From contig CAYPQZ010000008.1 in the NCBI GenBank assembly GCA_964413015.1, forward strand, positions 111,626 to 175,625: a stretch of DNA of 64,000 nucleotides. The letters run 5' to 3'. The notes beneath the pieces are model-generated. The model saw only the letters and a list, made by a program, of their open reading frames with translations. It was not told the origin of the DNA and did not search any database. The stretch comes from an uncultured Candidatus Saccharibacteria bacterium (GTDB lineage: Bacteria > Patescibacteriota > Minisyncoccia > Portnoybacterales > UBA2143). Position numbers and translations under genes: made by a program. Below, piece after piece: positions 1-64,000 of this stretch; positions within the stretch are counted from its first letter, which is position 1, and each line of letters starts with the position of its first letter.

Positions 1-202
1 TAGAAGCGATTTTACAATTGATTCCTATTCTTTGGCTGATGTTGACGACCGGGCTATTAGGAATTTAGTTCATGCTTCAGCTAGTCCTAAGGAAGCGGGA
101 AAAGAAATTAAAATCTGGTTTAAACCAAGCGAAATTATCAAATACCGGTTAATTTCAGAAGCCATATTATACGATGTTAATTTAGACGGCATTAAAGAAT
201 AA
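1..202 (+). CDS. 3' end of an unidentified protein (partial CDS entering the window)
   Basis: Open frame (phase 2) from the window edge to TAA at 200-202. No recognisable domain in the 66 aa seen. Confidence 0.35.
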   Translation, partial: RSDFTIDSYSLADVDDRAIRNLVHASASPKEAGKEIKIWFKPSEIIKYRLISEAILYDVNLDGIKE

Positions 203-402
203 TTTACTTGACAGAATTCTTTTAATTTGTAAGAATTAAACAAAAATGAATAAATTTTTATTCTCAGCTTTAATCGGTTTAGTTTACTTTACTGGCTTAG
301 AGCCCAGGCTTTTTTAAGTAATTAGCGTTAATCCATACTTAAAAAAGCTAACTCTCTGGTCAGTTTTTTATTAGGCCTTTAACAATTAATAAGGAGGAAA
401 AG

Positions 403-585
403 ATGGAAAAGGTTGTAGTAAGTTGTTATAACTGTGGAGAGAAAGTAGAAACGCTTTTTATCTACGGAGGCGAAAGCTCGGTAGTTGCATGTCGGTCTTG
501 TGGTTCGGTAAATGAAGTTTATCGTGGCAAAGACGGGCAACTAAAGACAACTTATGTACTTCAGACTCTTAAAGAAGCCTGGTAA
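403..585 (+). CDS. small zinc-ribbon protein (CxxC...CxxC)
   Basis: 60 aa with CYNCG...CRSCG. Strong SD AAGGAGG 6 nt upstream of the ATG. Confidence 0.55.
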   Translation: MEKVVVSCYNCGEKVETLFIYGGESSVVACRSCGSVNEVYRGKDGQLKTTYVLQTLKEAW

Positions 586-612
586 TTTAAATAGTTTAAA
601 AAGGGGGTACTG

Positions 613-801
613 ATGAAATGCGGAAATTGTAATAGTGATATTGATTTTAGATTGGTAGAGAAGAAGAAAATTAATATCAACGATATGAACCCGAGTTTTA
701 CTTTCTATTGTCCTCATTGTGGCGCGGAGAATCATGTCAAGTGCCGGCATAAGACGGGAAAAAAGAGAAGCGTAAAAATTTCACAACCTTCTTTTGCTTG
801 A
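613..801 (+). CDS. small zinc-ribbon protein (CxxC...CxxC)
   Basis: 62 aa with CGNCN...CPHCG. SD AAAGGGGG upstream. Tandem to the previous mini-protein. Confidence 0.5.
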   Translation: MKCGNCNSDIDFRLVEKKKININDMNPSFTFYCPHCGAENHVKCRHKTGKKRSVKISQPSFA

Positions 802-805
802 TTAA

Positions 806-855
806 TGCCTTGCTAAGCGAAACAAAAAAAACGCTTAGCAAGGCATTTTATTTTG
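806..855 (+). terminator. intrinsic terminator
   Basis: Perfect 15-bp inverted repeat ATGCCTTGCTAAGCG/CGCTTAGCAAGGCAT followed by a T-run. Confidence 0.7.
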
Positions 856-888
856 TTCGCCTTCGCATAAAGCTACGGCATAACAAGT

Positions 889-961
889 CGGGGCGACAGG
901 ATTTGAACCTGCGATCTTCGGACCCCCAGCCCGACGCCTTAAGCCGCTAGGCCACGCCCCG
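889..961 (-). tRNA. tRNA-Pro (GGG)
   Basis: Cloverleaf read on the minus strand. Acceptor CGGGGCG/CGCCCCG, anticodon loop CU-GGG-GG, T-loop GGTTCAAATCC. Confidence 0.85.
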
Positions 962-1040
962 TAGAAGAATTTCAAAAGATTTTTCGGAGAAAAATCAAAT
1001 GCGGAGCCATTTGAAATTTCTCTACGGGGCACGCCCCGTA

Positions 1041-1232
1041 TTATTTTTTGGTCTTGCTCATGGCTTTGATGCATTTGGCGCAAGCCTTAACTCTTTTGCC
1101 ATTAGAAAGACGAACCCATTGTAAATTGGGGTATTTCATTTTTTTGCTGGTTGGGTTATAATTACCACGGAGCTTCTTTCGGGTAACCGTTACCATCGAT
1201 TTTTTCCCGCAAATAGCGCATACTCTGCTCAT
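1041..1232 (-). CDS. rpmB: 50S ribosomal protein L28
   Basis: 63 aa starting MSRVCAICGK...; typical L28 N-terminus and size. Confidence 0.85.
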   Translation of the reverse strand: MSRVCAICGKKSMVTVTRKKLRGNYNPTSKKMKYPNLQWVRLSNGKRVKACAKCIKAMSKTKK

Positions 1233-1350
1233 AATAGTTTATACTTTATCATATTGTTTTCTATTTTTCAAGCAGTCTTAAGAGGACAGCCCTTGAAATT
1301 ATGCTCTTTGAGCATAAGGACGTCATTTCAAGGACTGTCCTTTGACGATT

Positions 1351-1971
1351 ATGGAGACTTTTATTATTTTAATTTTCCAATTGGCTGTTTTATTGATGTC
1401 GGTAGTCATTCATGAATTTTCTCATGGATGGACGGCTTATCAATTAGGCGACTCGACAGCTAAATATCAAGGGCGACTGACTCTTAACCCGATTAAACAT
1501 CTGGATTTTTTTGGCTCTTTGATTGTCCCTTTGGCAATCTTTATTTTTTCCGGTGGGCAGGCAATTTTCGGTTGGGCCAAACCGGTTCCTTTTAATCCGT
1601 ATAATCTGCGTGACCAAAAATACGGAATAGCTAAAGTGGCGGCGGCTGGGCCCGGGGCAAACATTCTTATAGCTTTAATTTTTGGTTTGACCCTACGTTT
1701 TTTACCGTCGCAGCTCTTGCTTTTCAGCGGACTAGTTCAGATTCTTAGCTTAATTGTTTTTCTGAATTTACTTTTGGCCGTTTTTAACCTAATCCCTTTG
1801 CCGCCCTTAGACGGTTCTAAGATACTTTTTGCATTCTTGCCCCGCTCTTTGGAAAGATTAAGATTGTTTCTGGAGCAATACGGGACTTTTATCTTAATTT
1901 TTTTCATTTTTTTCGCTTTTCAATGGATTTTGCCTCTGGTTTTTCTGATTTACCAGATTATTGTTGGTTGA
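1351..1971 (+). CDS. site-2 protease family (peptidase M50) membrane metalloprotease
   Basis: HEFSHG zinc motif in a TM helix and several TM segments. ATG at 1351; the ORF-track TTG at 1342 is an alternative start. Confidence 0.7.
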   Translation: METFIILIFQLAVLLMSVVIHEFSHGWTAYQLGDSTAKYQGRLTLNPIKHLDFFGSLIVPLAIFIFSGGQAIFGWAKPVPFNPYNLRDQKYGIAKVAAAGPGANILIALIFGLTLRFLPSQLLLFSGLVQILSLIVFLNLLLAVFNLIPLPPLDGSKILFAFLPRSLERLRLFLEQYGTFILIFFIFFAFQWILPLVFLIYQIIVG

Positions 1972-1974
1972 CGC

Positions 1975-2012
1975 AAAAATCCTTCCTTTAAAAGGAAGGA
2001 TTTTTGCTCTCA
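1975..2012 (+). terminator. intrinsic terminator
   Basis: AAAAATCCTTCCTTT/AAAGGAAGGATTTTT hairpin plus T-run. Confidence 0.6.
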
Positions 2013-2034
2013 GGCAGGGAATAATTGCCTTGCC

Positions 2035-3102
2035 TTATTTTCTTTCTTCTAATTTAACCGTAGTGGTTCCTATTTTGTCCTGTCTTAAAATTTTTATCTT
2101 GATTATATCTCCCGGTTTGCATTTATGAATTAGTTCCTGAAGAGGATTTTTATCAGTAACTTTGATTCCGTTAAATTCCAGAATAATGTCGTTTTCCATC
2201 AGGCCCGCTTTAGCGGCCGGGCTGTTAGGAACGACTGCTGAATCGCCTGCTTCTGGCTCGCGGATAATCAAAGCGCCGTGGTCAACCGGCAGACGGATAT
2301 TGAATCTTTGGGAGAATTCTTCCTGGGTAGCTTTGTTAATAATCAAATAACGGACTCCTAGAAATGGCTGGATAATCCGTCCGTGTTTTTTTAAATCCTC
2401 AATGTCCTTTTTAGCATTGTGGACGGGAATGGTAAAGCCGATGTTTTGGGCGCCCATAACGATGGCGACGTTGATTCCGATGACCTTGCCGTCCATATTG
2501 ACCAGCGGCCCTCCAGAATTTCCCGGATTAATAGCGGCGTCGGTCTGAATTAATCCTCTGAGTTCGGCTCTCTGGCCGGAAACTCCGTCGTGGGCAGTGA
2601 TAAAGCGGCTTAATCCTGAAACAACTCCGGTGGAAACAGTATTCGGGAAAACGCCCAAAGGATTACCGATAGCAATAACGCCTTCTCCCAGATCAACCTT
2701 ATCAGAATTCCCTAATTCCAAAAAAGGAAATTTTTTATTCTTAGCATCTTTCACTTTTATAATAGCAACGTCATTGACCGGATCGCGGGCTAAAATTTCC
2801 GCTTGGTATTCTTTTTCATCGGCGGTAACAATAGTGTAATCCACTTCAGGAGAAACGATTACGTGGCGGTTAGTCAAAATTACCCCTTCTGGAGAAACAA
2901 AAAAACCACTGCCACCGCCAATCTTAACTTTTTGTTTCCCTTCATGCCGGTACTGAGTTATCGGCGGGCCGTAAGGGCCGAGGAATTCATCAAATGGCTG
3001 AATGTGATATTTCCTTATCTTAGGCAAGTCTTTGCTGATGATAATGCTTACTACAGCCGGACTTACTTTTTTGACGATTTGGACAACGGGTGATTTTTGC
3101 AT
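2035..3102 (-). CDS. htrA: HtrA/DegP-family serine protease with PDZ domain
   Basis: GNSGGPLVN catalytic-Ser motif, trypsin-like core, C-terminal PDZ-like region. Confidence 0.85.
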   Translation of the reverse strand: MQKSPVVQIVKKVSPAVVSIIISKDLPKIRKYHIQPFDEFLGPYGPPITQYRHEGKQKVKIGGGSGFFVSPEGVILTNRHVIVSPEVDYTIVTADEKEYQAEILARDPVNDVAIIKVKDAKNKKFPFLELGNSDKVDLGEGVIAIGNPLGVFPNTVSTGVVSGLSRFITAHDGVSGQRAELRGLIQTDAAINPGNSGGPLVNMDGKVIGINVAIVMGAQNIGFTIPVHNAKKDIEDLKKHGRIIQPFLGVRYLIINKATQEEFSQRFNIRLPVDHGALIIREPEAGDSAVVPNSPAAKAGLMENDIILEFNGIKVTDKNPLQELIHKCKPGDIIKIKILRQDKIGTTTVKLEERK

Positions 3103-3190
3103 AATCCTATTTTTAATTTATCGATATTCCTAGTATATTCCATTGACTTGGTTTAGTCAATATTATAATATTAGAGAGTGTGGAAAACTT

Positions 3191-3262
3191 GCCCTCGTAG
3201 TTCAACGGATAGAACAGGGGCGTCCTAAGCCCTTGATGTGGGTTCGACTCCTACCGAGGGTA
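3191..3262 (+). tRNA. tRNA-Arg (CCT)
   Basis: Acceptor GCCCTCG/CGAGGGT (G1-U72), anticodon loop GU-CCT-AA, T-loop GGTTCGACTCC. Confidence 0.75.
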
Positions 3263-3364
3263 CATAATATTTATCCAAGAGCGAAGCGATTGGTAAATAA
3301 ATACTATATCCGTCTCAGGTGAACGCTGAATTTATTGGCAAAATCAAGATTTTGAATAAATTCG

Positions 3365-3438
3365 CGGGCCCATAGCGCAGTTGGTTAGCGCGTCTGTATG
3401 GCATACAGGAGGTCGAGGGTTCGAATCCCTCTGGGTCC
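3365..3438 (+). tRNA. tRNA-Ala (GGC)
   Basis: Acceptor GGGCCCA with G3:U70, anticodon loop AU-GGC-AU, T-loop GGTTCGAATCC. Confidence 0.8.
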
Positions 3439-3569
3439 ACATAATATTTATCCAAAATTTATTTTGGTTATAGATATTATGCCCGCCTCAAGAGGGCTGG
3501 AAGTAGATCTTGCCCGCCTCAGGCGAACGCTGAATTTATTAGCAAAATTAAAATTTTGAATAATTTTGC

Positions 3570-3644
3570 GCCGAGGTAGCTCAGGGGTAGAGCATTCGAC
3601 TGAAAATCGAAGTGTCGGCGGTTCGATTCCGCCCCTCGGCACCA
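3570..3644 (+). tRNA. tRNA-Phe (GAA)
   Basis: Acceptor GCCGAGG/CCTCGGC, anticodon loop CU-GAA-AA, encoded CCA. Confidence 0.85.
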
Positions 3645-3647
3645 AAA

Positions 3648-3719
3648 GCGGGAGTAGCTTAGTGGTAGAGCGTCTCGTTGCCAACGAGAAGATCGCGGGT
3701 TCGAACCCCGTCTCCCGCT
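3648..3719 (+). tRNA. tRNA-Gly (GCC)
   Basis: Acceptor GCGGGAG/CTCCCGC, anticodon loop UU-GCC-AA, T-loop GGTTCGAACCC. Confidence 0.85.
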
Positions 3720-3792
3720 CAAATTGTTATAAGTTAAATAGTCAGAAAACGGCTTATCCAAGCCATTTTTTAGTAAAAAAAGAGTAAAAATA

Positions 3793-3822
3793 CTTGACAA
3801 ATATGTCAAGCTATGATAGTAT
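3793..3822 (+). promoter_or_regulatory. sigma70-like promoter with overlapping palindrome
   Basis: TTGACA (3794-3799), 17 bp, TAGTAT (3817-3822). CTTGACAAATATGTCAAG is a perfect inverted repeat across the -35 (possible operator). Confidence 0.5.
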
Positions 3823-3917
3823 ATAGGGAATCCCTGAAAGGGGATTTTTAATTTGTTTGTTTTCTTGCCTTTGAATAGATAATTTTTTATCTGTTCAAAG
3901 AAGGAGCAAACAGGTTT

Positions 3918-4400
3918 ATGTATACTATCAGCAGCAAGTTTTCCGTTTCACTAGTCTTAGTTAGCTTATTTTCTAACATTGTTTTCCCTAAATATGGATT
4001 AACTGATAGCGATTTAGAAGAAATTGATTTAATGTCGGAAGATTCTTTGGCCACTGTCCAAGGACAGGCCTTGATTCAACCGGGTTTTCCGTATGTTCCT
4101 GAAGTGGTTGCCCAAAATTGGGTAACGATTACCGCTTATTCCAGTACGCCTGACCAGACCGACTCAACCCCTTTTATTACCGCTTCCGGGAAAACCGTTT
4201 GTGACGGAATCGTCGCTTGTAACTTTTTAAGCTTCGGGACCAAGGTTCGTTTCCCTGAATTGTACGGAGATAAAATTTTCGTGGTTGAAGACCGAATGGC
4301 TCTTCATAACAGTCATAAAATAGATATCTGGTTTTCGACTCGCTGGGAAGCAAAACAATTTGGAGTCAAGATAACTAAGGTTGAAGTATTAGGAACATAA
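3918..4400 (+). CDS. 3D-domain (MltA/YuiC-like) cell-wall binding/lytic protein
   Basis: Signal peptide and conserved D...D...D-containing 3D-domain-like core (ITAYSS...CDGIVAC...DRMALHNSHKIDIWF). Confidence 0.6.
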   Translation: MYTISSKFSVSLVLVSLFSNIVFPKYGLTDSDLEEIDLMSEDSLATVQGQALIQPGFPYVPEVVAQNWVTITAYSSTPDQTDSTPFITASGKTVCDGIVACNFLSFGTKVRFPELYGDKIFVVEDRMALHNSHKIDIWFSTRWEAKQFGVKITKVEVLGT

Positions 4401-4430
4401 AAACCCCCGATTTGAATCGGGGGTTTTTAT
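4401..4430 (+). terminator. intrinsic terminator
   Basis: AAACCCCCGATTTGAATCGGGGGTTTTT hairpin plus T-run. Confidence 0.75.
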
Positions 4431-4544
4431 GTTGGCGCACTGTATCAAAGATAGCTCAAACGCACATAAAAATTCGTAAAACAAAACATATAAAAAAAAT
4501 TGAGCCCCGAGTGGTTTTGCCACAAGGGGCTCAGTTAACAGCGG

Positions 4545-5051
4545 TCATCGCCTTAGCTCGCTACTCACTATGCGCTTGTACGCGAAGTAGGGTATGAGCT
4601 TGAAAATAAGTTCTCGTTTGTTCCATTGCTTGCGAGATCGAACTCGCTCCTGCTTGGAATCGGAGCAAAACCAGGAATCTTCCGGGTATTGCTCGATTTC
4701 CTCGCAAACGCGAACTTCAATTCTCGCTCCGACTTCGCGTACGGCCTGTTGGACATCACGAAGAGCGCGCCAAAGATGCGGCTTGGCAGCTACGACCCAC
4801 AACTCGGTGATTCTGTGACGCTTCGCCCACTGGACGGCTTCTCGGGCAATGCGCAGAGTTGACGGCGGGTTGCCCGGCTTTTCCTCAATATACTCCACTT
4901 GGATCCTCGGCTTGACCCGAATGTCAAGCTGGGTATACACCAGAGCATCGAGCTCACACGCCTTCTCCGAAGCGATTTCGGCGATACGCTGGTTGGACCG
5001 GATTGTCTCCGGTACTCCGAAAGCGAATGCAACAATACCTGTAGTTTTCAA
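4545..5051 (-). CDS. hypothetical protein, compositionally atypical (GC-rich); weak resemblance to DUF218/YdcF-like fold
   Basis: 168 aa, TTG start with AGGAGGT SD. Local GC is clearly above the roughly 35% background. VVAAKPHLWRAL resembles the DUF218 'LVTSxxHMxRA' motif (weak). Confidence 0.35.
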   Translation of the reverse strand: MKTTGIVAFAFGVPETIRSNQRIAEIASEKACELDALVYTQLDIRVKPRIQVEYIEEKPGNPPSTLRIAREAVQWAKRHRITELWVVAAKPHLWRALRDVQQAVREVGARIEVRVCEEIEQYPEDSWFCSDSKQERVRSRKQWNKRELIFKLIPYFAYKRIVSSELRR

Positions 5052-5257
5052 TTTTTACCTCCTGTATATAAAGTTGGAAAAGTACCGATTTTTGACTATC
5101 TAAAGTATAGCATATTTTTACCTTGTTGTAAAGGGTAACAAAAAATCAGCATTTCTGCTGTTCCTTAAACTTTTTGGTCGCCGAGTCCCGCACTAAAACA
5201 AGTTCAGTACGAGGCAAACTCCGCGAGGCGACCTCCAAATCGTTGACTTTTTCTCGG

Positions 5258-5343
5258 TGGTGCCGCGGGTGGGACTCGAACCCACATGGATAAAATCCAC
5301 ACGATTTTAAGTCGTGCGCGTAAACCAATTCCGCCACCGCGGC
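5258..5343 (-). tRNA. tRNA-Leu (TAA)
   Basis: Acceptor GCCGCGG, anticodon loop CU-TAA-AA, long variable arm, CCA encoded. Confidence 0.85.
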
Positions 5344-5350
5344 ATTCAAG

Positions 5351-5421
5351 AGGCCACGACCGGAGTCGAACCGGTTTAGACGGTTTTGCAGACCGTTGCC
5401 TTACCGTTTGGCTACGTGGCC
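5351..5421 (-). tRNA. tRNA-Cys (GCA)
   Basis: Acceptor GGCCACG/CGTGGCC, anticodon loop CU-GCA-AA, T-loop GGTTCGACTCC. Confidence 0.85.
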
Positions 5422-5453
5422 TTGTTCTGATTTTAACATTTTTTTGACAGAAT

Positions 5454-5789
5454 TCAATGTTTTTTAATTTGTCCTAAAATTTCTTCGATTCTTTGAGCTT
5501 TGATTTCTGTTTGGTCAATCTCAAATTGAATTTTAGGGACTATTTTCAAATATAATTTTTTATTCAGCTCCTGTTGAAGATGATAAATTTTTTTATGGAT
5601 TATTTCCAAAGCCAATTCTCCTTTGTCATTGGGAATAACGTTGATTTTAACCTTAGCATGAGACAAATCGGCCGAGGTCTCAACCTGATTAACAGTTACT
5701 AAAATATCTTCAAATCTAATTTCCCGTAGGATTAATTTGCTGATTTCCTGCCTAAGAAGCTCATTGATTCTTTCAATGCGTTGAGACAT
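5454..5789 (-). CDS. rbfA: ribosome-binding factor A
   Basis: 111 aa, RbfA-like KH fold sequence, directly downstream of infB as in the infB-rbfA operon. Confidence 0.8.
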   Translation of the reverse strand: MSQRIERINELLRQEISKLILREIRFEDILVTVNQVETSADLSHAKVKINVIPNDKGELALEIIHKKIYHLQQELNKKLYLKIVPKIQFEIDQTEIKAQRIEEILGQIKKH

Positions 5790-5791
5790 TA

Positions 5792-7330
5792 CTATATCTC
5801 CCTTTTTTCTCTTTTTTCTTCGTAAATTTCCAGCACATCACCCTTTTCAATCTTTTCGATGCCTTTAAATAAAATACCGCATTCTTGACCCTTGTTAACT
5901 TCTTCAATTTCCTTTTTATCCCTTTGAAGCTGAACTAACTTACCCTGCCCTATTTTTTTATCTGCCCCGCCTGCATCGCCTGGCGAAGCACTGCGGGTAG
6001 GCCGAATAATATCAATTAAGGTTCCTTGCTTAATTTGTCCTTTAATTACTTTCCCGCCTACAATTTGCCTGTCCTTTTCAGTTCGGAACAAAGCCATAAC
6101 CTTAAGCTGCCCGAGGATGTTTTTTGAAATTTCCGGCGTCAGTAATTTAGAAAGCAACTCTCTGACTCCTTGGATAAGTTCATAAATTATATCAAAAAGC
6201 AGCATTTTTACTTTTTTATGCTGGGCTAATTGACGGATAGTTAAACTGGCTTTTACGCGAAAGCCAATTATTTTTGCCTTGGAAGATTCAGCCAGTTTGA
6301 TATCTGATTCGTTAATGTCTCCGACTTCAGCTTTCAAAATCCTTAAAATGACTTCGTCCACAGGAATGCTTTTAAGCGAAGCTCTAATTGCTTCCAAGGA
6401 ACCTCGGACGTCGGATTTGAGGATAATATTAAGAATTTTTTTATCCGGTTCAAAAACGAAAACTTCTTTTTCTTCTTTTCTCTTAGCGGCTTTCCGCTCG
6501 GCTTTAACTCGGGCTAATTCCAAGCTTTCAAAAGTGTAGAATTTTTCTCCTACTTGAGGAACCTGATTAAAGCCGGTAACGATAGCCGGAGTTGAAGCAA
6601 GGGCCTTTTCAATCGGAGAAAACCGGAAATCTTCCATAGTTTTGATTTTTCCAATAGCCGAACCGGTGCCAATAATATCCTGATTGCTTAAAATTCCTTG
6701 CTTTACCAAAAGAGTTGCCGTGGCGCCTCTTTTGTTATTCTGGTGAGACTCAATAACCAACCCTGAAGCTGGCTGGGATAAATCGCCTTTCAATTCTTCC
6801 ATTTCGGCTACCAGAAGGATTATCTCTAAAAGCTCGTCAATCCCTTGCTTAGTTTTGGCCGATACGTTAATTGAAGGAATCTGGCCTCCCAATGATTCCA
6901 CGCTGAGATTGTTTTTAGACAATTCTTCTTTGACCCGTTCCGGCTGGGCTTCTTTCTTATCAATCTTATTTAAAGCGACAATTGCCGGCAAGCCGCTTTT
7001 TTTAATATGTTCAATAGCTTCTTTGGTTTGCGGTTTGACTCCTTCTTCGGCGGCCACTACCAGAACGGCGATATCGGCCACTTTGGCTCCCCGCGAACGC
7101 ATAGCCGAAAAGGCTTCATGCCCGGGAGTGTCAATGAAGGTGATTTTTTTGCCCTGATGTTCTACCTGATAGGCGCCGATATGTTGGGTAATCCCGCCTG
7201 ATTCCCGGGCGGTAATTTTCAAATCTTTAATCGCTTCCAGAATTGAAGACTTGCCGTGGTCGACGTGGCCTAAAATAACCACCACCGGTGGTCGTACCTG
7301 AATATTCTTTTGTTCCTTCTCTTCTGTCAT
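5792..7330 (-). CDS. infB: translation initiation factor IF-2 (short form)
   Basis: GHVDHGKSS, DTPGHEAF, NKIDK G-domain motifs. 512 aa without the N-terminal extension. Confidence 0.9.
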   Translation of the reverse strand: MTEEKEQKNIQVRPPVVVILGHVDHGKSSILEAIKDLKITARESGGITQHIGAYQVEHQGKKITFIDTPGHEAFSAMRSRGAKVADIAVLVVAAEEGVKPQTKEAIEHIKKSGLPAIVALNKIDKKEAQPERVKEELSKNNLSVESLGGQIPSINVSAKTKQGIDELLEIILLVAEMEELKGDLSQPASGLVIESHQNNKRGATATLLVKQGILSNQDIIGTGSAIGKIKTMEDFRFSPIEKALASTPAIVTGFNQVPQVGEKFYTFESLELARVKAERKAAKRKEEKEVFVFEPDKKILNIILKSDVRGSLEAIRASLKSIPVDEVILRILKAEVGDINESDIKLAESSKAKIIGFRVKASLTIRQLAQHKKVKMLLFDIIYELIQGVRELLSKLLTPEISKNILGQLKVMALFRTEKDRQIVGGKVIKGQIKQGTLIDIIRPTRSASPGDAGGADKKIGQGKLVQLQRDKKEIEEVNKGQECGILFKGIEKIEKGDVLEIYEEKREKREI

Positions 7331-7419
7331 GTATCGCTTAAATTAACATTTTTAACAGCTTTGGTCAAATTGAACTCCATAAAACCAATCGGTTTTTTTA
7401 ACCTTCAATTTTCTTGTAT

Positions 7420-7917
7420 TTATTTTCTGGTTTTTGCGCCGGCCTTTTTTAAGGCCTCTAATTCTTCTTTGGACAGGGGATATTTTGACTGACCGGATTC
7501 AATCGGCTTGCCGTAAATTCGGGTTCCTTCACGGGAGTATAAACTGGAAATAACCAGACCGTTCTTATGGGCATCCAGTAAAGCAATGGCAAAACTCTGA
7601 TTGCCGCCGGTGTCTTTAAAGGGATTGAATCGAACCAAGCCGATTTTTTGAATGCTCTGCCCGGCCATTTTTTTGAGGTTTTTTAATAATTTATCAAGCT
7701 CTTTAATATTTTGCTCTGCTTTCTTAAGATGCTTGATTTCTTCAAAAAGCACCTCTTCCAAATCAGTGGCCTTTTTACCGTTAAAGAAAGTTTTTAATCT
7801 CCTTTTTATGTTCCATAACCGCAGAGAGATAAAAATATTCCAGATCAAAAAGAGGAGGAGAATAAGCAGAAAGAGGTAAGTGATTTGATTGTTAATTAGA
7901 AAATTAGTGATATTCAT
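7420..7917 (-). CDS. DUF4446-family protein
   Basis: N-terminal TM and coiled coil, C-terminal GLVRFNPF...GNQSFAIALLD core. Start moved to ATG 7915-7917 because the longer ORF runs into a tRNA gene. Confidence 0.55.
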   Translation of the reverse strand: MNITNFLINNQITYLFLLILLLFLIWNIFISLRLWNIKRRLKTFFNGKKATDLEEVLFEEIKHLKKAEQNIKELDKLLKNLKKMAGQSIQKIGLVRFNPFKDTGGNQSFAIALLDAHKNGLVISSLYSREGTRIYGKPIESGQSKYPLSKEELEALKKAGAKTRK

Positions 7918-7940
7918 AGAAGATATGACCGCTTTCGCGC

Positions 7941-7986
7941 AGCTACTGGCGGACTTCGTCACGCCGTAGCCACGCTTCAGCGTGGC
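7941..7986 (-). repeat. tRNA-Ser-associated double-hairpin repeat (1 copy)
   Basis: AGCTACTGGCGGACTTCGTCACGCCGTAGCCACGCTTCAGCGTGGC. The same roughly 45-bp unit recurs at 49801-49886 and 50239-50328. Confidence 0.8.
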
Positions 7987-7991
7987 AAAGG

Positions 7992-8078
7992 CGGAGAGGG
8001 TGGGATTCGAACCCACGGTCATCCAAAGACGACAACGGTTTTCGAGACCGTCCCTTTCGTCCGCTCAGGCACCTCTCC
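7992..8078 (-). tRNA. tRNA-Ser (CGA)
   Basis: Acceptor GGAGAGG/CCTCTCC, anticodon loop CU-CGA-AA, long variable arm, T-loop GGTTCGAATCC. Confidence 0.85.
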
Positions 8079-8080
8079 CT

Positions 8081-8323
8081 TTATAATTCTAACTTCTTTT
8101 TTAATTGTCTTCTACCTTGAGATTTTTTATAAAAATTTTCTGTTTTTTGAGCTAATGTTTTTGTCTGGTATGCTTCGTAATAAATTAAATCCCATGGCCT
8201 GAAATTTCTTGTAGATTTTACTTTTCCGAAATTGTGTTCTTTAAGTCTTTTTTCTAGATTACTGGTGCTTCCTCTATACAATTTATTATTTTTTTGGTTT
8301 TTTAGAAGATAAAAATAATACAT
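8081..8323 (-). CDS. GIY-YIG nuclease family protein (YhbQ-like, stand-alone)
   Basis: 80 aa; YYFYLLKNQKNNKLYRGSTSNLEKRLKEH matches the GIY-YIG core (Y..Y....YxG...L..R...H). Ends 2 bp before the tRNA-Ser 5' end. Confidence 0.7.
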   Translation of the reverse strand: MYYFYLLKNQKNNKLYRGSTSNLEKRLKEHNFGKVKSTRNFRPWDLIYYEAYQTKTLAQKTENFYKKSQGRRQLKKKLEL

Positions 8324-8399
8324 GGTTTTTCCGCGACGTCTCCGCTTACGCGGAGCGCGCGGACCCGCTCACTTTGACTTTAGTCAAAGATGAAGCGGG

Positions 8400-8435
8400 C
8401 GAGACCGTCCCTTTCGTCCGCTCAGGCACCTCTCC
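8400..8435 (-). pseudogene. duplicated 5' half (nt 1-35) of tRNA-Ser(CGA)
   Basis: 36/36 identity with 8043-8078 (CGAGACCGTCCCTTTCGTCCGCTCAGGCACCTCTCC). The copy stops inside the anticodon. Two hairpins (8324-8396) follow it. Confidence 0.8.
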
Positions 8436-8452
8436 ATATGTATTTTTTGTTT

Positions 8453-8529
8453 TGGTGGGCGGTGAGGGATTCGAACCCCCGACCTTCTGGGTGTAGACCA
8501 GACGCTCTAACCAGCTGAGCTAACCGCCC
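8453..8529 (-). tRNA. tRNA-Val (TAC), unusual C33
   Basis: Acceptor GGGCGGT/ACCGCCC, anticodon stem TCTGG/CCAGA, loop UC-TAC-AC, CCA encoded. Confidence 0.7.
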
Positions 8530-8650
8530 TTACGAATTTTCTTCAAATTTGTAATTTGGCGAGAAGATTCAACATCCACTTCTGGCGGATAATATCATTA
8601 TCATACCGCTAATCTTTTGAAAAATCCAGTTTTCTTGCTATAATCTGGTT

Positions 8651-10036
8651 ATGTTCGGATTTTTGAGAAAGAAATATTTTGCCCGGCCTTTATCACAGGA
8701 TGCGGGAAGAAGCGACTTTGATCAGACTATAAAGATAGAAAAGAATTTTTGGGACCAGGTTAAAAAAGTTCACTTTATTGGGATCGGTGGAATCGGAGTG
8801 TCAGCGTTGGCCCAAATGGCTCTTTTGCTGGATAAGCAGGTAGTTGGGTCTGATTTATCGTTCGGGCCGGCCTTAAAGAAAATTAAAAAATTAGGCGGTC
8901 AAATTTTTATTGGCCATAGAGAATCGAATCTTAATAAAGACGCAGATATTGTTATTTATTCGCCTGCTGTTAAAAATGACAACTCTGAGTTAATTTTAGC
9001 GAGGAAATTGAATATTCCCGCTTACTCTTATCCTCAAGCGCTGGGCTTAATCTCAAAAGGTAAATACATGCTGGCGGTTTCCGGCGCTCACGGGAAAACT
9101 ACCACTACGGCCATGCTGGCTGAAATTATGATTGCCGAAAAAAAAGAACCTACGGTAGTAATTGGTTCTTTTTTAAACAAACAAAAAGGCAATTTTATTT
9201 TAGGCAAAAGCAAATACTTCATTGTTGAGGCCTGTGAATATCAAGAATCCTTTCTTAATCTTGAACCGGATGTTTTAATAATTACCAATATTGACAACGA
9301 CCATCTTGATTATTACGGGACAATTAAAAAAATTCAGAAGGCCTTTGCTAAATTAATTTCAAAGGTTCCTCGAGATGGATTTGTAGTTTGTAATCCTAAT
9401 GACGAAAAAGTTAAATCGGCCTTATCAATGGCCGACTGCAAAGCAAAAATAGTTGATTATTCAAAAGAAATATCGAATATTGAACTACTGGTTCCTGGCC
9501 GGCATAATATTCTGAATGCCCAAGCCGCTTTGGCGGCGGTTAAAGCAACGGGCGTTAAAGAAGAAAAAGCGCTAGGAGCGCTTAAAAAGTTTTCCGGGAC
9601 TTGGCGCCGTTTTGAATACAAAGGCAAAACTAAAAAAGGCGCTTTGGTTTATGATGATTACGCACATCACCCAACGGAAGTCAAAGCAACTTTAAAAACA
9701 GTTAGAGAAAAATTTCCCGATAAAGAAATTACGGTTGTTTTCCAGCCGCATTTATATTCCAGAACCAAATTTTTATTAGGTGATTTTGCTAAAAGTTTTA
9801 ATCAGGCTGACCGGGCAATTATTACTGACATTTACGCGGCTCGAGAAAAAGACGACGGAAGCATTCACGCTAGAGACTTAGCCGAAGGAATCAGTAAATT
9901 TAATGAGCGTGTTAGATATGTGTCAAGTTTTTCAGAGGTAAAAGAATATTTGAAAAACAAGTTGGGCAAAAACGGCGTTATTATCACTATGGGCGCCGGA
10001 GATGTTTACGAAATCGGCGAGGCGTTAATAAAATAA
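8651..10036 (+). CDS. murC: UDP-N-acetylmuramate--L-alanine ligase
   Basis: HFIGIGGIGVSALA N-terminal motif and GAHGKTTTTAM P-loop; Mur ligase architecture. TTGAAA-16-TATAAT promoter ends 8 nt before the ATG, so the mRNA is probably leaderless. Confidence 0.75.
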   Translation: MFGFLRKKYFARPLSQDAGRSDFDQTIKIEKNFWDQVKKVHFIGIGGIGVSALAQMALLLDKQVVGSDLSFGPALKKIKKLGGQIFIGHRESNLNKDADIVIYSPAVKNDNSELILARKLNIPAYSYPQALGLISKGKYMLAVSGAHGKTTTTAMLAEIMIAEKKEPTVVIGSFLNKQKGNFILGKSKYFIVEACEYQESFLNLEPDVLIITNIDNDHLDYYGTIKKIQKAFAKLISKVPRDGFVVCNPNDEKVKSALSMADCKAKIVDYSKEISNIELLVPGRHNILNAQAALAAVKATGVKEEKALGALKKFSGTWRRFEYKGKTKKGALVYDDYAHHPTEVKATLKTVREKFPDKEITVVFQPHLYSRTKFLLGDFAKSFNQADRAIITDIYAAREKDDGSIHARDLAEGISKFNERVRYVSSFSEVKEYLKNKLGKNGVIITMGAGDVYEIGEALIK

Positions 10037-10055
10037 ATAAAGTGGAAATCAAAAA

Positions 10056-10085
10056 AGGCATCCGAATGGATGCCTTTTTATTATG
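10056..10085 (+). terminator. intrinsic terminator
   Basis: AAAGGCATCCGAATGGATGCCTTTTT. Confidence 0.7.
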
Positions 10086-10121
10086 TTTTTGGGAAGAAGT
10101 ATTATTAAAGATTTGGTTTAG

Positions 10122-10204
10122 TGCCCAGGGCGGGACTCGAACCCGCACGTCCCGAAAGACATAGCTCCTCAAGCTACCGCGTATGCCAATTCCGCCACCT
10201 GGGC
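10122..10204 (-). tRNA. tRNA-Leu (GAG)
   Basis: Acceptor GCCCAGG/CCTGGGC, anticodon loop UU-GAG-GA, long variable arm. Confidence 0.8.
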
Positions 10205-10214
10205 TTTATTCCCT

Positions 10215-10589
10215 TTATTGCTTTTTAGTTTCAGTTTTTTGTTTAGGGGTGATTTCCTTAAGTCGAGCCTGTTTGGCTGATTTGTCTCGGATATAATAAA
10301 GTTTGGCTCGGCGGACTTTGTATTTTTTTACTACTTCTATATTTTCAATAAAAGGCGCGTGGATAGGGAAAATTCTTTCCACTCCGACTCCGGAAGCGAC
10401 TCTCCGAACAGTAATAGTCGCGTTAATTCCTTTGCCGTGTTTGCGAGCAATAACCAATCCTTCAAAGGATTGGATTCTTTGTTTGTCTTTTTCCTTTATC
10501 TTCTGATGAACCTTAACAACATAACCCGGCCTGATTTCAGGCAGGTCCTTTTTTAATTGTTTCTTATTAAATGAATCAAGTTTGTTCAT
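10215..10589 (-). CDS. rplS: 50S ribosomal protein L19
   Basis: 124 aa; the FEGLVIARKHGKGINATITVRR region is typical of L19. Confidence 0.85.
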   Translation of the reverse strand: MNKLDSFNKKQLKKDLPEIRPGYVVKVHQKIKEKDKQRIQSFEGLVIARKHGKGINATITVRRVASGVGVERIFPIHAPFIENIEVVKKYKVRRAKLYYIRDKSAKQARLKEITPKQKTETKKQ

Positions 10590-11263
10590 AATTCTTGAAG
10601 AATATTTTTTAATTCCTCTGGCAAATCCGATTTAAGCTCCATTATCTTACCATCAGGCGATTTAAATTTCAAGTAAGCGGCGTGGAGAAACTGCCTTTTT
10701 AAGCTATCCGGTTGCGGTTGCCTTTTAAATTTATATTGCTGGTCGCCGGCGATTGGATGGCCGATAGAAGCTAAATGGACTCTAATTTGATGAGTCCGGC
10801 CGGTTCTAATCTGAACTTCCAGCAGGGTATAGTCGGAAAATCTTTTTATAACCTTATATTCAGTCCAGGCCGGTTTAGCTTTTTCGTCTAACAAGACGCT
10901 TCTTTTTTTATAGTCTTTTTTAGAAAAGCTGATTGATTTGGTAATGGTTCCTTTTCCATCTTTCACTTGTCCGTGAACCAGAGCCAAGTATTTTTTTGTT
11001 ATTTTTCTTCCTTGAAACTGTTTTTTTAAATAATTGAAGGCGGAATTGTTTTTAGCTATAATCATTAAGCCGGAGGTATCTTTGTCTAAACGGTGGACAA
11101 TTCCCGGCCGCAAAGGGTCATCGCCGACATTTTTAATTTCCGGATAATAATCAAGCAGCCAATCAATCAAAGTATTTTTTTGACCTGCTTTAAGCGGATG
11201 AACCAATAAGCCAGCTGACTTATCAATAATCAGCTGGTCCTTGTCTTCAAAGATAATTTTCAT
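10586..11263 (-). CDS. RluA-family pseudouridine synthase
   Basis: HRLDKDTSGLMIIAKN catalytic motif. Start moved to MKIIFEDKD (ATG 11261-11263); the longer ORF-track N-terminus lies in a GC-rich, probably non-coding region. Confidence 0.7.
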   Translation of the reverse strand: MKIIFEDKDQLIIDKSAGLLVHPLKAGQKNTLIDWLLDYYPEIKNVGDDPLRPGIVHRLDKDTSGLMIIAKNNSAFNYLKKQFQGRKITKKYLALVHGQVKDGKGTITKSISFSKKDYKKRSVLLDEKAKPAWTEYKVIKRFSDYTLLEVQIRTGRTHQIRVHLASIGHPIAGDQQYKFKRQPQPDSLKRQFLHAAYLKFKSPDGKIMELKSDLPEELKNILQEL

Positions 11264-11524
11264 GTATATAGTTATTAATTTTAATGTACGGCGGCTCATC
11301 CGAAGTTTTTGGAGGCAAGTATTCTTGCTGACAAAAATTTTGGATAGCCGACTGTTGTGCGATGTGTCGCGTACCCGCGACCGAGCCAACAGACGGCGGA
11401 GCCGCCGCACATTGTACAAAAGGAAGTTACTGTGACATTTTGCGCAACATCAGGGTTATACAAGGGTGAGCGACCGCAAGGAGCGAAAGCGCAGCGTCCC
11501 CTTTAGCGTTGCCCGTAGTCCGCG
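11264..11524. ncRNA. candidate structured ncRNA (unclassified)
   Basis: About 260 bp with GC far above the local background, nested inverted repeats (GCCGACTGTTG...CAACAGACGGC; GTCGCGTACCCGCGAC; GGCGGAGCCGCC), and no credible ORF. Confidence 0.3.
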
Positions 11525-11875
11525 TTACTTTTTAGTCAAATTATTTTCAGGATTTTTATGATTATACTTCGCAAGAATTTCGGTCTTGACTAAATTGAAA
11601 GCTTCTTCAATATCCACACCAAGTTGATTGGCAAGACGACAAATTCCGAAAAACAAATCACCTACACCATCAACAAAAATTGCTTTATTTTCTTCCACAA
11701 ATTTTTTGCGTTCTTCTTCTGACTTATATCTCAAATGTTGAGACATTTCAATAAGTTCTTCATGTAAATGGTCAAACTTATCAACATTTGGAACATCTTT
11801 CCAATTATTTCGCTCAGCAAAAAATTTGAGCAATTTTTGAGCATCTTTTATTGTTGTGATTTGTTTTTCTTCCAT
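11525..11875 (-). CDS. MazG-like nucleotide pyrophosphohydrolase domain protein
   Basis: 116 aa with HEELIEMSQ...EEERKKFVEE...GDLFF helical EExxE-type motifs. Confidence 0.55.
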   Translation of the reverse strand: MEEKQITTIKDAQKLLKFFAERNNWKDVPNVDKFDHLHEELIEMSQHLRYKSEEERKKFVEENKAIFVDGVGDLFFGICRLANQLGVDIEEAFNLVKTEILAKYNHKNPENNLTKK

Positions 11876-12071
11876 ATGATTAAATAAAAATCCTGAACTT
11901 TATAAATTAATTGATTAAACGAACGGAGGGCAATGTCGTATAACTCGCTTTTATGCGAATTGAATAAGTAATATCAACATTTTATTGTATATTATACGAA
12001 CTTAATGTATGATTATAGCAAACTTACTAATAATCATTTACTAAATTTAGTTTAGCAACCTCCACAAAATT

Positions 12072-12884
12072 ATGCAAGAATATTTAGAGAAAGCAAAACA
12101 GGAATTAAGACTAAGAAATTACAGTTTTAAAACTATGAAAGCTTATCTGATTTGCTTGAGAGAGTATTTTAACTTTCAAAAAATAGATTTAGAGAGAATA
12201 GATGAAGAGAATATAAAAGAATTTTTACTGAATAAACAAAGTAAAAATTATTCTTCGCAAACAATTAATCTTTATCTAAGTGCAATAAAATTTTTCTACT
12301 ACAAAGTATTGAAAATTCCTCAGAAGATAAATTTAAAATTCGCCAAACGAAATAAAAAACTGCCGATTGTTCTATCAAGAGAAGAAATTAAAAACGTCAT
12401 TGACGTAATCAGAAATCCAAAACATAAATTAATAATCTCTTTGGCTTACGGCGCCGGATTAAGAATTAGCGAGGTCGTCAATTTAAAAGTAAAAGATATC
12501 AATTTAGAAGAATTAACTATTTATCTTAAAAACGCCAAAGGGAAAAAAGACAGAATTACTATTTTCCCAGAGAAAATCAAAAATAATCTTCAAAACTTAA
12601 TCGCTGATAAAAATTTAAACGACTATCTTTTTGAAAGTGAACGAGGCGGAAAATTAACTGAACGGACAACTCAAAAAGTTTTTAAAAACGCGCTCCGAGG
12701 AGCCGGTATTAAAAAAGACGCTACTTTTCATTCATTAAGACACAGCTTTGCGACGCATTTATTAGAGAATGGCGTTGATGTCAGATATGTGCAAGAACTT
12801 TTAGGTCATCAAAATATCAGAACAACCCAAATTTATACTCAAGTAACAAATCCAAAACTTAAAAATATTAAAAGCCCATTATGA
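12072..12884 (+). CDS. tyrosine site-specific recombinase (XerC/XerD/integrase family)
   Basis: C-terminal HSLRHSFATHLLENGVDVRYVQELLGHQNIRTTQIYTQV with the R..H.R..Y catalytic constellation. Lies about 200 bp from tRNA-Ala. Confidence 0.8.
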   Translation: MQEYLEKAKQELRLRNYSFKTMKAYLICLREYFNFQKIDLERIDEENIKEFLLNKQSKNYSSQTINLYLSAIKFFYYKVLKIPQKINLKFAKRNKKLPIVLSREEIKNVIDVIRNPKHKLIISLAYGAGLRISEVVNLKVKDINLEELTIYLKNAKGKKDRITIFPEKIKNNLQNLIADKNLNDYLFESERGGKLTERTTQKVFKNALRGAGIKKDATFHSLRHSFATHLLENGVDVRYVQELLGHQNIRTTQIYTQVTNPKLKNIKSPL

Positions 12885-13089
12885 TAAGTAAATTACAAGG
12901 TTACTTAGATGGTTTATAAAGACGGTACAAAAGATGTTGTAAAAAGTTTCAGCGAGCGGGTAAAAATTGGAGGGGTTCAAGGGGAGGAAAATTTTTGCCC
13001 GCGAGCCGTTAGCAAAATTGCAAAGAAATTTTGCGTCAATCAATCGGCGCCAGGATTTTGCTTAAAAGAGGTTCTGACATCGTTCAATA

Positions 13090-13166
13090 TGGTGGACCGT
13101 GGGAGATTCGAACTCCCGACCTCCGCATTGCAAATGCGGCGTTCTAGCCAACTGAACTAACGGCCC
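13090..13166 (-). tRNA. tRNA-Ala (TGC)
   Basis: Acceptor GGGCCGT with G3:U70, anticodon loop UU-TGC-AA, CCA encoded. Confidence 0.85.
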
Positions 13167-13276
13167 TTCATCTGATTAGGATACAATTTTCGCAGAGCGA
13201 AAATTTTTTGTTTCAACGGAGCTATTGACTATAGTATAACAGATTTTGACTTAAGAAGCAAGGAACGCTTGACAGG

Positions 13277-13293
13277 ATACCCCTCGGGGGTAT
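13277..13293 (+). promoter_or_regulatory. CsoR-type operator palindrome inside promoter
   Basis: ATACCCCTCGGGGGTAT, a perfect 8-1-8 palindrome, lies between TTGACA (13269-13274) and TATATT (-10). Confidence 0.6.
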
Positions 13294-13304
13294 ATATTAA
13301 AAAA

Positions 13305-13553
13305 ATGAAAAACAAAAAATTAATCAGACGCCTGAATATTGTTAAGGGCCAGATTGACGGACTGGCAAGAATTATGGAAAATGAAGAGGACTGCAGCAAG
13401 GTTTCAGAACAGTTTTACGCGATTAACAGCGCCTTAAAAAAAGTAATGGAGATATATTTTAAAGAGAATTTAACTTCTTGCTTAAGGTCGGTCAATTTAA
13501 AGAAGAAAAGAACAATTGACTTCTTGTTAAAAGAAATAATTAAAAATAAATAA
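13305..13553 (+). CDS. CsoR/RcnR-family (DUF156) metal/thiol-sensing transcriptional repressor
   Basis: LIRRLNIVKGQIDGLARIMENEEDCSKV...AINSALKKV is typical of the family. The sensing positions read x-C-L-C (His replaced by Leu). Confidence 0.7.
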   Translation: MKNKKLIRRLNIVKGQIDGLARIMENEEDCSKVSEQFYAINSALKKVMEIYFKENLTSCLRSVNLKKKRTIDFLLKEIIKNK

Positions 13554-13557
13554 ATCA

Positions 13558-14268
13558 ATGCTAGAATTAACCGATGAAAATTTTGAAGAAGCCATAAAAA
13601 AAGCGGACAAGCCGCTTTTAGTCGACTTTTGGGCTACCTGGTGCAGCCCTTGCCTGATTCTTTCACCGATTCTGGAGAAAATAGCCCAGGATTACAAATC
13701 AAAAATAGAAATAGCGAAAGTTAATGTTGATTCCGCCCCGACGGTCTCGCAGAAATTTGAAATACAGAATATCCCAACTGTGATTCTTTTTAACCAAACC
13801 GAACCGGTTGACGGTTTTGTCGGTGTCCGGCCGGAATCGCTGATTAAGGAATGGCTGGATAAAATTTTAGAAACGGTCGGTCAAGAGCAAGAACTAAAAA
13901 ACGGTGTGGAAACAGAGGAAAACAAAGAAGGAAGAAAGGAGGATCAGGTAAAATCCAAAAAGATGGAATCAAAAAAGGGAAAAAGCGAACCACAAGAAGA
14001 CGACGAGAGAAAAATCAGTCGGACAATCAAGTGGTATGAGGAATACGCTCAAAAGAATGGTTTAAAGCTGAATTCGGATGAGGAAATGGTCCGCGGCTTA
14101 ATTAAGGGGCTTTTAAAAAATGAAGACAAGCACGGAGCAAGATATTGCCCTTGCCGGAGAATTGCCGGAGACATTGAGGAAGACCGGCCCAAAATTTGTC
14201 CCTGTCAATGGCATCGGGAAGAAATTAAAAAAGATGGCCGCTGTTTTTGCGGACTTTTTGTAAAATGA
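13558..14268 (+). CDS. thioredoxin fused to a ferredoxin:thioredoxin-reductase catalytic-subunit-like domain
   Basis: N-terminal WCSPC thioredoxin, Lys/Glu-rich linker, C-terminal CPCRR...CPCQWHRE...GRCFCGLF (FTR beta CPC/CHC signature). Confidence 0.65.
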   Translation: MLELTDENFEEAIKKADKPLLVDFWATWCSPCLILSPILEKIAQDYKSKIEIAKVNVDSAPTVSQKFEIQNIPTVILFNQTEPVDGFVGVRPESLIKEWLDKILETVGQEQELKNGVETEENKEGRKEDQVKSKKMESKKGKSEPQEDDERKISRTIKWYEEYAQKNGLKLNSDEEMVRGLIKGLLKNEDKHGARYCPCRRIAGDIEEDRPKICPCQWHREEIKKDGRCFCGLFVK

Positions 14269-14774
14269 ATTTAATTTTTTCTTTTATCGTATCTTTAGTT
14301 TTTTATCTAGCATTGACTTTTGGCTCGGGGAGTATCTTATATTGGAGCAGAGAAGAGATTGTCTTAGGGGTCATTTTATCTGCTTTAACCGGAATAATAG
14401 CCCAGCGAATTTTTAAACCGCTCAAAATCGGGATAAGCCCGAAACTGTTAAATCCTTTAAGGTGGGTTTTATTTTTAGTATATCTGTTCGTCCCTTTCTT
14501 AATTAGCGTTGTCAAAGCCAATTTAGAAGTTGCTTACCGGATTATCACCAATCGAATAAAACCGGGCATTGTTAAAATATCGCCTGACCTGAAGACTGAT
14601 TTAGGTTTAACTTTGCTGGCTAATTCCATCACTCTGACGCCCGGGACATTGTCGGTCGATTTAGACCAAGAGAAAAATCTTTACGTTCATTGCCTCTGGG
14701 TTAAAGATAAAAAGCCCGGCGCCAAGCCATTGGCTTTTAAAGCCGCCAAGTGGATTAAAATAATCACTGAATAG
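14265..14774 (+). CDS. Mrp/Mnh antiporter subunit E-like (MbhA-like)
   Basis: ANSITLTPGTLSVD...LYVHCL MnhE signature. ATGA start/stop overlap with the upstream gene. Confidence 0.65.
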   Translation: MNLIFSFIVSLVFYLALTFGSGSILYWSREEIVLGVILSALTGIIAQRIFKPLKIGISPKLLNPLRWVLFLVYLFVPFLISVVKANLEVAYRIITNRIKPGIVKISPDLKTDLGLTLLANSITLTPGTLSVDLDQEKNLYVHCLWVKDKKPGAKPLAFKAAKWIKIITE

Positions 14775-14779
14775 TTTCA

Positions 14780-15019
14780 ATGTGGCAAATAATCGCTTTA
14801 ATCATTTCTGTTTTTATTATTATCGTCTTGATGAGAATTTCCCTAGTCAGGACGATTTTTGACAAATTGGTTATTCTAGACGTGGCTAACACTTTAGTTA
14901 TCACTTTACTGATAACGTTGGCAATTGCCTGGCAAGAGTTTTTTTTAATTGACGTGGCCATTGTTTACGCTTTTCTTTCTTTTGTAGGCTTAATCTATTT
15001 TGTTAAATACGTCCGATAA
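14780..15019 (+). CDS. Mrp subunit F-like small membrane protein
   Basis: 79 aa, 3 TM helices, follows the mrpE-like gene. Confidence 0.5.
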   Translation: MWQIIALIISVFIIIVLMRISLVRTIFDKLVILDVANTLVITLLITLAIAWQEFFLIDVAIVYAFLSFVGLIYFVKYVR

Positions 15020-15027
15020 AAACGCCT

Positions 15028-15354
15028 ATGTTTTTATTTTATTTCTTTATTGCCGTCAGTTTGATTTTTTTCGCCTTAAGTATTTTAGGCCTGTTCCGGC
15101 TACCCGATGTTTATACCAGATTGCATTGTTCCAGCTTGGCACTGACTTTTGGTTTTGTTTTTTTTGTTCTGTCTGTGGTGACTTATTTTTCAGCTGCGGT
15201 CGAAAGCAACTTTTCAGCGATTGTCCGCGTTTTTTTAGTCGCTTTAATTGTTCTGTTAGTCGGTCCGGTTTTATCGCACGCCATCGCCAAGGCCTCATAC
15301 GAAAGCGGAGCCAAGCCGCAAAAAGCGGAGAAAGGCAAATTTAACCAATTTTAA
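15028..15354 (+). CDS. Mrp subunit G-like
   Basis: RLPDVYTRLHCSS motif typical of MnhG. Confidence 0.6.
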   Translation: MFLFYFFIAVSLIFFALSILGLFRLPDVYTRLHCSSLALTFGFVFFVLSVVTYFSAAVESNFSAIVRVFLVALIVLLVGPVLSHAIAKASYESGAKPQKAEKGKFNQF

Positions 15355-15358
15355 TCAA

Positions 15359-15613
15359 ATGGTTTTCCCCTGGGAACAAATTATTCAGTTTTTAATTTTA
15401 AGCGCTATGGTTTTGTCGGCCTTTTTAGCGCTGAAAAGCAGAAATCTGTTCGCTTCAATCGCTTATTTGGCGGCGATGAGCTTAATGCTGGCCGCGGAAT
15501 TTTATTTACTGCGGGCGCCGGATGTGGCTATGGCCGAAGCGGCCGTAGGAGCGGGTTTGTCTTCGGCTATCTATCTGGCGGCTGTTTACCGCCTTAAACA
15601 GCTTAAAAAATAA
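15359..15613 (+). CDS. DUF4040/MbhD-like membrane subunit
   Basis: 84 aa hydrophobic; position and size as for MbhD. Confidence 0.4.
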   Translation: MVFPWEQIIQFLILSAMVLSAFLALKSRNLFASIAYLAAMSLMLAAEFYLLRAPDVAMAEAAVGAGLSSAIYLAAVYRLKQLKK

Positions 15614-15617
15614 TCTT

Positions 15618-15920
15618 ATGTTTGAGAAAAGCAGAAAATATAATTTTCAGAAAACCAAAATAACTGCTTTGGTGATTTTATTTATTTTTCTGCTCTTCAT
15701 TTTGTGGTCTCTTCATCCTTGCGGGCAGCCAAAAGCAACCAAGATGGATGACTATTTTCTCCGAAATGCTCAAGAGCAGACTGGCAGCAACAATGTTGTT
15801 ACCAGTATCATTTTTGATTATCGTGGACTAGATACTTTAGGCGAAGCGACTGTTTTATTCGCGGCTGCTATGGGAGTATTTTTTGTTTTTAATCCTAAGA
15901 AAAAATTGCCGTTAGATTGA
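15618..15920 (+). CDS. MnhB-related N-terminal domain protein (MbhE-like)
   Basis: VVTSIIFDYRGLDTLGE signature. Confidence 0.55.
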   Translation: MFEKSRKYNFQKTKITALVILFIFLLFILWSLHPCGQPKATKMDDYFLRNAQEQTGSNNVVTSIIFDYRGLDTLGEATVLFAAAMGVFFVFNPKKKLPLD

Positions 15921-15923
15921 ACT

Positions 15924-16364
15924 ATGACTAGAATAGTTAAAACAACCAGTTTAATAATTTTTGCTCCGATAGTTTTATTCGGCTTATATATTATTTCCCA
16001 TGGCCATTTGACTCCCGGTGGCGGATTCCAAGGAGGAGCGGTGGCGGCTTCAGCCATTGCGCTGGTCTGGGCGGTTTTTAGAAGCGAAACCAAATTCTCC
16101 GCCGGATTATTCTCGTTCTTGGAATCTTTAGGGTTGTTTCTCTTTATCTTGCTGGCTTTCGGCGGTCTGGCTAGGCAAACGTTTTTATCCAATTTTTTAG
16201 CCAATACGCCGGGCTTTTTCGGACAGACAATTAATTTCGGAGTTAATCCCGGCTTTTTAGCTAGTGGCGGAGTTATCCCTTTAATGAATCTGGCCATTGG
16301 CCTGGAGGTCTTTGCGGCCTTGTCGCTGGTGATTATATTAATAGCCGGGCAAAAACATGATTAG
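15924..16364 (+). CDS. MnhB-domain membrane subunit (MbhF-like)
   Basis: HGHLTPGGGFQGG signature. Confidence 0.6.
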   Translation: MTRIVKTTSLIIFAPIVLFGLYIISHGHLTPGGGFQGGAVAASAIALVWAVFRSETKFSAGLFSFLESLGLFLFILLAFGGLARQTFLSNFLANTPGFFGQTINFGVNPGFLASGGVIPLMNLAIGLEVFAALSLVIILIAGQKHD

Positions 16365-16665
16365 CTTTGTTTATCTATTCGCTTTCTTGCTCCTGGCGAT
16401 TGGAATTTCAGGAGCAGTTTTCAAGAAAAACCTGATTAAAGTGGCGATGTCCATTAATATTATTAGTAACGGAGTGAATTTATTTTTAATCAGTTTGGGG
16501 TATCGGACAGGAGGAGTGGCTCCAATTTTCACCAATGCGGTCGGTGTAGATATGGTCTTGCCGACTTCTCAAGCTTTGGTTCTAACTAGTATTGTCATTA
16601 ACCTGGCAGTAACCGCTTTTCTGGTTTCTTTGGCCGCTTTGCTTAGTCAGAAAAAGCATTCTTAA
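16357..16665 (+). CDS. MnhC/NuoK-like subunit
   Basis: 102 aa, 3 TM, NuoK-like. Confidence 0.6.
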   Translation: MISFVYLFAFLLLAIGISGAVFKKNLIKVAMSINIISNGVNLFLISLGYRTGGVAPIFTNAVGVDMVLPTSQALVLTSIVINLAVTAFLVSLAALLSQKKHS

Positions 16666-16668
16666 CTT

Positions 16669-18198
16669 ATGTCTCAAACCATCATTTTAACCATTGCTGT
16701 TTTCCTGTTGGGCGCTTTCCTTCTGCCAATTGCCGGCAAATTAGGCAGGAAAACTAAAGGGGGCTGGCTCGGCTTAATTTTAATTGCGGCTAATATTTTT
16801 GCTTTTTTCTTGTATTATGAGGTTTTAACAAAGGGGCCGATGGCTTACCGCGTGGGCGCCGAACTGCCTTTTTCGCCTTCTTCGTCGGGATTCCCTTTCA
16901 GGATTGTTTTAACCGGCGATGCTTTATCAGGTTTGTTGGCTTTTGTTTTTGTTTTAATATCTTCCTTGGCTTTGCTGTTTTCTTGGAAAAATTCAGAATT
17001 TCGGCCTAAGAGCCAAGAACATCAATATTCCTCTTCAACCGGTTTTTACGTCTGGGGGTTGTTGCTTGTCGCGGGCGCGCTTGGTTTTTTATTGGCCGGA
17101 GATTTTTTCACCTTATTTGTTTTTTATGAAATAAATTCTATCGCGGCAGCCGGCTTGATTTCCTTTTTTGGAAGGAGAAAAAATCTGAAATCAGCTTTTC
17201 ATTATTTGGCAGTTTTCTCCGTCGGTTCCTTATTTTTGCTTTTCGGAATTGGCCTTCTTTACAGCCAGTATGGTTTCTTGAATATGGCCGCGGTGGCCAA
17301 AAATCTTAATTTTTCCTTTTTGGACCAGATCGCTTTGGCTTTAATCATGGCCGCTTTGGCTTTAAAGGCAGGTTTTTTCCCCTTCTATTTTTGGAGACCC
17401 GGAACCTATCAATCTTCTCCTGCGCCGGCTCTGGTCTTGTTCATTGTTTCTTCGGCTTCAGCTGTTTACGCTCTCTTTAGAATTATTTTCAACGTTTTCG
17501 GTCCGAGTTTTAACCTGAGTTGGGTTTTAATCTTGTTTTCGGTTCTGTCAATTTTCGTCGGCGCTTTTCTGGCCTTGAAAGAAAACAATCTTAAAAGAGC
17601 CCTGGCTTATTTGGCTGTTTCAGAAGTGGGTTACATTTTTTTAGGAGTTTCTTCGGGATTGTCCAAGCCGGAAGCGGAATTCAGCCGTCAGGCGATTGAA
17701 GGAGGTCTATTCCATCTGGTCAACGACGTTTTAGATATGAGTTTGTTGTTTTTGCTGACCGGTCTTATTATTTATCTTGGTCGGAAAGAAAACGCTTTTG
17801 AGATACGCGGATTGGCTCGTCATCATCCCTGGCTGGCCGGAATTTTCCTTCTTGGCGTTCTGGCTGTGTCCGGTTTGCCGCCGTTAAATGGTTTCGCATC
17901 CAAGATGATGATTTATGAGTCAGTTTTTAAACTGAATCCCGCCTTGTCGGTTTTGGGTATTTTGGGCAGTATTCTGATTTTGGCGGTTTTGGTCAAAATC
18001 TTCGCTTCTGTCTTTCTTGGCTTTTCGCTAAATGCTTACCGAAAGACGCCTAAAACAGCCGCGGCGGTTATTCTGATTTTGGCGGTTAGCATGGTTTTAA
18101 TCGGGCTTTTCCCGAAAAAATTTATCGCTTCCTTTATTAACCCGGCCGCCGAATCCCTGATTTTGCCGTCGGTTTACGTAGGTAAAGTTATCAATTAA
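16669..18198 (+). CDS. MnhD/NuoN/NuoM-family antiporter-like subunit
   Basis: 509 aa, about 14 TM helices, proton-pumping-subunit family features. Confidence 0.7.
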   Translation: MSQTIILTIAVFLLGAFLLPIAGKLGRKTKGGWLGLILIAANIFAFFLYYEVLTKGPMAYRVGAELPFSPSSSGFPFRIVLTGDALSGLLAFVFVLISSLALLFSWKNSEFRPKSQEHQYSSSTGFYVWGLLLVAGALGFLLAGDFFTLFVFYEINSIAAAGLISFFGRRKNLKSAFHYLAVFSVGSLFLLFGIGLLYSQYGFLNMAAVAKNLNFSFLDQIALALIMAALALKAGFFPFYFWRPGTYQSSPAPALVLFIVSSASAVYALFRIIFNVFGPSFNLSWVLILFSVLSIFVGAFLALKENNLKRALAYLAVSEVGYIFLGVSSGLSKPEAEFSRQAIEGGLFHLVNDVLDMSLLFLLTGLIIYLGRKENAFEIRGLARHHPWLAGIFLLGVLAVSGLPPLNGFASKMMIYESVFKLNPALSVLGILGSILILAVLVKIFASVFLGFSLNAYRKTPKTAAAVILILAVSMVLIGLFPKKFIASFINPAAESLILPSVYVGKVIN

Positions 18199-18203
18199 AT
18201 CCT

Positions 18204-18506
18204 ATGGAATTAATTTGGCAGCCTAAAATTGCTTTGATTTCTTTTCTCCTAATATTTTCGGTCGTTTATCTTGTCTATTTGTTGGGCGAAAAAAAATATC
18301 AAAAAAAGACGTCCCAAACGACGACTTACTTTTCCGGCGGCCAGCCGCCAGAAAAAAACGAGCTGAAAAATTGCTATTGGGGATTTTTTGAAGATTTTAA
18401 AAAACTCTACAGATTTTTATTCCGGATTCAAAAAGAAAATGCCAATGACTATATTTTCATCTTTATTTTTGGCTTAGTCATATTCCTTCTAATTTTAAGT
18501 TTTTAG
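18204..18506 (+). CDS. hypothetical small membrane protein in the complex operon
   Basis: Two hydrophobic segments, no recognisable family; sits in the MbhI position. Confidence 0.35.
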   Translation: MELIWQPKIALISFLLIFSVVYLVYLLGEKKYQKKTSQTTTYFSGGQPPEKNELKNCYWGFFEDFKKLYRFLFRIQKENANDYIFIFIFGLVIFLLILSF

Positions 18507-18510
18507 AATT

Positions 18511-19494
18511 ATGACTGGATTAACCTTACAATTAACGATGATGGTGGTCTTAATTTTCGGTAGCGTCTTTTTAGGTCTGCTTTTGAAAGGGATTGACCGA
18601 ATTTTGTCGGCCCGAATGCAAAAAAGGGTCGGACCGCCTCTGCTTCAGCCATTTTATGATTTCAGAAAATTGATGGTTAAAGAAAGCATTGTGCCGAAAT
18701 ACGCCTCTAAGTGGATTTTCAGTTTGGCGCCTCTAGTTTCTTTAACGGTTTCTATTTTGATTTTGTTTTATCTTCCCATAGCCGGCGTTTCCGTTTTAAG
18801 CGGGGCCGGAGACCTGATTTTAATCATCTATCTCTTCATTTTCCCGGGTCTATGTTTGGCTTTGGGAGCTTTTGCTTCTAACTCGCCTTACGCCAATCTT
18901 GGCGGCCAGAGGTCAATTATTAATATGTTGGGGTACGAATTTCCTCTGGCTATTGTCTGTCTGGCCCCGGCTTGGATGCTTTACCAGAATGGTTTTTCAG
19001 CGCCTTTTTCTTTGACCGAAATTTACTCTGCTAATATCTGGAGCTTAGCCGGGCCGCTTGGAACAATCGGGCTTTTACTGGAGACGGTGGTTATCTTCAT
19101 TATCGTTTCTGCCGAAATTGCTAAAAGGCCTTTTGATCTTGGCGCGGCCGATTCAGAAATTGCCGGCGGTGTCTTATCAGAATATTCCGGCCGGAATTTA
19201 GCGATGTTTTATCTGGCTGAAGCGGTTAAAATAGTTGCAGTCGCCGCTTTATTCGTTTCTCTTTTCTTCCCATGGAGCGTTGTTGATTTATTCGGTTCAA
19301 ATCTACCTTTGCACGGTGCCGTTGCCTGGGCAGTTAACATCGGCTTCTATCTTCTGAAAATATTCCTGCTGGTTTTCATCGGTTTGACTTTAATCCGAAC
19401 CGCCGCTTCAAGGTTCAAAATTAGCCGTTTAACTAGAACATACTGGGGCTACATGGCTTTGTTGGCTGCTTTTGGATTTTTATTAATTTTATGA
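18511..19494 (+). CDS. NuoH/HycD/MbhM-like membrane subunit
   Basis: N-terminal R.GP...QP..D..KL..KE motif, 8 TM helices. Confidence 0.75.
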   Translation: MTGLTLQLTMMVVLIFGSVFLGLLLKGIDRILSARMQKRVGPPLLQPFYDFRKLMVKESIVPKYASKWIFSLAPLVSLTVSILILFYLPIAGVSVLSGAGDLILIIYLFIFPGLCLALGAFASNSPYANLGGQRSIINMLGYEFPLAIVCLAPAWMLYQNGFSAPFSLTEIYSANIWSLAGPLGTIGLLLETVVIFIIVSAEIAKRPFDLGAADSEIAGGVLSEYSGRNLAMFYLAEAVKIVAVAALFVSLFFPWSVVDLFGSNLPLHGAVAWAVNIGFYLLKIFLLVFIGLTLIRTAASRFKISRLTRTYWGYMALLAAFGFLLIL

Positions 19495-19922
19495 AGAATA
19501 GTCGAGAGAATAAAAAACTAAGAAAGATAACCCGCTCTATCTGGGTTTTTAACTGGTTTAATTCATGCGGTTTTATGGAAGTTTTGCCGATTGTGGGCAG
19601 TCGCTGGGATATGGAGCGGTTTGGCTTAATCCCGGTTGCTAGCCCGAGACAGGCCGATTGTTTGATTATTGCCGGCTATCAGACAATAAAATCAATCAAG
19701 AGGGCCAAAGTGATTTACGAACAAATGCCTGCTCCTAAACTGGTTATTGCCTTGGGTTCCTGTCCGGTGACTGGCGGAATGTATTGGGACTCCTATAATA
19801 CGATAAAGAAATTAGGGGATTATTTGCCGGTTGACTTATATATTCCCGGCTGTCCGCCGAGACCGGAGGCGATTTTTGACGGAATCTACAAATTAATTCA
19901 AAAAACGAAAGCAAAAAGATGA
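19491..19922 (+). CDS. NuoB/hydrogenase small-subunit-like (MbhJ-like), one cluster Cys missing
   Basis: GSCPVTGG and IPGCPPRP motifs present. The first motif reads SCGF where NuoB has CC, leaving only 3 of 4 Cys. Confidence 0.7.
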   Translation: MKNSRENKKLRKITRSIWVFNWFNSCGFMEVLPIVGSRWDMERFGLIPVASPRQADCLIIAGYQTIKSIKRAKVIYEQMPAPKLVIALGSCPVTGGMYWDSYNTIKKLGDYLPVDLYIPGCPPRPEAIFDGIYKLIQKTKAKR

Positions 19923-20404
19923 AAAATTTAATTTCTCAAATCCAGTCCAATTTTAAGGCCGACATTCTAAAAAAAGAAGAAAGGCAGTTTTGGCTGAAGA
20001 TTAGCCGAAGAGAATTGCCGGCGGTTTGTCTTTTCCTGAAAAAAAACGGATTTGATTTCTTTTCTTCTTTGTCAGCGGTGGACATGCCGGCAGAAAACAC
20101 CATAGAATTGATTTATCACCTTTGGAGCGAAAAAAGAAAAGCCGGTTTAAACCTCAAGACAAAAGTTGATAGAAAAAAACCGGTCATAAAATCAATTTCA
20201 GAAATTTATTTCCCGGCGCAAATCCAAGAAAGAGAAATTTGCGAACTCTTTGGCGTAGATTTTTTGAACAATCCGAACCTATCCGGTCTTTTCCTGGAAG
20301 ATTGGCCGGGACCGCCGCCTTTTTTAAAAGATTTTGACTGGCGGTCCTATGTTAGAGAAAAATTCTACGATCAGAAAAAACAAGATGAAAAAGGATATTT
20401 CTAA
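19919..20404 (+). CDS. NuoC/30-kDa-subunit-like (MbhK-like)
   Basis: LIYHLWSEKRKAGLNLK...ERE(I)CELFG conserved core. Confidence 0.65.
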   Translation: MKNLISQIQSNFKADILKKEERQFWLKISRRELPAVCLFLKKNGFDFFSSLSAVDMPAENTIELIYHLWSEKRKAGLNLKTKVDRKKPVIKSISEIYFPAQIQEREICELFGVDFLNNPNLSGLFLEDWPGPPPFLKDFDWRSYVREKFYDQKKQDEKGYF

Positions 20405-21494
20405 AGATTACCAAGAATTTTTATTCGGCCCTGCCCATCCCGGTTCGGGTAATTTTTCGATTAAGATAAAACTTGACGGCGAGAAAGTCGTCCAAGCCGA
20501 ATCAGATCCGGGATACCTGCATCGCGGTTTTGAGAAACTAATGGAATACCGGGACATTTGGCAGAACGCGGTCCTTTCAGATCGGATTTGCGTTTTTGAA
20601 CCACTGTCCTGGAATTTAATTTTCGCCGAAGCGGTGGAGAAACTTGCTGAAATTGAAGTTCCGGAAAGAGCGAAATATATCCGGGTCATTCTAACTGAAT
20701 TATCCCGGATTCAATCCCATCTAATCTGGTTTGGCTCATTTTCTCTGGCGGTCGGATTTGAAACCGGTTTTAAAATATATTTCGGCTACCGCGACTATAT
20801 CTTAGATATTTTTTCCGAGATTTGCGGCGGCCGGGTTTATCCGACTGGCTGTATCTGTCCCGGCGGAACAAGGCGGGACTTGCTTCAGGAAACCGAGAAA
20901 AAAATCCAGAGCGTCCTGGACAAAACGGAACAGGCAGTTGCTTATCTTGAAAAAGAAGACCCTGTTTTTCAGTCCAGAACCAAAGAGGTTGGAATCTTGA
21001 AAAAAGAAGATGCCATCAGATTAGGGGCAACCGGACAGGTTTTGAGGGCTTCAGGTGTTTCGTATGATGTGAGAAAAAGCAACCCTTACGAAGTATATCC
21101 GGCCGTAGATTTTGAAACGCCGATTTTAAAAGAAGGCGACGCTTATTCAAGATTTCGGTTAGGAGTTCTGGAGATAAAGGAGAGTCTGAAAATTATCAGG
21201 CAGCTGCTGGGAAAAATCCCACAAGGAAATTTTCTGAATGAAAAGATGAAAGTCAGCCAGTCGTTTATTCTGCCCAAGGGGGAAGTTTATTTAAGAACCG
21301 AGACCGCACGCGGAGAAGGGGGCATCTATCTTAAGGGCCAAGATAATGTTAATCCCGAACGGGTAAAAATTAAGAGTCCTTCTTTACCCCATTTAATTCC
21401 AATACTGGAATTCTTGCTAATTGGGGCGGAGGTAGCCGATATCCCGGTGATTTACTGGAGTTTAAACGGGTGTCCGGCCGATATGGACCGATAA
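20385..21494 (+). CDS. NuoD/[NiFe]-hydrogenase-large-subunit-like lacking NiFe-ligating cysteines (Ehr-like)
   Basis: FGPAHPGSG...DPGYLHRGFEKLMEY core. The N-terminal site reads DRICVFEP (CxxC lost) and the C-terminal site NGCPADMDR (only one Cys). Confidence 0.7.
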   Translation: MKKDISKDYQEFLFGPAHPGSGNFSIKIKLDGEKVVQAESDPGYLHRGFEKLMEYRDIWQNAVLSDRICVFEPLSWNLIFAEAVEKLAEIEVPERAKYIRVILTELSRIQSHLIWFGSFSLAVGFETGFKIYFGYRDYILDIFSEICGGRVYPTGCICPGGTRRDLLQETEKKIQSVLDKTEQAVAYLEKEDPVFQSRTKEVGILKKEDAIRLGATGQVLRASGVSYDVRKSNPYEVYPAVDFETPILKEGDAYSRFRLGVLEIKESLKIIRQLLGKIPQGNFLNEKMKVSQSFILPKGEVYLRTETARGEGGIYLKGQDNVNPERVKIKSPSLPHLIPILEFLLIGAEVADIPVIYWSLNGCPADMDR

Positions 21495-21498
21495 AAAT

Positions 21499-21879
21499 AT
21501 GAAGCTTAAAATTATCCCAAAATTAATTATTAACTTATTCAAAAGATTCTTAACCGTTAAATATCCGACAAAGTCGCTTTCGATTCCCGAGGGCTATCGT
21601 GGCATACCTAAGCTTCTCCGGCCGGAAAAATGCTTAGGTTGCGGCCGGTGCGCGAAAGCTTGTCCTAATAAAGCAATTGAAATGGTGGAGGTCAAACAAA
21701 AAGACGGCAGCATAAAAAAAGAACCCCGGATTGACCTTAACAAATGCTGTTTCTGCGGATTGTGCGAAGAAGCCTGCGCGTTTAAAGCGCTTTGCTTGAC
21801 CAAAGAGATCCCTTTAGCCGAAGAAAAAAAACCGGCCGATAATCTTTCAGCCGGTAAAGTTAAGTTGTCAGAGGATTAA
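21499..21879 (+). CDS. NuoI-like 2x[4Fe-4S] ferredoxin subunit
   Basis: CLGCGRCAKACP and CCFCGLCEEACA motifs. Confidence 0.75.
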   Translation: MKLKIIPKLIINLFKRFLTVKYPTKSLSIPEGYRGIPKLLRPEKCLGCGRCAKACPNKAIEMVEVKQKDGSIKKEPRIDLNKCCFCGLCEEACAFKALCLTKEIPLAEEKKPADNLSAGKVKLSED

Positions 21880-21910
21880 ATCTCTAATTCTCCCGCAATC
21901 AAGCGGGCCT

Positions 21911-21987
21911 TGGTGGGCAATGCAGGACTTGAACCTGCGACCTCCTGGATGTCGACCAGACGCTCTAACCAACTGAGCTAATTGCCC
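21911..21987 (-). tRNA. tRNA-Val (GAC), unusual C33
   Basis: Acceptor GGGCAAT, anticodon stem TCTGG/CCAGA, loop UC-GAC-AU, CCA encoded. Confidence 0.7.
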
Positions 21988-22086
21988 AAAATTATTCAAA
22001 ATCTTTAATTTTGTTTATAATTTTAGAGCCTGCCTTTGGCAGGCACTGATTTTTATATCCAAAACAAGTTTTGAACAAAAATCGTG

Positions 22087-22159
22087 TGGGCGTGCCAGGA
22101 TTCGAACCTGGGGCCTAGGCCTTATAAGGACCCCGCTCTAACCGCTGAGCTACACGCCC
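22087..22159 (-). tRNA. tRNA-Ile (TAT) (anticodon UAU, not CAT)
   Basis: Acceptor GGGCGTG/CACGCCC with A73, anticodon loop CU-TAT-AA, T-loop GGTTCGAATCC. Confidence 0.6.
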
Positions 22160-22273
22160 GCCTGTAACGCTTCGCGTAACGATGCAGGTGAACCCGCAAA
22201 GCTATACTGCTTATTGTCTGTATAAAAATATATTAACAAAAAACATTTGTCTAAGCAAGTCTTCTAAATAATT

Positions 22274-22300
22274 AAAAAAGGGGATATGCGCCATATCCCC
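22274..22300 (-). terminator. intrinsic terminator of ftsH
   Basis: GGGGATATGCGCCATATCCCC hairpin followed by a T-run on the minus strand. Confidence 0.7.
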
Positions 22301-22332
22301 ATGTCAATAAATTTATTTCTTTCTTACTTACA

Positions 22333-24156
22333 TTAGACCTTTTTTTTCATCAATCTTTCAAATTCTTTTCTCTCAACGGTTTCTTTTTTAATCAGCTGTT
22401 TGGCGATTAAATCCAGGCGCTTTCTTTTTTCAATTAATATTTTCTTGGCGGTTTTGTAAGCATTGTTGATCAATTTAGATATTTCTTTATCAATTTGGTT
22501 GGCAGTCTCTTCAGAATAATCCTTTTCAGCGGCGATTTCTCTGCCTAGAAAAATCATCTCTTCTTTGCCGCCAAAAGTTCTAGGCCCTAATTTTTCACTC
22601 ATCCCATATTTGGTTACTATCTGGCGGGATAATTCGGTCGCTTTCTGCAGGTCGTTGGAAGCTCCGGTGGTTAATTCTCCAAAAACTAATTTTTCGGCAA
22701 CGTGACCACCCAGAAGAATCGCCAACTCGTCTATGAATTCAGAGCGGCTATGCAAATGCCTGTCTTTTTCGGGGAACTTTATAGTATAGCCAGCTGCCGG
22801 TCCTCGGGCGATAATGGAAACCTTCTGGATTAGGTCAGCGTCAGGCATTGAGGCGGCTACCAAAGCGTGTCCAGCTTCGTGATAAGCGGTAATTTCTTTT
22901 TCTTTTTTGGATAAGATATGGCTTTTTCTTTCAGGCCCCAGCAGGACTTTCTCGATGCATTCGCGCAGTTCGTCTTGGCCGATTTTTTTCTTGTTTCTCC
23001 GGGCAGTTAGGATGGCTGCTTCATTGACTAGATTGGCCAAGTCGGCCCCAGAAAATCCGGGCGTCCTCTCAGCGATTTCTTTAAGATTAACATTCTCGTC
23101 CAAAGGCTTATTCAGTGCATGAATTTTAAGGACTCCTTTACGGTCCTCAATATCCGGTAGATTAAGAATAATTCGCCGGTCGAATCTGCCCGGTCTTAAT
23201 AGGGCTGGGTCAAGAACGTCCGGTCGGTTAGTGGCCGCCAGCAGGATTATTCCAGTATTTGGGTCAAAGCCGTCCATTTCAACCAGAATCTGGTTTAAGG
23301 TTTGTTCCCTTTCGTCATTGCCGCCGCCCAAGCCGGCTCCTCTTTGACGACCGATGGCATCCAGTTCATCTATGAAAATTAAACAGGGCGAGTGTTTTTT
23401 AGCTGTCTGGAATAAATCTCGAACCCGACTTGATCCAACTCCGACGAACATTTCAACAAATTCTGAACCGGAAACGCTGAAAAAAGGAACATTGGCTTCG
23501 GTGGCGATAGCCCGACCAAGTAAAGTTTTGCCGGTTCCCGGCGAACCGACTAACAAAACTCCTTTAGGGATTTTAGCTCCCAGGTCAACGAACTTTTTAG
23601 GATTTTTTAGAAAGTCAACTACTTCATGAAGCTCTTCCTTAGCTTCTTTGAGGCCGGCCACATCTTTAAAAGTCGCCCGGTCTTTTTTATCTTTAGGATT
23701 AATTAAACGGGCTCTTGAATGCCCAAAAGTCAAGGCCTGCATTTGGCCTCTTTTAGCTCCTCTGAACATAAACCAGAAGAAGAAGCCGATAATTAACAGA
23801 GGCAAGAGAAAGGGGAGGACAGTTCCGAGCCAAAAGGCGGCTTCGCTTTCTCCCTTTATTTCCAAATTGACAAGTTTAAGTTTTTCCGGGTCAACCCCAT
23901 AGTTTTTCAAAGATTCTGTTAATGAGGCCTCTTTTTCTTTGATGGCTATTTCTTGGTCTCCGCTTTTTAATTCAATCCCCAATTTCTCTCCTCTGATAGT
24001 AATGATTGAGACTTGCTCTTGATTTATCTGTTTAACTAACTGACTTAAAGAGATTTCTTGAGGTTTTTGTTCAGAGGCGCTGAATAAGGCAAAAAGTCCG
24101 GCAATCGTTAAGAAAGACAGGAAGACAATAAGTAGATTTTTTAGTAGAAATTTCAT
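22333..24156 (-). CDS. ftsH: ATP-dependent zinc metalloprotease FtsH
   Basis: AAA+ motifs GSPGTGKT and DEID, second region of homology, HEAGHA zinc site, N-terminal TM helices. Confidence 0.9.
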
Positions 24157-25253
24157 GTTGACAAAGAAAGAATAGCCCTTAAAGACATTTTATGCGCTTC
24201 TGGCGCTAGGGATAAAATCTCAAAGTCATAAGATTTGCCTATCTTAAGAACTTCTTCCATAATTTGGTTTTGCTTGGAAAATTCTGAGATGTGAGCTAAT
24301 CCATAAACGTTTTTATCAGTTTCAACAAAAGCGCCCAAACTGCCGAATTTAATTACCTTGCCTTTAATTTTCTGACCAATCTGGTATTTTTTCTCGATGC
24401 CTTCCCAAGGGTCTTTTTCTAAGGCCTTAAGAGAAAGCGAAACTTGTCCATTCTTGATATCAATAATTTTTGCTTTAATTTTTTCTTTTTCTTTAAGGAT
24501 TTTACTAGGGTGTCCAACCATCTGCCAAGAAAGCTCGGAAATGTGGATTAATCCTTCAATAGTGTCGTCAATCTTAATAAATGCCCCGAAATCGGTTAAA
24601 GAAACTACCGTTCCTTCAACCACGTCTCCGATTTGATACTTATTTAAATTTTCTTGAATCTCTTTTTCATGAGAGGCTTTTTCCGAGACTACCAGTTTTT
24701 CGTTTTTCTTATCAAGACTGATAATTTTAACTAACATCTTCTTACCGACAAATTTATTTAGCTCTTGAAGGATTTTGTTTTTATCTCCGTTCTCTATACG
24801 GGGATAATTTTGAGGAGAAAGCTGGGAAACTGGCAAGAAGCCGATTATCCCGTAGAGTTCAATAACCAATCCTCCCCGGTTGGCTTCAATAACCTTTACC
24901 TCAATCGTGCCGTTAGCCTTTTTTTGTTCTTCCAAATCAGCCCAGACCTTTTCAATGTTAGCATCTTTGAAAGAAAGCTCAACGTAACCGTCTTCATTTT
25001 CCGGGTCTAGAACCAAAGCGGAAATTTTTTGGCCGACTTTTAGATCTTTAAAAAGCGTTGAATTTTCTCTCAATTCGCCTCCGTAGATAATACCGGTTCC
25101 CAGCGAACCTAATTCTAAAATGAGCTCGTTTTTACTTATTTTAATAATCCGGCCTTCTATTAGATCTCCGGTCTGAGGCAGCCGCAGAGAGTTCTCTTCG
25201 CCGGTTAGCAAATTTTTCATAATTTTGTTTTCTTCTTTATTGTTTTTAGCCAT
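24153..25253 (-). CDS. S1 RNA-binding domain protein (ribosomal protein S1-like, 4 S1 repeats)
   Basis: Repeated S1-fold G.V.G.V..I...G.FV...... units. Confidence 0.65.
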   Translation of the reverse strand: MAKNNKEENKIMKNLLTGEENSLRLPQTGDLIEGRIIKISKNELILELGSLGTGIIYGGELRENSTLFKDLKVGQKISALVLDPENEDGYVELSFKDANIEKVWADLEEQKKANGTIEVKVIEANRGGLVIELYGIIGFLPVSQLSPQNYPRIENGDKNKILQELNKFVGKKMLVKIISLDKKNEKLVVSEKASHEKEIQENLNKYQIGDVVEGTVVSLTDFGAFIKIDDTIEGLIHISELSWQMVGHPSKILKEKEKIKAKIIDIKNGQVSLSLKALEKDPWEGIEKKYQIGQKIKGKVIKFGSLGAFVETDKNVYGLAHISEFSKQNQIMEEVLKIGKSYDFEILSLAPEAHKMSLRAILSLST

Positions 25254-25318
25254 GTACAGATTATATCCTAAGATTATTGGCTTGGCAAGAGAGGGCTGAT
25301 GTGATAAAATAAATTCAT

Positions 25319-25963
25319 ATGACGATATCTTGGTACGGCCACTCTTGTTTTAAGATAACCAATCAGGGCGGCCGCTTGACTATTATTACAGACCCTTTTG
25401 ATAAAAGCATTGGGTTGAACCCTCCTCGGGGGGCAGCTAATATTGTGGTTGTTTCTCATGAACATAGCGACCATAACAATGTAAAAGCCGTTAGCGGACA
25501 GCCCTTTATTGTTAATAATCCGGGAGAATATGATATTAAGGGGGTTAGGATTATCGGTTGCTCAAGTTTCCATGATAACAAACAGGGCGAAGAGAGGGGT
25601 CCAAATACAATCTATTTAATAAAGGTAGACAAAATTCGAATTTGCCATTTAGGGGATCTTGGCCAGGAGAAACTGACTGATAAACAATTAGAAACAATCG
25701 GCAACGTTGATATTTTAATGATTCCGGTTGGCGGCACCTATACGATTAATGCCCGGGAAGCTGCTAAAATAGCTAAACAGATTGAGCCGCGTCTAATTAT
25801 CCCGATGCATTACAAGATCCCGGAATTGAAAATTGAGCTGGCTGATTTAAGCGAATTTTTAAAAGAAATGGGCGTAGACAAAAAGATGCCCGTTGATAAA
25901 TTAACTCTTAAGAAAAAGGATTTAATCGGTAGAGAGATGGAAGTGGTGACAATGAAGCTTTAA
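25319..25963 (+). CDS. MBL-fold metallo-hydrolase
   Basis: HEHSDH motif, beta-lactamase-like fold. Confidence 0.7.
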   Translation: MTISWYGHSCFKITNQGGRLTIITDPFDKSIGLNPPRGAANIVVVSHEHSDHNNVKAVSGQPFIVNNPGEYDIKGVRIIGCSSFHDNKQGEERGPNTIYLIKVDKIRICHLGDLGQEKLTDKQLETIGNVDILMIPVGGTYTINAREAAKIAKQIEPRLIIPMHYKIPELKIELADLSEFLKEMGVDKKMPVDKLTLKKKDLIGREMEVVTMKL

Positions 25964-25980
25964 TCAATTGCGTAAACAAA

Positions 25981-26331
25981 ATGTCTTTTATAGATTTTAT
26001 CCAAAAAATCCAACGAAAACCCCGTTATGTCCGTATCCAAATACTCTGTTTGGCTGTTTTTGTTTGTATGGCTTTGATGATTACTTTTTGGGTTGTGTCT
26101 TTAAAAACCGACATTAAAGGCGAGATTTCAGAATCTTTAGAAGGAGCCAAAAAAGAAACCACATCTCTCAAAGAAGCTTTTAAGGCAAGTATCGGAGCTT
26201 TTTTTGAAGAGGACCTGGGAAAAGAATCAGAAGAAGAATTAGAAGATTGGCCGGATTATCAAATTGAACAGACTGAGCCAAAAGCTCAAAGACGAGATCT
26301 GAAACCGATGAAGCTTCCTTCAGGTAATTAA
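25981..26331 (+). CDS. hypothetical membrane-anchored acidic protein
   Basis: N-terminal TM then Glu-rich tail. Confidence 0.4.
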   Translation: MSFIDFIQKIQRKPRYVRIQILCLAVFVCMALMITFWVVSLKTDIKGEISESLEGAKKETTSLKEAFKASIGAFFEEDLGKESEEELEDWPDYQIEQTEPKAQRRDLKPMKLPSGN

Positions 26332-26337
26332 AATTTA

Positions 26338-28800
26338 ATGAGAAAAAAAGACGAAAAAAAAGAGAATAAAATAGAAGTTGGACAAATCAAAAAACGCTCG
26401 ATTACCGAAGAGATGAAAGATTCCTATTTGGATTATGCCATGAGCGTGATTGTGGCACGGGCTCTGCCCGATGTGCGCGATGGATTAAAACCGGTTCACC
26501 GTCGTATCCTTTACGCGATGTATCGAATGGGGCTAACCAGTTCGTCTAAATTTAGAAAATCGGCGACTATTGTCGGAGAGACCTTGGGTAAGTACCATCC
26601 TCACGGAGATGCGGCTGTCTATGAGTCAATGGTTAAAATGGCTCAGGATTTTCATACCAGGTATCCTTTGGTTCACGGACAGGGAAATTTTGGCTCTATG
26701 GATGGCGATAACGCAGCAGCTATGAGATATACGGAAGCGAAAATGCACCGGATTGCCGAAGAAATGCTCTTAGACATTGACAAAGAGACAGTTGATTGGA
26801 CAGATAATTATGACGGGACAAGAAAAGAGCCGGTTGTCCTGCCGGCTAAATTGCCCCAACTGCTTTTGAACGGATGTATGGGCATAGCGGTTGGCATGGC
26901 TACCAATATTCCGCCTCATAATCTGGGAGAAATAGTTGACGGGGTCATTTTTTTGATTGACAATCCCAAGTCCATGGTTCAGGACATCTTCAAATTCATT
27001 AAAGGTCCTGATTTTCCCACTGGTGGAGAAATCTACAATCGTCCGGGAATGATTCAGGCCTACAGCACCGGTCGAGGTCCGATTGTTAATCGGGCTAAAA
27101 CAGAAATTGTTGAAAGGAAAACGGGAAAATTCCAGATTGTTATTCACGAAATAACTTATGGAACGAATAAAGCTAATTTAATAACCAGAATAGCCGACTT
27201 AGTTAAAGACAAGAAGATACAGGGAGTTAAAGATGTTCGCGATGAGTCAGATAAAGAAGGCGTCAGAATAGCCATTGATCTGAAAAATGACGCGCAACCT
27301 CAGAAGATACTTAACCAGCTTTTCAAATTGACTGATTTGCAGAAAACCTTTCATTTGAATATGATTGCTTTGATTAACGGTCTTCAGCCTCAAGTTTTGT
27401 CTTTAAAGAATATTTTGGAGGAATATGTTAAACATCGCCGCGAAGTTGTTATCCGACGGGCTGAGTTTGAATTAAAACAGGCCAAAGCGAGGGTCCATAT
27501 TTTAGAAGGCCTGAACAAGGCGATTGACCATATTGACGCAGTCATTAAAACGATTAAAGAATCGGCTGATAAAGAAATTGCTCATAAAAACCTGGTTAAA
27601 AAGTTTAAGTTGACCGTTCTTCAGGCAGCTGCCATTTTAGAAATGCGCTTGCAGGCCTTGGCCGGCCTGGAAAGAAAGAAGATTAAAGATGAGCTAAAAG
27701 AGAAAAAGCAGCTGATTAAAGAACTGGGAATTTTGCTGAAAAGTCCTAGGAAAATTTTAGGGATAGTTAAGAAAGAGCTAAAAGAGACTAAGGAGAGATA
27801 CGCTGACGAGAGGAAGACCAAAGTTTACCGGCAGGCGGTTGGCCAGCTGACTGAAGAGGAATTAGTCTCCAAAGAAGAATGTGTTATTATTCTAACCATG
27901 GGCGGGTATATTAAGAGGGTCAACCCACAATCCTACCATACTCAGAAAAGAGGCGGCAAAGGAACAGTTGGCATCAAGCCCAGAGATGAAGACGTAGTTA
28001 GCTGGTTTTTATCTGCTTCAACCCATGATGATATTTTATTTTTCACTGACCAGGGACGAGTCTTTCGAGCTAAGGCCTATGAAATTCCGGAAACCGGCCG
28101 GACCGCCCGGGGACAGGCGATTGTCAACATTCTTCAACTAGGTCCCCAAGAAAAAATTAGCGCCATTCTGAATGTGGATAACCAGCAAAGCATGAAGTAT
28201 TTGGTAATGTCTACGGAAAATGGTATAATTAAGAGAACTAAAATTGAAGATTTTATTAATGTCAGGCGGTCCGGATTAATAGCTATTCGGTTGAATAAGG
28301 GAGATAAGCTAAAATGGGCTAAGCTAGCTTCTGGAAGAAGCGAAGTTATTTTGATAACTTCCAAAGGGCAAAGTATTCGTTTTAAAGAAAGTGATGTCAG
28401 GCCGATGTCCAGAGCAGCCGCCGGGGTAAAAGGCATTAATTTGAGGAAAAACGATAAATTAATCGGTATGGATGTTATTGAATCCGGCGATGAGAAAAAA
28501 GGGCTAAAAGTGCTGGTTATTACCAAGAATGGTTTTGGCAAAAGAACCTATTTAAAATATTACAAAATTCAAAAAAGGGGCGGTTTAGGAATTAAAACTG
28601 CCAAGCTTACTGAAAAAACAGGCGATATCGTGGCTAGCCGGATATTAAATAGGCAGGAAGACCTATTCGCTATTTCTCAAAAAGGACATGTGATTAGAAC
28701 CAACCTTAAAAATGTTTCCTGCTTAGGGAGAGCTACTCAAGGCGTCAGAATCATGAAAATGAGTCAGGGCGATGAAGTAGCCTCAATAGCATGTCTTTAA
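26338..28800 (+). CDS. gyrA: DNA gyrase subunit A
   Basis: [28 protein letters not shown] with active-site Tyr region; C-terminal beta-pinwheel repeats. Confidence 0.9.
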
Positions 28801-28803
28801 TTT

Positions 28804-29340
28804 ATGGCAGAGAATACTAATGGCTTTTTTAAACCAGAGGAAATTTTAAGCCAGTTGGATATACGTAATAATATGATAGTGGCTGATTTTGGCTGCGGCG
28901 GAGGATTTTTCAGCATTCCGGTGGCTAAATTGGTTAAACGTGGTCAGGTTTATGCTTTAGACGTGATTAAGGAAAATTTGGAAGCGGTTAGAAGCAAAGC
29001 TGAATTAGAAGGTATTGGCAATATTACAACAGTCCATTGCAATCTAGAAATTCTGGGTTCTTCTAAAATAAAAGACGATTCAGCGGATTTGGTCATTTTG
29101 CGAAATATTTTGTTCCAGTCCCAGAAAAAAGAAGAAGTTCTTAAGGAGGTAAAAAGGATTCTTAAAGATAATGGCCGAATGGTTATTATTGAGTGGCTTA
29201 AGGGCGCTTCTTTAGCTCCCGAAGAAGGATGGTTTGTTTCAAAGGACGAGCTTAGAAATTTAGTTAGTGGTCAGGGATTAGTTTTAGATAGAGAATTATC
29301 TCTTGATAACCAGCATTACGGAATGGTTTTTAAGAAATAG
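28804..29340 (+). CDS. class I SAM-dependent methyltransferase
   Basis: VADFGCGGGFFS motif I. Confidence 0.65.
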   Translation: MAENTNGFFKPEEILSQLDIRNNMIVADFGCGGGFFSIPVAKLVKRGQVYALDVIKENLEAVRSKAELEGIGNITTVHCNLEILGSSKIKDDSADLVILRNILFQSQKKEEVLKEVKRILKDNGRMVIIEWLKGASLAPEEGWFVSKDELRNLVSGQGLVLDRELSLDNQHYGMVFKK

Positions 29341-29365
29341 ATTAAGGACAGTTCTTGTATAAATC

Positions 29366-30661
29366 ATGCCTAAAATAAAATTTACCAAGCTTTACACTTT
29401 CGTTATTCCGGTTATTATTATTGGGCTGGCTTCTGTTATCCCGGGATGCAAGGAGAAACCAAAAGATGTAAAATTGGAATTCTGGGGAATTTTTGACGAT
29501 TCAGATATTTACAAATCATTAATTAACGATTTTAGCAGCCAATATCCGCACATTAAGATAAATTATCACAAAAGAGTCAGCTCATCTTATGAGAAAGATT
29601 TGCTTGAGGCTATGGCCACTAATCGTGGCCCGGACATTTTTATGCTTCACAACACTTGGCTGCCTAGGTATCAAAATAAGGTAATGGCTGCTCCGTCGGA
29701 GCTTATTACCCTCAAGCAATTTCAGGAAGATTTTGTTGATGTAGTTTATGAGGATTTTGTCTTAGATGATTATTACATCTGCGCTTTGCCTTTGGGAGTT
29801 GATACTTTGGCTCTTTATTACAATAAGGATATTTTTAATACCGATGGGATTGCTCGTCCTCCAGTCACCTGGGAAGAATTTTTAACTGATGTGGAAAAGC
29901 TCACTCTTGAGGATGAACGCGGAAACATTACTAGAGCGGGAGCCGCTTTAGGCACGGCCCGAAACATTAATCGTTCAACCGACATTCTTTCTCTTTTGAT
30001 GCTTCAGTCTGGGACTCCGGTAGTTAATGCAGATGAAAGCAAGGCAGTCTTCAATAATCCAATTAGGGCTGATTCTGGAGAGGAATTTTGTCCTGGCGAA
30101 AGAGCTTTGGAATTTTACACTGATTTTGCCAATCCCTTAAAATCAGTTTATACTTGGAATACCCGGATGCATTATTCTATTGATGCTTTTTATGAAGGAA
30201 AGGCGGCGATGATATTTAATTATGCCTACAATTTGCCGATTATCCGAGCAAAAGCGCCCTATTTAAATTTTGCGGTGGCGCCGATGCCGCAAATCAAAGG
30301 AGCGGACAAAAATGTTAATTACGCTAATTATTGGGGATTAACGGTTTCCCGCAATTCCGAGGTTCCTGTAGCCGCTTGGCAGTTTATCGTCTGGCTTTCT
30401 GAAAAAGAGAATATGAAGAAGTATTTAGAATTGACCGAAAGGCCAACTGCCAGACGCGATTTAGTTGACTGGCAGAGAGACGACCCTAGAATAGGGGTTT
30501 TTGCCGGGCAGGCTCTAACTGCTCATTCTTGGTACCAAGTGGATAACTCCAGCATTGAAACCGTTTTAGCGAATATGATAGAATCAGTAGTGCTGGGTGA
30601 ATCAACTATTAAAGACGCTGTTGGAAAAGCGGCCAAGCAAATAACTCTTTTGATGAAATAA
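29366..30661 (+). CDS. ABC-transporter extracellular solute-binding lipoprotein (SBP family 1)
   Basis: Lipobox ...VIPGC and a sugar-SBP-like fold sequence. No permease genes are adjacent. Confidence 0.55.
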   Translation: MPKIKFTKLYTFVIPVIIIGLASVIPGCKEKPKDVKLEFWGIFDDSDIYKSLINDFSSQYPHIKINYHKRVSSSYEKDLLEAMATNRGPDIFMLHNTWLPRYQNKVMAAPSELITLKQFQEDFVDVVYEDFVLDDYYICALPLGVDTLALYYNKDIFNTDGIARPPVTWEEFLTDVEKLTLEDERGNITRAGAALGTARNINRSTDILSLLMLQSGTPVVNADESKAVFNNPIRADSGEEFCPGERALEFYTDFANPLKSVYTWNTRMHYSIDAFYEGKAAMIFNYAYNLPIIRAKAPYLNFAVAPMPQIKGADKNVNYANYWGLTVSRNSEVPVAAWQFIVWLSEKENMKKYLELTERPTARRDLVDWQRDDPRIGVFAGQALTAHSWYQVDNSSIETVLANMIESVVLGESTIKDAVGKAAKQITLLMK

Positions 30662-30663
30662 GA

Positions 30664-31014
30664 ATGTATTTGATTAAAAACAAATTTATAAAGTTCGCTT
30701 GGTTATTTTTTATAGGATTAATTTTAGCGGTTCCGTTGTTTAACGCTTGGGCCGCTAATAGCAGCAATTTTAAAAACCCGCTTGATTCGGACAGTTTTAG
30801 TGAAATAGCCGAAAGCATTATAGAATGGATAGTTAATATCGGAGTGTTAATTGCCGTTATTATGATTATTTATTCCGGTATTTTATTTATGGCCTCTCGA
30901 GGCGATGACGAGAATATTACCAAGGCTAAAAAGGCTTTAATGTGGTCTTTAATCGGTTTAGCTATTTTATTGATAGGCAAAAGCTGGATTAGTATTATTG
31001 AAAGTTTGCTTTAA
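30664..31014 (+). CDS. small secreted two-helix membrane protein (VirB2/TrbC-pilin-like topology)
   Basis: Signal peptide, TM, charged loop ASRGDDENITKAKKA, second TM. Paralogous to the next gene. Confidence 0.4.
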   Translation: MYLIKNKFIKFAWLFFIGLILAVPLFNAWAANSSNFKNPLDSDSFSEIAESIIEWIVNIGVLIAVIMIIYSGILFMASRGDDENITKAKKALMWSLIGLAILLIGKSWISIIESLL

Positions 31015-31164
31015 ATACTTAAATAAAAATTGCAGCTCGTCTTTGCCATTTAAGCTTTGGCAAGGTAGGCCCGCCTTCGTTCCGGCTTGCGTCTGAGCTT
31101 CGGCGGACGCTAATTTTTATAGTTAAATTGAAAATTTAGATAAAAATTGCGAAAGGGGGTGAAA

Positions 31165-31524
31165 TTTGTGAAAAAAATTAAAGGAATCATATATTCTATA
31201 TCAGCAAGTTTGTTGGCCCTGCCGTTTGTTAGTGCCGCTCAACCCCCGTCGATTCCAAGAGGCGAAGGCTCGATTGAAAGTCTGTATGAAAAATTTATCG
31301 TTATAGTTCAATATATTTTTGGTATCGCCTTAGCTATAGGAATAATTTTGATAATTTGGGGAGGTGTTGGCTGGATGATGGCCGGAGGAGACGAAGAGAA
31401 AATTACTACTGCTCGCCGAAATTTACTATACGGGGTAATCGGGATAGCTATTATTATCGGAGTCTACGTAATAATTAATGCAGTTGCTAGCTTTCTTGGA
31501 CTTACCGTTGATCTCCCTTCCTAA
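31165..31524 (+). CDS. small secreted two-helix membrane protein, paralog of 30664-31014
   Basis: Same architecture (MAGGDEEKITTARRN loop). GTG start chosen after SD GGGGGTGA; the ORF-track TTG at 31147 would translate the SD. Confidence 0.4.
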   Translation, partial: FVKKIKGIIYSISASLLALPFVSAAQPPSIPRGEGSIESLYEKFIVIVQYIFGIALAIGIILIIWGGVGWMMAGGDEEKITTARRNLLYGVIGIAIIIGVYVIINAVASFLGLTVDLPS

Positions 31525-31546
31525 AGTTGGCTTTAGAATTATAAAT

Positions 31547-31586
31547 GAAAAAGCCAGGAACGCTTTTTGCGTTGCCTGGCTTTTAA
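31547..31586. terminator. bidirectional terminator
   Basis: CCAGGAACGC-TTTTT-GCGTTGCCTGG hairpin between convergent genes. Confidence 0.6.
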
Positions 31587-33235
31587 TTTTCTTCTGTCTG
31601 AAAAATTATTACTTCTGGATATTTCGGGGATTGGTAAACCTTTTTAAATAAAGGAGAATTTACTAATATTCCTTTAAGTATCTTGTGCGTTTTATTGCGA
31701 TTGTCTATAAAAATATACCGGCTTTGAAAATCGTCCTTAATAATTTGGTGTATTTTTTTTCCACGTTGAGAGATTTTTTCGGTATAAACTGAATTAGGGC
31801 ATTTTTTTATGTTTTGAGAGCAGATAATCCCTTGGTTGGTAATATTATGCCAAAGCCAGTAAAGCTTTTTATCATAAACATACATAAAAGTAGGGTCCAT
31901 ACCGACAATATATCTATTGTGGTGATTATAGAAAAACAATTGCGGGAAATTGTCCCAATTAGCATTGAAAACAATCGAGTTCTGCAGGGTGTTTTGTTTT
32001 AGCCATTCTCCTGCCCCTTTATATTTATCGAATGGATAAATGTTCTCTTCCATAGATTTAATTGCTTTAGTAATGTTGGCATAACTGAAGAAAATAATGA
32101 TTGAACCGAGCGCAACGAGAAAAAAATATTTCAGCCAGGACAAAAAGTAGTATTTTTTCTGGAATATCTTAATAAATTCAGCGATTATCCTTTTCCAGTA
32201 ATTGTCTCGAGAAAGGTATTTAAAGGTAAAAGCGGCAAAAAGGACGGTAAATGGAATCCAATATTCGAAAAAACGTTGGCTCATAAAAGTTAATATGCAG
32301 AAAAAGACTGATAGAGAAAAAGCGTAGATATAGATAATTGATAGTTTATTTTTCTTAATTCTTTTTTCTATGAAATTTATAATCATAGAAGCTATTCCTA
32401 TGCCGAAAAGATAAATCAGAACCAAATTATCTTTTACAGAAGCGCTGATCGGATGCATTTCAACGCCGATATTTAATTGAACGCCTTTGAGCTTATAAAA
32501 AATTACATAAAAATTTTGGATGAAAATAGTGTAAAAGTTTTGAGGAAAATCGGGACGAACGATTAACCCTATAAGAAGTCCTGCAAAAAGATAAGCTAGA
32601 ATTCTCCAGTCAAATTTTTTAGTTTTCCAATATTCTATCAGAACATAGATTAATCCAATTATCAGGATGAGCTGGGAAGCGGTATAGGTTAGAGTATAGA
32701 TTAATGACAACAAAAGAAGGTAAAAATATTTTTTATTAATAATTAAATAAAATCCCAAGATTAGAAATATAATAGACAAAAGGAACGCTCTTGAAAGGGT
32801 CACTCGGAAAATAAAATCACTTGAAGCGGCAAAAAGCAATAAGGTCCATATAAGGCTATATTTTATTTTGGATTTTTTTAAAATCCAATAGAACAAAGAA
32901 AAAATTAAAGCGGCTAAAAAAACAGCCGCTATTTTACTACCAGCAATTAAGTCTCCATAGGTAAAGGGTATTAGGAAAATATGATGGAAAAAAGAAAGGT
33001 CGGTTGGGAATTTATTTAATATAGTATATTCTCCTATGCTAAAATTATTTAATGTTTCTACTATGCCCAGAGACTGATAAAGATTAGCATATTTGATATG
33101 ATAATAAGCATCTGTTCCGGTTAGGTTCAGCGATGAGAATTGGATTAAAATAAAAGCCGTAAAGAATAGGAGAAAAACTAAAAAAAGGCGAATTGCCTTA
33201 GATTGTTTTATTGTTGAAAAAGCGGATAATCTCAT
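31583..33235 (-). CDS. polytopic membrane protein, probable GT-C-fold glycosyltransferase (ArnT/PMT-like)
   Basis: 550 aa, 10 or more TM helices in the N-terminal two thirds, then a soluble C-terminal domain. Confidence 0.4.
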   Translation of the reverse strand: MRLSAFSTIKQSKAIRLFLVFLLFFTAFILIQFSSLNLTGTDAYYHIKYANLYQSLGIVETLNNFSIGEYTILNKFPTDLSFFHHIFLIPFTYGDLIAGSKIAAVFLAALIFSLFYWILKKSKIKYSLIWTLLLFAASSDFIFRVTLSRAFLLSIIFLILGFYLIINKKYFYLLLLSLIYTLTYTASQLILIIGLIYVLIEYWKTKKFDWRILAYLFAGLLIGLIVRPDFPQNFYTIFIQNFYVIFYKLKGVQLNIGVEMHPISASVKDNLVLIYLFGIGIASMIINFIEKRIKKNKLSIIYIYAFSLSVFFCILTFMSQRFFEYWIPFTVLFAAFTFKYLSRDNYWKRIIAEFIKIFQKKYYFLSWLKYFFLVALGSIIIFFSYANITKAIKSMEENIYPFDKYKGAGEWLKQNTLQNSIVFNANWDNFPQLFFYNHHNRYIVGMDPTFMYVYDKKLYWLWHNITNQGIICSQNIKKCPNSVYTEKISQRGKKIHQIIKDDFQSRYIFIDNRNKTHKILKGILVNSPLFKKVYQSPKYPEVIIFQTEEN

Positions 33236-33296
33236 AATGTTGTATAAATTATAACAAAAAAGAGGCGGAGAAGCTAAAGCTTCCGCCTCTTGTTAG

Positions 33297-33818
33297 TTAA
33301 ATTATTTTAACCTTAACAGCGAAACTGCCAAAGTTGTCTTGTATCCAGTCCAACCTAAATCTCTGGCCGTCGTGGATGTCGTCATTGACAGTGAAGTAAA
33401 GTTTTCCGCTCCGAGAAGCAAGGAAACTTTTCCCCTTTCCCACAAAGAACCATGGGCCGCTGCCTATTTTAGCGCAGAGGGCCATAAACGGAGAGTTTGG
33501 GCCTAAAGGACGTTTTCTTCTAGCGTCCCAACACCATGGCCTCCCTTCTGGCCCCGTCCATCCGTAGGCCCCATCACTTTGATCTCTGCAACTGTTAACT
33601 TTCCCAGTAGCTTTAATCGAAATTTTTTGACCTTTTTCCATCCATATTCCAGAATCAAATTTCAGCGATTTTGCTGGAATCATTAATTCCGAATATCCGT
33701 CAAGATTTTGATTGATAGACGGTTTTTTAGGGAATTCTGACTTCCATAAAGGCACTATTAATAAACATGCTCCGATTAAAACTAGGAAACATTTCCATCC
33801 TTTAGACATTTTTTCCAT
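33297..33818 (-). CDS. secreted PA-IL/LecA-like lectin-domain protein
   Basis: Signal peptide. The C-terminal half aligns with the P. aeruginosa PA-IL motifs (ALCAKIGSG / FTVNDD...DNFGSFAVKV). Confidence 0.55.
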   Translation of the reverse strand: MEKMSKGWKCFLVLIGACLLIVPLWKSEFPKKPSINQNLDGYSELMIPAKSLKFDSGIWMEKGQKISIKATGKVNSCRDQSDGAYGWTGPEGRPWCWDARRKRPLGPNSPFMALCAKIGSGPWFFVGKGKSFLASRSGKLYFTVNDDIHDGQRFRLDWIQDNFGSFAVKVKII

Positions 33819-33821
33819 TCT

Positions 33822-34874
33822 CTACCTCCTTCTTAGCGCTTCGCCTATGCCCTTGCCAAAACCTTCAAGCCCTTGAATATCATGAATTTGTTTATTCACC
33901 TTTTTCCTTTCCGTCTGGACTATATCGCGAGCTTCTTGAAGAGAATATCCTATACCTTTAAGTTCTTTAATTCTTTTCCGAACATGTTCAAGTTCTGTTT
34001 TTTCCGCTTCTCGTTCTTTCTTTTCTTTTACGTCTTTTTCAGCGGCTTTTTCTAATTCAGTCCCTTCTTTTATAGATATGTCGCCAATATTGAGACGATT
34101 TAAGGTTATGCCTAATTGTGGAATAGATTGAATTCCATTCCCTCTTTGTATCTCTTTTACTTGATTTATCCTTATCCCAACCTCTTTTTCAATGTTTGCC
34201 TTGTCTTCTTTTTGTAGTATTTCGTCAACGCGTTTCCATTTTTTCCCCCATGTTCTCTCTTCACTTTTGGTTGGTGATATTTGTGGTTCGTTGAAATACT
34301 TAAAAAGAATAGTCGTTGGGACACGCGATGGAATTGGGTTTAATTCTTTACCGGCTACTGCTTTAATAAGTATTTCTACGGCTTCTTCCCGAGAGCCAAG
34401 CGCCTCTTCAAAAGTTTGGGGTCCTTCTTGATGATTCATTGCCCAAGCCCTAACTCTTTCTCGAACGATATCAGCCAGAATATTTTTTACTCCATTCTCG
34501 CCACCGCTATTGAGATAATTAATTAGATATTTTTCATGAGGCGTCCAAGTTAAACTAATAGGAATTTCTAATACGGCTAAATCAGGCGTCCTAACTGTTT
34601 CTGTCGGTAAATCCTGATTTTTCTTTGTTACATCAACAGGGATTACGTCGTAAAAAAAAGGAATTAAAAATCTCCATCCTTCTTTTTTAGTTTTATCCCT
34701 CCTTTGCCCTAGAATGGTAATTAGTCCAAGATGAGGCGGATCGGCTTTTATTTTTTTTAAACAAATAGCTAGTCCCAATATGCTTAACCCTAATGGAATG
34801 CAGCCCCAGACGTTCCATGCTAATAACCATAAAAATCCTAATCCCATCATTCCAAAGATAATTCCTGCTATCAT
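33822..34874 (-). CDS. SPFH/band-7 (stomatin/prohibitin-like) domain membrane protein
   Basis: N-terminal TM, SPFH-like core, long C-terminal coiled coil rich in Glu/Lys. Confidence 0.6.
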   Translation of the reverse strand: MIAGIIFGMMGLGFLWLLAWNVWGCIPLGLSILGLAICLKKIKADPPHLGLITILGQRRDKTKKEGWRFLIPFFYDVIPVDVTKKNQDLPTETVRTPDLAVLEIPISLTWTPHEKYLINYLNSGGENGVKNILADIVRERVRAWAMNHQEGPQTFEEALGSREEAVEILIKAVAGKELNPIPSRVPTTILFKYFNEPQISPTKSEERTWGKKWKRVDEILQKEDKANIEKEVGIRINQVKEIQRGNGIQSIPQLGITLNRLNIGDISIKEGTELEKAAEKDVKEKKEREAEKTELEHVRKRIKELKGIGYSLQEARDIVQTERKKVNKQIHDIQGLEGFGKGIGEALRRR

Positions 34875-35125
34875 GATTTTCCCTCCTTTTCAGTTATTAT
34901 TTTTTTAAGGAACTGGAATCCAAGTTCCTTTTTGCCTAAATTCCTTTACATATTATATACAATAAAAATAAAAATGTCAACCTCAAACCAGAGCAAAACT
35001 CAATTCAGGGCAAATAGTTGATTTATGCCCTAGATTTATTTATACTATGAATAGTTGAAATAAAATCTTGCCTTTGCGAATAACAAACTGTGCACGCCTT
35101 ATCACGCCGTGAGACAGGACGAAAG

Positions 35126-35208
35126 GCGGACGTGGCGGAACGGCAGACGCGTCAGGTTTAGGACCTGGTGGGGTAAAACCCGTGAGAGTTCAAATCTCTC
35201 CGTCCGCA
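35126..35208 (+). tRNA. tRNA-Leu (TAG)
   Basis: Acceptor GCGGACG/CGTCCGC, anticodon loop UU-TAG-GA, long variable arm. Confidence 0.85.
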
Positions 35209-35239
35209 CAGAATAAATAAAATTAAAAAAAGGCCGGTC

Positions 35240-35330
35240 AAAATTTAAGGAGTCGTCCTCTCCCTCCGGAGGCGGACAGGCGAGCGTGACCTTCCACCTT
35301 TGGCGTAAGATCACTATTCTCAATGACAAT
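35240..35330 (-). other. conserved ~90-nt non-coding element, copy A
   Basis: About 85% identical to 59521-59610 in the opposite orientation. Contains CTGTCCGCCTCCGGAGGGA and hairpins. Confidence 0.6.
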
Positions 35331-35401
35331 ATTTAAATTTTTAAAATTGTCTTCTTCGCAAACACAGCATCCAAAAGGACTGCCCTTTAAAGATTGAAAT
35401 C

Positions 35402-37105
35402 TTACTCGGGTTCCCCGTTGCCGGTTTGTGTTGGATACAAGTCGGGGGATTTGTAGTTGGAATAGAACTCCTGCTGGTCAATTAACTGGCCATCCTGATA
35501 AATTTCCTGATACAAGATGGTTTTCATAGAACCGTCTTTATTGCTTTCCAGAATGTAGGGTCCTTTAACTTTCGTCTCGCGGCCGTCATCAGTGCCGTAA
35601 AAGTTAAAAATCAGCTGATATCCCTGAAACTTGGTTTCAATCAATAAGTGGTTAGGAGTGTTGTTGATAAAACGGAGGTCGGGATGAGGTTCATAAATAG
35701 TTGCATCAAATCCTTGCGGATTGTAGTATTGGACAGGAAAAGCGTGAGGCGACCGTTCAGTAATCTTTAAGCCGCTCTTAACCGCGGCTCTGAAAAAAGT
35801 GGTTGAGACTTGACAAAGACCGCCTCCGTATTCAGGCAGGGTCTCGTTTTTTTTGATGACCAGTTCGGGCAAAAATCCCTGTTCGGCTCCACTGCCGCCT
35901 AAAAGATTATTAAAAGAAAATTCTTCTCCCGGATTAAGAATCAGGCCATTAAATTTAGCTGTTCCGATTTTAATATTGTGAATTCGGTTTTTAGGAGAAC
36001 CGTAAAAATTAGAAGCGCCCTGTCCAAGCAAAACATTAATTCCCAGACCGTTAGTTTGGTCAAGGGTAATCTTGGGCAAAAGCTTTTGAGCTGTAACGTA
36101 AGTTTTTTTAACTGGCGGTTTGGCTGTAATATTCTGAATTAACTGTTCCAGAGTTTTGTCTATGTCAATTCCGTAACCTTCTTGGTCCGGGACAAAAACA
36201 GTTGCCTGGTTGCCCTTAGTTTCTAATTGGGCGTCAATTGGGTAGCTGTTAATAGTTGAAGTTATTTCTACTAAATATTCTTTGATTCTTTTTTTGTCCA
36301 GGGAAACGCCTAGAATTTGATTATCGATTCCGTCTTTCGGAACCGGTTCAAATTTGAGCCAATCAACTAAAATTTTCTTGTCGATATTCCAAGCCCTTGT
36401 TTCTAGTATCAATTGATAGGGTCGTCCGGATAAAATCCTTTGAGCTTCTTCTTTAGCTGCGTCTACTTCGTCATTTTTAACGGTTGGTTCAATAAAAGAT
36501 ATCTCTAGATTAATCTGTTTATTGGATAGCGTATTGATTAATTCCGTTAAATCGGCTAAGAGCTTTTCCCGGTCAACCACTAGGCCGTTAGCTGAATCTT
36601 GGACTAAAAAATCATTGTTTGATTCATCAAAATATAAAGAGGCGTTTTTAACCGGTGTTTCAATATCTTTGAAAAGTTCTTGTGTTTGTTTTTGGAATTT
36701 CTCTTGGTTGACTGAGCAAATAGGCTTAAGGTCATAAAGACCGATCAATGCGGCCAATTGCTCTTTCGTATTAACGAAGAAATTATTCCCGCGACCAATT
36801 TGGTAAAGATTTTTAAGAGTAGTCGGTTCATCAGCTTGCAGCCCCAAATCATTTATTCTAGCTTTTAATTCATGGATTTCTGTTTGACTGGTAAAAACTA
36901 TTTCCTGCTGGTATAGGTTTTCCGTTTTATCTCTTAAAGCTTTTTGGGCAGCGAATATTTTCTGGCCGCCAAAATTAAAACCAGCCAATTTAACTCCCCA
37001 AGCAATTCTTTCTCCGTTGGCTATCTGTAGAGCTAGAATTAAGTATATCAGACAAATTAAAAAAATTAGGAGCGTTTTGGTTAATTGACTGGTGATTTTT
37101 ATCAT
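35402..37105 (-). CDS. VanW-family protein
   Basis: GGGLCQVSTTFFRAAVKSGLKITERSPHAFPVQYY...GFDATIY VanW core; N-terminal TM. Confidence 0.7.
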   Translation of the reverse strand: MIKITSQLTKTLLIFLICLIYLILALQIANGERIAWGVKLAGFNFGGQKIFAAQKALRDKTENLYQQEIVFTSQTEIHELKARINDLGLQADEPTTLKNLYQIGRGNNFFVNTKEQLAALIGLYDLKPICSVNQEKFQKQTQELFKDIETPVKNASLYFDESNNDFLVQDSANGLVVDREKLLADLTELINTLSNKQINLEISFIEPTVKNDEVDAAKEEAQRILSGRPYQLILETRAWNIDKKILVDWLKFEPVPKDGIDNQILGVSLDKKRIKEYLVEITSTINSYPIDAQLETKGNQATVFVPDQEGYGIDIDKTLEQLIQNITAKPPVKKTYVTAQKLLPKITLDQTNGLGINVLLGQGASNFYGSPKNRIHNIKIGTAKFNGLILNPGEEFSFNNLLGGSGAEQGFLPELVIKKNETLPEYGGGLCQVSTTFFRAAVKSGLKITERSPHAFPVQYYNPQGFDATIYEPHPDLRFINNTPNHLLIETKFQGYQLIFNFYGTDDGRETKVKGPYILESNKDGSMKTILYQEIYQDGQLIDQQEFYSNYKSPDLYPTQTGNGEPE

Positions 37106-37186
37106 TCATTTTATATTACCATAGCTGTGGATAACTGGCAATAAAAAAATCAGCCCTAGGGCTGATTTTTTCTTTTTGCAAAGAGC

Positions 37187-37759
37187 TTATTCGGTTTTTA
37201 TGGTTATCTTTTTAGTTTTAACTTTTTCAATTTTAGGAAGCCGGATTGTCAGAATGCCGTTTTTCATAGAGGCGTCTGATTGGTCTACTTCAACGTCAAC
37301 TGGCAGAATAACCGAACGGGAGAAAGGTCCCCAGTAGCATTCCTGATAATAGTAATCTTCCTCTTTTACCTCTTCGTCTTTTTCCCGATTGCCTTTAATA
37401 GTAATCATGTCATTCGTCATAGTTATATCAATATCTTCCGGTTTAACTCCGGCAATAGTTGATTTAATAACGACTTCGTTAGGTGTCTGATAGACGTCAA
37501 TTGTCAATTGGCCTTCTGATTCAGTCAACCATTCTTCTGATTCTTTAAATTCAGCCGGTTTTTCTTTTTTAGCTGGTTTTGGCGAAGCCGAGACTTTTTT
37601 AGCAGAATTTTCCATTTCTTCATTAAAAGACAATTTTGATTTTTCTTTTTTGTCAGGGGATTCAGTTTTAACCGGTTTGACCTTTTTTTGTTTCCCGGCG
37701 TCGTTGTCCGACCAGTTGGCGCCGGTTAGTTTTTCTAAAAACGATGGTTTTTTAGCCAT
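37187..37759 (-). CDS. Hsp20/alpha-crystallin family small heat-shock protein with Lys-rich N-terminal extension
   Basis: ACD core (IDVYQT...ILTIRLPK). Confidence 0.75.
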   Translation of the reverse strand: MAKKPSFLEKLTGANWSDNDAGKQKKVKPVKTESPDKKEKSKLSFNEEMENSAKKVSASPKPAKKEKPAEFKESEEWLTESEGQLTIDVYQTPNEVVIKSTIAGVKPEDIDITMTNDMITIKGNREKDEEVKEEDYYYQECYWGPFSRSVILPVDVEVDQSDASMKNGILTIRLPKIEKVKTKKITIKTE

Positions 37760-37765
37760 ATTAAT

Positions 37766-37796
37766 CTTGAAGCTTGAAGCTTGAAACTTGAAACTT
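37766..37796. repeat. 4 tandem heptamers CTTGAAG/CTTGAAA immediately upstream of hsp20 start
   Basis: CTTGAAGCTTGAAGCTTGAAACTTGAAACTT. Confidence 0.8.
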
Positions 37797-37832
37797 ATTC
37801 TTGTTTCAGGTTTATACTTTAGGTTCCAAGGT

Positions 37833-38576
37833 TTATTTTATACAAACAGATTGTTGTTTTTTAAGTTTTTTGAAAAAGAAAGAAACGAAAATTGCGGCGG
37901 AGAGAATAAGGAGAATGATGAGGAAATAGAAAATAGCATTTTGTCTTTCAGCGATAGTGATTATAAAATAATTATAGCAGGCGTGGAAAATAATAGCAAT
38001 GCTTAATCCGGAAAGAATTAGCAGTTTCTTTTTTTTGAGTTTCAAAAGGCCTAAAGCGATATAGTAACCGACAATGCCAGCTGCCAGAGCGTGGACGAAA
38101 GTAGCCCCTATAAATCGGAAGCCGATTATTGCCAGAGCTTCTGACATAAGCATTGAAGAAGACCTAAAAAGAATTAACAGATTCTCTACGGCAGCAAATC
38201 CCAAGCCGGTTATAATGCAGTATAACATGGCGTCAGTGGGTTCGTCAAATACTGAGTTTCTAAGGATTTTGATTTTAACCAGCGAATATTTTAAAGATTC
38301 TTCAACTAAGGCCGGAATTAAAGTGGCGGCTAGGATAATTCTGATTAGGCCGTTCTGGGGGATACCGGATAGGAAAGACGATATCTTAAAGTCCGGGTAA
38401 AGCAGCCAGATTAAAAATAATTCCAAGATAACGGCTATCGGAGCCAGTAGCATGCCATAGGCGAAGATTTTTAGTATCATCGAGTTAGGCTCTGGGTGTT
38501 TATCTTTTCTTAAATAAAAAACCAGCCAGATTAAACTAGGCAATAAACCAAGCAAAATGTAGAAAAGATATTGCAT
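37833..38576 (-). CDS. PrsW-family intramembrane metalloprotease
   Basis: EESLKY and GLGFAAVENLLY-type motifs, multi-TM. Confidence 0.65.
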   Translation of the reverse strand: MQYLFYILLGLLPSLIWLVFYLRKDKHPEPNSMILKIFAYGMLLAPIAVILELFLIWLLYPDFKISSFLSGIPQNGLIRIILAATLIPALVEESLKYSLVKIKILRNSVFDEPTDAMLYCIITGLGFAAVENLLILFRSSSMLMSEALAIIGFRFIGATFVHALAAGIVGYYIALGLLKLKKKKLLILSGLSIAIIFHACYNYFIITIAERQNAIFYFLIILLILSAAIFVSFFFKKLKKQQSVCIK

Positions 38577-38597
38577 GAAAAAGCTGCTTTTTAAGGG

Positions 38598-40706
38598 CTA
38601 TCCTTTAGGGACTTTAAGGACTGGCCAATCCTCAATCATTAAAAATTCTTTTTCTTTGAAGTTTAATTGTTGATAAATTGATTCAGTAACGAAAGGCATA
38701 AACGGATGGAGCAATTTCAGCGAATCCAGAAGAACTCGGGTCAGTATCCGTTGGGTCTGTTCGTTATTATGTTTTTTTGAGGCTTCTATGTATTTATCGC
38801 AGAAATCGTGCCAGAAAAAATCATAAAGGATGTGAGCCGCCTGTCCGAAACGGAAATTCTCCAAGTCAGCATTTATTTTTTTGGTGACTGTAGATAATTG
38901 CTTTAATATTAATTTATCCGCTGGCGTCAATTTGTTATAAAGTTTGACATTGAAAGTAGCGACATTGCCAGAGGCAAGGTCGCGCTCGAAAGGTCGAACC
39001 TTATGATCAACGGCGTTTAAAACAAATCGGCTAGCATTCCATATTTTATTAGCGAATTTTTTCCCCATCAGGATATTTTCTTCAGAAAAGTGGACATCCT
39101 GACTGCCTAATGATTGGTAGATAAGACCGAATCTGGTTGCATCGGCTCCGTATTGATCGACTAATTCTAAGGGGTCACGGCCCGTTCCTAGCGATTTACT
39201 CATCCGCTGGCCGCTTTTTGTCAGAATTGTCGCGTGGATAATTATGTCAGTAAAAGGTATTTTTTCAGTCAATTCCAGGCCGGAGAAAATCATTCGGGCA
39301 ACCCAGAGATTAATAATGTCCCGGGCGGTGCTTAGAATGTCGGTTGGATAAAATTCTCTCAAATCCCTGGTTTTTTCAGGCCAGCCCAGAGTGGCGAAAG
39401 GCCATAAGGCGGAAGAAAACCAAGTATCCAGCACATCAGTTTCTCCTTTGATAGGAATCTTATGTCCCCACCATATCTGGCGGGAAATACACCAGTCCTG
39501 GATATTCTTTAACCAATCGAAATATACTTTTTCCCATCGCTTGGGATGGAATTTAATTTTGCCGTCCTTAACCGCCTGGAGCGCTTTTTGGGCTAATTTG
39601 TCCATTTTCAAAAACCATTGTTTGCTGATTAACGGTTCAACGGCGTTATTGCAGCGATAACAACAGGGGATTTGATGAAAGTAGTCTTCTGTTTTTTTCA
39701 AAAGGCCTTGCTTTTCTAATTCCTGGACGACTTTTTCTCGCGCTTGCAAAATTGTTAAGTTTTCAAATTTTTTTCCGGACTGAGCAGTCATTTTCCCTTT
39801 TTCGCCGATTATCCGGATAAAGGGCAATTTGTGGCGTTGAGCCATTCCCGCATCAACTGGAGAATGTGCCGGAGTAACTTTAACTGCTCCGGTGCCAAAT
39901 TTCGGGTCAATCACTTTGTCGGCAATAATCGGGATTTCTCTATTAATCAGAGGTAAAATTACCTTTTGGCCGATTAGCTTTTTATATCTTTTGTCATTTG
40001 GGTGGACCGCTACGGCCGTGTCACCTAGCATTGTTTCCGGTCGGGTCGTCGCTACAGTTATATATCCCTTCCCTTTAAGCAAAGGATATTTCAGATACCA
40101 AAGATGGCTTTTTTCTTCTTTATATTCCAGCTCTAAATCAGACAAACTGGTCTGGCAGCGGGGACACCAATTAATCATTCTTTTTCCCTGATAAATCCAG
40201 CCTTTTTTATGGTAATGAAGAAAGGCCTGTTTGACCGCTTTTTGATAATTCGGACTCATGGTAAAAGCAGTTCGCGACCAGTCACAGGAACAGCCCAGTT
40301 TTTTTAATTGTAGCAGGATTAAATCGCCGTATTTTTTTCGCCATTTCCAGATTTTTCCCAGGAATTTTTCTCTTCCTAAGTCATAGCGGGTCAGCCCTTG
40401 TTTTTTTAAATCTTTTTCCACTACGTTTTGAGTGGCAATGCCGGCGTGGTCAGTCCCGGGCAGCCAAAGAGCCCTATATCCGGACATTCTTTTCCATCGA
40501 ATAAGGATGTCTTGAGTAAAGGCATTCAAGGCATGTCCCATATGCAGTTCGCCAGTAATATTAGGCGGGGGAATTACGATAGAATATTTCTTAGCTGTTT
40601 TTTTGACTGGCAGTTTATCGGGGTTAAAATAACCCGACTTTTCCCAAAGCCGGTAAATCTTTTTTTCGTTATCTTGAGGATTGTACGGTTTAGAAGATTG
40701 TTTCAT
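38598..40706 (-). CDS. valS: valyl-tRNA synthetase (short, no C-terminal coiled coil)
   Basis: PPPNITGELHMGHA (HIGH), KMSKSLGT (KMSKS), DTWFSSALWPFATLGWP. Confidence 0.8.
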   Translation of the reverse strand: MKQSSKPYNPQDNEKKIYRLWEKSGYFNPDKLPVKKTAKKYSIVIPPPNITGELHMGHALNAFTQDILIRWKRMSGYRALWLPGTDHAGIATQNVVEKDLKKQGLTRYDLGREKFLGKIWKWRKKYGDLILLQLKKLGCSCDWSRTAFTMSPNYQKAVKQAFLHYHKKGWIYQGKRMINWCPRCQTSLSDLELEYKEEKSHLWYLKYPLLKGKGYITVATTRPETMLGDTAVAVHPNDKRYKKLIGQKVILPLINREIPIIADKVIDPKFGTGAVKVTPAHSPVDAGMAQRHKLPFIRIIGEKGKMTAQSGKKFENLTILQAREKVVQELEKQGLLKKTEDYFHQIPCCYRCNNAVEPLISKQWFLKMDKLAQKALQAVKDGKIKFHPKRWEKVYFDWLKNIQDWCISRQIWWGHKIPIKGETDVLDTWFSSALWPFATLGWPEKTRDLREFYPTDILSTARDIINLWVARMIFSGLELTEKIPFTDIIIHATILTKSGQRMSKSLGTGRDPLELVDQYGADATRFGLIYQSLGSQDVHFSEENILMGKKFANKIWNASRFVLNAVDHKVRPFERDLASGNVATFNVKLYNKLTPADKLILKQLSTVTKKINADLENFRFGQAAHILYDFFWHDFCDKYIEASKKHNNEQTQRILTRVLLDSLKLLHPFMPFVTESIYQQLNFKEKEFLMIEDWPVLKVPKG

Positions 40707-40850
40707 TCTGTAAGCGCAGAAAACAATTTTTTTGAATCTTAGGTGTAGGCGTGCTGTTCTGCCGCAGGCAAAATAGGGCTAAGCGATTCAAAAAAATTTG
40801 TTTTCGGAGCTTAAGATACGTTATATCTTTTTATACCAGAAATTTTAGTT

Positions 40851-41915
40851 TTAAGCAATTAGTTTTAAGTTAGCATCGGCCTGGATTTTACGCCAGTTTT
40901 TTTTAGAAGCTGGCCTTTTTTTATGCCAGGCGGCCGCGGCAATCATAGCGGCATTGTCGGTACATAAATTTTTTGGCGGGACCAAAAAAATTAGCTTACT
41001 GTCTATAGCAGACAGCTTACTGCCGAATTGTTTGCGGAGTTCTTGGTTAGCGGCTACTCCGCCGGCCAGCATAACTGTTTTGACTTGATATTTTATAATC
41101 GCTTGAATGGTTTTGCTAACTAAAACGTCAATTACCGCTTGTTGGAATGAAGCCGACATATCAGAGATAAGAACAGTCCCCAAATCTTTTGGGGACTGTT
41201 CTTTATGTTTCCGGACTTCGTAAAGCACCGCTGTTTTCAGGCCGGAAAAAGAAAAATCAAAATCATTTGTTTTGAGCATTGGCCGGGGCAGTTCAAAAAA
41301 TTGAGGATTGCCCTTTCGGGCTTTTTGAGAAACAATGGGCCCGCCTGGATAGCCAAGATTTAACAGTTTGGCTACCTTATCAAAGGCCTCGCCAGCCGCA
41401 TCATCCCGAGTCTCTCCCAATAATTGATATTTCTCATGGCCTTTCATTAAAATTAACTGGGTATGTCCGCCTGAGACCACTAAACAGAGAATAGGAAATT
41501 TTGGTTTAGAAATTAGAAATTGGAAATTAGAAATTTCGCTAATTGGCTTTAGCCAATTAGCGTATATATGTCCTTCAATGTGGTTGATTCCAATAATCGG
41601 TTTTTGCCATTTATAAGCCAGGGCTTTGGCGAAATTAACCCCGACTAAAAGCGAAGGTATCAAACCGGGCCCAACGGTTACGGCAATTAAATCAATCTTA
41701 CGGCAGTGAGATTTTTCGAGCGCTTCTTTTAAAACCGGCTGAATATTTTTCAAATGTTCCCGGGCCGCTAAGTTAGGGACTATCCCGCCATAAGGAGCAT
41801 GCATTTTTATTTGCGAAGAAACTATGTTCGACAAAATCCAACAGCCTTTCCGGTTGCCTTCTATTAAAGCAATCCCTGTATCATCGCAAGATGTTTCAAT
41901 TCCCAGAATAATCAT
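40851..41915 (-). CDS. tsaD: tRNA N6-adenosine threonylcarbamoyltransferase
   Basis: ILGIETSCDDTGIALI N-terminus, Kae1/TsaD family. Confidence 0.85.
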   Translation of the reverse strand: MIILGIETSCDDTGIALIEGNRKGCWILSNIVSSQIKMHAPYGGIVPNLAAREHLKNIQPVLKEALEKSHCRKIDLIAVTVGPGLIPSLLVGVNFAKALAYKWQKPIIGINHIEGHIYANWLKPISEISNFQFLISKPKFPILCLVVSGGHTQLILMKGHEKYQLLGETRDDAAGEAFDKVAKLLNLGYPGGPIVSQKARKGNPQFFELPRPMLKTNDFDFSFSGLKTAVLYEVRKHKEQSPKDLGTVLISDMSASFQQAVIDVLVSKTIQAIIKYQVKTVMLAGGVAANQELRKQFGSKLSAIDSKLIFLVPPKNLCTDNAAMIAAAAWHKKRPASKKNWRKIQADANLKLIA

Positions 41916-42008
41916 GGTTATAAAGGACGGTCCTTTAATTGCTGTCCTTTAATTATCTTACAAGAAACATTGTTTTTTTTCAATTTTCCTGTTAAGATTC
42001 ATACGAAT

Positions 42009-42062
42009 GGCCCCATCGTCTAGCTGCCTCTTCGGCAGCCCACCGATGAGGTGGGTGGTTTT
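42009..42062 (+). pseudogene. duplicated 5' 15 nt of tRNA-Glu followed by two hairpins
   Basis: GGCCCCATCGTCTAG at 42009-42023 equals 42063-42077. Then CTGCCTCTTCGGCAG and CCCACCGATGAGGTGGG hairpins. Confidence 0.6.
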
Positions 42063-42134
42063 GGCCCCATCGTCTAGTGGTTAGGACACCAGGTTTTCAT
42101 CCTGGCAACAGGAGTTCGATTCTCCTTGGGGCTG
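42063..42134 (+). tRNA. tRNA-Glu (TTC)
   Basis: Anticodon loop UU-TTC-AU, T-loop AGTTCGATTCT. Confidence 0.8.
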
Positions 42135-42185
42135 CATGATGAATTGACAAAATAGCACGGATGTGCTATTTTGTTTTGAGAAAAT

Positions 42186-43892
42186 ATGAAAAACAGATTA
42201 TTGGCGACAATTTTGATTATTTGTTTGGGTGGCGGTTTTGGATTTTCTACAAAGGCTTTTCAAACAAAGGATACCTTCCCCAAAATCGCCGACTACTATT
42301 TACAGCCTTTAGTTCCGGAATCAATCTATGACGACCTGTCTAAATACGATTTGTTAATTTTGGACGTTGATGTTCAGACAATTGACCCGAATATATTTTC
42401 TTTAATAAAAGAAAGGAATCCCGGAGTTCAATTTCTCGCCTATATCCCTAGCCAGAGCGTCAACACCCAAGATTTAAGTTCCTGGGCGTGTTTTCGGAAT
42501 CTAGTTTATGATAAGGTGAGCGATAATGACTGGTGGCTCAGGGATAGCCAGGGAAATTTTATCAGCTTTTCGGATATTTGGCCGGATATTAAATTTGTTG
42601 ACCCTGGCCGGGGCTGGAACAACTATTTATCATCTTTGGCAGAAGAGAATGTTATTGAACGCGGCGTTTGGGATGGGATTTTCTACGATATGTTTTTTGC
42701 CAATTTAAGCTGGTTGAATAACGGAGACATTGATATAAACCGGGACGGTCAGACGGATAGCTCTGAAGAGATTAATAATTATTGGCAAATTTGGATGACT
42801 GACTTACTGGACCAGACCAAGTTAAAAATTGACGAATATCCTTTAGTGGCCAATGTTGATATAGCTGGCGAATACCAAAAGGAACTGAATGGTTTAATGA
42901 TGGAGAACTTTCCGGCTGAATGGCTGGGAGAAAACGGTTGGTCGGTTTTAATTGACCAGTATTTGAATGTTCTGCCTTTGAATAATCAACAGCCGCAGAT
43001 TTACGTCATTAACTCAAATACTGGCAATGCCGGTAAAATGGGAAGCTACCGGGAAATGCGCTTCGGCCTGGCCAGCGCCCTTTTAGGTGACGGCTATTAT
43101 TCCTTTGATTCAGGAGATCAGAATCACAGCCAAGTTTGGTTTTATGACGAATACGAGACCTATCTGGGCCGGGCTGTTTCTTCTGCCTATAATTTGCTTG
43201 ATAAAGATAATCAAGAAATTAAGCCGGGATTGTGGAGACGCAATTTTGAGCAAGGTATTGTTTTGGTTAATTCAACTGACCAGAAACAAGAATATTTTTT
43301 CGGCCGGGAGGAATTTATCAAAATAAATGGCCAGCAAGACAGGCGGGTTAATAACGGAATTAAGATTAATAGCATCAGCTTAGAATCAAAAGACGGGATT
43401 GTTTTGTTAAAAACAGTTGACCAGATCAGAAACAATTCTTTTTTAAATGGCAGCTTTGTTCGGGTTTTTAATCAGTGTGGTCAGCAGGTTAAAAACGGGT
43501 TTTTTTCTTTTAATGATAATTTTCCCGGCCAGTTGCTTCTCTTGAAAACTAAATTTGACGAAAAGGGCGATTCTGTGGTATTAGTTAATGAAACAGGGGG
43601 AATTGAGATTTATCAGAATGACGAGAAAACTAGAAATTTAACGCCTTATCGAGGGGGCGGAAACGGAATTTCTTTTGCTATCGGCGACGTTGACCAGGAC
43701 GGCCAACCGGAAATTATTACCGGTCCGGGTCCGGGCGGCGGTCCTCATATCAAGATATTCTCTTTAGACGGTCAGCTCGAAAGCGAATTTATGGCTTATG
43801 ACAGTAATTTTACAGGCGGAGTCAGGGTAATGTCCGACGATCTTGATAAGGACGGCCAAGACGAAATTTTAGCCGGAATAATTAATTTTTAA
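42186..43892 (+). CDS. secreted protein with C-terminal FG-GAP/VCBS-like repeats and N-terminal glycoside-hydrolase-like region
   Basis: Signal peptide. C-terminal DVDQDGQPEIITGPGPGGGPHIKIF / DLDKDGQDEILAG repeats. Confidence 0.45.
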   Translation: MKNRLLATILIICLGGGFGFSTKAFQTKDTFPKIADYYLQPLVPESIYDDLSKYDLLILDVDVQTIDPNIFSLIKERNPGVQFLAYIPSQSVNTQDLSSWACFRNLVYDKVSDNDWWLRDSQGNFISFSDIWPDIKFVDPGRGWNNYLSSLAEENVIERGVWDGIFYDMFFANLSWLNNGDIDINRDGQTDSSEEINNYWQIWMTDLLDQTKLKIDEYPLVANVDIAGEYQKELNGLMMENFPAEWLGENGWSVLIDQYLNVLPLNNQQPQIYVINSNTGNAGKMGSYREMRFGLASALLGDGYYSFDSGDQNHSQVWFYDEYETYLGRAVSSAYNLLDKDNQEIKPGLWRRNFEQGIVLVNSTDQKQEYFFGREEFIKINGQQDRRVNNGIKINSISLESKDGIVLLKTVDQIRNNSFLNGSFVRVFNQCGQQVKNGFFSFNDNFPGQLLLLKTKFDEKGDSVVLVNETGGIEIYQNDEKTRNLTPYRGGGNGISFAIGDVDQDGQPEIITGPGPGGGPHIKIFSLDGQLESEFMAYDSNFTGGVRVMSDDLDKDGQDEILAGIINF

Positions 43893-43894
43893 TT

Positions 43895-44626
43895 ATGGAT
43901 GATAAAAAAACAAATAAAAGAATAAATTATAAGGCCTGGTTGGTTATTCTAACCGTTACGGCCTTGGCTTTTACCAATGCCTTAATTTCAGTTCGCCATT
44001 GGGAGCTAAATCAAGAAGTTAACTTGCTTTCCAGCAGCATCAGCAGTATTGTCGCTTATCATGGAGAGAAAGCTGTTCAAGGGGAAGAAGACGACTCAAC
44101 CGATAAAGACGACGGAGAACAAAAAAATAATCAACCGGAAGAAGCGCCTAAGACTGTTTTAGAAATTAAATCAGGCGGATATTATTACAGTTCGCAGGGA
44201 GACCAGTTGGGAATTGGCCCTTTGCCTCCTGAAGTTGATATTCAGACAAACTACTGGGTTTTCTGGGAAATAGATTCAGCTGAAGGAGTTAGAGATATTG
44301 AGATAACCGGCGAGTTGCCGGATAAAGTTGTTTGGACAAACAAAAAAACCGTTACTGCTGGAAGTTTGCATTTTGGAGAAGTTGGCCGTCGGGTGGTCTG
44401 GTTAAATAACGAGATTGACTTAAAGAGTCCTTGTAAAGTTGGTTTTGAGATAGGCCTGATTCCTAGAGGAAACGATATTGGCAAGACTATGGATTTGCTG
44501 ACAGATATTGAATATCAGGCAATAAGTAGATATACTGGAGAAAAAATTAGCGGGAGCCTAGATAAAATTACTACCAATTTGAAATTTGATGATTTGGCTT
44601 CAGGCAAAGGTGAAGTTGTCCAGTAA
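43895..44626 (+). CDS. hypothetical membrane-anchored protein
   Basis: One N-terminal TM, no recognisable domain. Confidence 0.4.
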   Translation: MDDKKTNKRINYKAWLVILTVTALAFTNALISVRHWELNQEVNLLSSSISSIVAYHGEKAVQGEEDDSTDKDDGEQKNNQPEEAPKTVLEIKSGGYYYSSQGDQLGIGPLPPEVDIQTNYWVFWEIDSAEGVRDIEITGELPDKVVWTNKKTVTAGSLHFGEVGRRVVWLNNEIDLKSPCKVGFEIGLIPRGNDIGKTMDLLTDIEYQAISRYTGEKISGSLDKITTNLKFDDLASGKGEVVQ

Positions 44627-44767
44627 TTTTTTTATGCCCCGTAGAGAAACTTTGACCCATTCGCCAAGGGCGAATAATAATCATGCGGGGATATATAATT
44701 GTAGAATAAACTAAGAATATTAAGAACTTTGATTTTTTAAATTAATGTCAAAGTTCTTCTACGGGGC

Positions 44768-46354
44768 ATGCTTCCAAAAGATAAATATTATTTAAAAGTA
44801 AGTAAGGCGGATGATTTGAAAAGCCCGAGAGAGAAATATCTCTACCGGGCTTTTGAAATCCTACCGGGCTTTTTAGCTTGGTTGACTCTTTTGAGCGTTA
44901 TTTTCCTATCCTGGCTTCAGCCAATTTGGGTAGCTTTTTTTATTATTGCTTTTGACGTTTATTGGCTGCTTAAGACAATTTATCTTTCTTTGCATTTAAG
45001 ATTCAGTTATAACCGGATGAAAAAACAAGTTCAGGACGACTGGCTGAGTAAGCTGAAATCCCTTAAACATAAAGATTGGCGTAAGATTTACCATCTAGTT
45101 ATTCTTCCTTTTTACAAAGAGGACATTGAATCAATCAGGACAACCTTTCAGGCAATAGTTAATTCTGATTATCCTAAAGACAGGGTCATGATTGTTTTAG
45201 CTGCCGAGGAACGGGCCGGCCAACTGGCTAAAAAACTCTCCCAAAAAATTAAAAAGGAATTCAGCGATAAGTTCTACAAGTTTGTTGTCACGGTTCATCC
45301 TAAAGACATTGTCGGCGAATTAGCCGGCAAAGGGGCTAATTCTACCTGGGCGGCCAGACGGTTCAAAAAACAGGTTATTGATCCTTTAAAAATTCCTTAT
45401 CAGAATATTGTTGTTTCCTGCTTTGATATTGATACCCAGATTTTCCCGAAATATTTTTCCTGCCTAACTTATTATTATTTAACAACCGATAATCCGACTA
45501 GAACCAGTTATCAGCCGGTTCCGGTTTACAACAACAATATTTGGCAGACGCCGTGCATCTCTCGGGTAGTGGGCACTTCCGGAACTTTCTGGCAGATGAT
45601 TCAACAGCAAAGGCCGGAACGCCTTTCCACTTTTTCCTCCCAAGCGCTTAGCTTTAAAACCTTGGTTAGAGTAGATTTCTGGCCGGTAAATATGGTTTCT
45701 GAAGATTCGCGGATATTCTGGCAAAATCTGCTTTTTTACCAGGGAGATTATAAGGCAGTCCCTTTATATTATCCGGTTTCTATGGATGCCAACCTGGCAC
45801 CTAATTTTATGAAGACAGCTATTAATGTTTACAAACAGCAAAGACGCTGGGGTTGGGGAGCTGAGAATATCCCCTTTTTACTTTTTGGGTTTTACAAAGA
45901 TAAAAAAATATCTTGGAGAAAAAAATTTCACTGGACATGGGTTCAGCTGGAAGGTTTTTGGTCATGGGCAACTAACGCTTTGCTGATTTTTCTTCTGGGC
46001 TGGCTGCCTTTATTTTTAGGCGGCCAGAAATTCAACGTTACCCTTTTGTCATATAACCTGCCTCGAATAACTAGAATTTTGATGACTTTGGCAATGGTCG
46101 GCTTGGTCGGTTCAGCTATTTACAGCACTCTACTTTTACCCAAGCACCCTAAAAAATATTCTTTGATTAAAAAGGCTTCAAAATATCTGGGCATGGTTAT
46201 CCAGTGGATTCTAGTGCCTTTTACAATTCTTGCCTTCGGAGCCCTCCCCGGTCTGGAAGCCCAAACCCGTCTGATGCTGGGCAAATATATGGGGTTTTGG
46301 GTTACTCCGAAGAAAGGTGAGTTTTCTACGGGGCGGATCACGAAGAAGAAATGA
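44768..46354 (+). CDS. processive family-2 glycosyltransferase (cellulose/hyaluronan-synthase-like) with C-terminal TM domain
   Basis: D, DxD (FDID) and QRRW (KQQRRWGWGAEN) motifs; multiple TM helices. Confidence 0.65.
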   Translation: MLPKDKYYLKVSKADDLKSPREKYLYRAFEILPGFLAWLTLLSVIFLSWLQPIWVAFFIIAFDVYWLLKTIYLSLHLRFSYNRMKKQVQDDWLSKLKSLKHKDWRKIYHLVILPFYKEDIESIRTTFQAIVNSDYPKDRVMIVLAAEERAGQLAKKLSQKIKKEFSDKFYKFVVTVHPKDIVGELAGKGANSTWAARRFKKQVIDPLKIPYQNIVVSCFDIDTQIFPKYFSCLTYYYLTTDNPTRTSYQPVPVYNNNIWQTPCISRVVGTSGTFWQMIQQQRPERLSTFSSQALSFKTLVRVDFWPVNMVSEDSRIFWQNLLFYQGDYKAVPLYYPVSMDANLAPNFMKTAINVYKQQRRWGWGAENIPFLLFGFYKDKKISWRKKFHWTWVQLEGFWSWATNALLIFLLGWLPLFLGGQKFNVTLLSYNLPRITRILMTLAMVGLVGSAIYSTLLLPKHPKKYSLIKKASKYLGMVIQWILVPFTILAFGALPGLEAQTRLMLGKYMGFWVTPKKGEFSTGRITKKK

Positions 46355-46437
46355 AAAAAGCCGAGAATAAAAGTTTTTCGTTATTTATTCCCGGCTAATG
46401 GCAGGACTCAACAGTTTTTTCTGTTTTATCTCATTGC

Positions 46438-46833
46438 CTAATGAGCGAGCTCTCGAGAAAAGGGCCTCACTCGACCATTAGACAAGGAGTTTTTACATTC
46501 TACGCAGTATCTGGTCCAGGGGACCAGTTGCAGGCGTCCCAAAGGAATTTGACCGCCGCAATTTTCACAAATTCCGTAAGTACCTTTTTTGGCTTTCTCT
46601 ATTGCTCCGTCAATTCTCTCAAGGCATTTTGTCAAATTGCCTAACCTATTTCCGTTAATACTTGGAGTAACGGAATCAGCTATGCGATCTTTAGCGCTCG
46701 TTCTTCTTGCGTTTGAGCTGATTTCTTCTCTGAAATTAGTTCGAGTCTTGTTGAATTCCAGGAAGAATTCATTTCTTTTGCCTTCTAACATTTTTATTAT
46801 TCTTGCTTTTGTCTGTTCATCAATCTTTTCCAT
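46438..46833 (-). CDS. DksA/TraR-family C4 zinc-finger protein
   Basis: CENCGGQIPLGRLQLVPWTRYCVEC C4 finger, coiled-coil N-terminus. Confidence 0.7.
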   Translation of the reverse strand: MEKIDEQTKARIIKMLEGKRNEFFLEFNKTRTNFREEISSNARRTSAKDRIADSVTPSINGNRLGNLTKCLERIDGAIEKAKKGTYGICENCGGQIPLGRLQLVPWTRYCVECKNSLSNGRVRPFSRELAH

Positions 46834-46942
46834 TTGTCCCCCCTATTTAAATGTTAAATACCTGCCTTTTGTTGTTATTTTAATTAGAGGATTGTATTTT
46901 GTCAAGTAAACTTGCTCCAATGCATAAAGGACTGTCCTTTAA

Positions 46943-49081
46943 TTACTCCAAATGAATTGTCTTTTGGAAATTGTCCAGTTTATTCTTCAAGAGAGGATTA
47001 GAAAGGTTTTCCCCCAGAACCTTTTTAGCCGCCTGGCGGCTTTTTTGAATTAACTCTAAGTCATCCAAAGAAGCCATAATTAGGTCCGGTAGACCCCATT
47101 GCTGAGCGCCGATAAAATTTCCCGGTCCGCGTATTTTTAAATCCTTTTCGGCTAACTCAAATCCGTCCTTGGCTTTAAGGATAGCTTTTAGCCGCTGATG
47201 GGTCTTTTTAGCTGACGAATCGGTGAAAAGGAAACAATGGGACTGGTCTTTCCCTCGGCCAATCCGACCGCGAAATTGATGAAGCTGGGCTAGTCCGAAA
47301 CGGTCAGCTCCTTCAATAAGCATAATGGTTGCATTAGGAATATCCACCCCTACCTCAACTACCGAGGTGGAAACTAAAACATCTATTTTACCATCCTTGA
47401 ATTTTTTCATAATTTCTTCTTTCTCTTTCGGCTTAAGCTTTCCGTGCAGCATAGCTATTTTAAACTTCGGAAAAATCTTCTTTGAAAGTTTCTCATATTC
47501 TTCTGTTACGGCCCTTACATCCGTCCATTCGTCTTTTTTAGTTTTTAATTTTGAGTTGTAATTTTGGCTTTTGGCTTTTGGCTTTTGAGTTTCGATTCTG
47601 GGGCAAATCACAAAGGCCTGTTTTTTTTGTTGGATTTGTTTCTTAATGAAATTATATGCTTTTTGACGGTCGTCTGGCGCGACTATTTGAGTAATGATTT
47701 TTTGTCTGCCTTTAGGCAATTCCTTAATTAAGGAAATATCCAGGTCTCCGTAAACAGTTAAGGCCAAGGTGCGAGGAATCGGAGTGGCGGTCATTGATAA
47801 AAAATGGGGCTGATGAATATTTTTTTGCAGAGCGGCTCTTTGAAGGACTCCAAAACGATGCTGTTCGTCAATAATGGTTAGACAGAGGTTTTTAAAATTT
47901 AAATCTTCCTGTAGCAAGGCATGGGTTCCGATAGCGATATCTATTTTCCCTTGACTAATTTGTTTTTTCAGCTGGATTTTAGGGATTGTTCTTCTTTTTG
48001 AAGAATAATCACTAAGGGTAGACTCTGTCCTAGTTAGTAGGGCGATTTTTACGCCGGATTTTTTAAGTAAGTTCTTAAAGGTCTGAAAGTGTTGCTTGGC
48101 CAGAATTTCTGTAGGAGCCATCAGAGCGGTTTGATGCCCGGCTTTAGCTGTTTCCAAAGCAACCATTACAGCGACAACGGTTTTGCCTGAGCCGACATCA
48201 CCATTAAGCAGACGGTTCATTGGTTTGTCTTGGGCTAAATCCTGAAAAATTTCCCAGGCGGCTAATTTCTGGCTGTTGGTTAGTTTAAAAGGAAGATTTT
48301 TAACAAAAGATTTAATGAGCTTCTGATTGAAGGGAATTGGTTGCGCCTTTTCCTGGCTTAGTTTCTGTTTTTGTTGAAGAAACATTAACTGCATTAAAAA
48401 AAGCTCGTCAAAAGACAATCTTTGGCGGGCTTTTCTGGCTAATAAAAGATTATCGGGGAAATGAATTTGCTTGATTGCTTGGCCAAGGTTCATTAAGGAA
48501 AAGTTCTTTTTAATTTGCTCCGGTAAAAAATCGACGAATTGAGAGCTTAAAGGCAGAAGCGGCTTGATTAAATAGCGGAGATACCGGGAGCTTAAACCGG
48601 TGGTTTCCGGATAAACTGGAGTCAACCGGCCAGTATGTGTGAATTGAGAACTGTCCACATTTTTAGTGACAGTCCCTACTATCTCATATGCCGGATTAGA
48701 AAGAACCAAGGTTCCTCTGGCAGAACTTAATTTGCCTGAAAAATTAATTAACCTATTTTTCTTGAGCGTTTCGGTTAAATAGGGCTGGTTGAACCAAACA
48801 GCTTTAATAACGCCGCTGTCGTCTTTAATCAGAGCCTCGGTTAAAACCATCCTTTTCCGGAAAATCCGGGCATTCTCTATTTCAGCAATTTTCCCCTGAA
48901 TGGTCGCCGGCTGGCCCTTTTTCAACTGGCTAATTGGTAGAATCTGGCTGAAGTCTTCATAGCGGTGGGGAAAATGAAAAAAAAGGTCCTTAATTGTCTT
49001 AATGCCAAGCTTATGAAGCTTTTTCAAATAAACAGGACCTACTTTCTTAATTTGTTCAATTTTAGTTAGCAGGGATAACAT
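46943..49081 (-). CDS. recG: ATP-dependent DNA helicase RecG
   Basis: N-terminal wedge, GDVGSGKT Walker A, DEQHRFGV motif II, 712 aa. Confidence 0.85.
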   Translation of the reverse strand: MLSLLTKIEQIKKVGPVYLKKLHKLGIKTIKDLFFHFPHRYEDFSQILPISQLKKGQPATIQGKIAEIENARIFRKRMVLTEALIKDDSGVIKAVWFNQPYLTETLKKNRLINFSGKLSSARGTLVLSNPAYEIVGTVTKNVDSSQFTHTGRLTPVYPETTGLSSRYLRYLIKPLLPLSSQFVDFLPEQIKKNFSLMNLGQAIKQIHFPDNLLLARKARQRLSFDELFLMQLMFLQQKQKLSQEKAQPIPFNQKLIKSFVKNLPFKLTNSQKLAAWEIFQDLAQDKPMNRLLNGDVGSGKTVVAVMVALETAKAGHQTALMAPTEILAKQHFQTFKNLLKKSGVKIALLTRTESTLSDYSSKRRTIPKIQLKKQISQGKIDIAIGTHALLQEDLNFKNLCLTIIDEQHRFGVLQRAALQKNIHQPHFLSMTATPIPRTLALTVYGDLDISLIKELPKGRQKIITQIVAPDDRQKAYNFIKKQIQQKKQAFVICPRIETQKPKAKSQNYNSKLKTKKDEWTDVRAVTEEYEKLSKKIFPKFKIAMLHGKLKPKEKEEIMKKFKDGKIDVLVSTSVVEVGVDIPNATIMLIEGADRFGLAQLHQFRGRIGRGKDQSHCFLFTDSSAKKTHQRLKAILKAKDGFELAEKDLKIRGPGNFIGAQQWGLPDLIMASLDDLELIQKSRQAAKKVLGENLSNPLLKNKLDNFQKTIHLE

Positions 49082-49152
49082 TAAATATTGACCCCGTTAT
49101 CCGACAGGGCATAATATTTGTTAGCCAAATTAAAATTTGGATAAATATTATG

Positions 49153-49226
49153 CGTCCTCGGCAGGACTTGAACCTGCGACCTCTTCCTCCGCAAGGAAGC
49201 GCTCTATCCAACTGAGCCACGAGGAC
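49153..49226 (-). tRNA. tRNA-Arg (GCG)
   Basis: Anticodon stem CTTCC/GGAAG, loop UU-GCG-GA. Confidence 0.65.
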
Positions 49227-49793
49227 TTAAAATTTCAAACTGCGGGCTAAATTGTCAATCAGGGATTCTTTATGTTTTCTTTCAGGCAGGTATTTAAGTA
49301 AAAGCCTTCTTACTTCAACCGGGTTTTCTTCGCCTAAAGGGATTTTAATGTAGGGCATAATTGTTTTCTGACTGCGGATGCTTAATTCTCTGATTAACGG
49401 CGGTTCATAAAAAACCCAGAAAGACCTTAAGCTGTCAAAAGTGTAGAAAGTTTTGTTAATTTTAATTCCTTTAGGAGTGATTGTTAAGTTAAGGGTATTC
49501 GGTCTTTTAAAAGCAAAAGCGGTTACGGAAAAACAGCTTAAGATAATTAGAAAGGCAAAAATGAAATTCTTGCTAAAAATGGCCCAGATGAACAATCCGG
49601 TGGCAATCACTCCGATAGTAATAAACCAAGATTTGCTTTTTTTGTAATATTCAAATTCCGGAGCCGTCCATTCAAGGCGATCCTTTTTTCTTTCAGTTTC
49701 CTTTTTCGTTTCAGCTTTTCCCTCAACGTTTTTGGTATCACGTTCAGTCGGATTCATTTGTTTTTCTTTTAAATTTAAAACATTCTCAGTCAT
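49227..49793 (-). CDS. hypothetical membrane protein
   Basis: Lys/Glu-rich N-terminus, two TM helices, no family match recognised. Confidence 0.4.
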   Translation of the reverse strand: MTENVLNLKEKQMNPTERDTKNVEGKAETKKETERKKDRLEWTAPEFEYYKKSKSWFITIGVIATGLFIWAIFSKNFIFAFLIILSCFSVTAFAFKRPNTLNLTITPKGIKINKTFYTFDSLRSFWVFYEPPLIRELSIRSQKTIMPYIKIPLGEENPVEVRRLLLKYLPERKHKESLIDNLARSLKF

Positions 49794-49800
49794 ATTTTTA

Positions 49801-49886
49801 ACTGGCGGACTTCGTCACGCCGTAGCCACGCTTCAGCGTAGCTACTGGCGGATTTCGTCACGCCGTAGCCACGCTTCAGCGTGGCG
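49801..49886 (-). repeat. tRNA-Ser-associated double-hairpin repeat (2 tandem copies, first truncated)
   Basis: Same unit as 7941-7986. Confidence 0.8.
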
Positions 49887-49890
49887 AAGG

Positions 49891-49976
49891 CGGAGAGGGT
49901 GGGATTCGAACCCACGGTCGCCTAAGGCGACAGCAGTTTTCAAGACTGCCCGATTAAACCGCTCTCGCACCTCTCC
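49891..49976 (-). tRNA. tRNA-Ser (TGA)
   Basis: Acceptor GGAGAGG, anticodon loop CU-TGA-AA, long variable arm. Confidence 0.85.
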
Positions 49977-49983
49977 AAGAGGA

Positions 49984-50223
49984 TTACAATAAATGTTTTT
50001 TAATAAATGCTCTACTTGAACCGGATTTAAGATATTTTTCGAATTCGTATGCTTTGTATTTATCTTCAGTCGCAAAATAAAAGTTTAGCTTTGCTGGCAA
50101 ACGATTTACTGTTGCTGCTGCATGTCCTTTTTGATGTCGTTGAATTCTATCATTCAAGTCGTCAGTACAGCCTACATAATAGCCATCTTTGCATTTTAAG
50201 CTATAAACGTAATACATAAACAC
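49984..50223 (-). CDS. GIY-YIG nuclease family protein (YhbQ-like), paralog of 8081-8323
   Basis: MFMYYVYSLKCKDGYYVGCTDDLNDRIQRHQ has the GIY-YIG core. Ends 7 bp before the tRNA-Ser(TGA) 5' end. Confidence 0.7.
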   Translation of the reverse strand: MFMYYVYSLKCKDGYYVGCTDDLNDRIQRHQKGHAAATVNRLPAKLNFYFATEDKYKAYEFEKYLKSGSSRAFIKKHLL

Positions 50224-50238
50224 GTACCCGCTTTTGCG

Positions 50239-50328
50239 TAGCTACTGGCGGACTTCGTCACGCCGTAACCACGCTTCAGCGTAGCTACTGGCGGACTTCG
50301 TCACGCCGTAGCCACGCTTCAGCGTGGC
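50239..50328 (-). repeat. tRNA-Ser-associated double-hairpin repeat (2 tandem copies)
   Basis: Two 45-bp units, one with G to A in the loop. Confidence 0.8.
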
Positions 50329-50333
50329 GAAGG

Positions 50334-50418
50334 CGGAGAGGGAGGGATTCGAACCCTCGGTACCCGAAAGTACAACACCTTAGCAGGGTGCCCCATTCGA
50401 CCGCTCTGGCACCTCTCC
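50334..50418 (-). tRNA. tRNA-Ser (GCT)
   Basis: Acceptor GGAGAGG, anticodon loop CU-GCT-AA, long variable arm. Confidence 0.8.
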
Positions 50419-50456
50419 GTATTTTTACTTTAACATCTTGCTATTTAACAGTCAAT

Positions 50457-51119
50457 TTATCTCCTGGCAATGACTAATCCCCAGATTTCTTTGGGCTTGA
50501 GGGGTTTTAGGACTCGAGCGCATTCTCCCAAGGTGGCTCCGGTGGTGGCAATGTCGTCAATAAGAATAGCCGTAAAAGGACGTAATTTTAAGGACTGTCC
50601 TTTATTTAACATAAAGGCGTTTTTGATATTCTGCTTTCTTTGCCGAGCATTTTGGATTTGAGCCTGCGGCAAATTATATTTTTTCCGGACAATCAAGTTA
50701 TTAACAATTGGAATATTTAATTGCCGGCTAATTTCAAGAGCCAACAATTCTGATTGATTAAAGCCCCGCCAACGCAATCGTTTTTTGTGCAAGGGAACCG
50801 GAATTAGAATAGAATTCCTTTGAATAATGAAATCAGAAAGGACATTTATCCTTTGGACTAGGAGACATCCTAGCGGTTCAGCTAAATCTTTAATAAAGTC
50901 ATACTTGTAATTATGAATAGCTTTTTTAATCAGCGGATGAGCGTAATAGCTGGCCGCAACTAGACCGGTTAAGCCGCTTCCGGAGTTTAATTTTAAAGGC
51001 GGTTTTTTACTTAACGGGATTTGGCTAAAGCAAGTCGGGCAAATAAACTCTCGGTGAGTTTCTTTGCCGCAGCCAAGGCAGTAGACAGGGAAAAGTAAAT
51101 TGATTAAGAGATTTATCAT
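50457..51119 (-). CDS. comF: ComF-family protein (zinc finger + phosphoribosyltransferase domain)
   Basis: N-terminal CLGCG...CPTC, C-terminal ILIDDIATTGATL PRTase motif. Confidence 0.75.
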   Translation of the reverse strand: MINLLINLLFPVYCLGCGKETHREFICPTCFSQIPLSKKPPLKLNSGSGLTGLVAASYYAHPLIKKAIHNYKYDFIKDLAEPLGCLLVQRINVLSDFIIQRNSILIPVPLHKKRLRWRGFNQSELLALEISRQLNIPIVNNLIVRKKYNLPQAQIQNARQRKQNIKNAFMLNKGQSLKLRPFTAILIDDIATTGATLGECARVLKPLKPKEIWGLVIARR

Positions 51120-51213
51120 ATAGATAAAGATATCATAAAAGGCTGGTTGTGGATATCTTTTTTTTGAATCGTTTGTTAAATGTGATATACTTTTTAAGAC
51201 AGTAAGAACGATA

Positions 51214-52287
51214 ATGTTTTTATTTAAAAAAAAACCAAAGAATTCTTTAGGTATTGATATCGGCGCTTCAGCAATTAAATTTGTTGAGTTGGAAAAAAAA
51301 GATGGAAGGCACGTATTGAAAAATTATGCGATTTATTCTCTAAAGGAATATTTGAAGAAAAGCAACTATCAGGTTGGATTAAGCTCTCTTAAGATTACTA
51401 ATCAAGAGATTGCCGAGATAATCAAAAGAACGATTAAAAAAGCAAATATTGTTTCCAACTCTCTCTGTTTATCTGTCCCGGTTTATTCCAGTTTTTCTAC
51501 GGTAATTGATTTTCCTGATATGCCCGAAAAAGAAATTGCTTCAGCAGTTTCTTTTGAAGCTAAAAAATATATTCCGGTTCCGGTATCTGAAGTAATTTTG
51601 GACTGGAGTATTGTTGGTAATGTTGGTAAAACGTCGGACGGTAAATCCGTCCAGCAAATTCTGTTAGTGGCGGTTCCTAAAGACCTTGTTAATGGGTATA
51701 ATCAAATAGTTCGTTTAAGTGGTTTAAAACTTAAGGCCATAGAAGAAGAAGCTTTCAGTTTGAGCCGCGCCTTAATCGGCAACGATAAAAGTGTAGCGGT
51801 TATGATTGATTCAGGCGCCCGCTCTCTGAATGTCAGTATTGTTGATAACGGCTATATAAAAAATATACATAATCTGGAAATGGGTGGCGTAAAATTGAAC
51901 AAAATCATTGCTAGCCAAATGAACATTGATTTGGAAAAAGCCGAGGCATTGAAAAAGAAATTACCAGATAGCGAATTAGCCAACGGGCATTATCCTCGTC
52001 TCAGAGGCGTCATTCATTCCAGTCTAGAAGTTGTGGTTGCAGAAATTAAGAAAATTATTGATTCTTATCAGGAAAAATACGACCGGAAGGTAGAAAAATG
52101 CATTTTGGTTGGAGGAGGCGTTAGATTGTTTGAATTTGTTGATTTTTTGTCCAAGAGATTGAACGTTGATGTTTCTTTAGGCGATCCTTTTGCACGGATA
52201 GTTTATCCTTCTTTATTAAAACCGGCATTAAAAGAATTAGGTCCATCTCTGGCCGTTGCTACGGGATTGGCTATGAGGGAAAATTAA
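51214..52287 (+). CDS. pilM: type IV pilus assembly protein PilM
   Basis: Actin-like ATPase fold, GIDIGASAIKFV N-terminus. Confidence 0.75.
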   Translation: MFLFKKKPKNSLGIDIGASAIKFVELEKKDGRHVLKNYAIYSLKEYLKKSNYQVGLSSLKITNQEIAEIIKRTIKKANIVSNSLCLSVPVYSSFSTVIDFPDMPEKEIASAVSFEAKKYIPVPVSEVILDWSIVGNVGKTSDGKSVQQILLVAVPKDLVNGYNQIVRLSGLKLKAIEEEAFSLSRALIGNDKSVAVMIDSGARSLNVSIVDNGYIKNIHNLEMGGVKLNKIIASQMNIDLEKAEALKKKLPDSELANGHYPRLRGVIHSSLEVVVAEIKKIIDSYQEKYDRKVEKCILVGGGVRLFEFVDFLSKRLNVDVSLGDPFARIVYPSLLKPALKELGPSLAVATGLAMREN

Positions 52288-52296
52288 AATTTTATT

Positions 52297-52881
52297 ATGG
52301 ATATAAAATTGATGCCAAGTAAATATAGCAGAGAGCAAGGTGGTTCTGAAACAGAATCAACGGCGACTGTTAATAAAAAACTATCTTCTAAATCAGGCGT
52401 TTGTCTTGGTTTTTCTTTAATTATTTTAACAGCTGTTCTGCTGGTCTGTTTTGGAATCTGGGGTTACCAAAACAATTTGTCTAAAGAAAAAGAGAAGTTG
52501 GCGGAAGAGATAGAACAATTACAGAGCCAGAGGGACTTAAATTTGGAATCCAAGCTTGTGAACCTAAAGAAGGGCATAGAAAACTTTAAGAAGCTTATTA
52601 ACAAACACATCTATTTTTCTAATATTTTGCGCATGTTTGAAGAATTAACCCTGCCTCAAGTAGCTATTTCAGGTTTAAGCATAGATTTGTCCGAAAACAG
52701 CGTAAGCTTGAGAATAGATTCGGTTAATTACGAAACCTTAGCGAAGCAGATAGTTACTTTTGAGGAAGACGTTCGTATAAAAGAATTGGATACTTCCGGA
52801 GTTAATATGGATTCAGCTGGCTCGGTCGGCTCTAGTTTAGGAATAAAATTAGAACCTGATTTTTTGTATAAACATGAATAA
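52297..52881 (+). CDS. PilN-like pilus assembly protein
   Basis: Single TM plus coiled coil, follows pilM. Confidence 0.5.
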   Translation: MDIKLMPSKYSREQGGSETESTATVNKKLSSKSGVCLGFSLIILTAVLLVCFGIWGYQNNLSKEKEKLAEEIEQLQSQRDLNLESKLVNLKKGIENFKKLINKHIYFSNILRMFEELTLPQVAISGLSIDLSENSVSLRIDSVNYETLAKQIVTFEEDVRIKELDTSGVNMDSAGSVGSSLGIKLEPDFLYKHE

Positions 52882-53455
52882 AAAAATTATAGCCAGTTTA
52901 ATTATTTTAGCTGCCAGCTTGGCACTGGGGTACTTTTTTATTCCCTCTCATTGGTCTTCGGTTGAAGCTCTCCGGACGGAATTGTCCCAAAAAAAACAAA
53001 CCCTAAACGAGCTTAATGAACTTTTAGAAAAAATTAGTCAAATTGAAGGGGAGTACCAAAATATATCCGATGAAGCGCAAAAGATATTCTTAAGCTTGCC
53101 GGCTAAAAGAGATATTCCCTATTTATTAGTCCATTTTGAAAACTTGGCTTCCAGCAACGGGTTGTTGCTTGAGTCAATAAATTTCGGGCAGCTTGGCAAA
53201 AACGAACAGCAGACGGCGCAACAGACAAAAATTCAATCGGCGAATATCCTTTCTAATCTGCCCTGCTTTACGGCGGATTTAAATATGACCGGCTCTTACG
53301 AGGCTTTTAAGAATTATTTAGCCGCTTTGGAAAAGAGCGCTCGGTTGATGGATGTTAAATCTGCCAGCTTTGCCATTTACGACCGAAGCAACCTTTCTGC
53401 CGGTTTAGGGATTTTTAATTTTAATTTATCATTGAATGTATACTACCTTGATTAA
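52874..53455 (+). CDS. PilO-like pilus assembly protein
   Basis: Single TM plus coiled coil, overlaps the pilN-like stop. Confidence 0.5.
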   Translation: MNKKIIASLIILAASLALGYFFIPSHWSSVEALRTELSQKKQTLNELNELLEKISQIEGEYQNISDEAQKIFLSLPAKRDIPYLLVHFENLASSNGLLLESINFGQLGKNEQQTAQQTKIQSANILSNLPCFTADLNMTGSYEAFKNYLAALEKSARLMDVKSASFAIYDRSNLSAGLGIFNFNLSLNVYYLD

Positions 53456-53457
53456 TT

Positions 53458-53790
53458 ATGTTTGAAAATTCGAACAAAAAACAAAATCTTGTTTTGCCTC
53501 AGGAGAAAAAACAGCGTCAATTGATGTTAGTCTTAGCTGTTATGATTTTGGCCATTATAGTTATTTTATTTTTCTATTTCAAACCTTTTGCGTCTAAGCA
53601 ACAGGTAACAACTGAAGAGAATTATTTTCCTGCTGCTCAGAAACAGCTTTTAAAAGAAGTCCTGGTTGATGAAATAGATTTTGACATTAGTTTTTTAAAA
53701 AAATCATTTTTCCAGTCACTGAAAGTCTACGGGGAGTGGCCTTTAAAGATTGGACAGAAAGGCCGGGCGAATCCGTTTTTGCCATATTAA
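53458..53790 (+). CDS. small membrane protein (possible PilP-like)
   Basis: One TM; position in the operon. Confidence 0.35.
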   Translation: MFENSNKKQNLVLPQEKKQRQLMLVLAVMILAIIVILFFYFKPFASKQQVTTEENYFPAAQKQLLKEVLVDEIDFDISFLKKSFFQSLKVYGEWPLKIGQKGRANPFLPY

Positions 53791-53795
53791 GTTCA

Positions 53796-55418
53796 ATGAA
53801 TAATTTAAAAAAAACAGAGAAGAATAATCTCAAAAAAAAACCCGAAAACTCAAAATATCCTTTTATAGACTTAAGTAATAAAGAAATTCCAGTAGAGATT
53901 TTAAAGGAAATTCCTGAAGAAGCAGCCACTTTTTACAAGTTTGTTCCGATAAACAGGAAAGGCAATATTCTTGAGTTGGGAATGGTTGATCCGGAAGATC
54001 TTAAAGCTAAGGAAGCTATGAGGTTTATTACCAGGCGTAGCGGATTGGAGCCAAAGATATTCGCCGTTGACATGGTTGGATTAAGGAATGTCATTAAGCA
54101 GTACCGGACCCTTCACGGAGAAGTTAAAAAAGCGCTTAAAGAACTGCAGGGAGAATTGGAAACAGAAACCAAGGCCGAATCGTCCAAAGAGAAAATTAAA
54201 GATATCGCTAAAAAAATTACTGCAGACGCGCCGATAACTAAAATAGTGGCTGTTATTTTAAGACATGCGGTGGAAGGCCAGGCTTCGGATATTCACATAG
54301 AACCGGTGGAAGACAGGGTTAAAGTCCGTTTCAGGATCGACGGTATTCTTTATACCAGTATTTTTTTGCCAAAAGATATTCAGTCAGCCATTGTCTCTCG
54401 GATAAAAATACTTACCAGTTTAAAAATTGACGAAACCAGAGTACCTCAAGATGGTCGTTTTTCGACGACTATCCTTAACAAAAAGATTGATTTCCGGGTT
54501 TCCTCTTTCCCTAATGTTAACGGAGAAAAAGTCGCCTTAAGAGTTCTTGATCCGACTACTGGACTCAAGCCTTTTAGCGAATTAGGCCTGCAGGATTACA
54601 ATCTGAAAACTTTAGAAAAAGCGATTCAGCAGCCTTTTGGCATGATTCTAATAAGCGGGCCGACCGGTTCTGGAAAATCAACCACTCTTTACAGTATTTT
54701 ACAGAAATTAGACCGAGAAGAAGTTAATGTTATTAGTTTGGAGGATCCGGTTGAATACCATATTGGCAATGTAAATCAGTCCCAAATTAGGCCGGAAATC
54801 GGCTATACTTTTGCTTCGGGACTACGGCATATTTTAAGGCAGGATCCGGACATAATTATGGTTGGCGAGATTAGAGATGAAGAGACCGCGAATTTATCTA
54901 TTCATGCCGCTTTAACCGGACATGTTTTTCTTTCTACCTTGCATACTAATAACGCTATTGGAGTTGTCCCTCGTCTGGCGGATATGGGAATTAGCCCTTT
55001 TCTTTTGCCTTCTTCCTTAAATTTGGCTATTGCGCAGAGATTAGTTAGACGGCTTTGCCCTCATTGCCGTAAAGAAGTTGCGGCTTCGCCTCAAATAACC
55101 GAAGCGATTGGAAAAGAATTAACTGCCTTGAATCCAATCCACAGAAAGGCGTTCCCTTGGGAAAAACCCTATAAGATTTATAAATCAGCCGGCTGTAAGT
55201 TTTGCGCTAAAAAGGGTACCAAGGGCAGAATTGCTCTTTTTGAAATGCTGACCATGACCCCTCAATTAGAGAAGATTATAAACGAAGGGCCGAGTGAAGC
55301 GAAGATAAAAGAAGAAGCTGATCGGCAGGGAATGATTACCATGAAGCAGGATGGAATTAATAAAGTGCTTCAAGGAGTTATTTCTTTTGAAGAAATGCTG
55401 AGGGCGGTTGAGAATTAA
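53796..55418 (+). CDS. pilB: type IV pilus assembly ATPase PilB/GspE family
   Basis: GPTGSGKSTTL Walker A, Asp/His boxes, tetracysteine CPHC...C..C. Start at ATG 53796 (the ORF-track start overlaps the upstream gene). Confidence 0.85.
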   Translation: MNNLKKTEKNNLKKKPENSKYPFIDLSNKEIPVEILKEIPEEAATFYKFVPINRKGNILELGMVDPEDLKAKEAMRFITRRSGLEPKIFAVDMVGLRNVIKQYRTLHGEVKKALKELQGELETETKAESSKEKIKDIAKKITADAPITKIVAVILRHAVEGQASDIHIEPVEDRVKVRFRIDGILYTSIFLPKDIQSAIVSRIKILTSLKIDETRVPQDGRFSTTILNKKIDFRVSSFPNVNGEKVALRVLDPTTGLKPFSELGLQDYNLKTLEKAIQQPFGMILISGPTGSGKSTTLYSILQKLDREEVNVISLEDPVEYHIGNVNQSQIRPEIGYTFASGLRHILRQDPDIIMVGEIRDEETANLSIHAALTGHVFLSTLHTNNAIGVVPRLADMGISPFLLPSSLNLAIAQRLVRRLCPHCRKEVAASPQITEAIGKELTALNPIHRKAFPWEKPYKIYKSAGCKFCAKKGTKGRIALFEMLTMTPQLEKIINEGPSEAKIKEEADRQGMITMKQDGINKVLQGVISFEEMLRAVEN

Positions 55419-55430
55419 TAATGAGTAAAA

Positions 55431-55907
55431 ATGAAAATTAAGCACAAAAGATTTACCTCGCACCTTTTAAGAATAGGCGCGGGGCGCCAAAAAAATAAAG
55501 AATTCTTGAAGAGTGCGGGGTTTACTTTAAGAGAGCTTTTAGTGGTGGTGGCTATAATTGGTCTCTTAGTGGCGATATCTACAATCAGTGTGGCAAAAAT
55601 TAAAACTAGAAAACAGGATGTCCATCGGGTGAGCGACATAAAATCCATTCAGGAAGCGCTGGCTATGTATCATAACGACTTCCAATTATATCCGATTTAC
55701 GATGGCTATATTACGGGAAGTGACTATATGTCAAATGAATTAATAAGTAATGGTGCAATTCGGCAGGTTCCGACTGATCCGGTAAATCTAGGCGATTATC
55801 AGTATTATTATCAATCTGTTGATGGCTCCGATTATTTAATAGAATATCATTTAGAAACAGATTCAATCGAAGGCAAATCACAGGGATTAAATACCTCTAT
55901 TCCATAA
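55431..55907 (+). CDS. type IV pilin-like protein (long leader)
   Basis: G|FTLRELLVVVAIIGLL class III signal. Confidence 0.65.
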   Translation: MKIKHKRFTSHLLRIGAGRQKNKEFLKSAGFTLRELLVVVAIIGLLVAISTISVAKIKTRKQDVHRVSDIKSIQEALAMYHNDFQLYPIYDGYITGSDYMSNELISNGAIRQVPTDPVNLGDYQYYYQSVDGSDYLIEYHLETDSIEGKSQGLNTSIP

Positions 55908-55993
55908 TTTGATTACGAAACACGAAGAATTACCAAAATACGAAAAACGACAATTCGTATATTAGTATAAAATTCGTAATTCGTAGAGAAATC

Positions 55994-56380
55994 ATGAAAA
56001 AAATTCTAATTATTGAAGACGATTCGTTCCTTAGCGAGATGTATTTGTCAAAATTTAATCAGAGCAATTTTCAAGCGGAAGTTGCCGCTGACGGCAAGGA
56101 AGGGCTGAATAAAGTTAAATCATTCAGGCCTGATTTGATTCTTCTAGACATTGTTTTGCCTAAAATGGACGGATTCGAAGTTCTTAAAGAAATAAAAAAC
56201 GATTCAGAATTGAAGAAAATTCCAGTTGTCCTTTTAACTAATCTTGGTCAGAAAAGCGAGGTTGAAAAAGGGCTGTCTTTAGGCGCCGAAGAATATATTA
56301 TTAAAGCTCATTTTACTCCCAGCGCTGTTGTTGAAAGGTCTAAAGAAATTATTAATAAGCAAATAACTAAGAATGAATAA
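55994..56380 (+). CDS. CheY-like response-regulator receiver protein (PilH-like)
   Basis: DD...D...K receiver residues; no output domain. Confidence 0.7.
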   Translation: MKKILIIEDDSFLSEMYLSKFNQSNFQAEVAADGKEGLNKVKSFRPDLILLDIVLPKMDGFEVLKEIKNDSELKKIPVVLLTNLGQKSEVEKGLSLGAEEYIIKAHFTPSAVVERSKEIINKQITKNE

Positions 56381-57449
56381 CGAAAATTACCAAAAACAGC
56401 TTGAAGAAATTTTAGAATTAGCCATAAAAAGGGACGCTAGCGATGTACATTTATCAGTTGGCAAGCCGCCTGTTTTCAGAATTAATGGAGAATTAATCTC
56501 TTTTAAGGGAAAGGCGGTTTTGTCTAAAGAAGATACTCAAGGATTGGCTTTCACGATTCTTACTGAAGAAAAAAAAGATAAGTTTCTTAGCCAAAAGGAT
56601 ATTGATTTATCTTTCACCTTTCAAAAAAAAGCACGTTTCAGGGTCAATGTTTACATGCAGTTAGGGAAAATCAGTATTGCCTTACGCTTGATTCATGGTA
56701 AAATCAGGACTATTGAAGAACTAAAATTACCCGCTATTTCCTATGAGATTGCTAGAGCTCCTCAAGGATTCTTTTTAGTAGTTGGACCTTCCGGACAAGG
56801 GAAATCTACCGCTTTAGCGGCTTTAGTTAATGAAATCAATCATACTCGCTGTGATCACATTGTTACTATCGAAGACCCAGTAGAGTATTTATTTAAGGAA
56901 GACAAATGTATTATTGATCAACGGGAAGTCGGCGAGGATGTCCAAGATTTTCACCGAGGCCTGCGCGAGGTTTTCCGGCAGGACCCGGATGTAATTATGA
57001 TTGGCGAAATGCGCGACCAGGAAACAATTAGCAGCGCAGTGACCGCGGCTGAAACCGGACATTTGGTTTTGACAACCTTGCATACCAATACGGTCTCGCA
57101 GACAATTGACCGAATCATTGACAGCTTTCCGCCGCATCAACAAAACCAGATAAGAATGCAATTGTCATCGACAATTTTAGGAATTTTTTCACGCCGATTA
57201 ATCCCTAGTCCTAAAGAAGGAATGATTAATGCGGTTGAATTGATGATTGCCAATTCAGCTATTAGGAACCTGATTAGAGAAGGGAAAACCCATCAGATAG
57301 ATATGATTATTGAAACCAGCTCGGAAGAAGGAATGATTTCTTTGAATCGTTCTCTAGTTGATTTGGTCAATCAGGGAATGATTTCTTTGGAAAACGCCGA
57401 GCTGCATTCAACCAACCTTTCGGAATTGAGAATGTTGTTAAAGAAATAA
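56373..57449 (+). CDS. pilT: twitching-motility/retraction ATPase PilT
   Basis: GPSGQGKST Walker A, PilT family length and motifs. Confidence 0.8.
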   Translation: MNNENYQKQLEEILELAIKRDASDVHLSVGKPPVFRINGELISFKGKAVLSKEDTQGLAFTILTEEKKDKFLSQKDIDLSFTFQKKARFRVNVYMQLGKISIALRLIHGKIRTIEELKLPAISYEIARAPQGFFLVVGPSGQGKSTALAALVNEINHTRCDHIVTIEDPVEYLFKEDKCIIDQREVGEDVQDFHRGLREVFRQDPDVIMIGEMRDQETISSAVTAAETGHLVLTTLHTNTVSQTIDRIIDSFPPHQQNQIRMQLSSTILGIFSRRLIPSPKEGMINAVELMIANSAIRNLIREGKTHQIDMIIETSSEEGMISLNRSLVDLVNQGMISLENAELHSTNLSELRMLLKK

Positions 57450-57458
57450 ATTTGACAT

Positions 57459-58664
57459 ATGAAATTTAATTATTTAGTCAGAACCAAAGATGGAGAATTG
57501 CAGAGTGGAGAAGTTAAGGCGATTGATAAAGAAGTAGCTATAAAAACTCTGCAAAATAATGATTTGATAGTTATTAAGCTTCAGCCAAATCATAAGATTT
57601 CTCTTTTGGCAAAGGATATCAGCATCTTTAATCGAATTAAGCGGAAAGAAATATTTGTTTTTTTCCGGCAACTGTCTATTTTGGTAGAGGCAAACATTCC
57701 TTTAGTTCATGCCTTAAAATCTTTGGGTCAGCAGGTAAAAAGCCCCTATTTTGAGGAAATTATTTTTGATATAGCCAATAATGTAGACGGAGGCATGTCT
57801 CTGTCCCAGTCTATGTCAAAATACCCCAAAGTATTTTCTAATTTTTCCATAAACTTAATAAAGTCAGGCGAAGTCAGCGGGCGGCTTCAGGAAACACTAA
57901 ATTATTTGGCCGATTATTTGGAAAAAGAATATGAACTTATTTCAAAGATAAGAGGGGCGATGGCATATCCGGCTTTTATTCTAAGCGCTTTCTTGATAAT
58001 AGGGGTTCTAGTTATGATTATGGTTATTCCCAATTTAACGGACATTTTGCTTGAAAGCGGTCAAGATTTACCATGGACGACTAAAGTGGTTATTGCGGTC
58101 AGCGGATTTATAAGCAGTTTTTGGTGGGTCGTTCTGTTGTTATTAATCATCGGTTTTTTCTGCTTTTCTAGATATAAGAAAACCGAACGTGGAAAGGAAT
58201 ATTGGGATAGGATTAAATTAAGAATCCCTGTTTTCGGGGAACTTCTTCAGAAAATGTATTTAGCCCGTCTGGCTAACAATTTGAGCGCCTTGACAAAAGG
58301 CGGGGTTTCGATTATTCAAAGCTTGAGTATTTCCGGACATGTAGTCAATAATGCAGTTTTTCAGAAAATTCTTTTTCAAGCCAGAGATAAGGTAAAAACA
58401 GGTAAAAATATTAGTTCAGTTTTTGAAAAACATAAAGAATTTCCTCCCTTGTTTTGCCAAATGATTAAAACTGGGGAAAAAACCGGAAAGTTGGACGCTC
58501 TTTTGGAAAAATTAAGCAATTTTTACACCAAAGAAGTGGATAATGTAGTTAATAGCTTGAGCCAGTTAATTGAACCCTTGTTAATAGTTGTTTTGGGCGT
58601 CGGCATTGGGATTTTGGTTATGGCCGTTTTTATGCCGATATATAATCTGACCGGGAGTTTTTAA
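57459..58664 (+). CDS. pilC: type IV pilus platform protein PilC (T2SS F family)
   Basis: Two GspF repeats, three TM helices. Confidence 0.8.
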   Translation: MKFNYLVRTKDGELQSGEVKAIDKEVAIKTLQNNDLIVIKLQPNHKISLLAKDISIFNRIKRKEIFVFFRQLSILVEANIPLVHALKSLGQQVKSPYFEEIIFDIANNVDGGMSLSQSMSKYPKVFSNFSINLIKSGEVSGRLQETLNYLADYLEKEYELISKIRGAMAYPAFILSAFLIIGVLVMIMVIPNLTDILLESGQDLPWTTKVVIAVSGFISSFWWVVLLLLIIGFFCFSRYKKTERGKEYWDRIKLRIPVFGELLQKMYLARLANNLSALTKGGVSIIQSLSISGHVVNNAVFQKILFQARDKVKTGKNISSVFEKHKEFPPLFCQMIKTGEKTGKLDALLEKLSNFYTKEVDNVVNSLSQLIEPLLIVVLGVGIGILVMAVFMPIYNLTGSF

Positions 58665-58911
58665 ATAATAAAAATATAGGTTTTGGGAATATATTACAAT
58701 GACAATATAGGGATTGGTTATTCAGGAACTGATATAAGTAATCAATGAGGAGATTGTTCCTGGGGGATGTTCAAGGTGTTAATAGATGGAGAATACCTTC
58801 TTGAGCCAGTAGATTGACGGTTTTGTACTAGGATGTTTCTACAACGACCCTGCTTATTGTTTGAAATCATAAAGGTCGGGAATAAAAATAATAAAAATTG
58901 CGCGAAAGGGG

Positions 58912-59400
58912 GTGAAAAAAATGTTAAAGATTTTTAGCGCCAGAAAAGGTGAAAAAGGTTTTACCTTAATTGAGCTTTTAGTGGTTATGGCCATTATTGG
59001 AATTTTGGCAACCATTGTTTTAGTTTCCTTAAACACGGCCAGGCAAAAAGCCCGTGATACTCGTCGCATCAGCGATTTAAGGCAGGTCGCTTTAGCTTTG
59101 GAAATGTATTATGATGATAATGGCGGTTATCCGTCTGATACTACTGCCAGCGATGATGACTGGGCGGTTTTAGAAACAGAGCTGGAAGCGTCTCCTGTTT
59201 ACATGACTTCAGTTCCGTCTGACCCGGGCAGTAATACTTATGTTTATCATCCGAGTGGGACAACGGACAATGGTGCAACTGATTATGTCTTAGGAGCAAC
59301 TTTAGAGAATACAGATAATAAAGCTCTTGATGATGCTTATGACGGTACCGCTAATGGATTAGATTGTTCCGATTCAGGGCTTTACTGTATAATGCCTTAA
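58912..59400 (+). CDS. pilA: type IV major pilin
   Basis: KG|FTLIELLVVMAIIGIL prepilin signal, Ser/Thr/Asp-rich C-terminus. SD GGGGGTGA. Confidence 0.8.
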   Translation: MKKMLKIFSARKGEKGFTLIELLVVMAIIGILATIVLVSLNTARQKARDTRRISDLRQVALALEMYYDDNGGYPSDTTASDDDWAVLETELEASPVYMTSVPSDPGSNTYVYHPSGTTDNGATDYVLGATLENTDNKALDDAYDGTANGLDCSDSGLYCIMP

Positions 59401-59404
59401 TTTT

Positions 59405-59485
59405 TAGTTAAATAACCTGGTAATCGGGAAGCTTAGCAGGACCGGATGTTTTCTGCTAAGCTTGAGATTATCAGGTTATTTGTGT
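59405..59485 (+). terminator. long imperfect hairpin after pilA
   Basis: About 30-bp stem AAATAACCTGGTAATCGGGAAGCTTAGCAGG / CTGCTAAGCTTGAGATTATCAGGTTATTT. Confidence 0.5.
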
Positions 59486-59520
59486 AAAAGAGCCAAAAGG
59501 CGATTTTTAAAAATTTAAGG

Positions 59521-59610
59521 ATTGTCATTGAGAGTAGTGACCTTCCGCCGAAGGCGGAAAGTTACGCTCACCTGTCCGCCTCCGGAGGGAAAAGACGATT
59601 CTTAAATTTT
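59521..59610 (+). other. conserved ~90-nt non-coding element, copy B
   Basis: See copy A (35240-35330). Confidence 0.6.
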
Positions 59611-59694
59611 GACAAGCTTCCATGATAAGAACAGTCTTTAAAATGACGCCCTTGTGCTCAAGGGACATCATTTTAAGGACTGTCCTTTAATGAC

Positions 59695-60486
59695 ATGTTT
59701 ATTTATCTTTTCATCTTTTTATTTGGCCTGATGATCGGCAGTTTCCTGAATGTAGTTATTTACCGTTTAGAAACCAAAGAGTCAATCATTAAAGGCCGCT
59801 CTCATTGTTTAGAATGTGGCGTTGTTTTGAAGTGGTATGATAATATTCCGTTATTAAGTTTTATTTTTCTGCGCGGCCGCTGTCGTTTCTGCGGGCAGAA
59901 AATAAGCTGGCAGTACCCTATAGTCGAAATAGCGACTGCTTCGTTATTTCTTCTAATTTTTAATTTTAAATTTTTAATTTTTAAACAGTTTTTAATTTTT
60001 AATTTTATAGACTTAATTTATCTCTGGTTTATTGCATCGGTTTTGATAATTATTTTTGCTTATGACTTAAAGCATTATATTATTCCTGACAAGATTGTTT
60101 ACCCAGCCATTGTCGTATCTGGTATTTGGTATTTAGTATCTGGCATTCTTATACGAAATACGAAATACGAGTTACGAGATACTATTCTGGGTGCCGTTTT
60201 GACTGCTCTGTTTTTTTTCCTGATAGTCCTTATTACTAAAGGCAAAGGTATGGGCTTGGGTGATGTTAAGCTGGCTTTCTTAATGGGTTTAGCGCTGGGC
60301 TGGCCCAGTATTTTAATCGCCCTGTTTTTATCTTTTATGAGCGGAGCGATTGTTGGCATAGGATTGATAGCGGTTGGCAAAAAAGGCCTGAAATCGCAAA
60401 TTCCCTTTGGTCCGTTTCTATCAGCTAGCGCAATCTTTGTTCTGGTTTTTAAAGACTATTTGACAATGTTTTTAGATAAAATATAA
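59695..60486 (+). CDS. pilD: prepilin peptidase (A24 family) PilD
   Basis: N-terminal CLEC...C..C zinc finger, DLKHYIIPD and GLGDVK catalytic Asp motifs. Confidence 0.8.
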   Translation: MFIYLFIFLFGLMIGSFLNVVIYRLETKESIIKGRSHCLECGVVLKWYDNIPLLSFIFLRGRCRFCGQKISWQYPIVEIATASLFLLIFNFKFLIFKQFLIFNFIDLIYLWFIASVLIIIFAYDLKHYIIPDKIVYPAIVVSGIWYLVSGILIRNTKYELRDTILGAVLTALFFFLIVLITKGKGMGLGDVKLAFLMGLALGWPSILIALFLSFMSGAIVGIGLIAVGKKGLKSQIPFGPFLSASAIFVLVFKDYLTMFLDKI

Positions 60487-60513
60487 TATTAATAAGAAAG
60501 GAGGATTAAGTTT

Positions 60514-60963
60514 ATGAATAAAAAATTGTCTATTCCAATTTTTTTAATATTGCTTATTTTAATAATAGCCGCGGCTAATTATTGCTATTATTTTATTTAC
60601 CAAAAAGCAGAAGTTAATCAGGATTCAGAGAATCAGGATAATCAAGAAGGAATAATAGATGAGCAGGAAAACGCCCAAGAACCAGCCAGTAATTTTTTAG
60701 AAGGCGTTTTTCAAAAACAGGAGGATAATTTTGCTTATGTTATTCCAAAAGACGAGGAGGATGCTGAAAAAATTAAATTAACCGAAGAAACTGTTTTTTC
60801 AGAAGTAATCTTTTCCAGCCAACTGGAAGTCATTGAGGAAAAAGAAATTGATCGGTCCGTTATTAAAGAAGGAAATCCAATTGTGGTCTTTTTCTCTAGT
60901 GATGATACGACCGAAGACAAAATAGCTTTAGCCCTTAAACGAATAATTGTAGAAAATGAATAA
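60514..60963 (+). CDS. hypothetical acidic membrane-anchored protein
   Basis: N-terminal TM, Glu/Asp/Gln-rich. Confidence 0.35.
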   Translation: MNKKLSIPIFLILLILIIAAANYCYYFIYQKAEVNQDSENQDNQEGIIDEQENAQEPASNFLEGVFQKQEDNFAYVIPKDEEDAEKIKLTEETVFSEVIFSSQLEVIEEKEIDRSVIKEGNPIVVFFSSDDTTEDKIALALKRIIVENE

Positions 60964-61354
60964 TAATGGAATAAAATTCTCTTTAAACCTCGAAGCCTAC
61001 CCTTTGGAGGCAATCTACGGGGCGGCCTATGTTTTTATTGACAAGGCATATTTGTTTTTAGATAATCCTTCTTCTAAAAAAATTGAAGTATTCCTAAAAA
61101 GCAAAACCCAAAAAAGCAAAAAACAATTAGAGAATTTAAAAGGAGAGTTTTTGAACGAACTTTTGAATTATACTCTAAGAGTTAATTTAAATAAGCGCAA
61201 CCGGAAGATAAGGGAATACATTGTTAATCAAGCTTTGTTTTCAGCCGTTAAACAGGAAGAGATTAAACAGGAAGATAAATTGGGGTATCAGGACGACCCC
61301 TTAGGTATTGCAGTTCCTTGGGAAGAGAAATATGGAAAGAAAAATTCTGATTAA
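60956..61354 (+). CDS. hypothetical protein (possible accessory of the His-Xaa-Ser locus)
   Basis: 132 aa, no motif recognised. Overlaps its neighbours in an operon-like arrangement. Confidence 0.3.
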   Translation: MNNNGIKFSLNLEAYPLEAIYGAAYVFIDKAYLFLDNPSSKKIEVFLKSKTQKSKKQLENLKGEFLNELLNYTLRVNLNKRNRKIREYIVNQALFSAVKQEEIKQEDKLGYQDDPLGIAVPWEEKYGKKNSD

Positions 61355-61547
61355 TTTCAATAAAAAAATATATCCTCTCAGGGCAGTAAAATTAGCCATA
61401 AAAGAATATCGAAACTTGGCTAATTTTAGTTTGAGACAAAAAGGAAATTATATAATAGTAGAATTAAAAGATATTGACAAAGATGTTGTAGAAATAATCA
61501 AGGATGAATTTTGCAATTATGTCCTCTTTAAATCTAAACAAAGTTAA
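61308..61547 (+). CDS. small hypothetical protein (possible HxsD-like accessory)
   Basis: 79 aa, overlaps the start of the radical-SAM gene. Confidence 0.3.
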   Translation: MQFLGKRNMERKILINFNKKIYPLRAVKLAIKEYRNLANFSLRQKGNYIIVELKDIDKDVVEIIKDEFCNYVLFKSKQS

Positions 61548-62979
61548 ATACAATCAGCTTGGGTTTTTCCGTTTTAAGAAATTTAAGAATAAATATCTTT
61601 TAACTAACGATATTGGTGATTACATATTCTTGAAAGAAAAAGAATTTGATAATTTTTTAACTGGCAATTTAGAAAAAGACAAAGAGCCGTATCTATCTTT
61701 AAAAGAAAAAAACTTTCTGAAAGATGAAATAGATTTGACTGGAATGATAGAAAAATATCGTTCTAAAAAAGCTTTTCTTTTTGACGGGCCCAGTTTGCAT
61801 ATTGTGGTTGTCACTTTAAGATGCAATCATCGATGCGTTTATTGCCATGCCAGCGCTCAGGATATGGATAGGAAGGATTTGGATATGGGGCAGGATATAG
61901 CCAAGCAGGTAGTTGAGAAAATTTTTCAAACCCCCAGCCCTTTTGTGGCCATCGAATTTCAGGGCGGCGAGCCCTTAATCAATTGGCCAGTGGTTAAGTT
62001 AATTATTGAACAGGCACAGAAGAGAAACAAACAAGCTAAAAAAGATTTGCAGATTCGTTTGGTCTCCAATTTTGATTTTATGACCGAGGAAAAGTTTGAA
62101 TATTTGCTTGATAAAAAGGTGAGTTTATGTGTTTCTCTAGATGGTCCGGAAGAATTGCACAACAGAAATCGACCGATTAGGGACTCTATAAAAGGATATA
62201 GTAATTACAAGAATATAGCTAAGTGGGTTAGGAAATTTAATAAGCTTTATTCGCAGCTAAAGAAGAAAGGCTATATTTATAGAATTGCCGGTCGAGTAAC
62301 TATTAGTCGTTATTCTTTGCCTAAAGCTGAAGAAATTGTTGACCAGTATCTTAAATTAGGTTTTGACAGCTTTTATTTGCATCATCTTAATCCTTTTGGT
62401 TTTTCTAAGGAAAGCCAAAAAAAAATTGGCTATTCTGCTGAAGAATATATCAATTTCTACAAAAAAGCCCTTAATTATGTTATCCAGCTGAATCTTAAAG
62501 GCAAAAAATTCAAAGAAAGGATGGCTTTAACTTTTTTAACCAAGATTTTAACTGAAACTGACCCTAATCATTTAGATTACCGGTCGCCTTGCGGAGCCGG
62601 TATCGGCCAATTGGCTTACAATTACAACGGAGATGTTTATACCTGCGACGAAGGAAGAATGTTAAGCATGATGGGAGATGAAAGTTTCCGCTTGGGCAAT
62701 ATTAAAAAAAACAGCTATCAGGAAATAGTTGCCAATCCGATTGTCCGGACCCTGGCCACCGCTTCTTGCTTGGAAGATGTTCCTGGATGCAGTGATTGCG
62801 TTTACAAACCATATTGCGGAGTTTGTCCTATTTACAATTATTTCTCCCAAGGAAATATTTTTGGTCAAGCTCCTAATAACCAAAGGTGTCAAATAAATAA
62901 GGCCATTTTGGATTTTTTATTTGAAAAACTAGAAGATCCTAAAATCAGAACAATCTTGGAAACTTGGCCTAAGAAATAG
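61504..62979 (+). CDS. radical SAM / SPASM-domain peptide maturase (His-Xaa-Ser system HxsB/HxsC-like)
   Basis: CNHRCVYCHA (CxxxCxxC) and a C-terminal Cys-rich SPASM region CDEG...CSDCVYKPYCGVCP. Directly upstream of the His-Gly-Ser repeat peptide. Confidence 0.7.
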   Translation: MNFAIMSSLNLNKVKYNQLGFFRFKKFKNKYLLTNDIGDYIFLKEKEFDNFLTGNLEKDKEPYLSLKEKNFLKDEIDLTGMIEKYRSKKAFLFDGPSLHIVVVTLRCNHRCVYCHASAQDMDRKDLDMGQDIAKQVVEKIFQTPSPFVAIEFQGGEPLINWPVVKLIIEQAQKRNKQAKKDLQIRLVSNFDFMTEEKFEYLLDKKVSLCVSLDGPEELHNRNRPIRDSIKGYSNYKNIAKWVRKFNKLYSQLKKKGYIYRIAGRVTISRYSLPKAEEIVDQYLKLGFDSFYLHHLNPFGFSKESQKKIGYSAEEYINFYKKALNYVIQLNLKGKKFKERMALTFLTKILTETDPNHLDYRSPCGAGIGQLAYNYNGDVYTCDEGRMLSMMGDESFRLGNIKKNSYQEIVANPIVRTLATASCLEDVPGCSDCVYKPYCGVCPIYNYFSQGNIFGQAPNNQRCQINKAILDFLFEKLEDPKIRTILETWPKK

Positions 62980-63040
62980 ATTTGAGTTATCCACAAATAA
63001 AGATTAAATTAATCGTTAAAAATTGCTATAATAAAGACAA

Positions 63041-63496
63041 ATGATTAAGAATAAGTTGCCTCAGGTCAAAAAAGACATTAAGGCCTTTTTAACTAGCGAA
63101 GAAGGCAGGATTAATAAAAAGAAAGTGGCTAAAATCGCTATGACTGTTTTAGCTTTGGGGATTGGTTTGGCCGGAGCAATGAAGCCGGATCCAAGTTCAG
63201 CTGCTTGTTCTCACGCTTCTCATGGCTCTCACAGCTCCCATAGTTCCCATGGCTCCCATGGCTCTCATGGTTCCCATGGTTCCCATGGCTCCCATGGCTC
63301 TCATAGTTCTCATAGCTCTCATAGTTCCCATGGCTCTCATGGCTCCCATGGTTCCCATGGTTCCCATGGTTCCCATGGCTCCCATGGCTCCCATGGTTCC
63401 CATGGTTCCCATGGTTCCCATAGTTCCCATGGCTCCCATGGTTCCCATGGCTCCCATGGTTCCCATAGCTCCCATAGCTCCCATAGCTCTTATTAA
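63041..63496 (+). CDS. His-Xaa-Ser repeat precursor peptide (leader + ~30x S-H-G/S)
   Basis: N-terminal leader with one hydrophobic stretch, then SHGSHGSHSSH... to the stop. Confidence 0.7.
   Translation: MIKNKLPQVKKDIKAFLTSEEGRINKKKVAKIAMTVLALGIGLAGAMKPDPSSAACSHASHGSHSSHSSHGSHGSHGSHGSHGSHGSHSSHSSHSSHGSHGSHGSHGSHGSHGSHGSHGSHGSHGSHSSHGSHGSHGSHGSHSSHSSHSSY
63214..63493 (+). repeat. tandem 9-bp repeat (TCCCATGGY/TCYCATAGY) x ~31
   Basis: Direct nonamer array encoding the SHG/SHS repeats. Confidence 0.9.
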
Positions 63497-63508
63497 ATTT
63501 GTAATATG

Positions 63509-64000
63509 AGTTTGAATAAAAAAATACTATTTTCAACAATTATTATAATTATTTTTATAGTTGCCATATTTGTGGGAGCATTTTTTTATCTGCCTGAAGA
63601 GCAAATTCCATCAGATATTTCTCAGAAAACAGATAAGGAAAAATGCTTAGAAGATGTGGCTCAAATGACCGACCAAGAATTAATTAACGAAGTCAAGAAT
63701 TTAAAAGATCCATATGGAGAAACGGGTATTGTTGGCAGCGATGGCATTCCCAAAGATAGAATGTCCTGGGCCCAAAATCAAATGTCTCGATATCTAATTT
63801 GCAAATTGAGGATTAATTCTAATAATGAAGATGTTTATAATAGAGCAAAAAAGTTTATCGATGAATCAGGCTTTGAAGAAGAATACGAAGACAATAAACA
63901 GATTTATTTGTCCAAACTGGAAAGAGCGCGTTCTGTTCCTGTAGAAAACTCTTTTAATATACAGCTGGCCCTAGGCGATTTAGATGAAATCTGTCCCAAT
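63509..64000 (+). CDS. hypothetical membrane-anchored protein (5' part, runs off the window)
   Basis: ATG at 63509, N-terminal TM, open frame to the window end. It is absent from the ORF track only because no stop is seen. Confidence 0.45.

Follow-up and report, generated by a model that had tools for sequence, protein, structure and literature searches.

Which system pairs a radical-SAM/SPASM enzyme with a neighbouring histidine- and serine-rich repeat peptide in a Parcubacteria-group (Patescibacteria) chromosome, and what might the pair do there? The original prediction, made for a stretch of 64,000 nucleotides (the window), had assigned such a locus to the His-Xaa-Ser (Hxs) family, and every element was found where it had been placed, the ORF listing giving 61504-62979 (+, 491 aa), 63041-63496 (+, 151 aa), 60956-61354 and 61308-61547. 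The canonical HxsD-HxsB-HxsC-HxsA system of Escherichia, Klebsiella and other Pseudomonadota was defined in silico by Haft and Basu 2011 (as cited in PMC9062424), and the prediction had described the family as biochemically uncharacterised. For the canonical type this description has to be withdrawn, as canonical E. coli Hxs was shown by Li et al. (Nat Commun 2026) to be an antiphage system which blocks phage DNA entry (PMC13128918). In the canonical system the processing of HxsA requires HxsB, HxsC and HxsD, HxsD binds HxsC, and the modification maps to an HxS unit with a mass shift of +8 Da. The mature HxsA is a processed, envelope-anchored protein whose periplasmic location is required, and an electrostatic DNA-binding model has been put forward for it; the chemistry was described without in vitro reconstitution, the roles of the two radical-SAM enzymes being inseparable (PMC13128918).

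The features of the locus in the window are the following:

60460..60487, + strand: sigma-70-like promoter, TTGACA-16 nt-TATAAT, 12/12 positions (consensus match only)
60514..60963, + strand: up149, 149 aa, membrane-anchored at its N terminus and otherwise acidic (ORF listing)
60956..61354, + strand: hxsD, 132 aa (TIGR03976, 69.6 bits, cut-off 50)
61332..61547, + strand: hxsD-like, 71 aa from ATG 61332 (NF038315, 76.6 bits, cut-off 41)
61504..62979, + strand: hxsB, radical-SAM/SPASM peptide maturase, 491 aa (TIGR03978, Pfam)
63041..63496, + strand: hxsA4, repeat peptide, 151 aa (NF038313, 106.4 bits, cut-off 55)
HxsA4 residues 1-28: conserved leader, LPxVKKDIKxFLTSEEGxI (also given as LPxIKKDIKxFLxSEEGxI)
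HxsA4 residues 29-45: signal-like hydrophobic segment VAKIAMTVLALGIGLAG
HxsA4 residues 46-55: linker with SAA at its end, directly before Cys56
HxsA4 residues 56-151: 31 H-x-S units and the SSY terminus
63221..63489, + strand: 9-bp tandem DNA array, consensus CATGGCTCC, encoding the H-x-S units
63506..64000, + strand: TM291, membrane-anchored and Cys-rich, the N-terminal 165 of 291 codons lying in the window (ORF)

All four of hxsD, hxsD-like, hxsB and hxsA4 exceed the NCBI curated cut-offs in HMM searches, and the identification of the locus as an HxsA4-type (type-4) His-Xaa-Ser system on a Parcubacteria-group chromosome is regarded as close to certain; its mechanism and any role in defence are much less certain. 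The locus belongs to the "type 4" variant as defined in NCBIfam rather than to canonical HxsDBCA, both family and variant having been catalogued before, and relatives in the NCBI and JGI databases already bear the names HxsA4 or HxsD. The family named in the prediction stands, as does its suggestion of an accessory role for the two small ORFs upstream, these being HxsD and HxsD-like. The predicted fit to the HxsA/B/C/D pattern holds for HxsB, HxsD and the repeat peptide but fails for HxsC, which is missing, and the precursor is of the HxsA4 type instead, the HxsA model TIGR03979 not being among the HMM matches. Likewise, the HxsB and HxsC accessions had been interchanged (HxsB is TIGR03978, HxsC is TIGR03977). 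The four genes form a co-oriented, tightly overlapping block, with overlaps of 8 nt (up149/hxsD), 23 nt (hxsD/hxsD-like) and 44 nt (hxsD-like/hxsB), followed by a spacing of 61 nt between hxsB and hxsA4; TM291 starts 10 nt past the hxsA4 stop, and no terminator-like site was found 3' of hxsA4.

The assignment of the 491-aa protein as a radical-SAM/SPASM enzyme was confirmed by a match to TIGR03978 of 543.5 bits (cut-off 370) that spans residues 21-488 and profile positions 3-465 of 466, and by Pfam matches to Radical_SAM, Fer4_12 and SPASM, of which Radical_SAM and SPASM are above threshold. The sequence CNHRCVYC provides the C107xxxC111xxC114 motif, in the sole CxxxCxxC ORF of the 64-kb window. 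In the Cys-rich C-terminal region, described in the prediction as SPASM-like, C363, C381, C422, C429, C432, C438, C441 and C462 are invariant, as judged on an alignment of HxsB with two relatives of 47-49% identity. The canonical HxsB of an Aeromonas plasmid is 36% identical (97% coverage, E 1e-110). Among solved structures, CteB (5wgg, E 6.5e-19) is closest by sequence, followed by anSME (PDB 4k36-4k39, ~1e-9), and a family-specific N-terminal region of ~95 residues lies outside the CteB/anSME alignments. HxsB scores 119.8 (PapB) and 107.9 bits (SCIFF) against thioether-forming maturase models, and 60.7 (GrrM/OscB, cut-off 310) and 49.2 bits (YhhB, cut-off 445) against cyclophane-synthase models.

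HxsD is 24% identical to canonical HxsD (E 2.6e-5), and a protein identical to it has already been named HxsD by JGI (P0121). Its AlphaFold2 model consists of a beta-alpha-beta-beta core and a 50-residue helix (mean pLDDT 81), and the LLNxYxLR-type motif is present as ELLNYTLRV; a disordered tail, DDPLGIAvPWEeKyg, is conserved in 38 of 65 HxsD sequences from the survey. The mechanical ORF of hxsD-like begins at TTG 61308 (61308-61547), but the ATG at 61332, which agrees with public gene calls, is the more likely start. From its sequence, hxsD-like is a truncated HxsD paralogue: it matches TIGR03976 weakly (E 0.0017) and has in common with HxsD the motifs Y..A...A..F and EF.NyvL. Most of 80 related genome loci, which come from Patescibacteria, Elusimicrobia, Omnitrophota and Myxococcota, have the genes in the same order, D, D-like, B, A. 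In the 85 surveyed loci, HxsD and HxsD-like were each found 72 times and an HxS peptide 55 times, mostly just downstream of hxsB. In several loci where the peptide was not found, the sequence stops within a few hundred bases of hxsB.

Neither HxsC nor HxsC4 was found within the 64 kb of the window or over the next 9.5 kb, for which the longer locus sequence L001 was used; the gene directly after hxsA4 encodes a membrane protein that is not a radical-SAM enzyme. This extension contains four further radical-SAM genes together with methyltransferases and a glycosyltransferase. The possibility that HxsC is concealed downstream was rejected, as none of the four is HxsC or HxsC4; of ten downstream genes in L001, the top scorer with the HxsC model reaches 32.9 bits (cut-off 267.9). 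One close relative (L017) shares the 313-aa radical-SAM protein and the glycosyltransferase, the only two that recur, and the downstream genes are treated as a separate neighbouring cluster. In other clades, radical-SAM proteins of ~300 aa match HxsC4 (NF038332) best, at 139-166 bits and below the cut-off of 500. Such an HxsC4-like orthologue is present in only ~25 of the 85 surveyed loci, and in none of the window clade. Thus, HxsC4 is not universal among type-4 loci.

The best NF038313 stretch covers HxsA4 residues 5-95 and profile positions 1-91 of 93, and hydropathy reaches its maximum of 1.89 at residue 29. Tandem Repeats Finder returned a single array of period 9 with 29.9 copies, 87% matches and a score of 328, while the protein contains 31 His and reads C-SH-A-SH-G... 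to the terminal SSY, in good agreement with the ~30 S-H-[GS] triplets and near-perfect 9-bp array noted in the prediction. Counted as X-S-H, the 9-nt units comprise 21 GSH, 8 SSH, 1 ASH and 1 CSH. The His codon (CAT/CAC) and the following-but-one Ser codon (TCY) are invariant, and the middle codon is GGY (Gly) or AGY (Ser). Since the middle position toggles and His and Ser do not, the true motif is H-x-S.

A repeat of this kind could also be read as a collagen-like Gly-X-Y protein, or the antisense strand could hold the real gene, with the radical-SAM neighbour unrelated in either case. Pfam Collagen (PF01391) does score 35.7 bits against a gathering score of 27.2, with weak matches to Scl/Lcl adhesins; JGI gene calls on five contigs place an antisense ORF across the array and miss hxsA4, and an exact look-up of the 151-aa product found no record. 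However, in 10 of the 31 units the position required to be Gly is occupied by Ser or Ala, and in the family it is filled by A, S, G, N, T, V or D, so that the third position is free where His and Ser are fixed. The N-terminal leader in the repeat frame is common to 544 database proteins (E <= 1e-5) with the same overall plan, which argues that the repeat ORF did not arise by chance, and both this leader and the NF038313 match from residue 5 exist in the sense frame alone. The adjacency to hxsB, moreover, holds across phyla. The collagen-like and antisense readings are effectively refuted by this family-level conservation and are considered highly improbable.

The explanation on balance favoured, with modest confidence, is a minimal, HxsC-less type-4 system that would produce a modified, exported H-x-S chain with a role as a barrier at the envelope. 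HxsA4 would be made with a leader of ~28 residues that is recognised by the cytoplasmic machinery. HxsB would then abstract hydrogen from H-x-S side chains by means of its radical-SAM cluster and two auxiliary SPASM clusters, and the modification would reach many, if not all, of the 31 units. As partner or chaperone subunits, HxsD and the truncated paralogue would, with HxsC missing, have to work with HxsB. The hydrophobic segment would carry the modified polymer across or into the membrane, with the repeats facing outward and the N terminus remaining inside. Cleavage would probably follow SAA, just before Cys56, a junction that is compatible with signal peptidase I. The outcome would be a surface-exposed or released poly(His-x-Ser) of ~95 residues with an aromatic end, and its length would be varied by gain and loss of repeat units. 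Processing of HxsA4 by the adjacent prepilin peptidase was considered and rejected, inspection by eye revealing no G/FTLxE class III motif.

The family bears on this topology. An FLxSEEG-type motif is present in 148, a hydrophobic segment in 109 and a W or Y terminus in 112 of 176 family peptides. Long Pro/Thr-rich spacers follow the repeats in related HxsA-like proteins and were counted toward the outside topology, such spacers being typical of wall-spanning regions. Myxococcota members carry a leader without the hydrophobic segment and, consequently, export is not universal in the family.

The chemistry can be specified only speculatively, either as a three-residue cyclophane formed by an intra-unit His-to-Ser(+2) cross-link or as an anSME-like oxidation of Ser. 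Since anSME oxidises Ser or Cys C-beta, an anSME-like oxidation is, by analogy, a plausible first step on the invariant Ser. Two chemical points were among those counted against the favoured explanation: the thioether-maturase scores of HxsB are higher than its cyclophane-synthase scores, and a shift of -2 Da is expected for a cyclophane or a formylglycine, compared with +8 Da in the canonical system. A cyclophane would also suit a conventional RiPP pathway, in which the hydrophobic segment is part of the leader and the product is a released, diffusible peptide, a His-Ser cyclophane ladder with a bioactive or signalling function. H-x-S is formally an aromatic-X-X triceptide motif, and characterised members of this enzyme class tolerate His as the first residue (PMC11499958); HxsB, too, is a SPASM peptide maturase, the Myxococcota leaders lack the hydrophobic segment, and many related loci hold 4-8 further radical-SAM genes, like elaborate RiPP clusters. 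Nevertheless, neither a protease nor an ABC exporter gene was found at the window locus or at the relatives' loci examined, known triceptides are far smaller than a ~95-residue core made of 31 identical units, and HxsB falls well below the cut-offs of the characterised cyclophane synthases. Canonical HxsA, furthermore, is an envelope protein rather than a small molecule (PMC13128918), and the diffusible product appears quite unlikely.

The most likely role for the favoured exported chain, by analogy only, is an envelope-level barrier to incoming phage DNA, as for canonical HxsA. Three differences limit the transfer from the canonical system: HxsC, which is essential there and is the partner of HxsD, is missing here, the window peptide has no peptidoglycan-binding domain, and in the absence of Lys and Arg from the window repeats the electrostatic DNA-binding model transfers poorly. 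The mature region is composed of His, Ser, Gly, Ala, one Cys and one Tyr, with neither acidic nor basic residues, and such a composition is also what a metal-binding surface or secreted peptide would offer. On this alternative the 31 imidazoles capture or buffer Ni, Zn or Cu on behalf of a cell whose metabolism is minimal, the radical-SAM step pre-organises or rigidifies the ligands, and phage defence plays no part. Many family peptides end in Cys motifs (e.g. GGWC or CCCG), membrane-anchored Cys-rich proteins are conserved next to the locus (TM291 and the "unk246" family), and copper-binding His-cross-linked ribosomal peptides are known (PMC10206099). Conversely, no linked metal transporter, regulator or metalloenzyme was found in the window or in the surveyed relatives, repeat numbers that change fast are more often a mark of surface or defence proteins than of metal homeostasis, and phage defence is the sole experimental evidence for any Hxs system (PMC13128918). 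Metal capture is therefore judged rather unlikely, albeit the most credible of the alternatives.

The prediction had proposed comparing repeat counts among related genomes, and these do vary: there are 5-55 His per peptide family-wide and 10-43 in the closest clade, the window peptide with its 31 ranking 167 of 176 by His count. Two contigs end inside the array. Assemblies of the same strain contain 31, 35, 36 or 38 units with identical hxsD-hxsB, and their length differences sit in the 3' third of the array. Array length may thus be variable within populations, although the variants could be short-read assembly artefacts. A bolder version of the favoured explanation envisages a single-enzyme Hxs in which HxsB, aided by HxsD and HxsD-like, turns 31-38 spacer-free units into a rigid, cross-linked ladder polymer. 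The cell has no outer membrane and would display this polymer along with up149 and TM291 as dedicated partners. Slippage of the 9-bp array would switch the polymer length at high frequency, and the polymer would guard the route by which phage DNA, and possibly also DNA handled by the adjacent type IV pilus machinery, enters the cell. This version is a long shot; if true, it would amount to envelope immunity governed by a contingency locus in ultra-small bacteria.

Two membrane-anchored proteins, up149 and TM291, are probably part of the operon; both lack matches in Pfam, NCBIfam and PADLOC. up149, with homologues at the same position in loci L009, L010, L011, L013, L014 and L017, is a probable clade-specific accessory gene. 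TM291, complete in L001 (8020-8895), lies directly 3' of hxsA4 in L003, L009, L013, L016 and L017 and ~4.6 kb downstream in L018; it has two database homologues only by protein search and is likewise a probable accessory gene. Its profile matches weakly (87%, 27 columns) that of the Cys-rich family encoded between hxsB and hxsA4 in other clades, "unk246", first seen as a 246-aa protein in L007. The promoter-like site is located inside the prepilin peptidase gene, near its end and 27 nt before the start of up149, and the region as a whole contains no more such sites than expected from shuffled sequence. The position beside the pilus operon, left unexplained in the prediction, is not accidental, in that the synteny is kept within the lineage, but it is not kept across the family.

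PADLOC, which has no Hxs model, returned only generic radical-SAM similarity to viperins, and no other defence-island markers were found in the window. Viral contigs yielded 16 HxsB relatives, all of <= 39% identity and with other HxsA subtypes, and no close relative of the locus. In a plasmid collection, HxsB relatives occur on 409 plasmids (325 of them conjugative), with 34-37% identity among the best 12.

Canonical HXS stops phage DNA at the envelope, and the type-4 locus may help to clarify its radical chemistry. A system with HxsB only and a 31-unit substrate is a clean test bed for HxsB acting alone, since 31 near-identical units would amplify the mass-spectrometric or NMR signal of any per-unit modification ~30-fold. 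Type-4 loci occur widely in uncultured phyla, in contrast to the 2026 survey with HxsA as its search target, in which 99.7% of canonical systems fell in Pseudomonadota (PMC13128918). The H-x-S peptide is also routinely missed by gene callers.

Compared with known systems, the locus has in common with canonical Hxs an HxsB equivalog, an HxsD homologue and a tandem H-x-S target with an N-terminal export-type hydrophobic segment, the genes being co-oriented with D first and A last. It differs in lacking HxsC, in carrying the extra truncated HxsD paralogue and in its host, a Patescibacteria rather than a Pseudomonadota chromosome. Its peptide has 31 contiguous units against 5-6 in canonical HxsA, no Arg or Lys in units that are basic in the canonical protein, no peptidoglycan-binding domain by Pfam and, unlike canonical HxsA, a long conserved leader before the hydrophobic segment. 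The locus resembles the NCBIfam type 4 system (HxsA4 NF038313, HxsD-like NF038315, HxsC4 NF038332) in HxsA4 and HxsD-like, both above their cut-offs, but the window clade differs from other type-4 clades in that HxsC4 is absent, up149 is added, and TM291 after hxsA4 replaces the Cys-rich protein between hxsB and hxsA4. The SPASM architecture with two auxiliary clusters is like that of CteB, the SCIFF thioether maturase, and of anSME; unlike with CteB, thioether formation is impossible in the window repeats, as these contain no Cys. Finally, the radical-SAM/SPASM enzymes HaaB (HAA), YhhB (HNR) and HtkB (HTK) form links from His-C2 to C-beta(+2) (PMC11499958). The locus is similar to such triceptide maturases in that a SPASM enzyme is paired with a precursor whose aromatic-X-X motif, often present in several copies, begins with His, but HxsB stands outside the HaaB/YhhB/HtkB families, far below the GrrM/OscB and YhhB cut-offs, and its peptide has far more repeats than triceptide precursors, arranged contiguously and without a spacer.

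The four genes near the 3′ end of the window belong to the His-Xaa-Ser (Hxs) system, and the product of each exceeded its curated NCBIfam cut-off (4/4). This family had been named in the original prediction from sequence inspection, and profile searches of 61504–62979 and 63041–63496 bore it out, with matches to TIGR03978, NF038313, Radical_SAM and SPASM. Likewise, the 491-aa radical-SAM/SPASM ORF, the repeat peptide and the two small overlapping upstream ORFs described there were recovered in every detail in the ORF list. The block and its flanks comprise:

60460–60487, + strand: sigma-70-type promoter consensus, perfect match, just upstream of up149
60514–60963, + strand: up149, a membrane-anchored acidic protein of 149 aa
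60956–61354, + strand: hxsD, from the ORF list; NCBIfam TIGR03976, 69.6 bits (cut-off 50)
61332–61547, + strand: hxsD-like, from ATG 61332 (listed ORF 61308–61547); NCBIfam NF038315, 76.6 bits (cut-off 41)
61504–62979, + strand: hxsB, the 491-aa ORF; NCBIfam TIGR03978, 543.5 bits (cut-off 370)
63041–63496, + strand: hxsA4, the 151-aa ORF; NCBIfam NF038313, 106.4 bits (cut-off 55)
63506 to the window end, + strand: TM291, membrane-anchored and Cys-rich; 291 aa in the longer same-strain contig L001

Pfam recognized Radical_SAM, Fer4_12 and SPASM in HxsB, whose CxxxCxxC motif, CNHRCVYC, is the sole one of the whole window. The SPASM cysteines do not vary when HxsB is aligned with two relatives of 47–49% identity, and CteB (5wgg) and anSME are the closest proteins of solved structure. 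A database protein identical to the window HxsD (P0121) already carries that name, several HxsA4 relatives bear the label "His-Xaa-Ser repeat protein HxsA4", and both the system and its type-4 variant are already defined in silico in NCBIfam. The HxsD tail DDPLGIAvPWEeKyg (window 61256–61354, residues about 101–132) is invariant or nearly so in close relatives and was found in 38/65 survey sequences; the 90-position TIGR03976 profile does not cover it, the structure model shows it as disordered, and it could be a docking motif.

All genes of the block are co-oriented and tightly packed, with overlaps of 8 nt (up149/hxsD), 23 nt (hxsD/hxsD-like, presuming ATG 61332 as the start of the latter) and 44 nt (hxsD-like/hxsB). 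A 61-nt gap separates hxsB from hxsA4, and TM291 starts 10 nt past the hxsA4 stop. The promoter and terminator calls are consensus matches only, and such a scan returned no terminator-like site 3′ of hxsA4. Searches of Pfam, NCBIfam and PADLOC assigned no family to up149 or TM291; the closest relatives have both in corresponding places, on which ground they are counted as probable clade-specific accessory parts of the locus. The real Hxs unit continues past the originally predicted span at either end, and its downstream end falls outside the window.

Tandem Repeats Finder reported one array in hxsA4 (63221–63489; period 9, 29.9 copies, 87% matches, score 328). In the array codons His is fixed, as is a TCY Ser two positions on, while the middle codon is either GGY (Gly) or AGY (Ser), and once GCT (Ala); the unit is thus H-x-S, matching the family name. 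A database search returned 544 relatives of HxsA4 at E ≤ 1e-5, 83–222 aa in length, from Omnitrophota, Patescibacteria, Elusimicrobia, Actinobacteria and one DPANN archaeon. Their common plan consists of a leader, usually a hydrophobic segment, a short linker often ending at a small-x-small site, the H-x-S run and an aromatic or Cys-containing C terminus. Among 176 family peptides, the FLxSEEG-type leader LPxIKKDIKxFLxSEEGxI was found in 148, the hydrophobic segment in 109 and a final W or Y in 112; the median His count is 15, and the 31 His of the window peptide rank 167/176. One related locus (L018) holds a tandem hxsA4 pair of 20 and 6 units (11585–11956 and 11975–12214) 3′ of a single hxsB. 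IMG/VR contigs classed as viral (L089–L099) encode HxsB relatives of 33–39% identity and two kinds of HxsA-like proteins of other subtypes. One has an ordinary signal peptide and 5–7 units ending SSRY; the other has the same kind of leader (FLxEEEGNI) and hydrophobic segment as HxsA4, then HxS units, followed by a long Pro/Thr-rich (TPKPTVKPTA)n spacer. Such a spacer after the repeats argues that the part of HxsA4 behind the hydrophobic segment would be extracytoplasmic.

The array varies in length, as the original prediction had proposed to check among related genomes. Same-strain assemblies show 0 mismatches across 2,024 nt of hxsD–hxsB; in the five with a complete hxsA4 the array has 31 units (window), 35 (L106), 36 (L001 and L108) or 38 (L105). 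These arrays agree throughout their first 24 units, and changes are confined to the 3′ third (window array 63206–63493); the window differs from L001 by one clean 45-bp event, the duplication of a block of five units, and the sequence to either side of it is the same in both. Two contigs (L107 and L002) terminate inside the array. These same-strain differences reflect either in-frame slippage heterogeneity of the population or assembler ambiguity; no artefact of a single assembly can account for the range of 10 to 43 units among close relatives. On all same-strain contigs the JGI gene calls place an antisense ORF over the 9-bp array in place of hxsA4:

window 63138–63539 and 63197–63484, − strand: antisense ORFs over the 9-bp array
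L001 7666–7989, − strand: antisense ORF, JGI gene call
L105 5442–5783, − strand: antisense ORF, JGI gene call
L108 3952–4275, − strand: antisense ORF, JGI gene call

A look-up of the 151-aa product in the gene-position index returned no entry, and long-array HxsA4 peptides are probably under-annotated in general. That the antisense ORF is the real gene, or the repeat ORF a collagen-like protein, is highly improbable and was rejected: the Pfam Collagen match is compositional, and conservation in the family fixes His and Ser, not Gly.

Alignment of HxsB retrieved 80 related genome loci, and 85 loci entered the architecture survey. The closest HxsB relatives (68–80% identity) are from Patescibacteria MAGs labelled Parcubacteria or "Saccharibacteria", and database entries related to HxsD bear the name Candidatus Portnoybacteria, a taxon of the Parcubacteria group in NCBI taxonomy. 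Of the 85 loci, 72 carry HxsD and 72 HxsD-like; an HxS peptide was detected in 55/85, mostly directly 3′ of hxsB, and several of those lacking it stop within a few hundred bases of that gene. The architectures were:

architecture 1, window clade: up149, D, D-like, B, A ending SSY, TM291; no HxsC-like gene
architecture 2, other Patescibacteria and Omnitrophota: D, D-like, B, a Cys-rich protein, A, then PapB-like, HxsC-like and several more radical-SAM proteins
architecture 3, Elusimicrobia: D, B, A ending GQW
architecture 4, Myxococcota: D, D-like, B, A ending GSW, no hydrophobic segment

The HxsC-like proteins of architecture 2 matched HxsC4 and HxsC best in NCBIfam, below both cut-offs. HxsC was not found in the ten genes downstream in the window strain (top score 32.9 bits vs a cut-off of 267.9). 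Taken with the surveyed architectures, this indicates that HxsC-less minimal loci are common within type 4 and that the window is one of them. Many type-4 loci of other clades carry 4–8 extra radical-SAM genes behind them, HxsC-like and PapB-like, interleaved with proteins of ~300 aa; one of these, from a DPANN archaeon (L006), has HxsD, HxsD-like and three HxsC-like genes. In L001, the region 3′ of TM291 (8995–17448) encodes a methyltransferase-like protein, a B12-binding radical-SAM protein, a second methyltransferase, an SgcJ-like protein, a 313-aa radical-SAM protein, two radical-SAM/SPASM proteins and a GT4 glycosyltransferase. No gene of this region matches HxsC, and only the 313-aa protein and the glycosyltransferase recur near an Hxs block, in the related locus L017.

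The window encodes GyrA, RecG, FtsH, a class I tRNA synthetase and 18 tRNAs, and is therefore chromosomal. The 18 tRNA genes in 64 kb, some in small clusters (3191–3719, 5261–5421, 49153–50418), amount to a density that is high even for a small genome. A type IV pilus block (53736–60486; PilB-like ATPase, pilin, response regulator, PilT, PilC, second pilin, prepilin peptidase) immediately precedes the Hxs block, and the order is syntenic in the related loci L009–L014, L017 and L026. In L026 the cassette at this site is divergent, with an HxsB of 50% identity and the fuller architecture 2; the pilus-proximal site is possibly a variable slot. The pilus neighbourhood is missing in other Patescibacteria and all other phyla surveyed. 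Consequently, the adjacency is a lineage feature of chromosome position rather than a family-wide functional link.

Family membership, operon-like packing, the D/D-like/B/A partnership and the conserved leader are established for this locus. In the mechanism judged most likely, HxsB, guided by the HxsA4 leader and aided by HxsD and HxsD-like, would modify the H-x-S units in the cytoplasm, via a His-Ser cross-link or Ser oxidation. The hydrophobic segment would then export or anchor the product, with cleavage probably after SAA, just ahead of Cys56, leaving a mature chain in which His would be the only kind of charged residue. By analogy with canonical Hxs, the product may act as an envelope barrier to phage DNA; this role and the chemistry are the weakest steps. 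A metal-binding surface peptide, with which the poly-His composition and Cys-rich partner proteins would agree, is a less likely reading, as the locus has no metal genes linked to it. More doubtful still is a diffusible natural product of the triceptide kind: triceptide synthases of the radical-SAM/SPASM type join His-C2 to C-beta of the residue at +2 in HAA, HNR and HTK (PMC11499958), and H-x-S has the same form, so the motif fits, but the core is very long, no protease or exporter is linked, and HxsB falls outside the characterised cyclophane families. New here are the absence of HxsC, the two membrane proteins proposed as accessory parts, the synteny with the pilus operon within the lineage, strain-level array-length variation and the systematic mis-annotation of HxsA4; the locus is of use chiefly as a clean system for experiments on HxsB chemistry.

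For the canonical relative, a function has now been published. E. coli HxsD-B-C-A stops DNA entry and thereby protects broadly against phages (Li et al., Nat Commun 2026, PMC13128918); HxsA carries a +8 Da modification on an SHRSS unit, HxsC binds HxsD, and mature HxsA must reach the periplasm, where it binds DNA (PMC13128918). An HxsA-based survey placed 99.7% of systems in Pseudomonadota, 99.8% with all four genes (PMC13128918). HxsB relatives were found by tblastn on 409 plasmids, 316 from Klebsiella and 325 conjugative. The conjugative plasmid 4 of Aeromonas salmonicida A449 (L109, NC_009349.1 14139–22509) carries a canonical hxsD-B-C-A operon flanked by genes for a type I restriction subunit M and a TnsA-like protein. 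Its HxsB and HxsD are 36% and 24% identical to those of the window, and its HxsA has six Arg-rich units and a C-terminal domain. The window differs from canonical Hxs in having no HxsC (in the window and the ten downstream genes), no basic residues in its units and no peptidoglycan-binding domain in HxsA4; together with a modification of +8 rather than −2 Da, these differences stand against a simple transfer of the canonical model.
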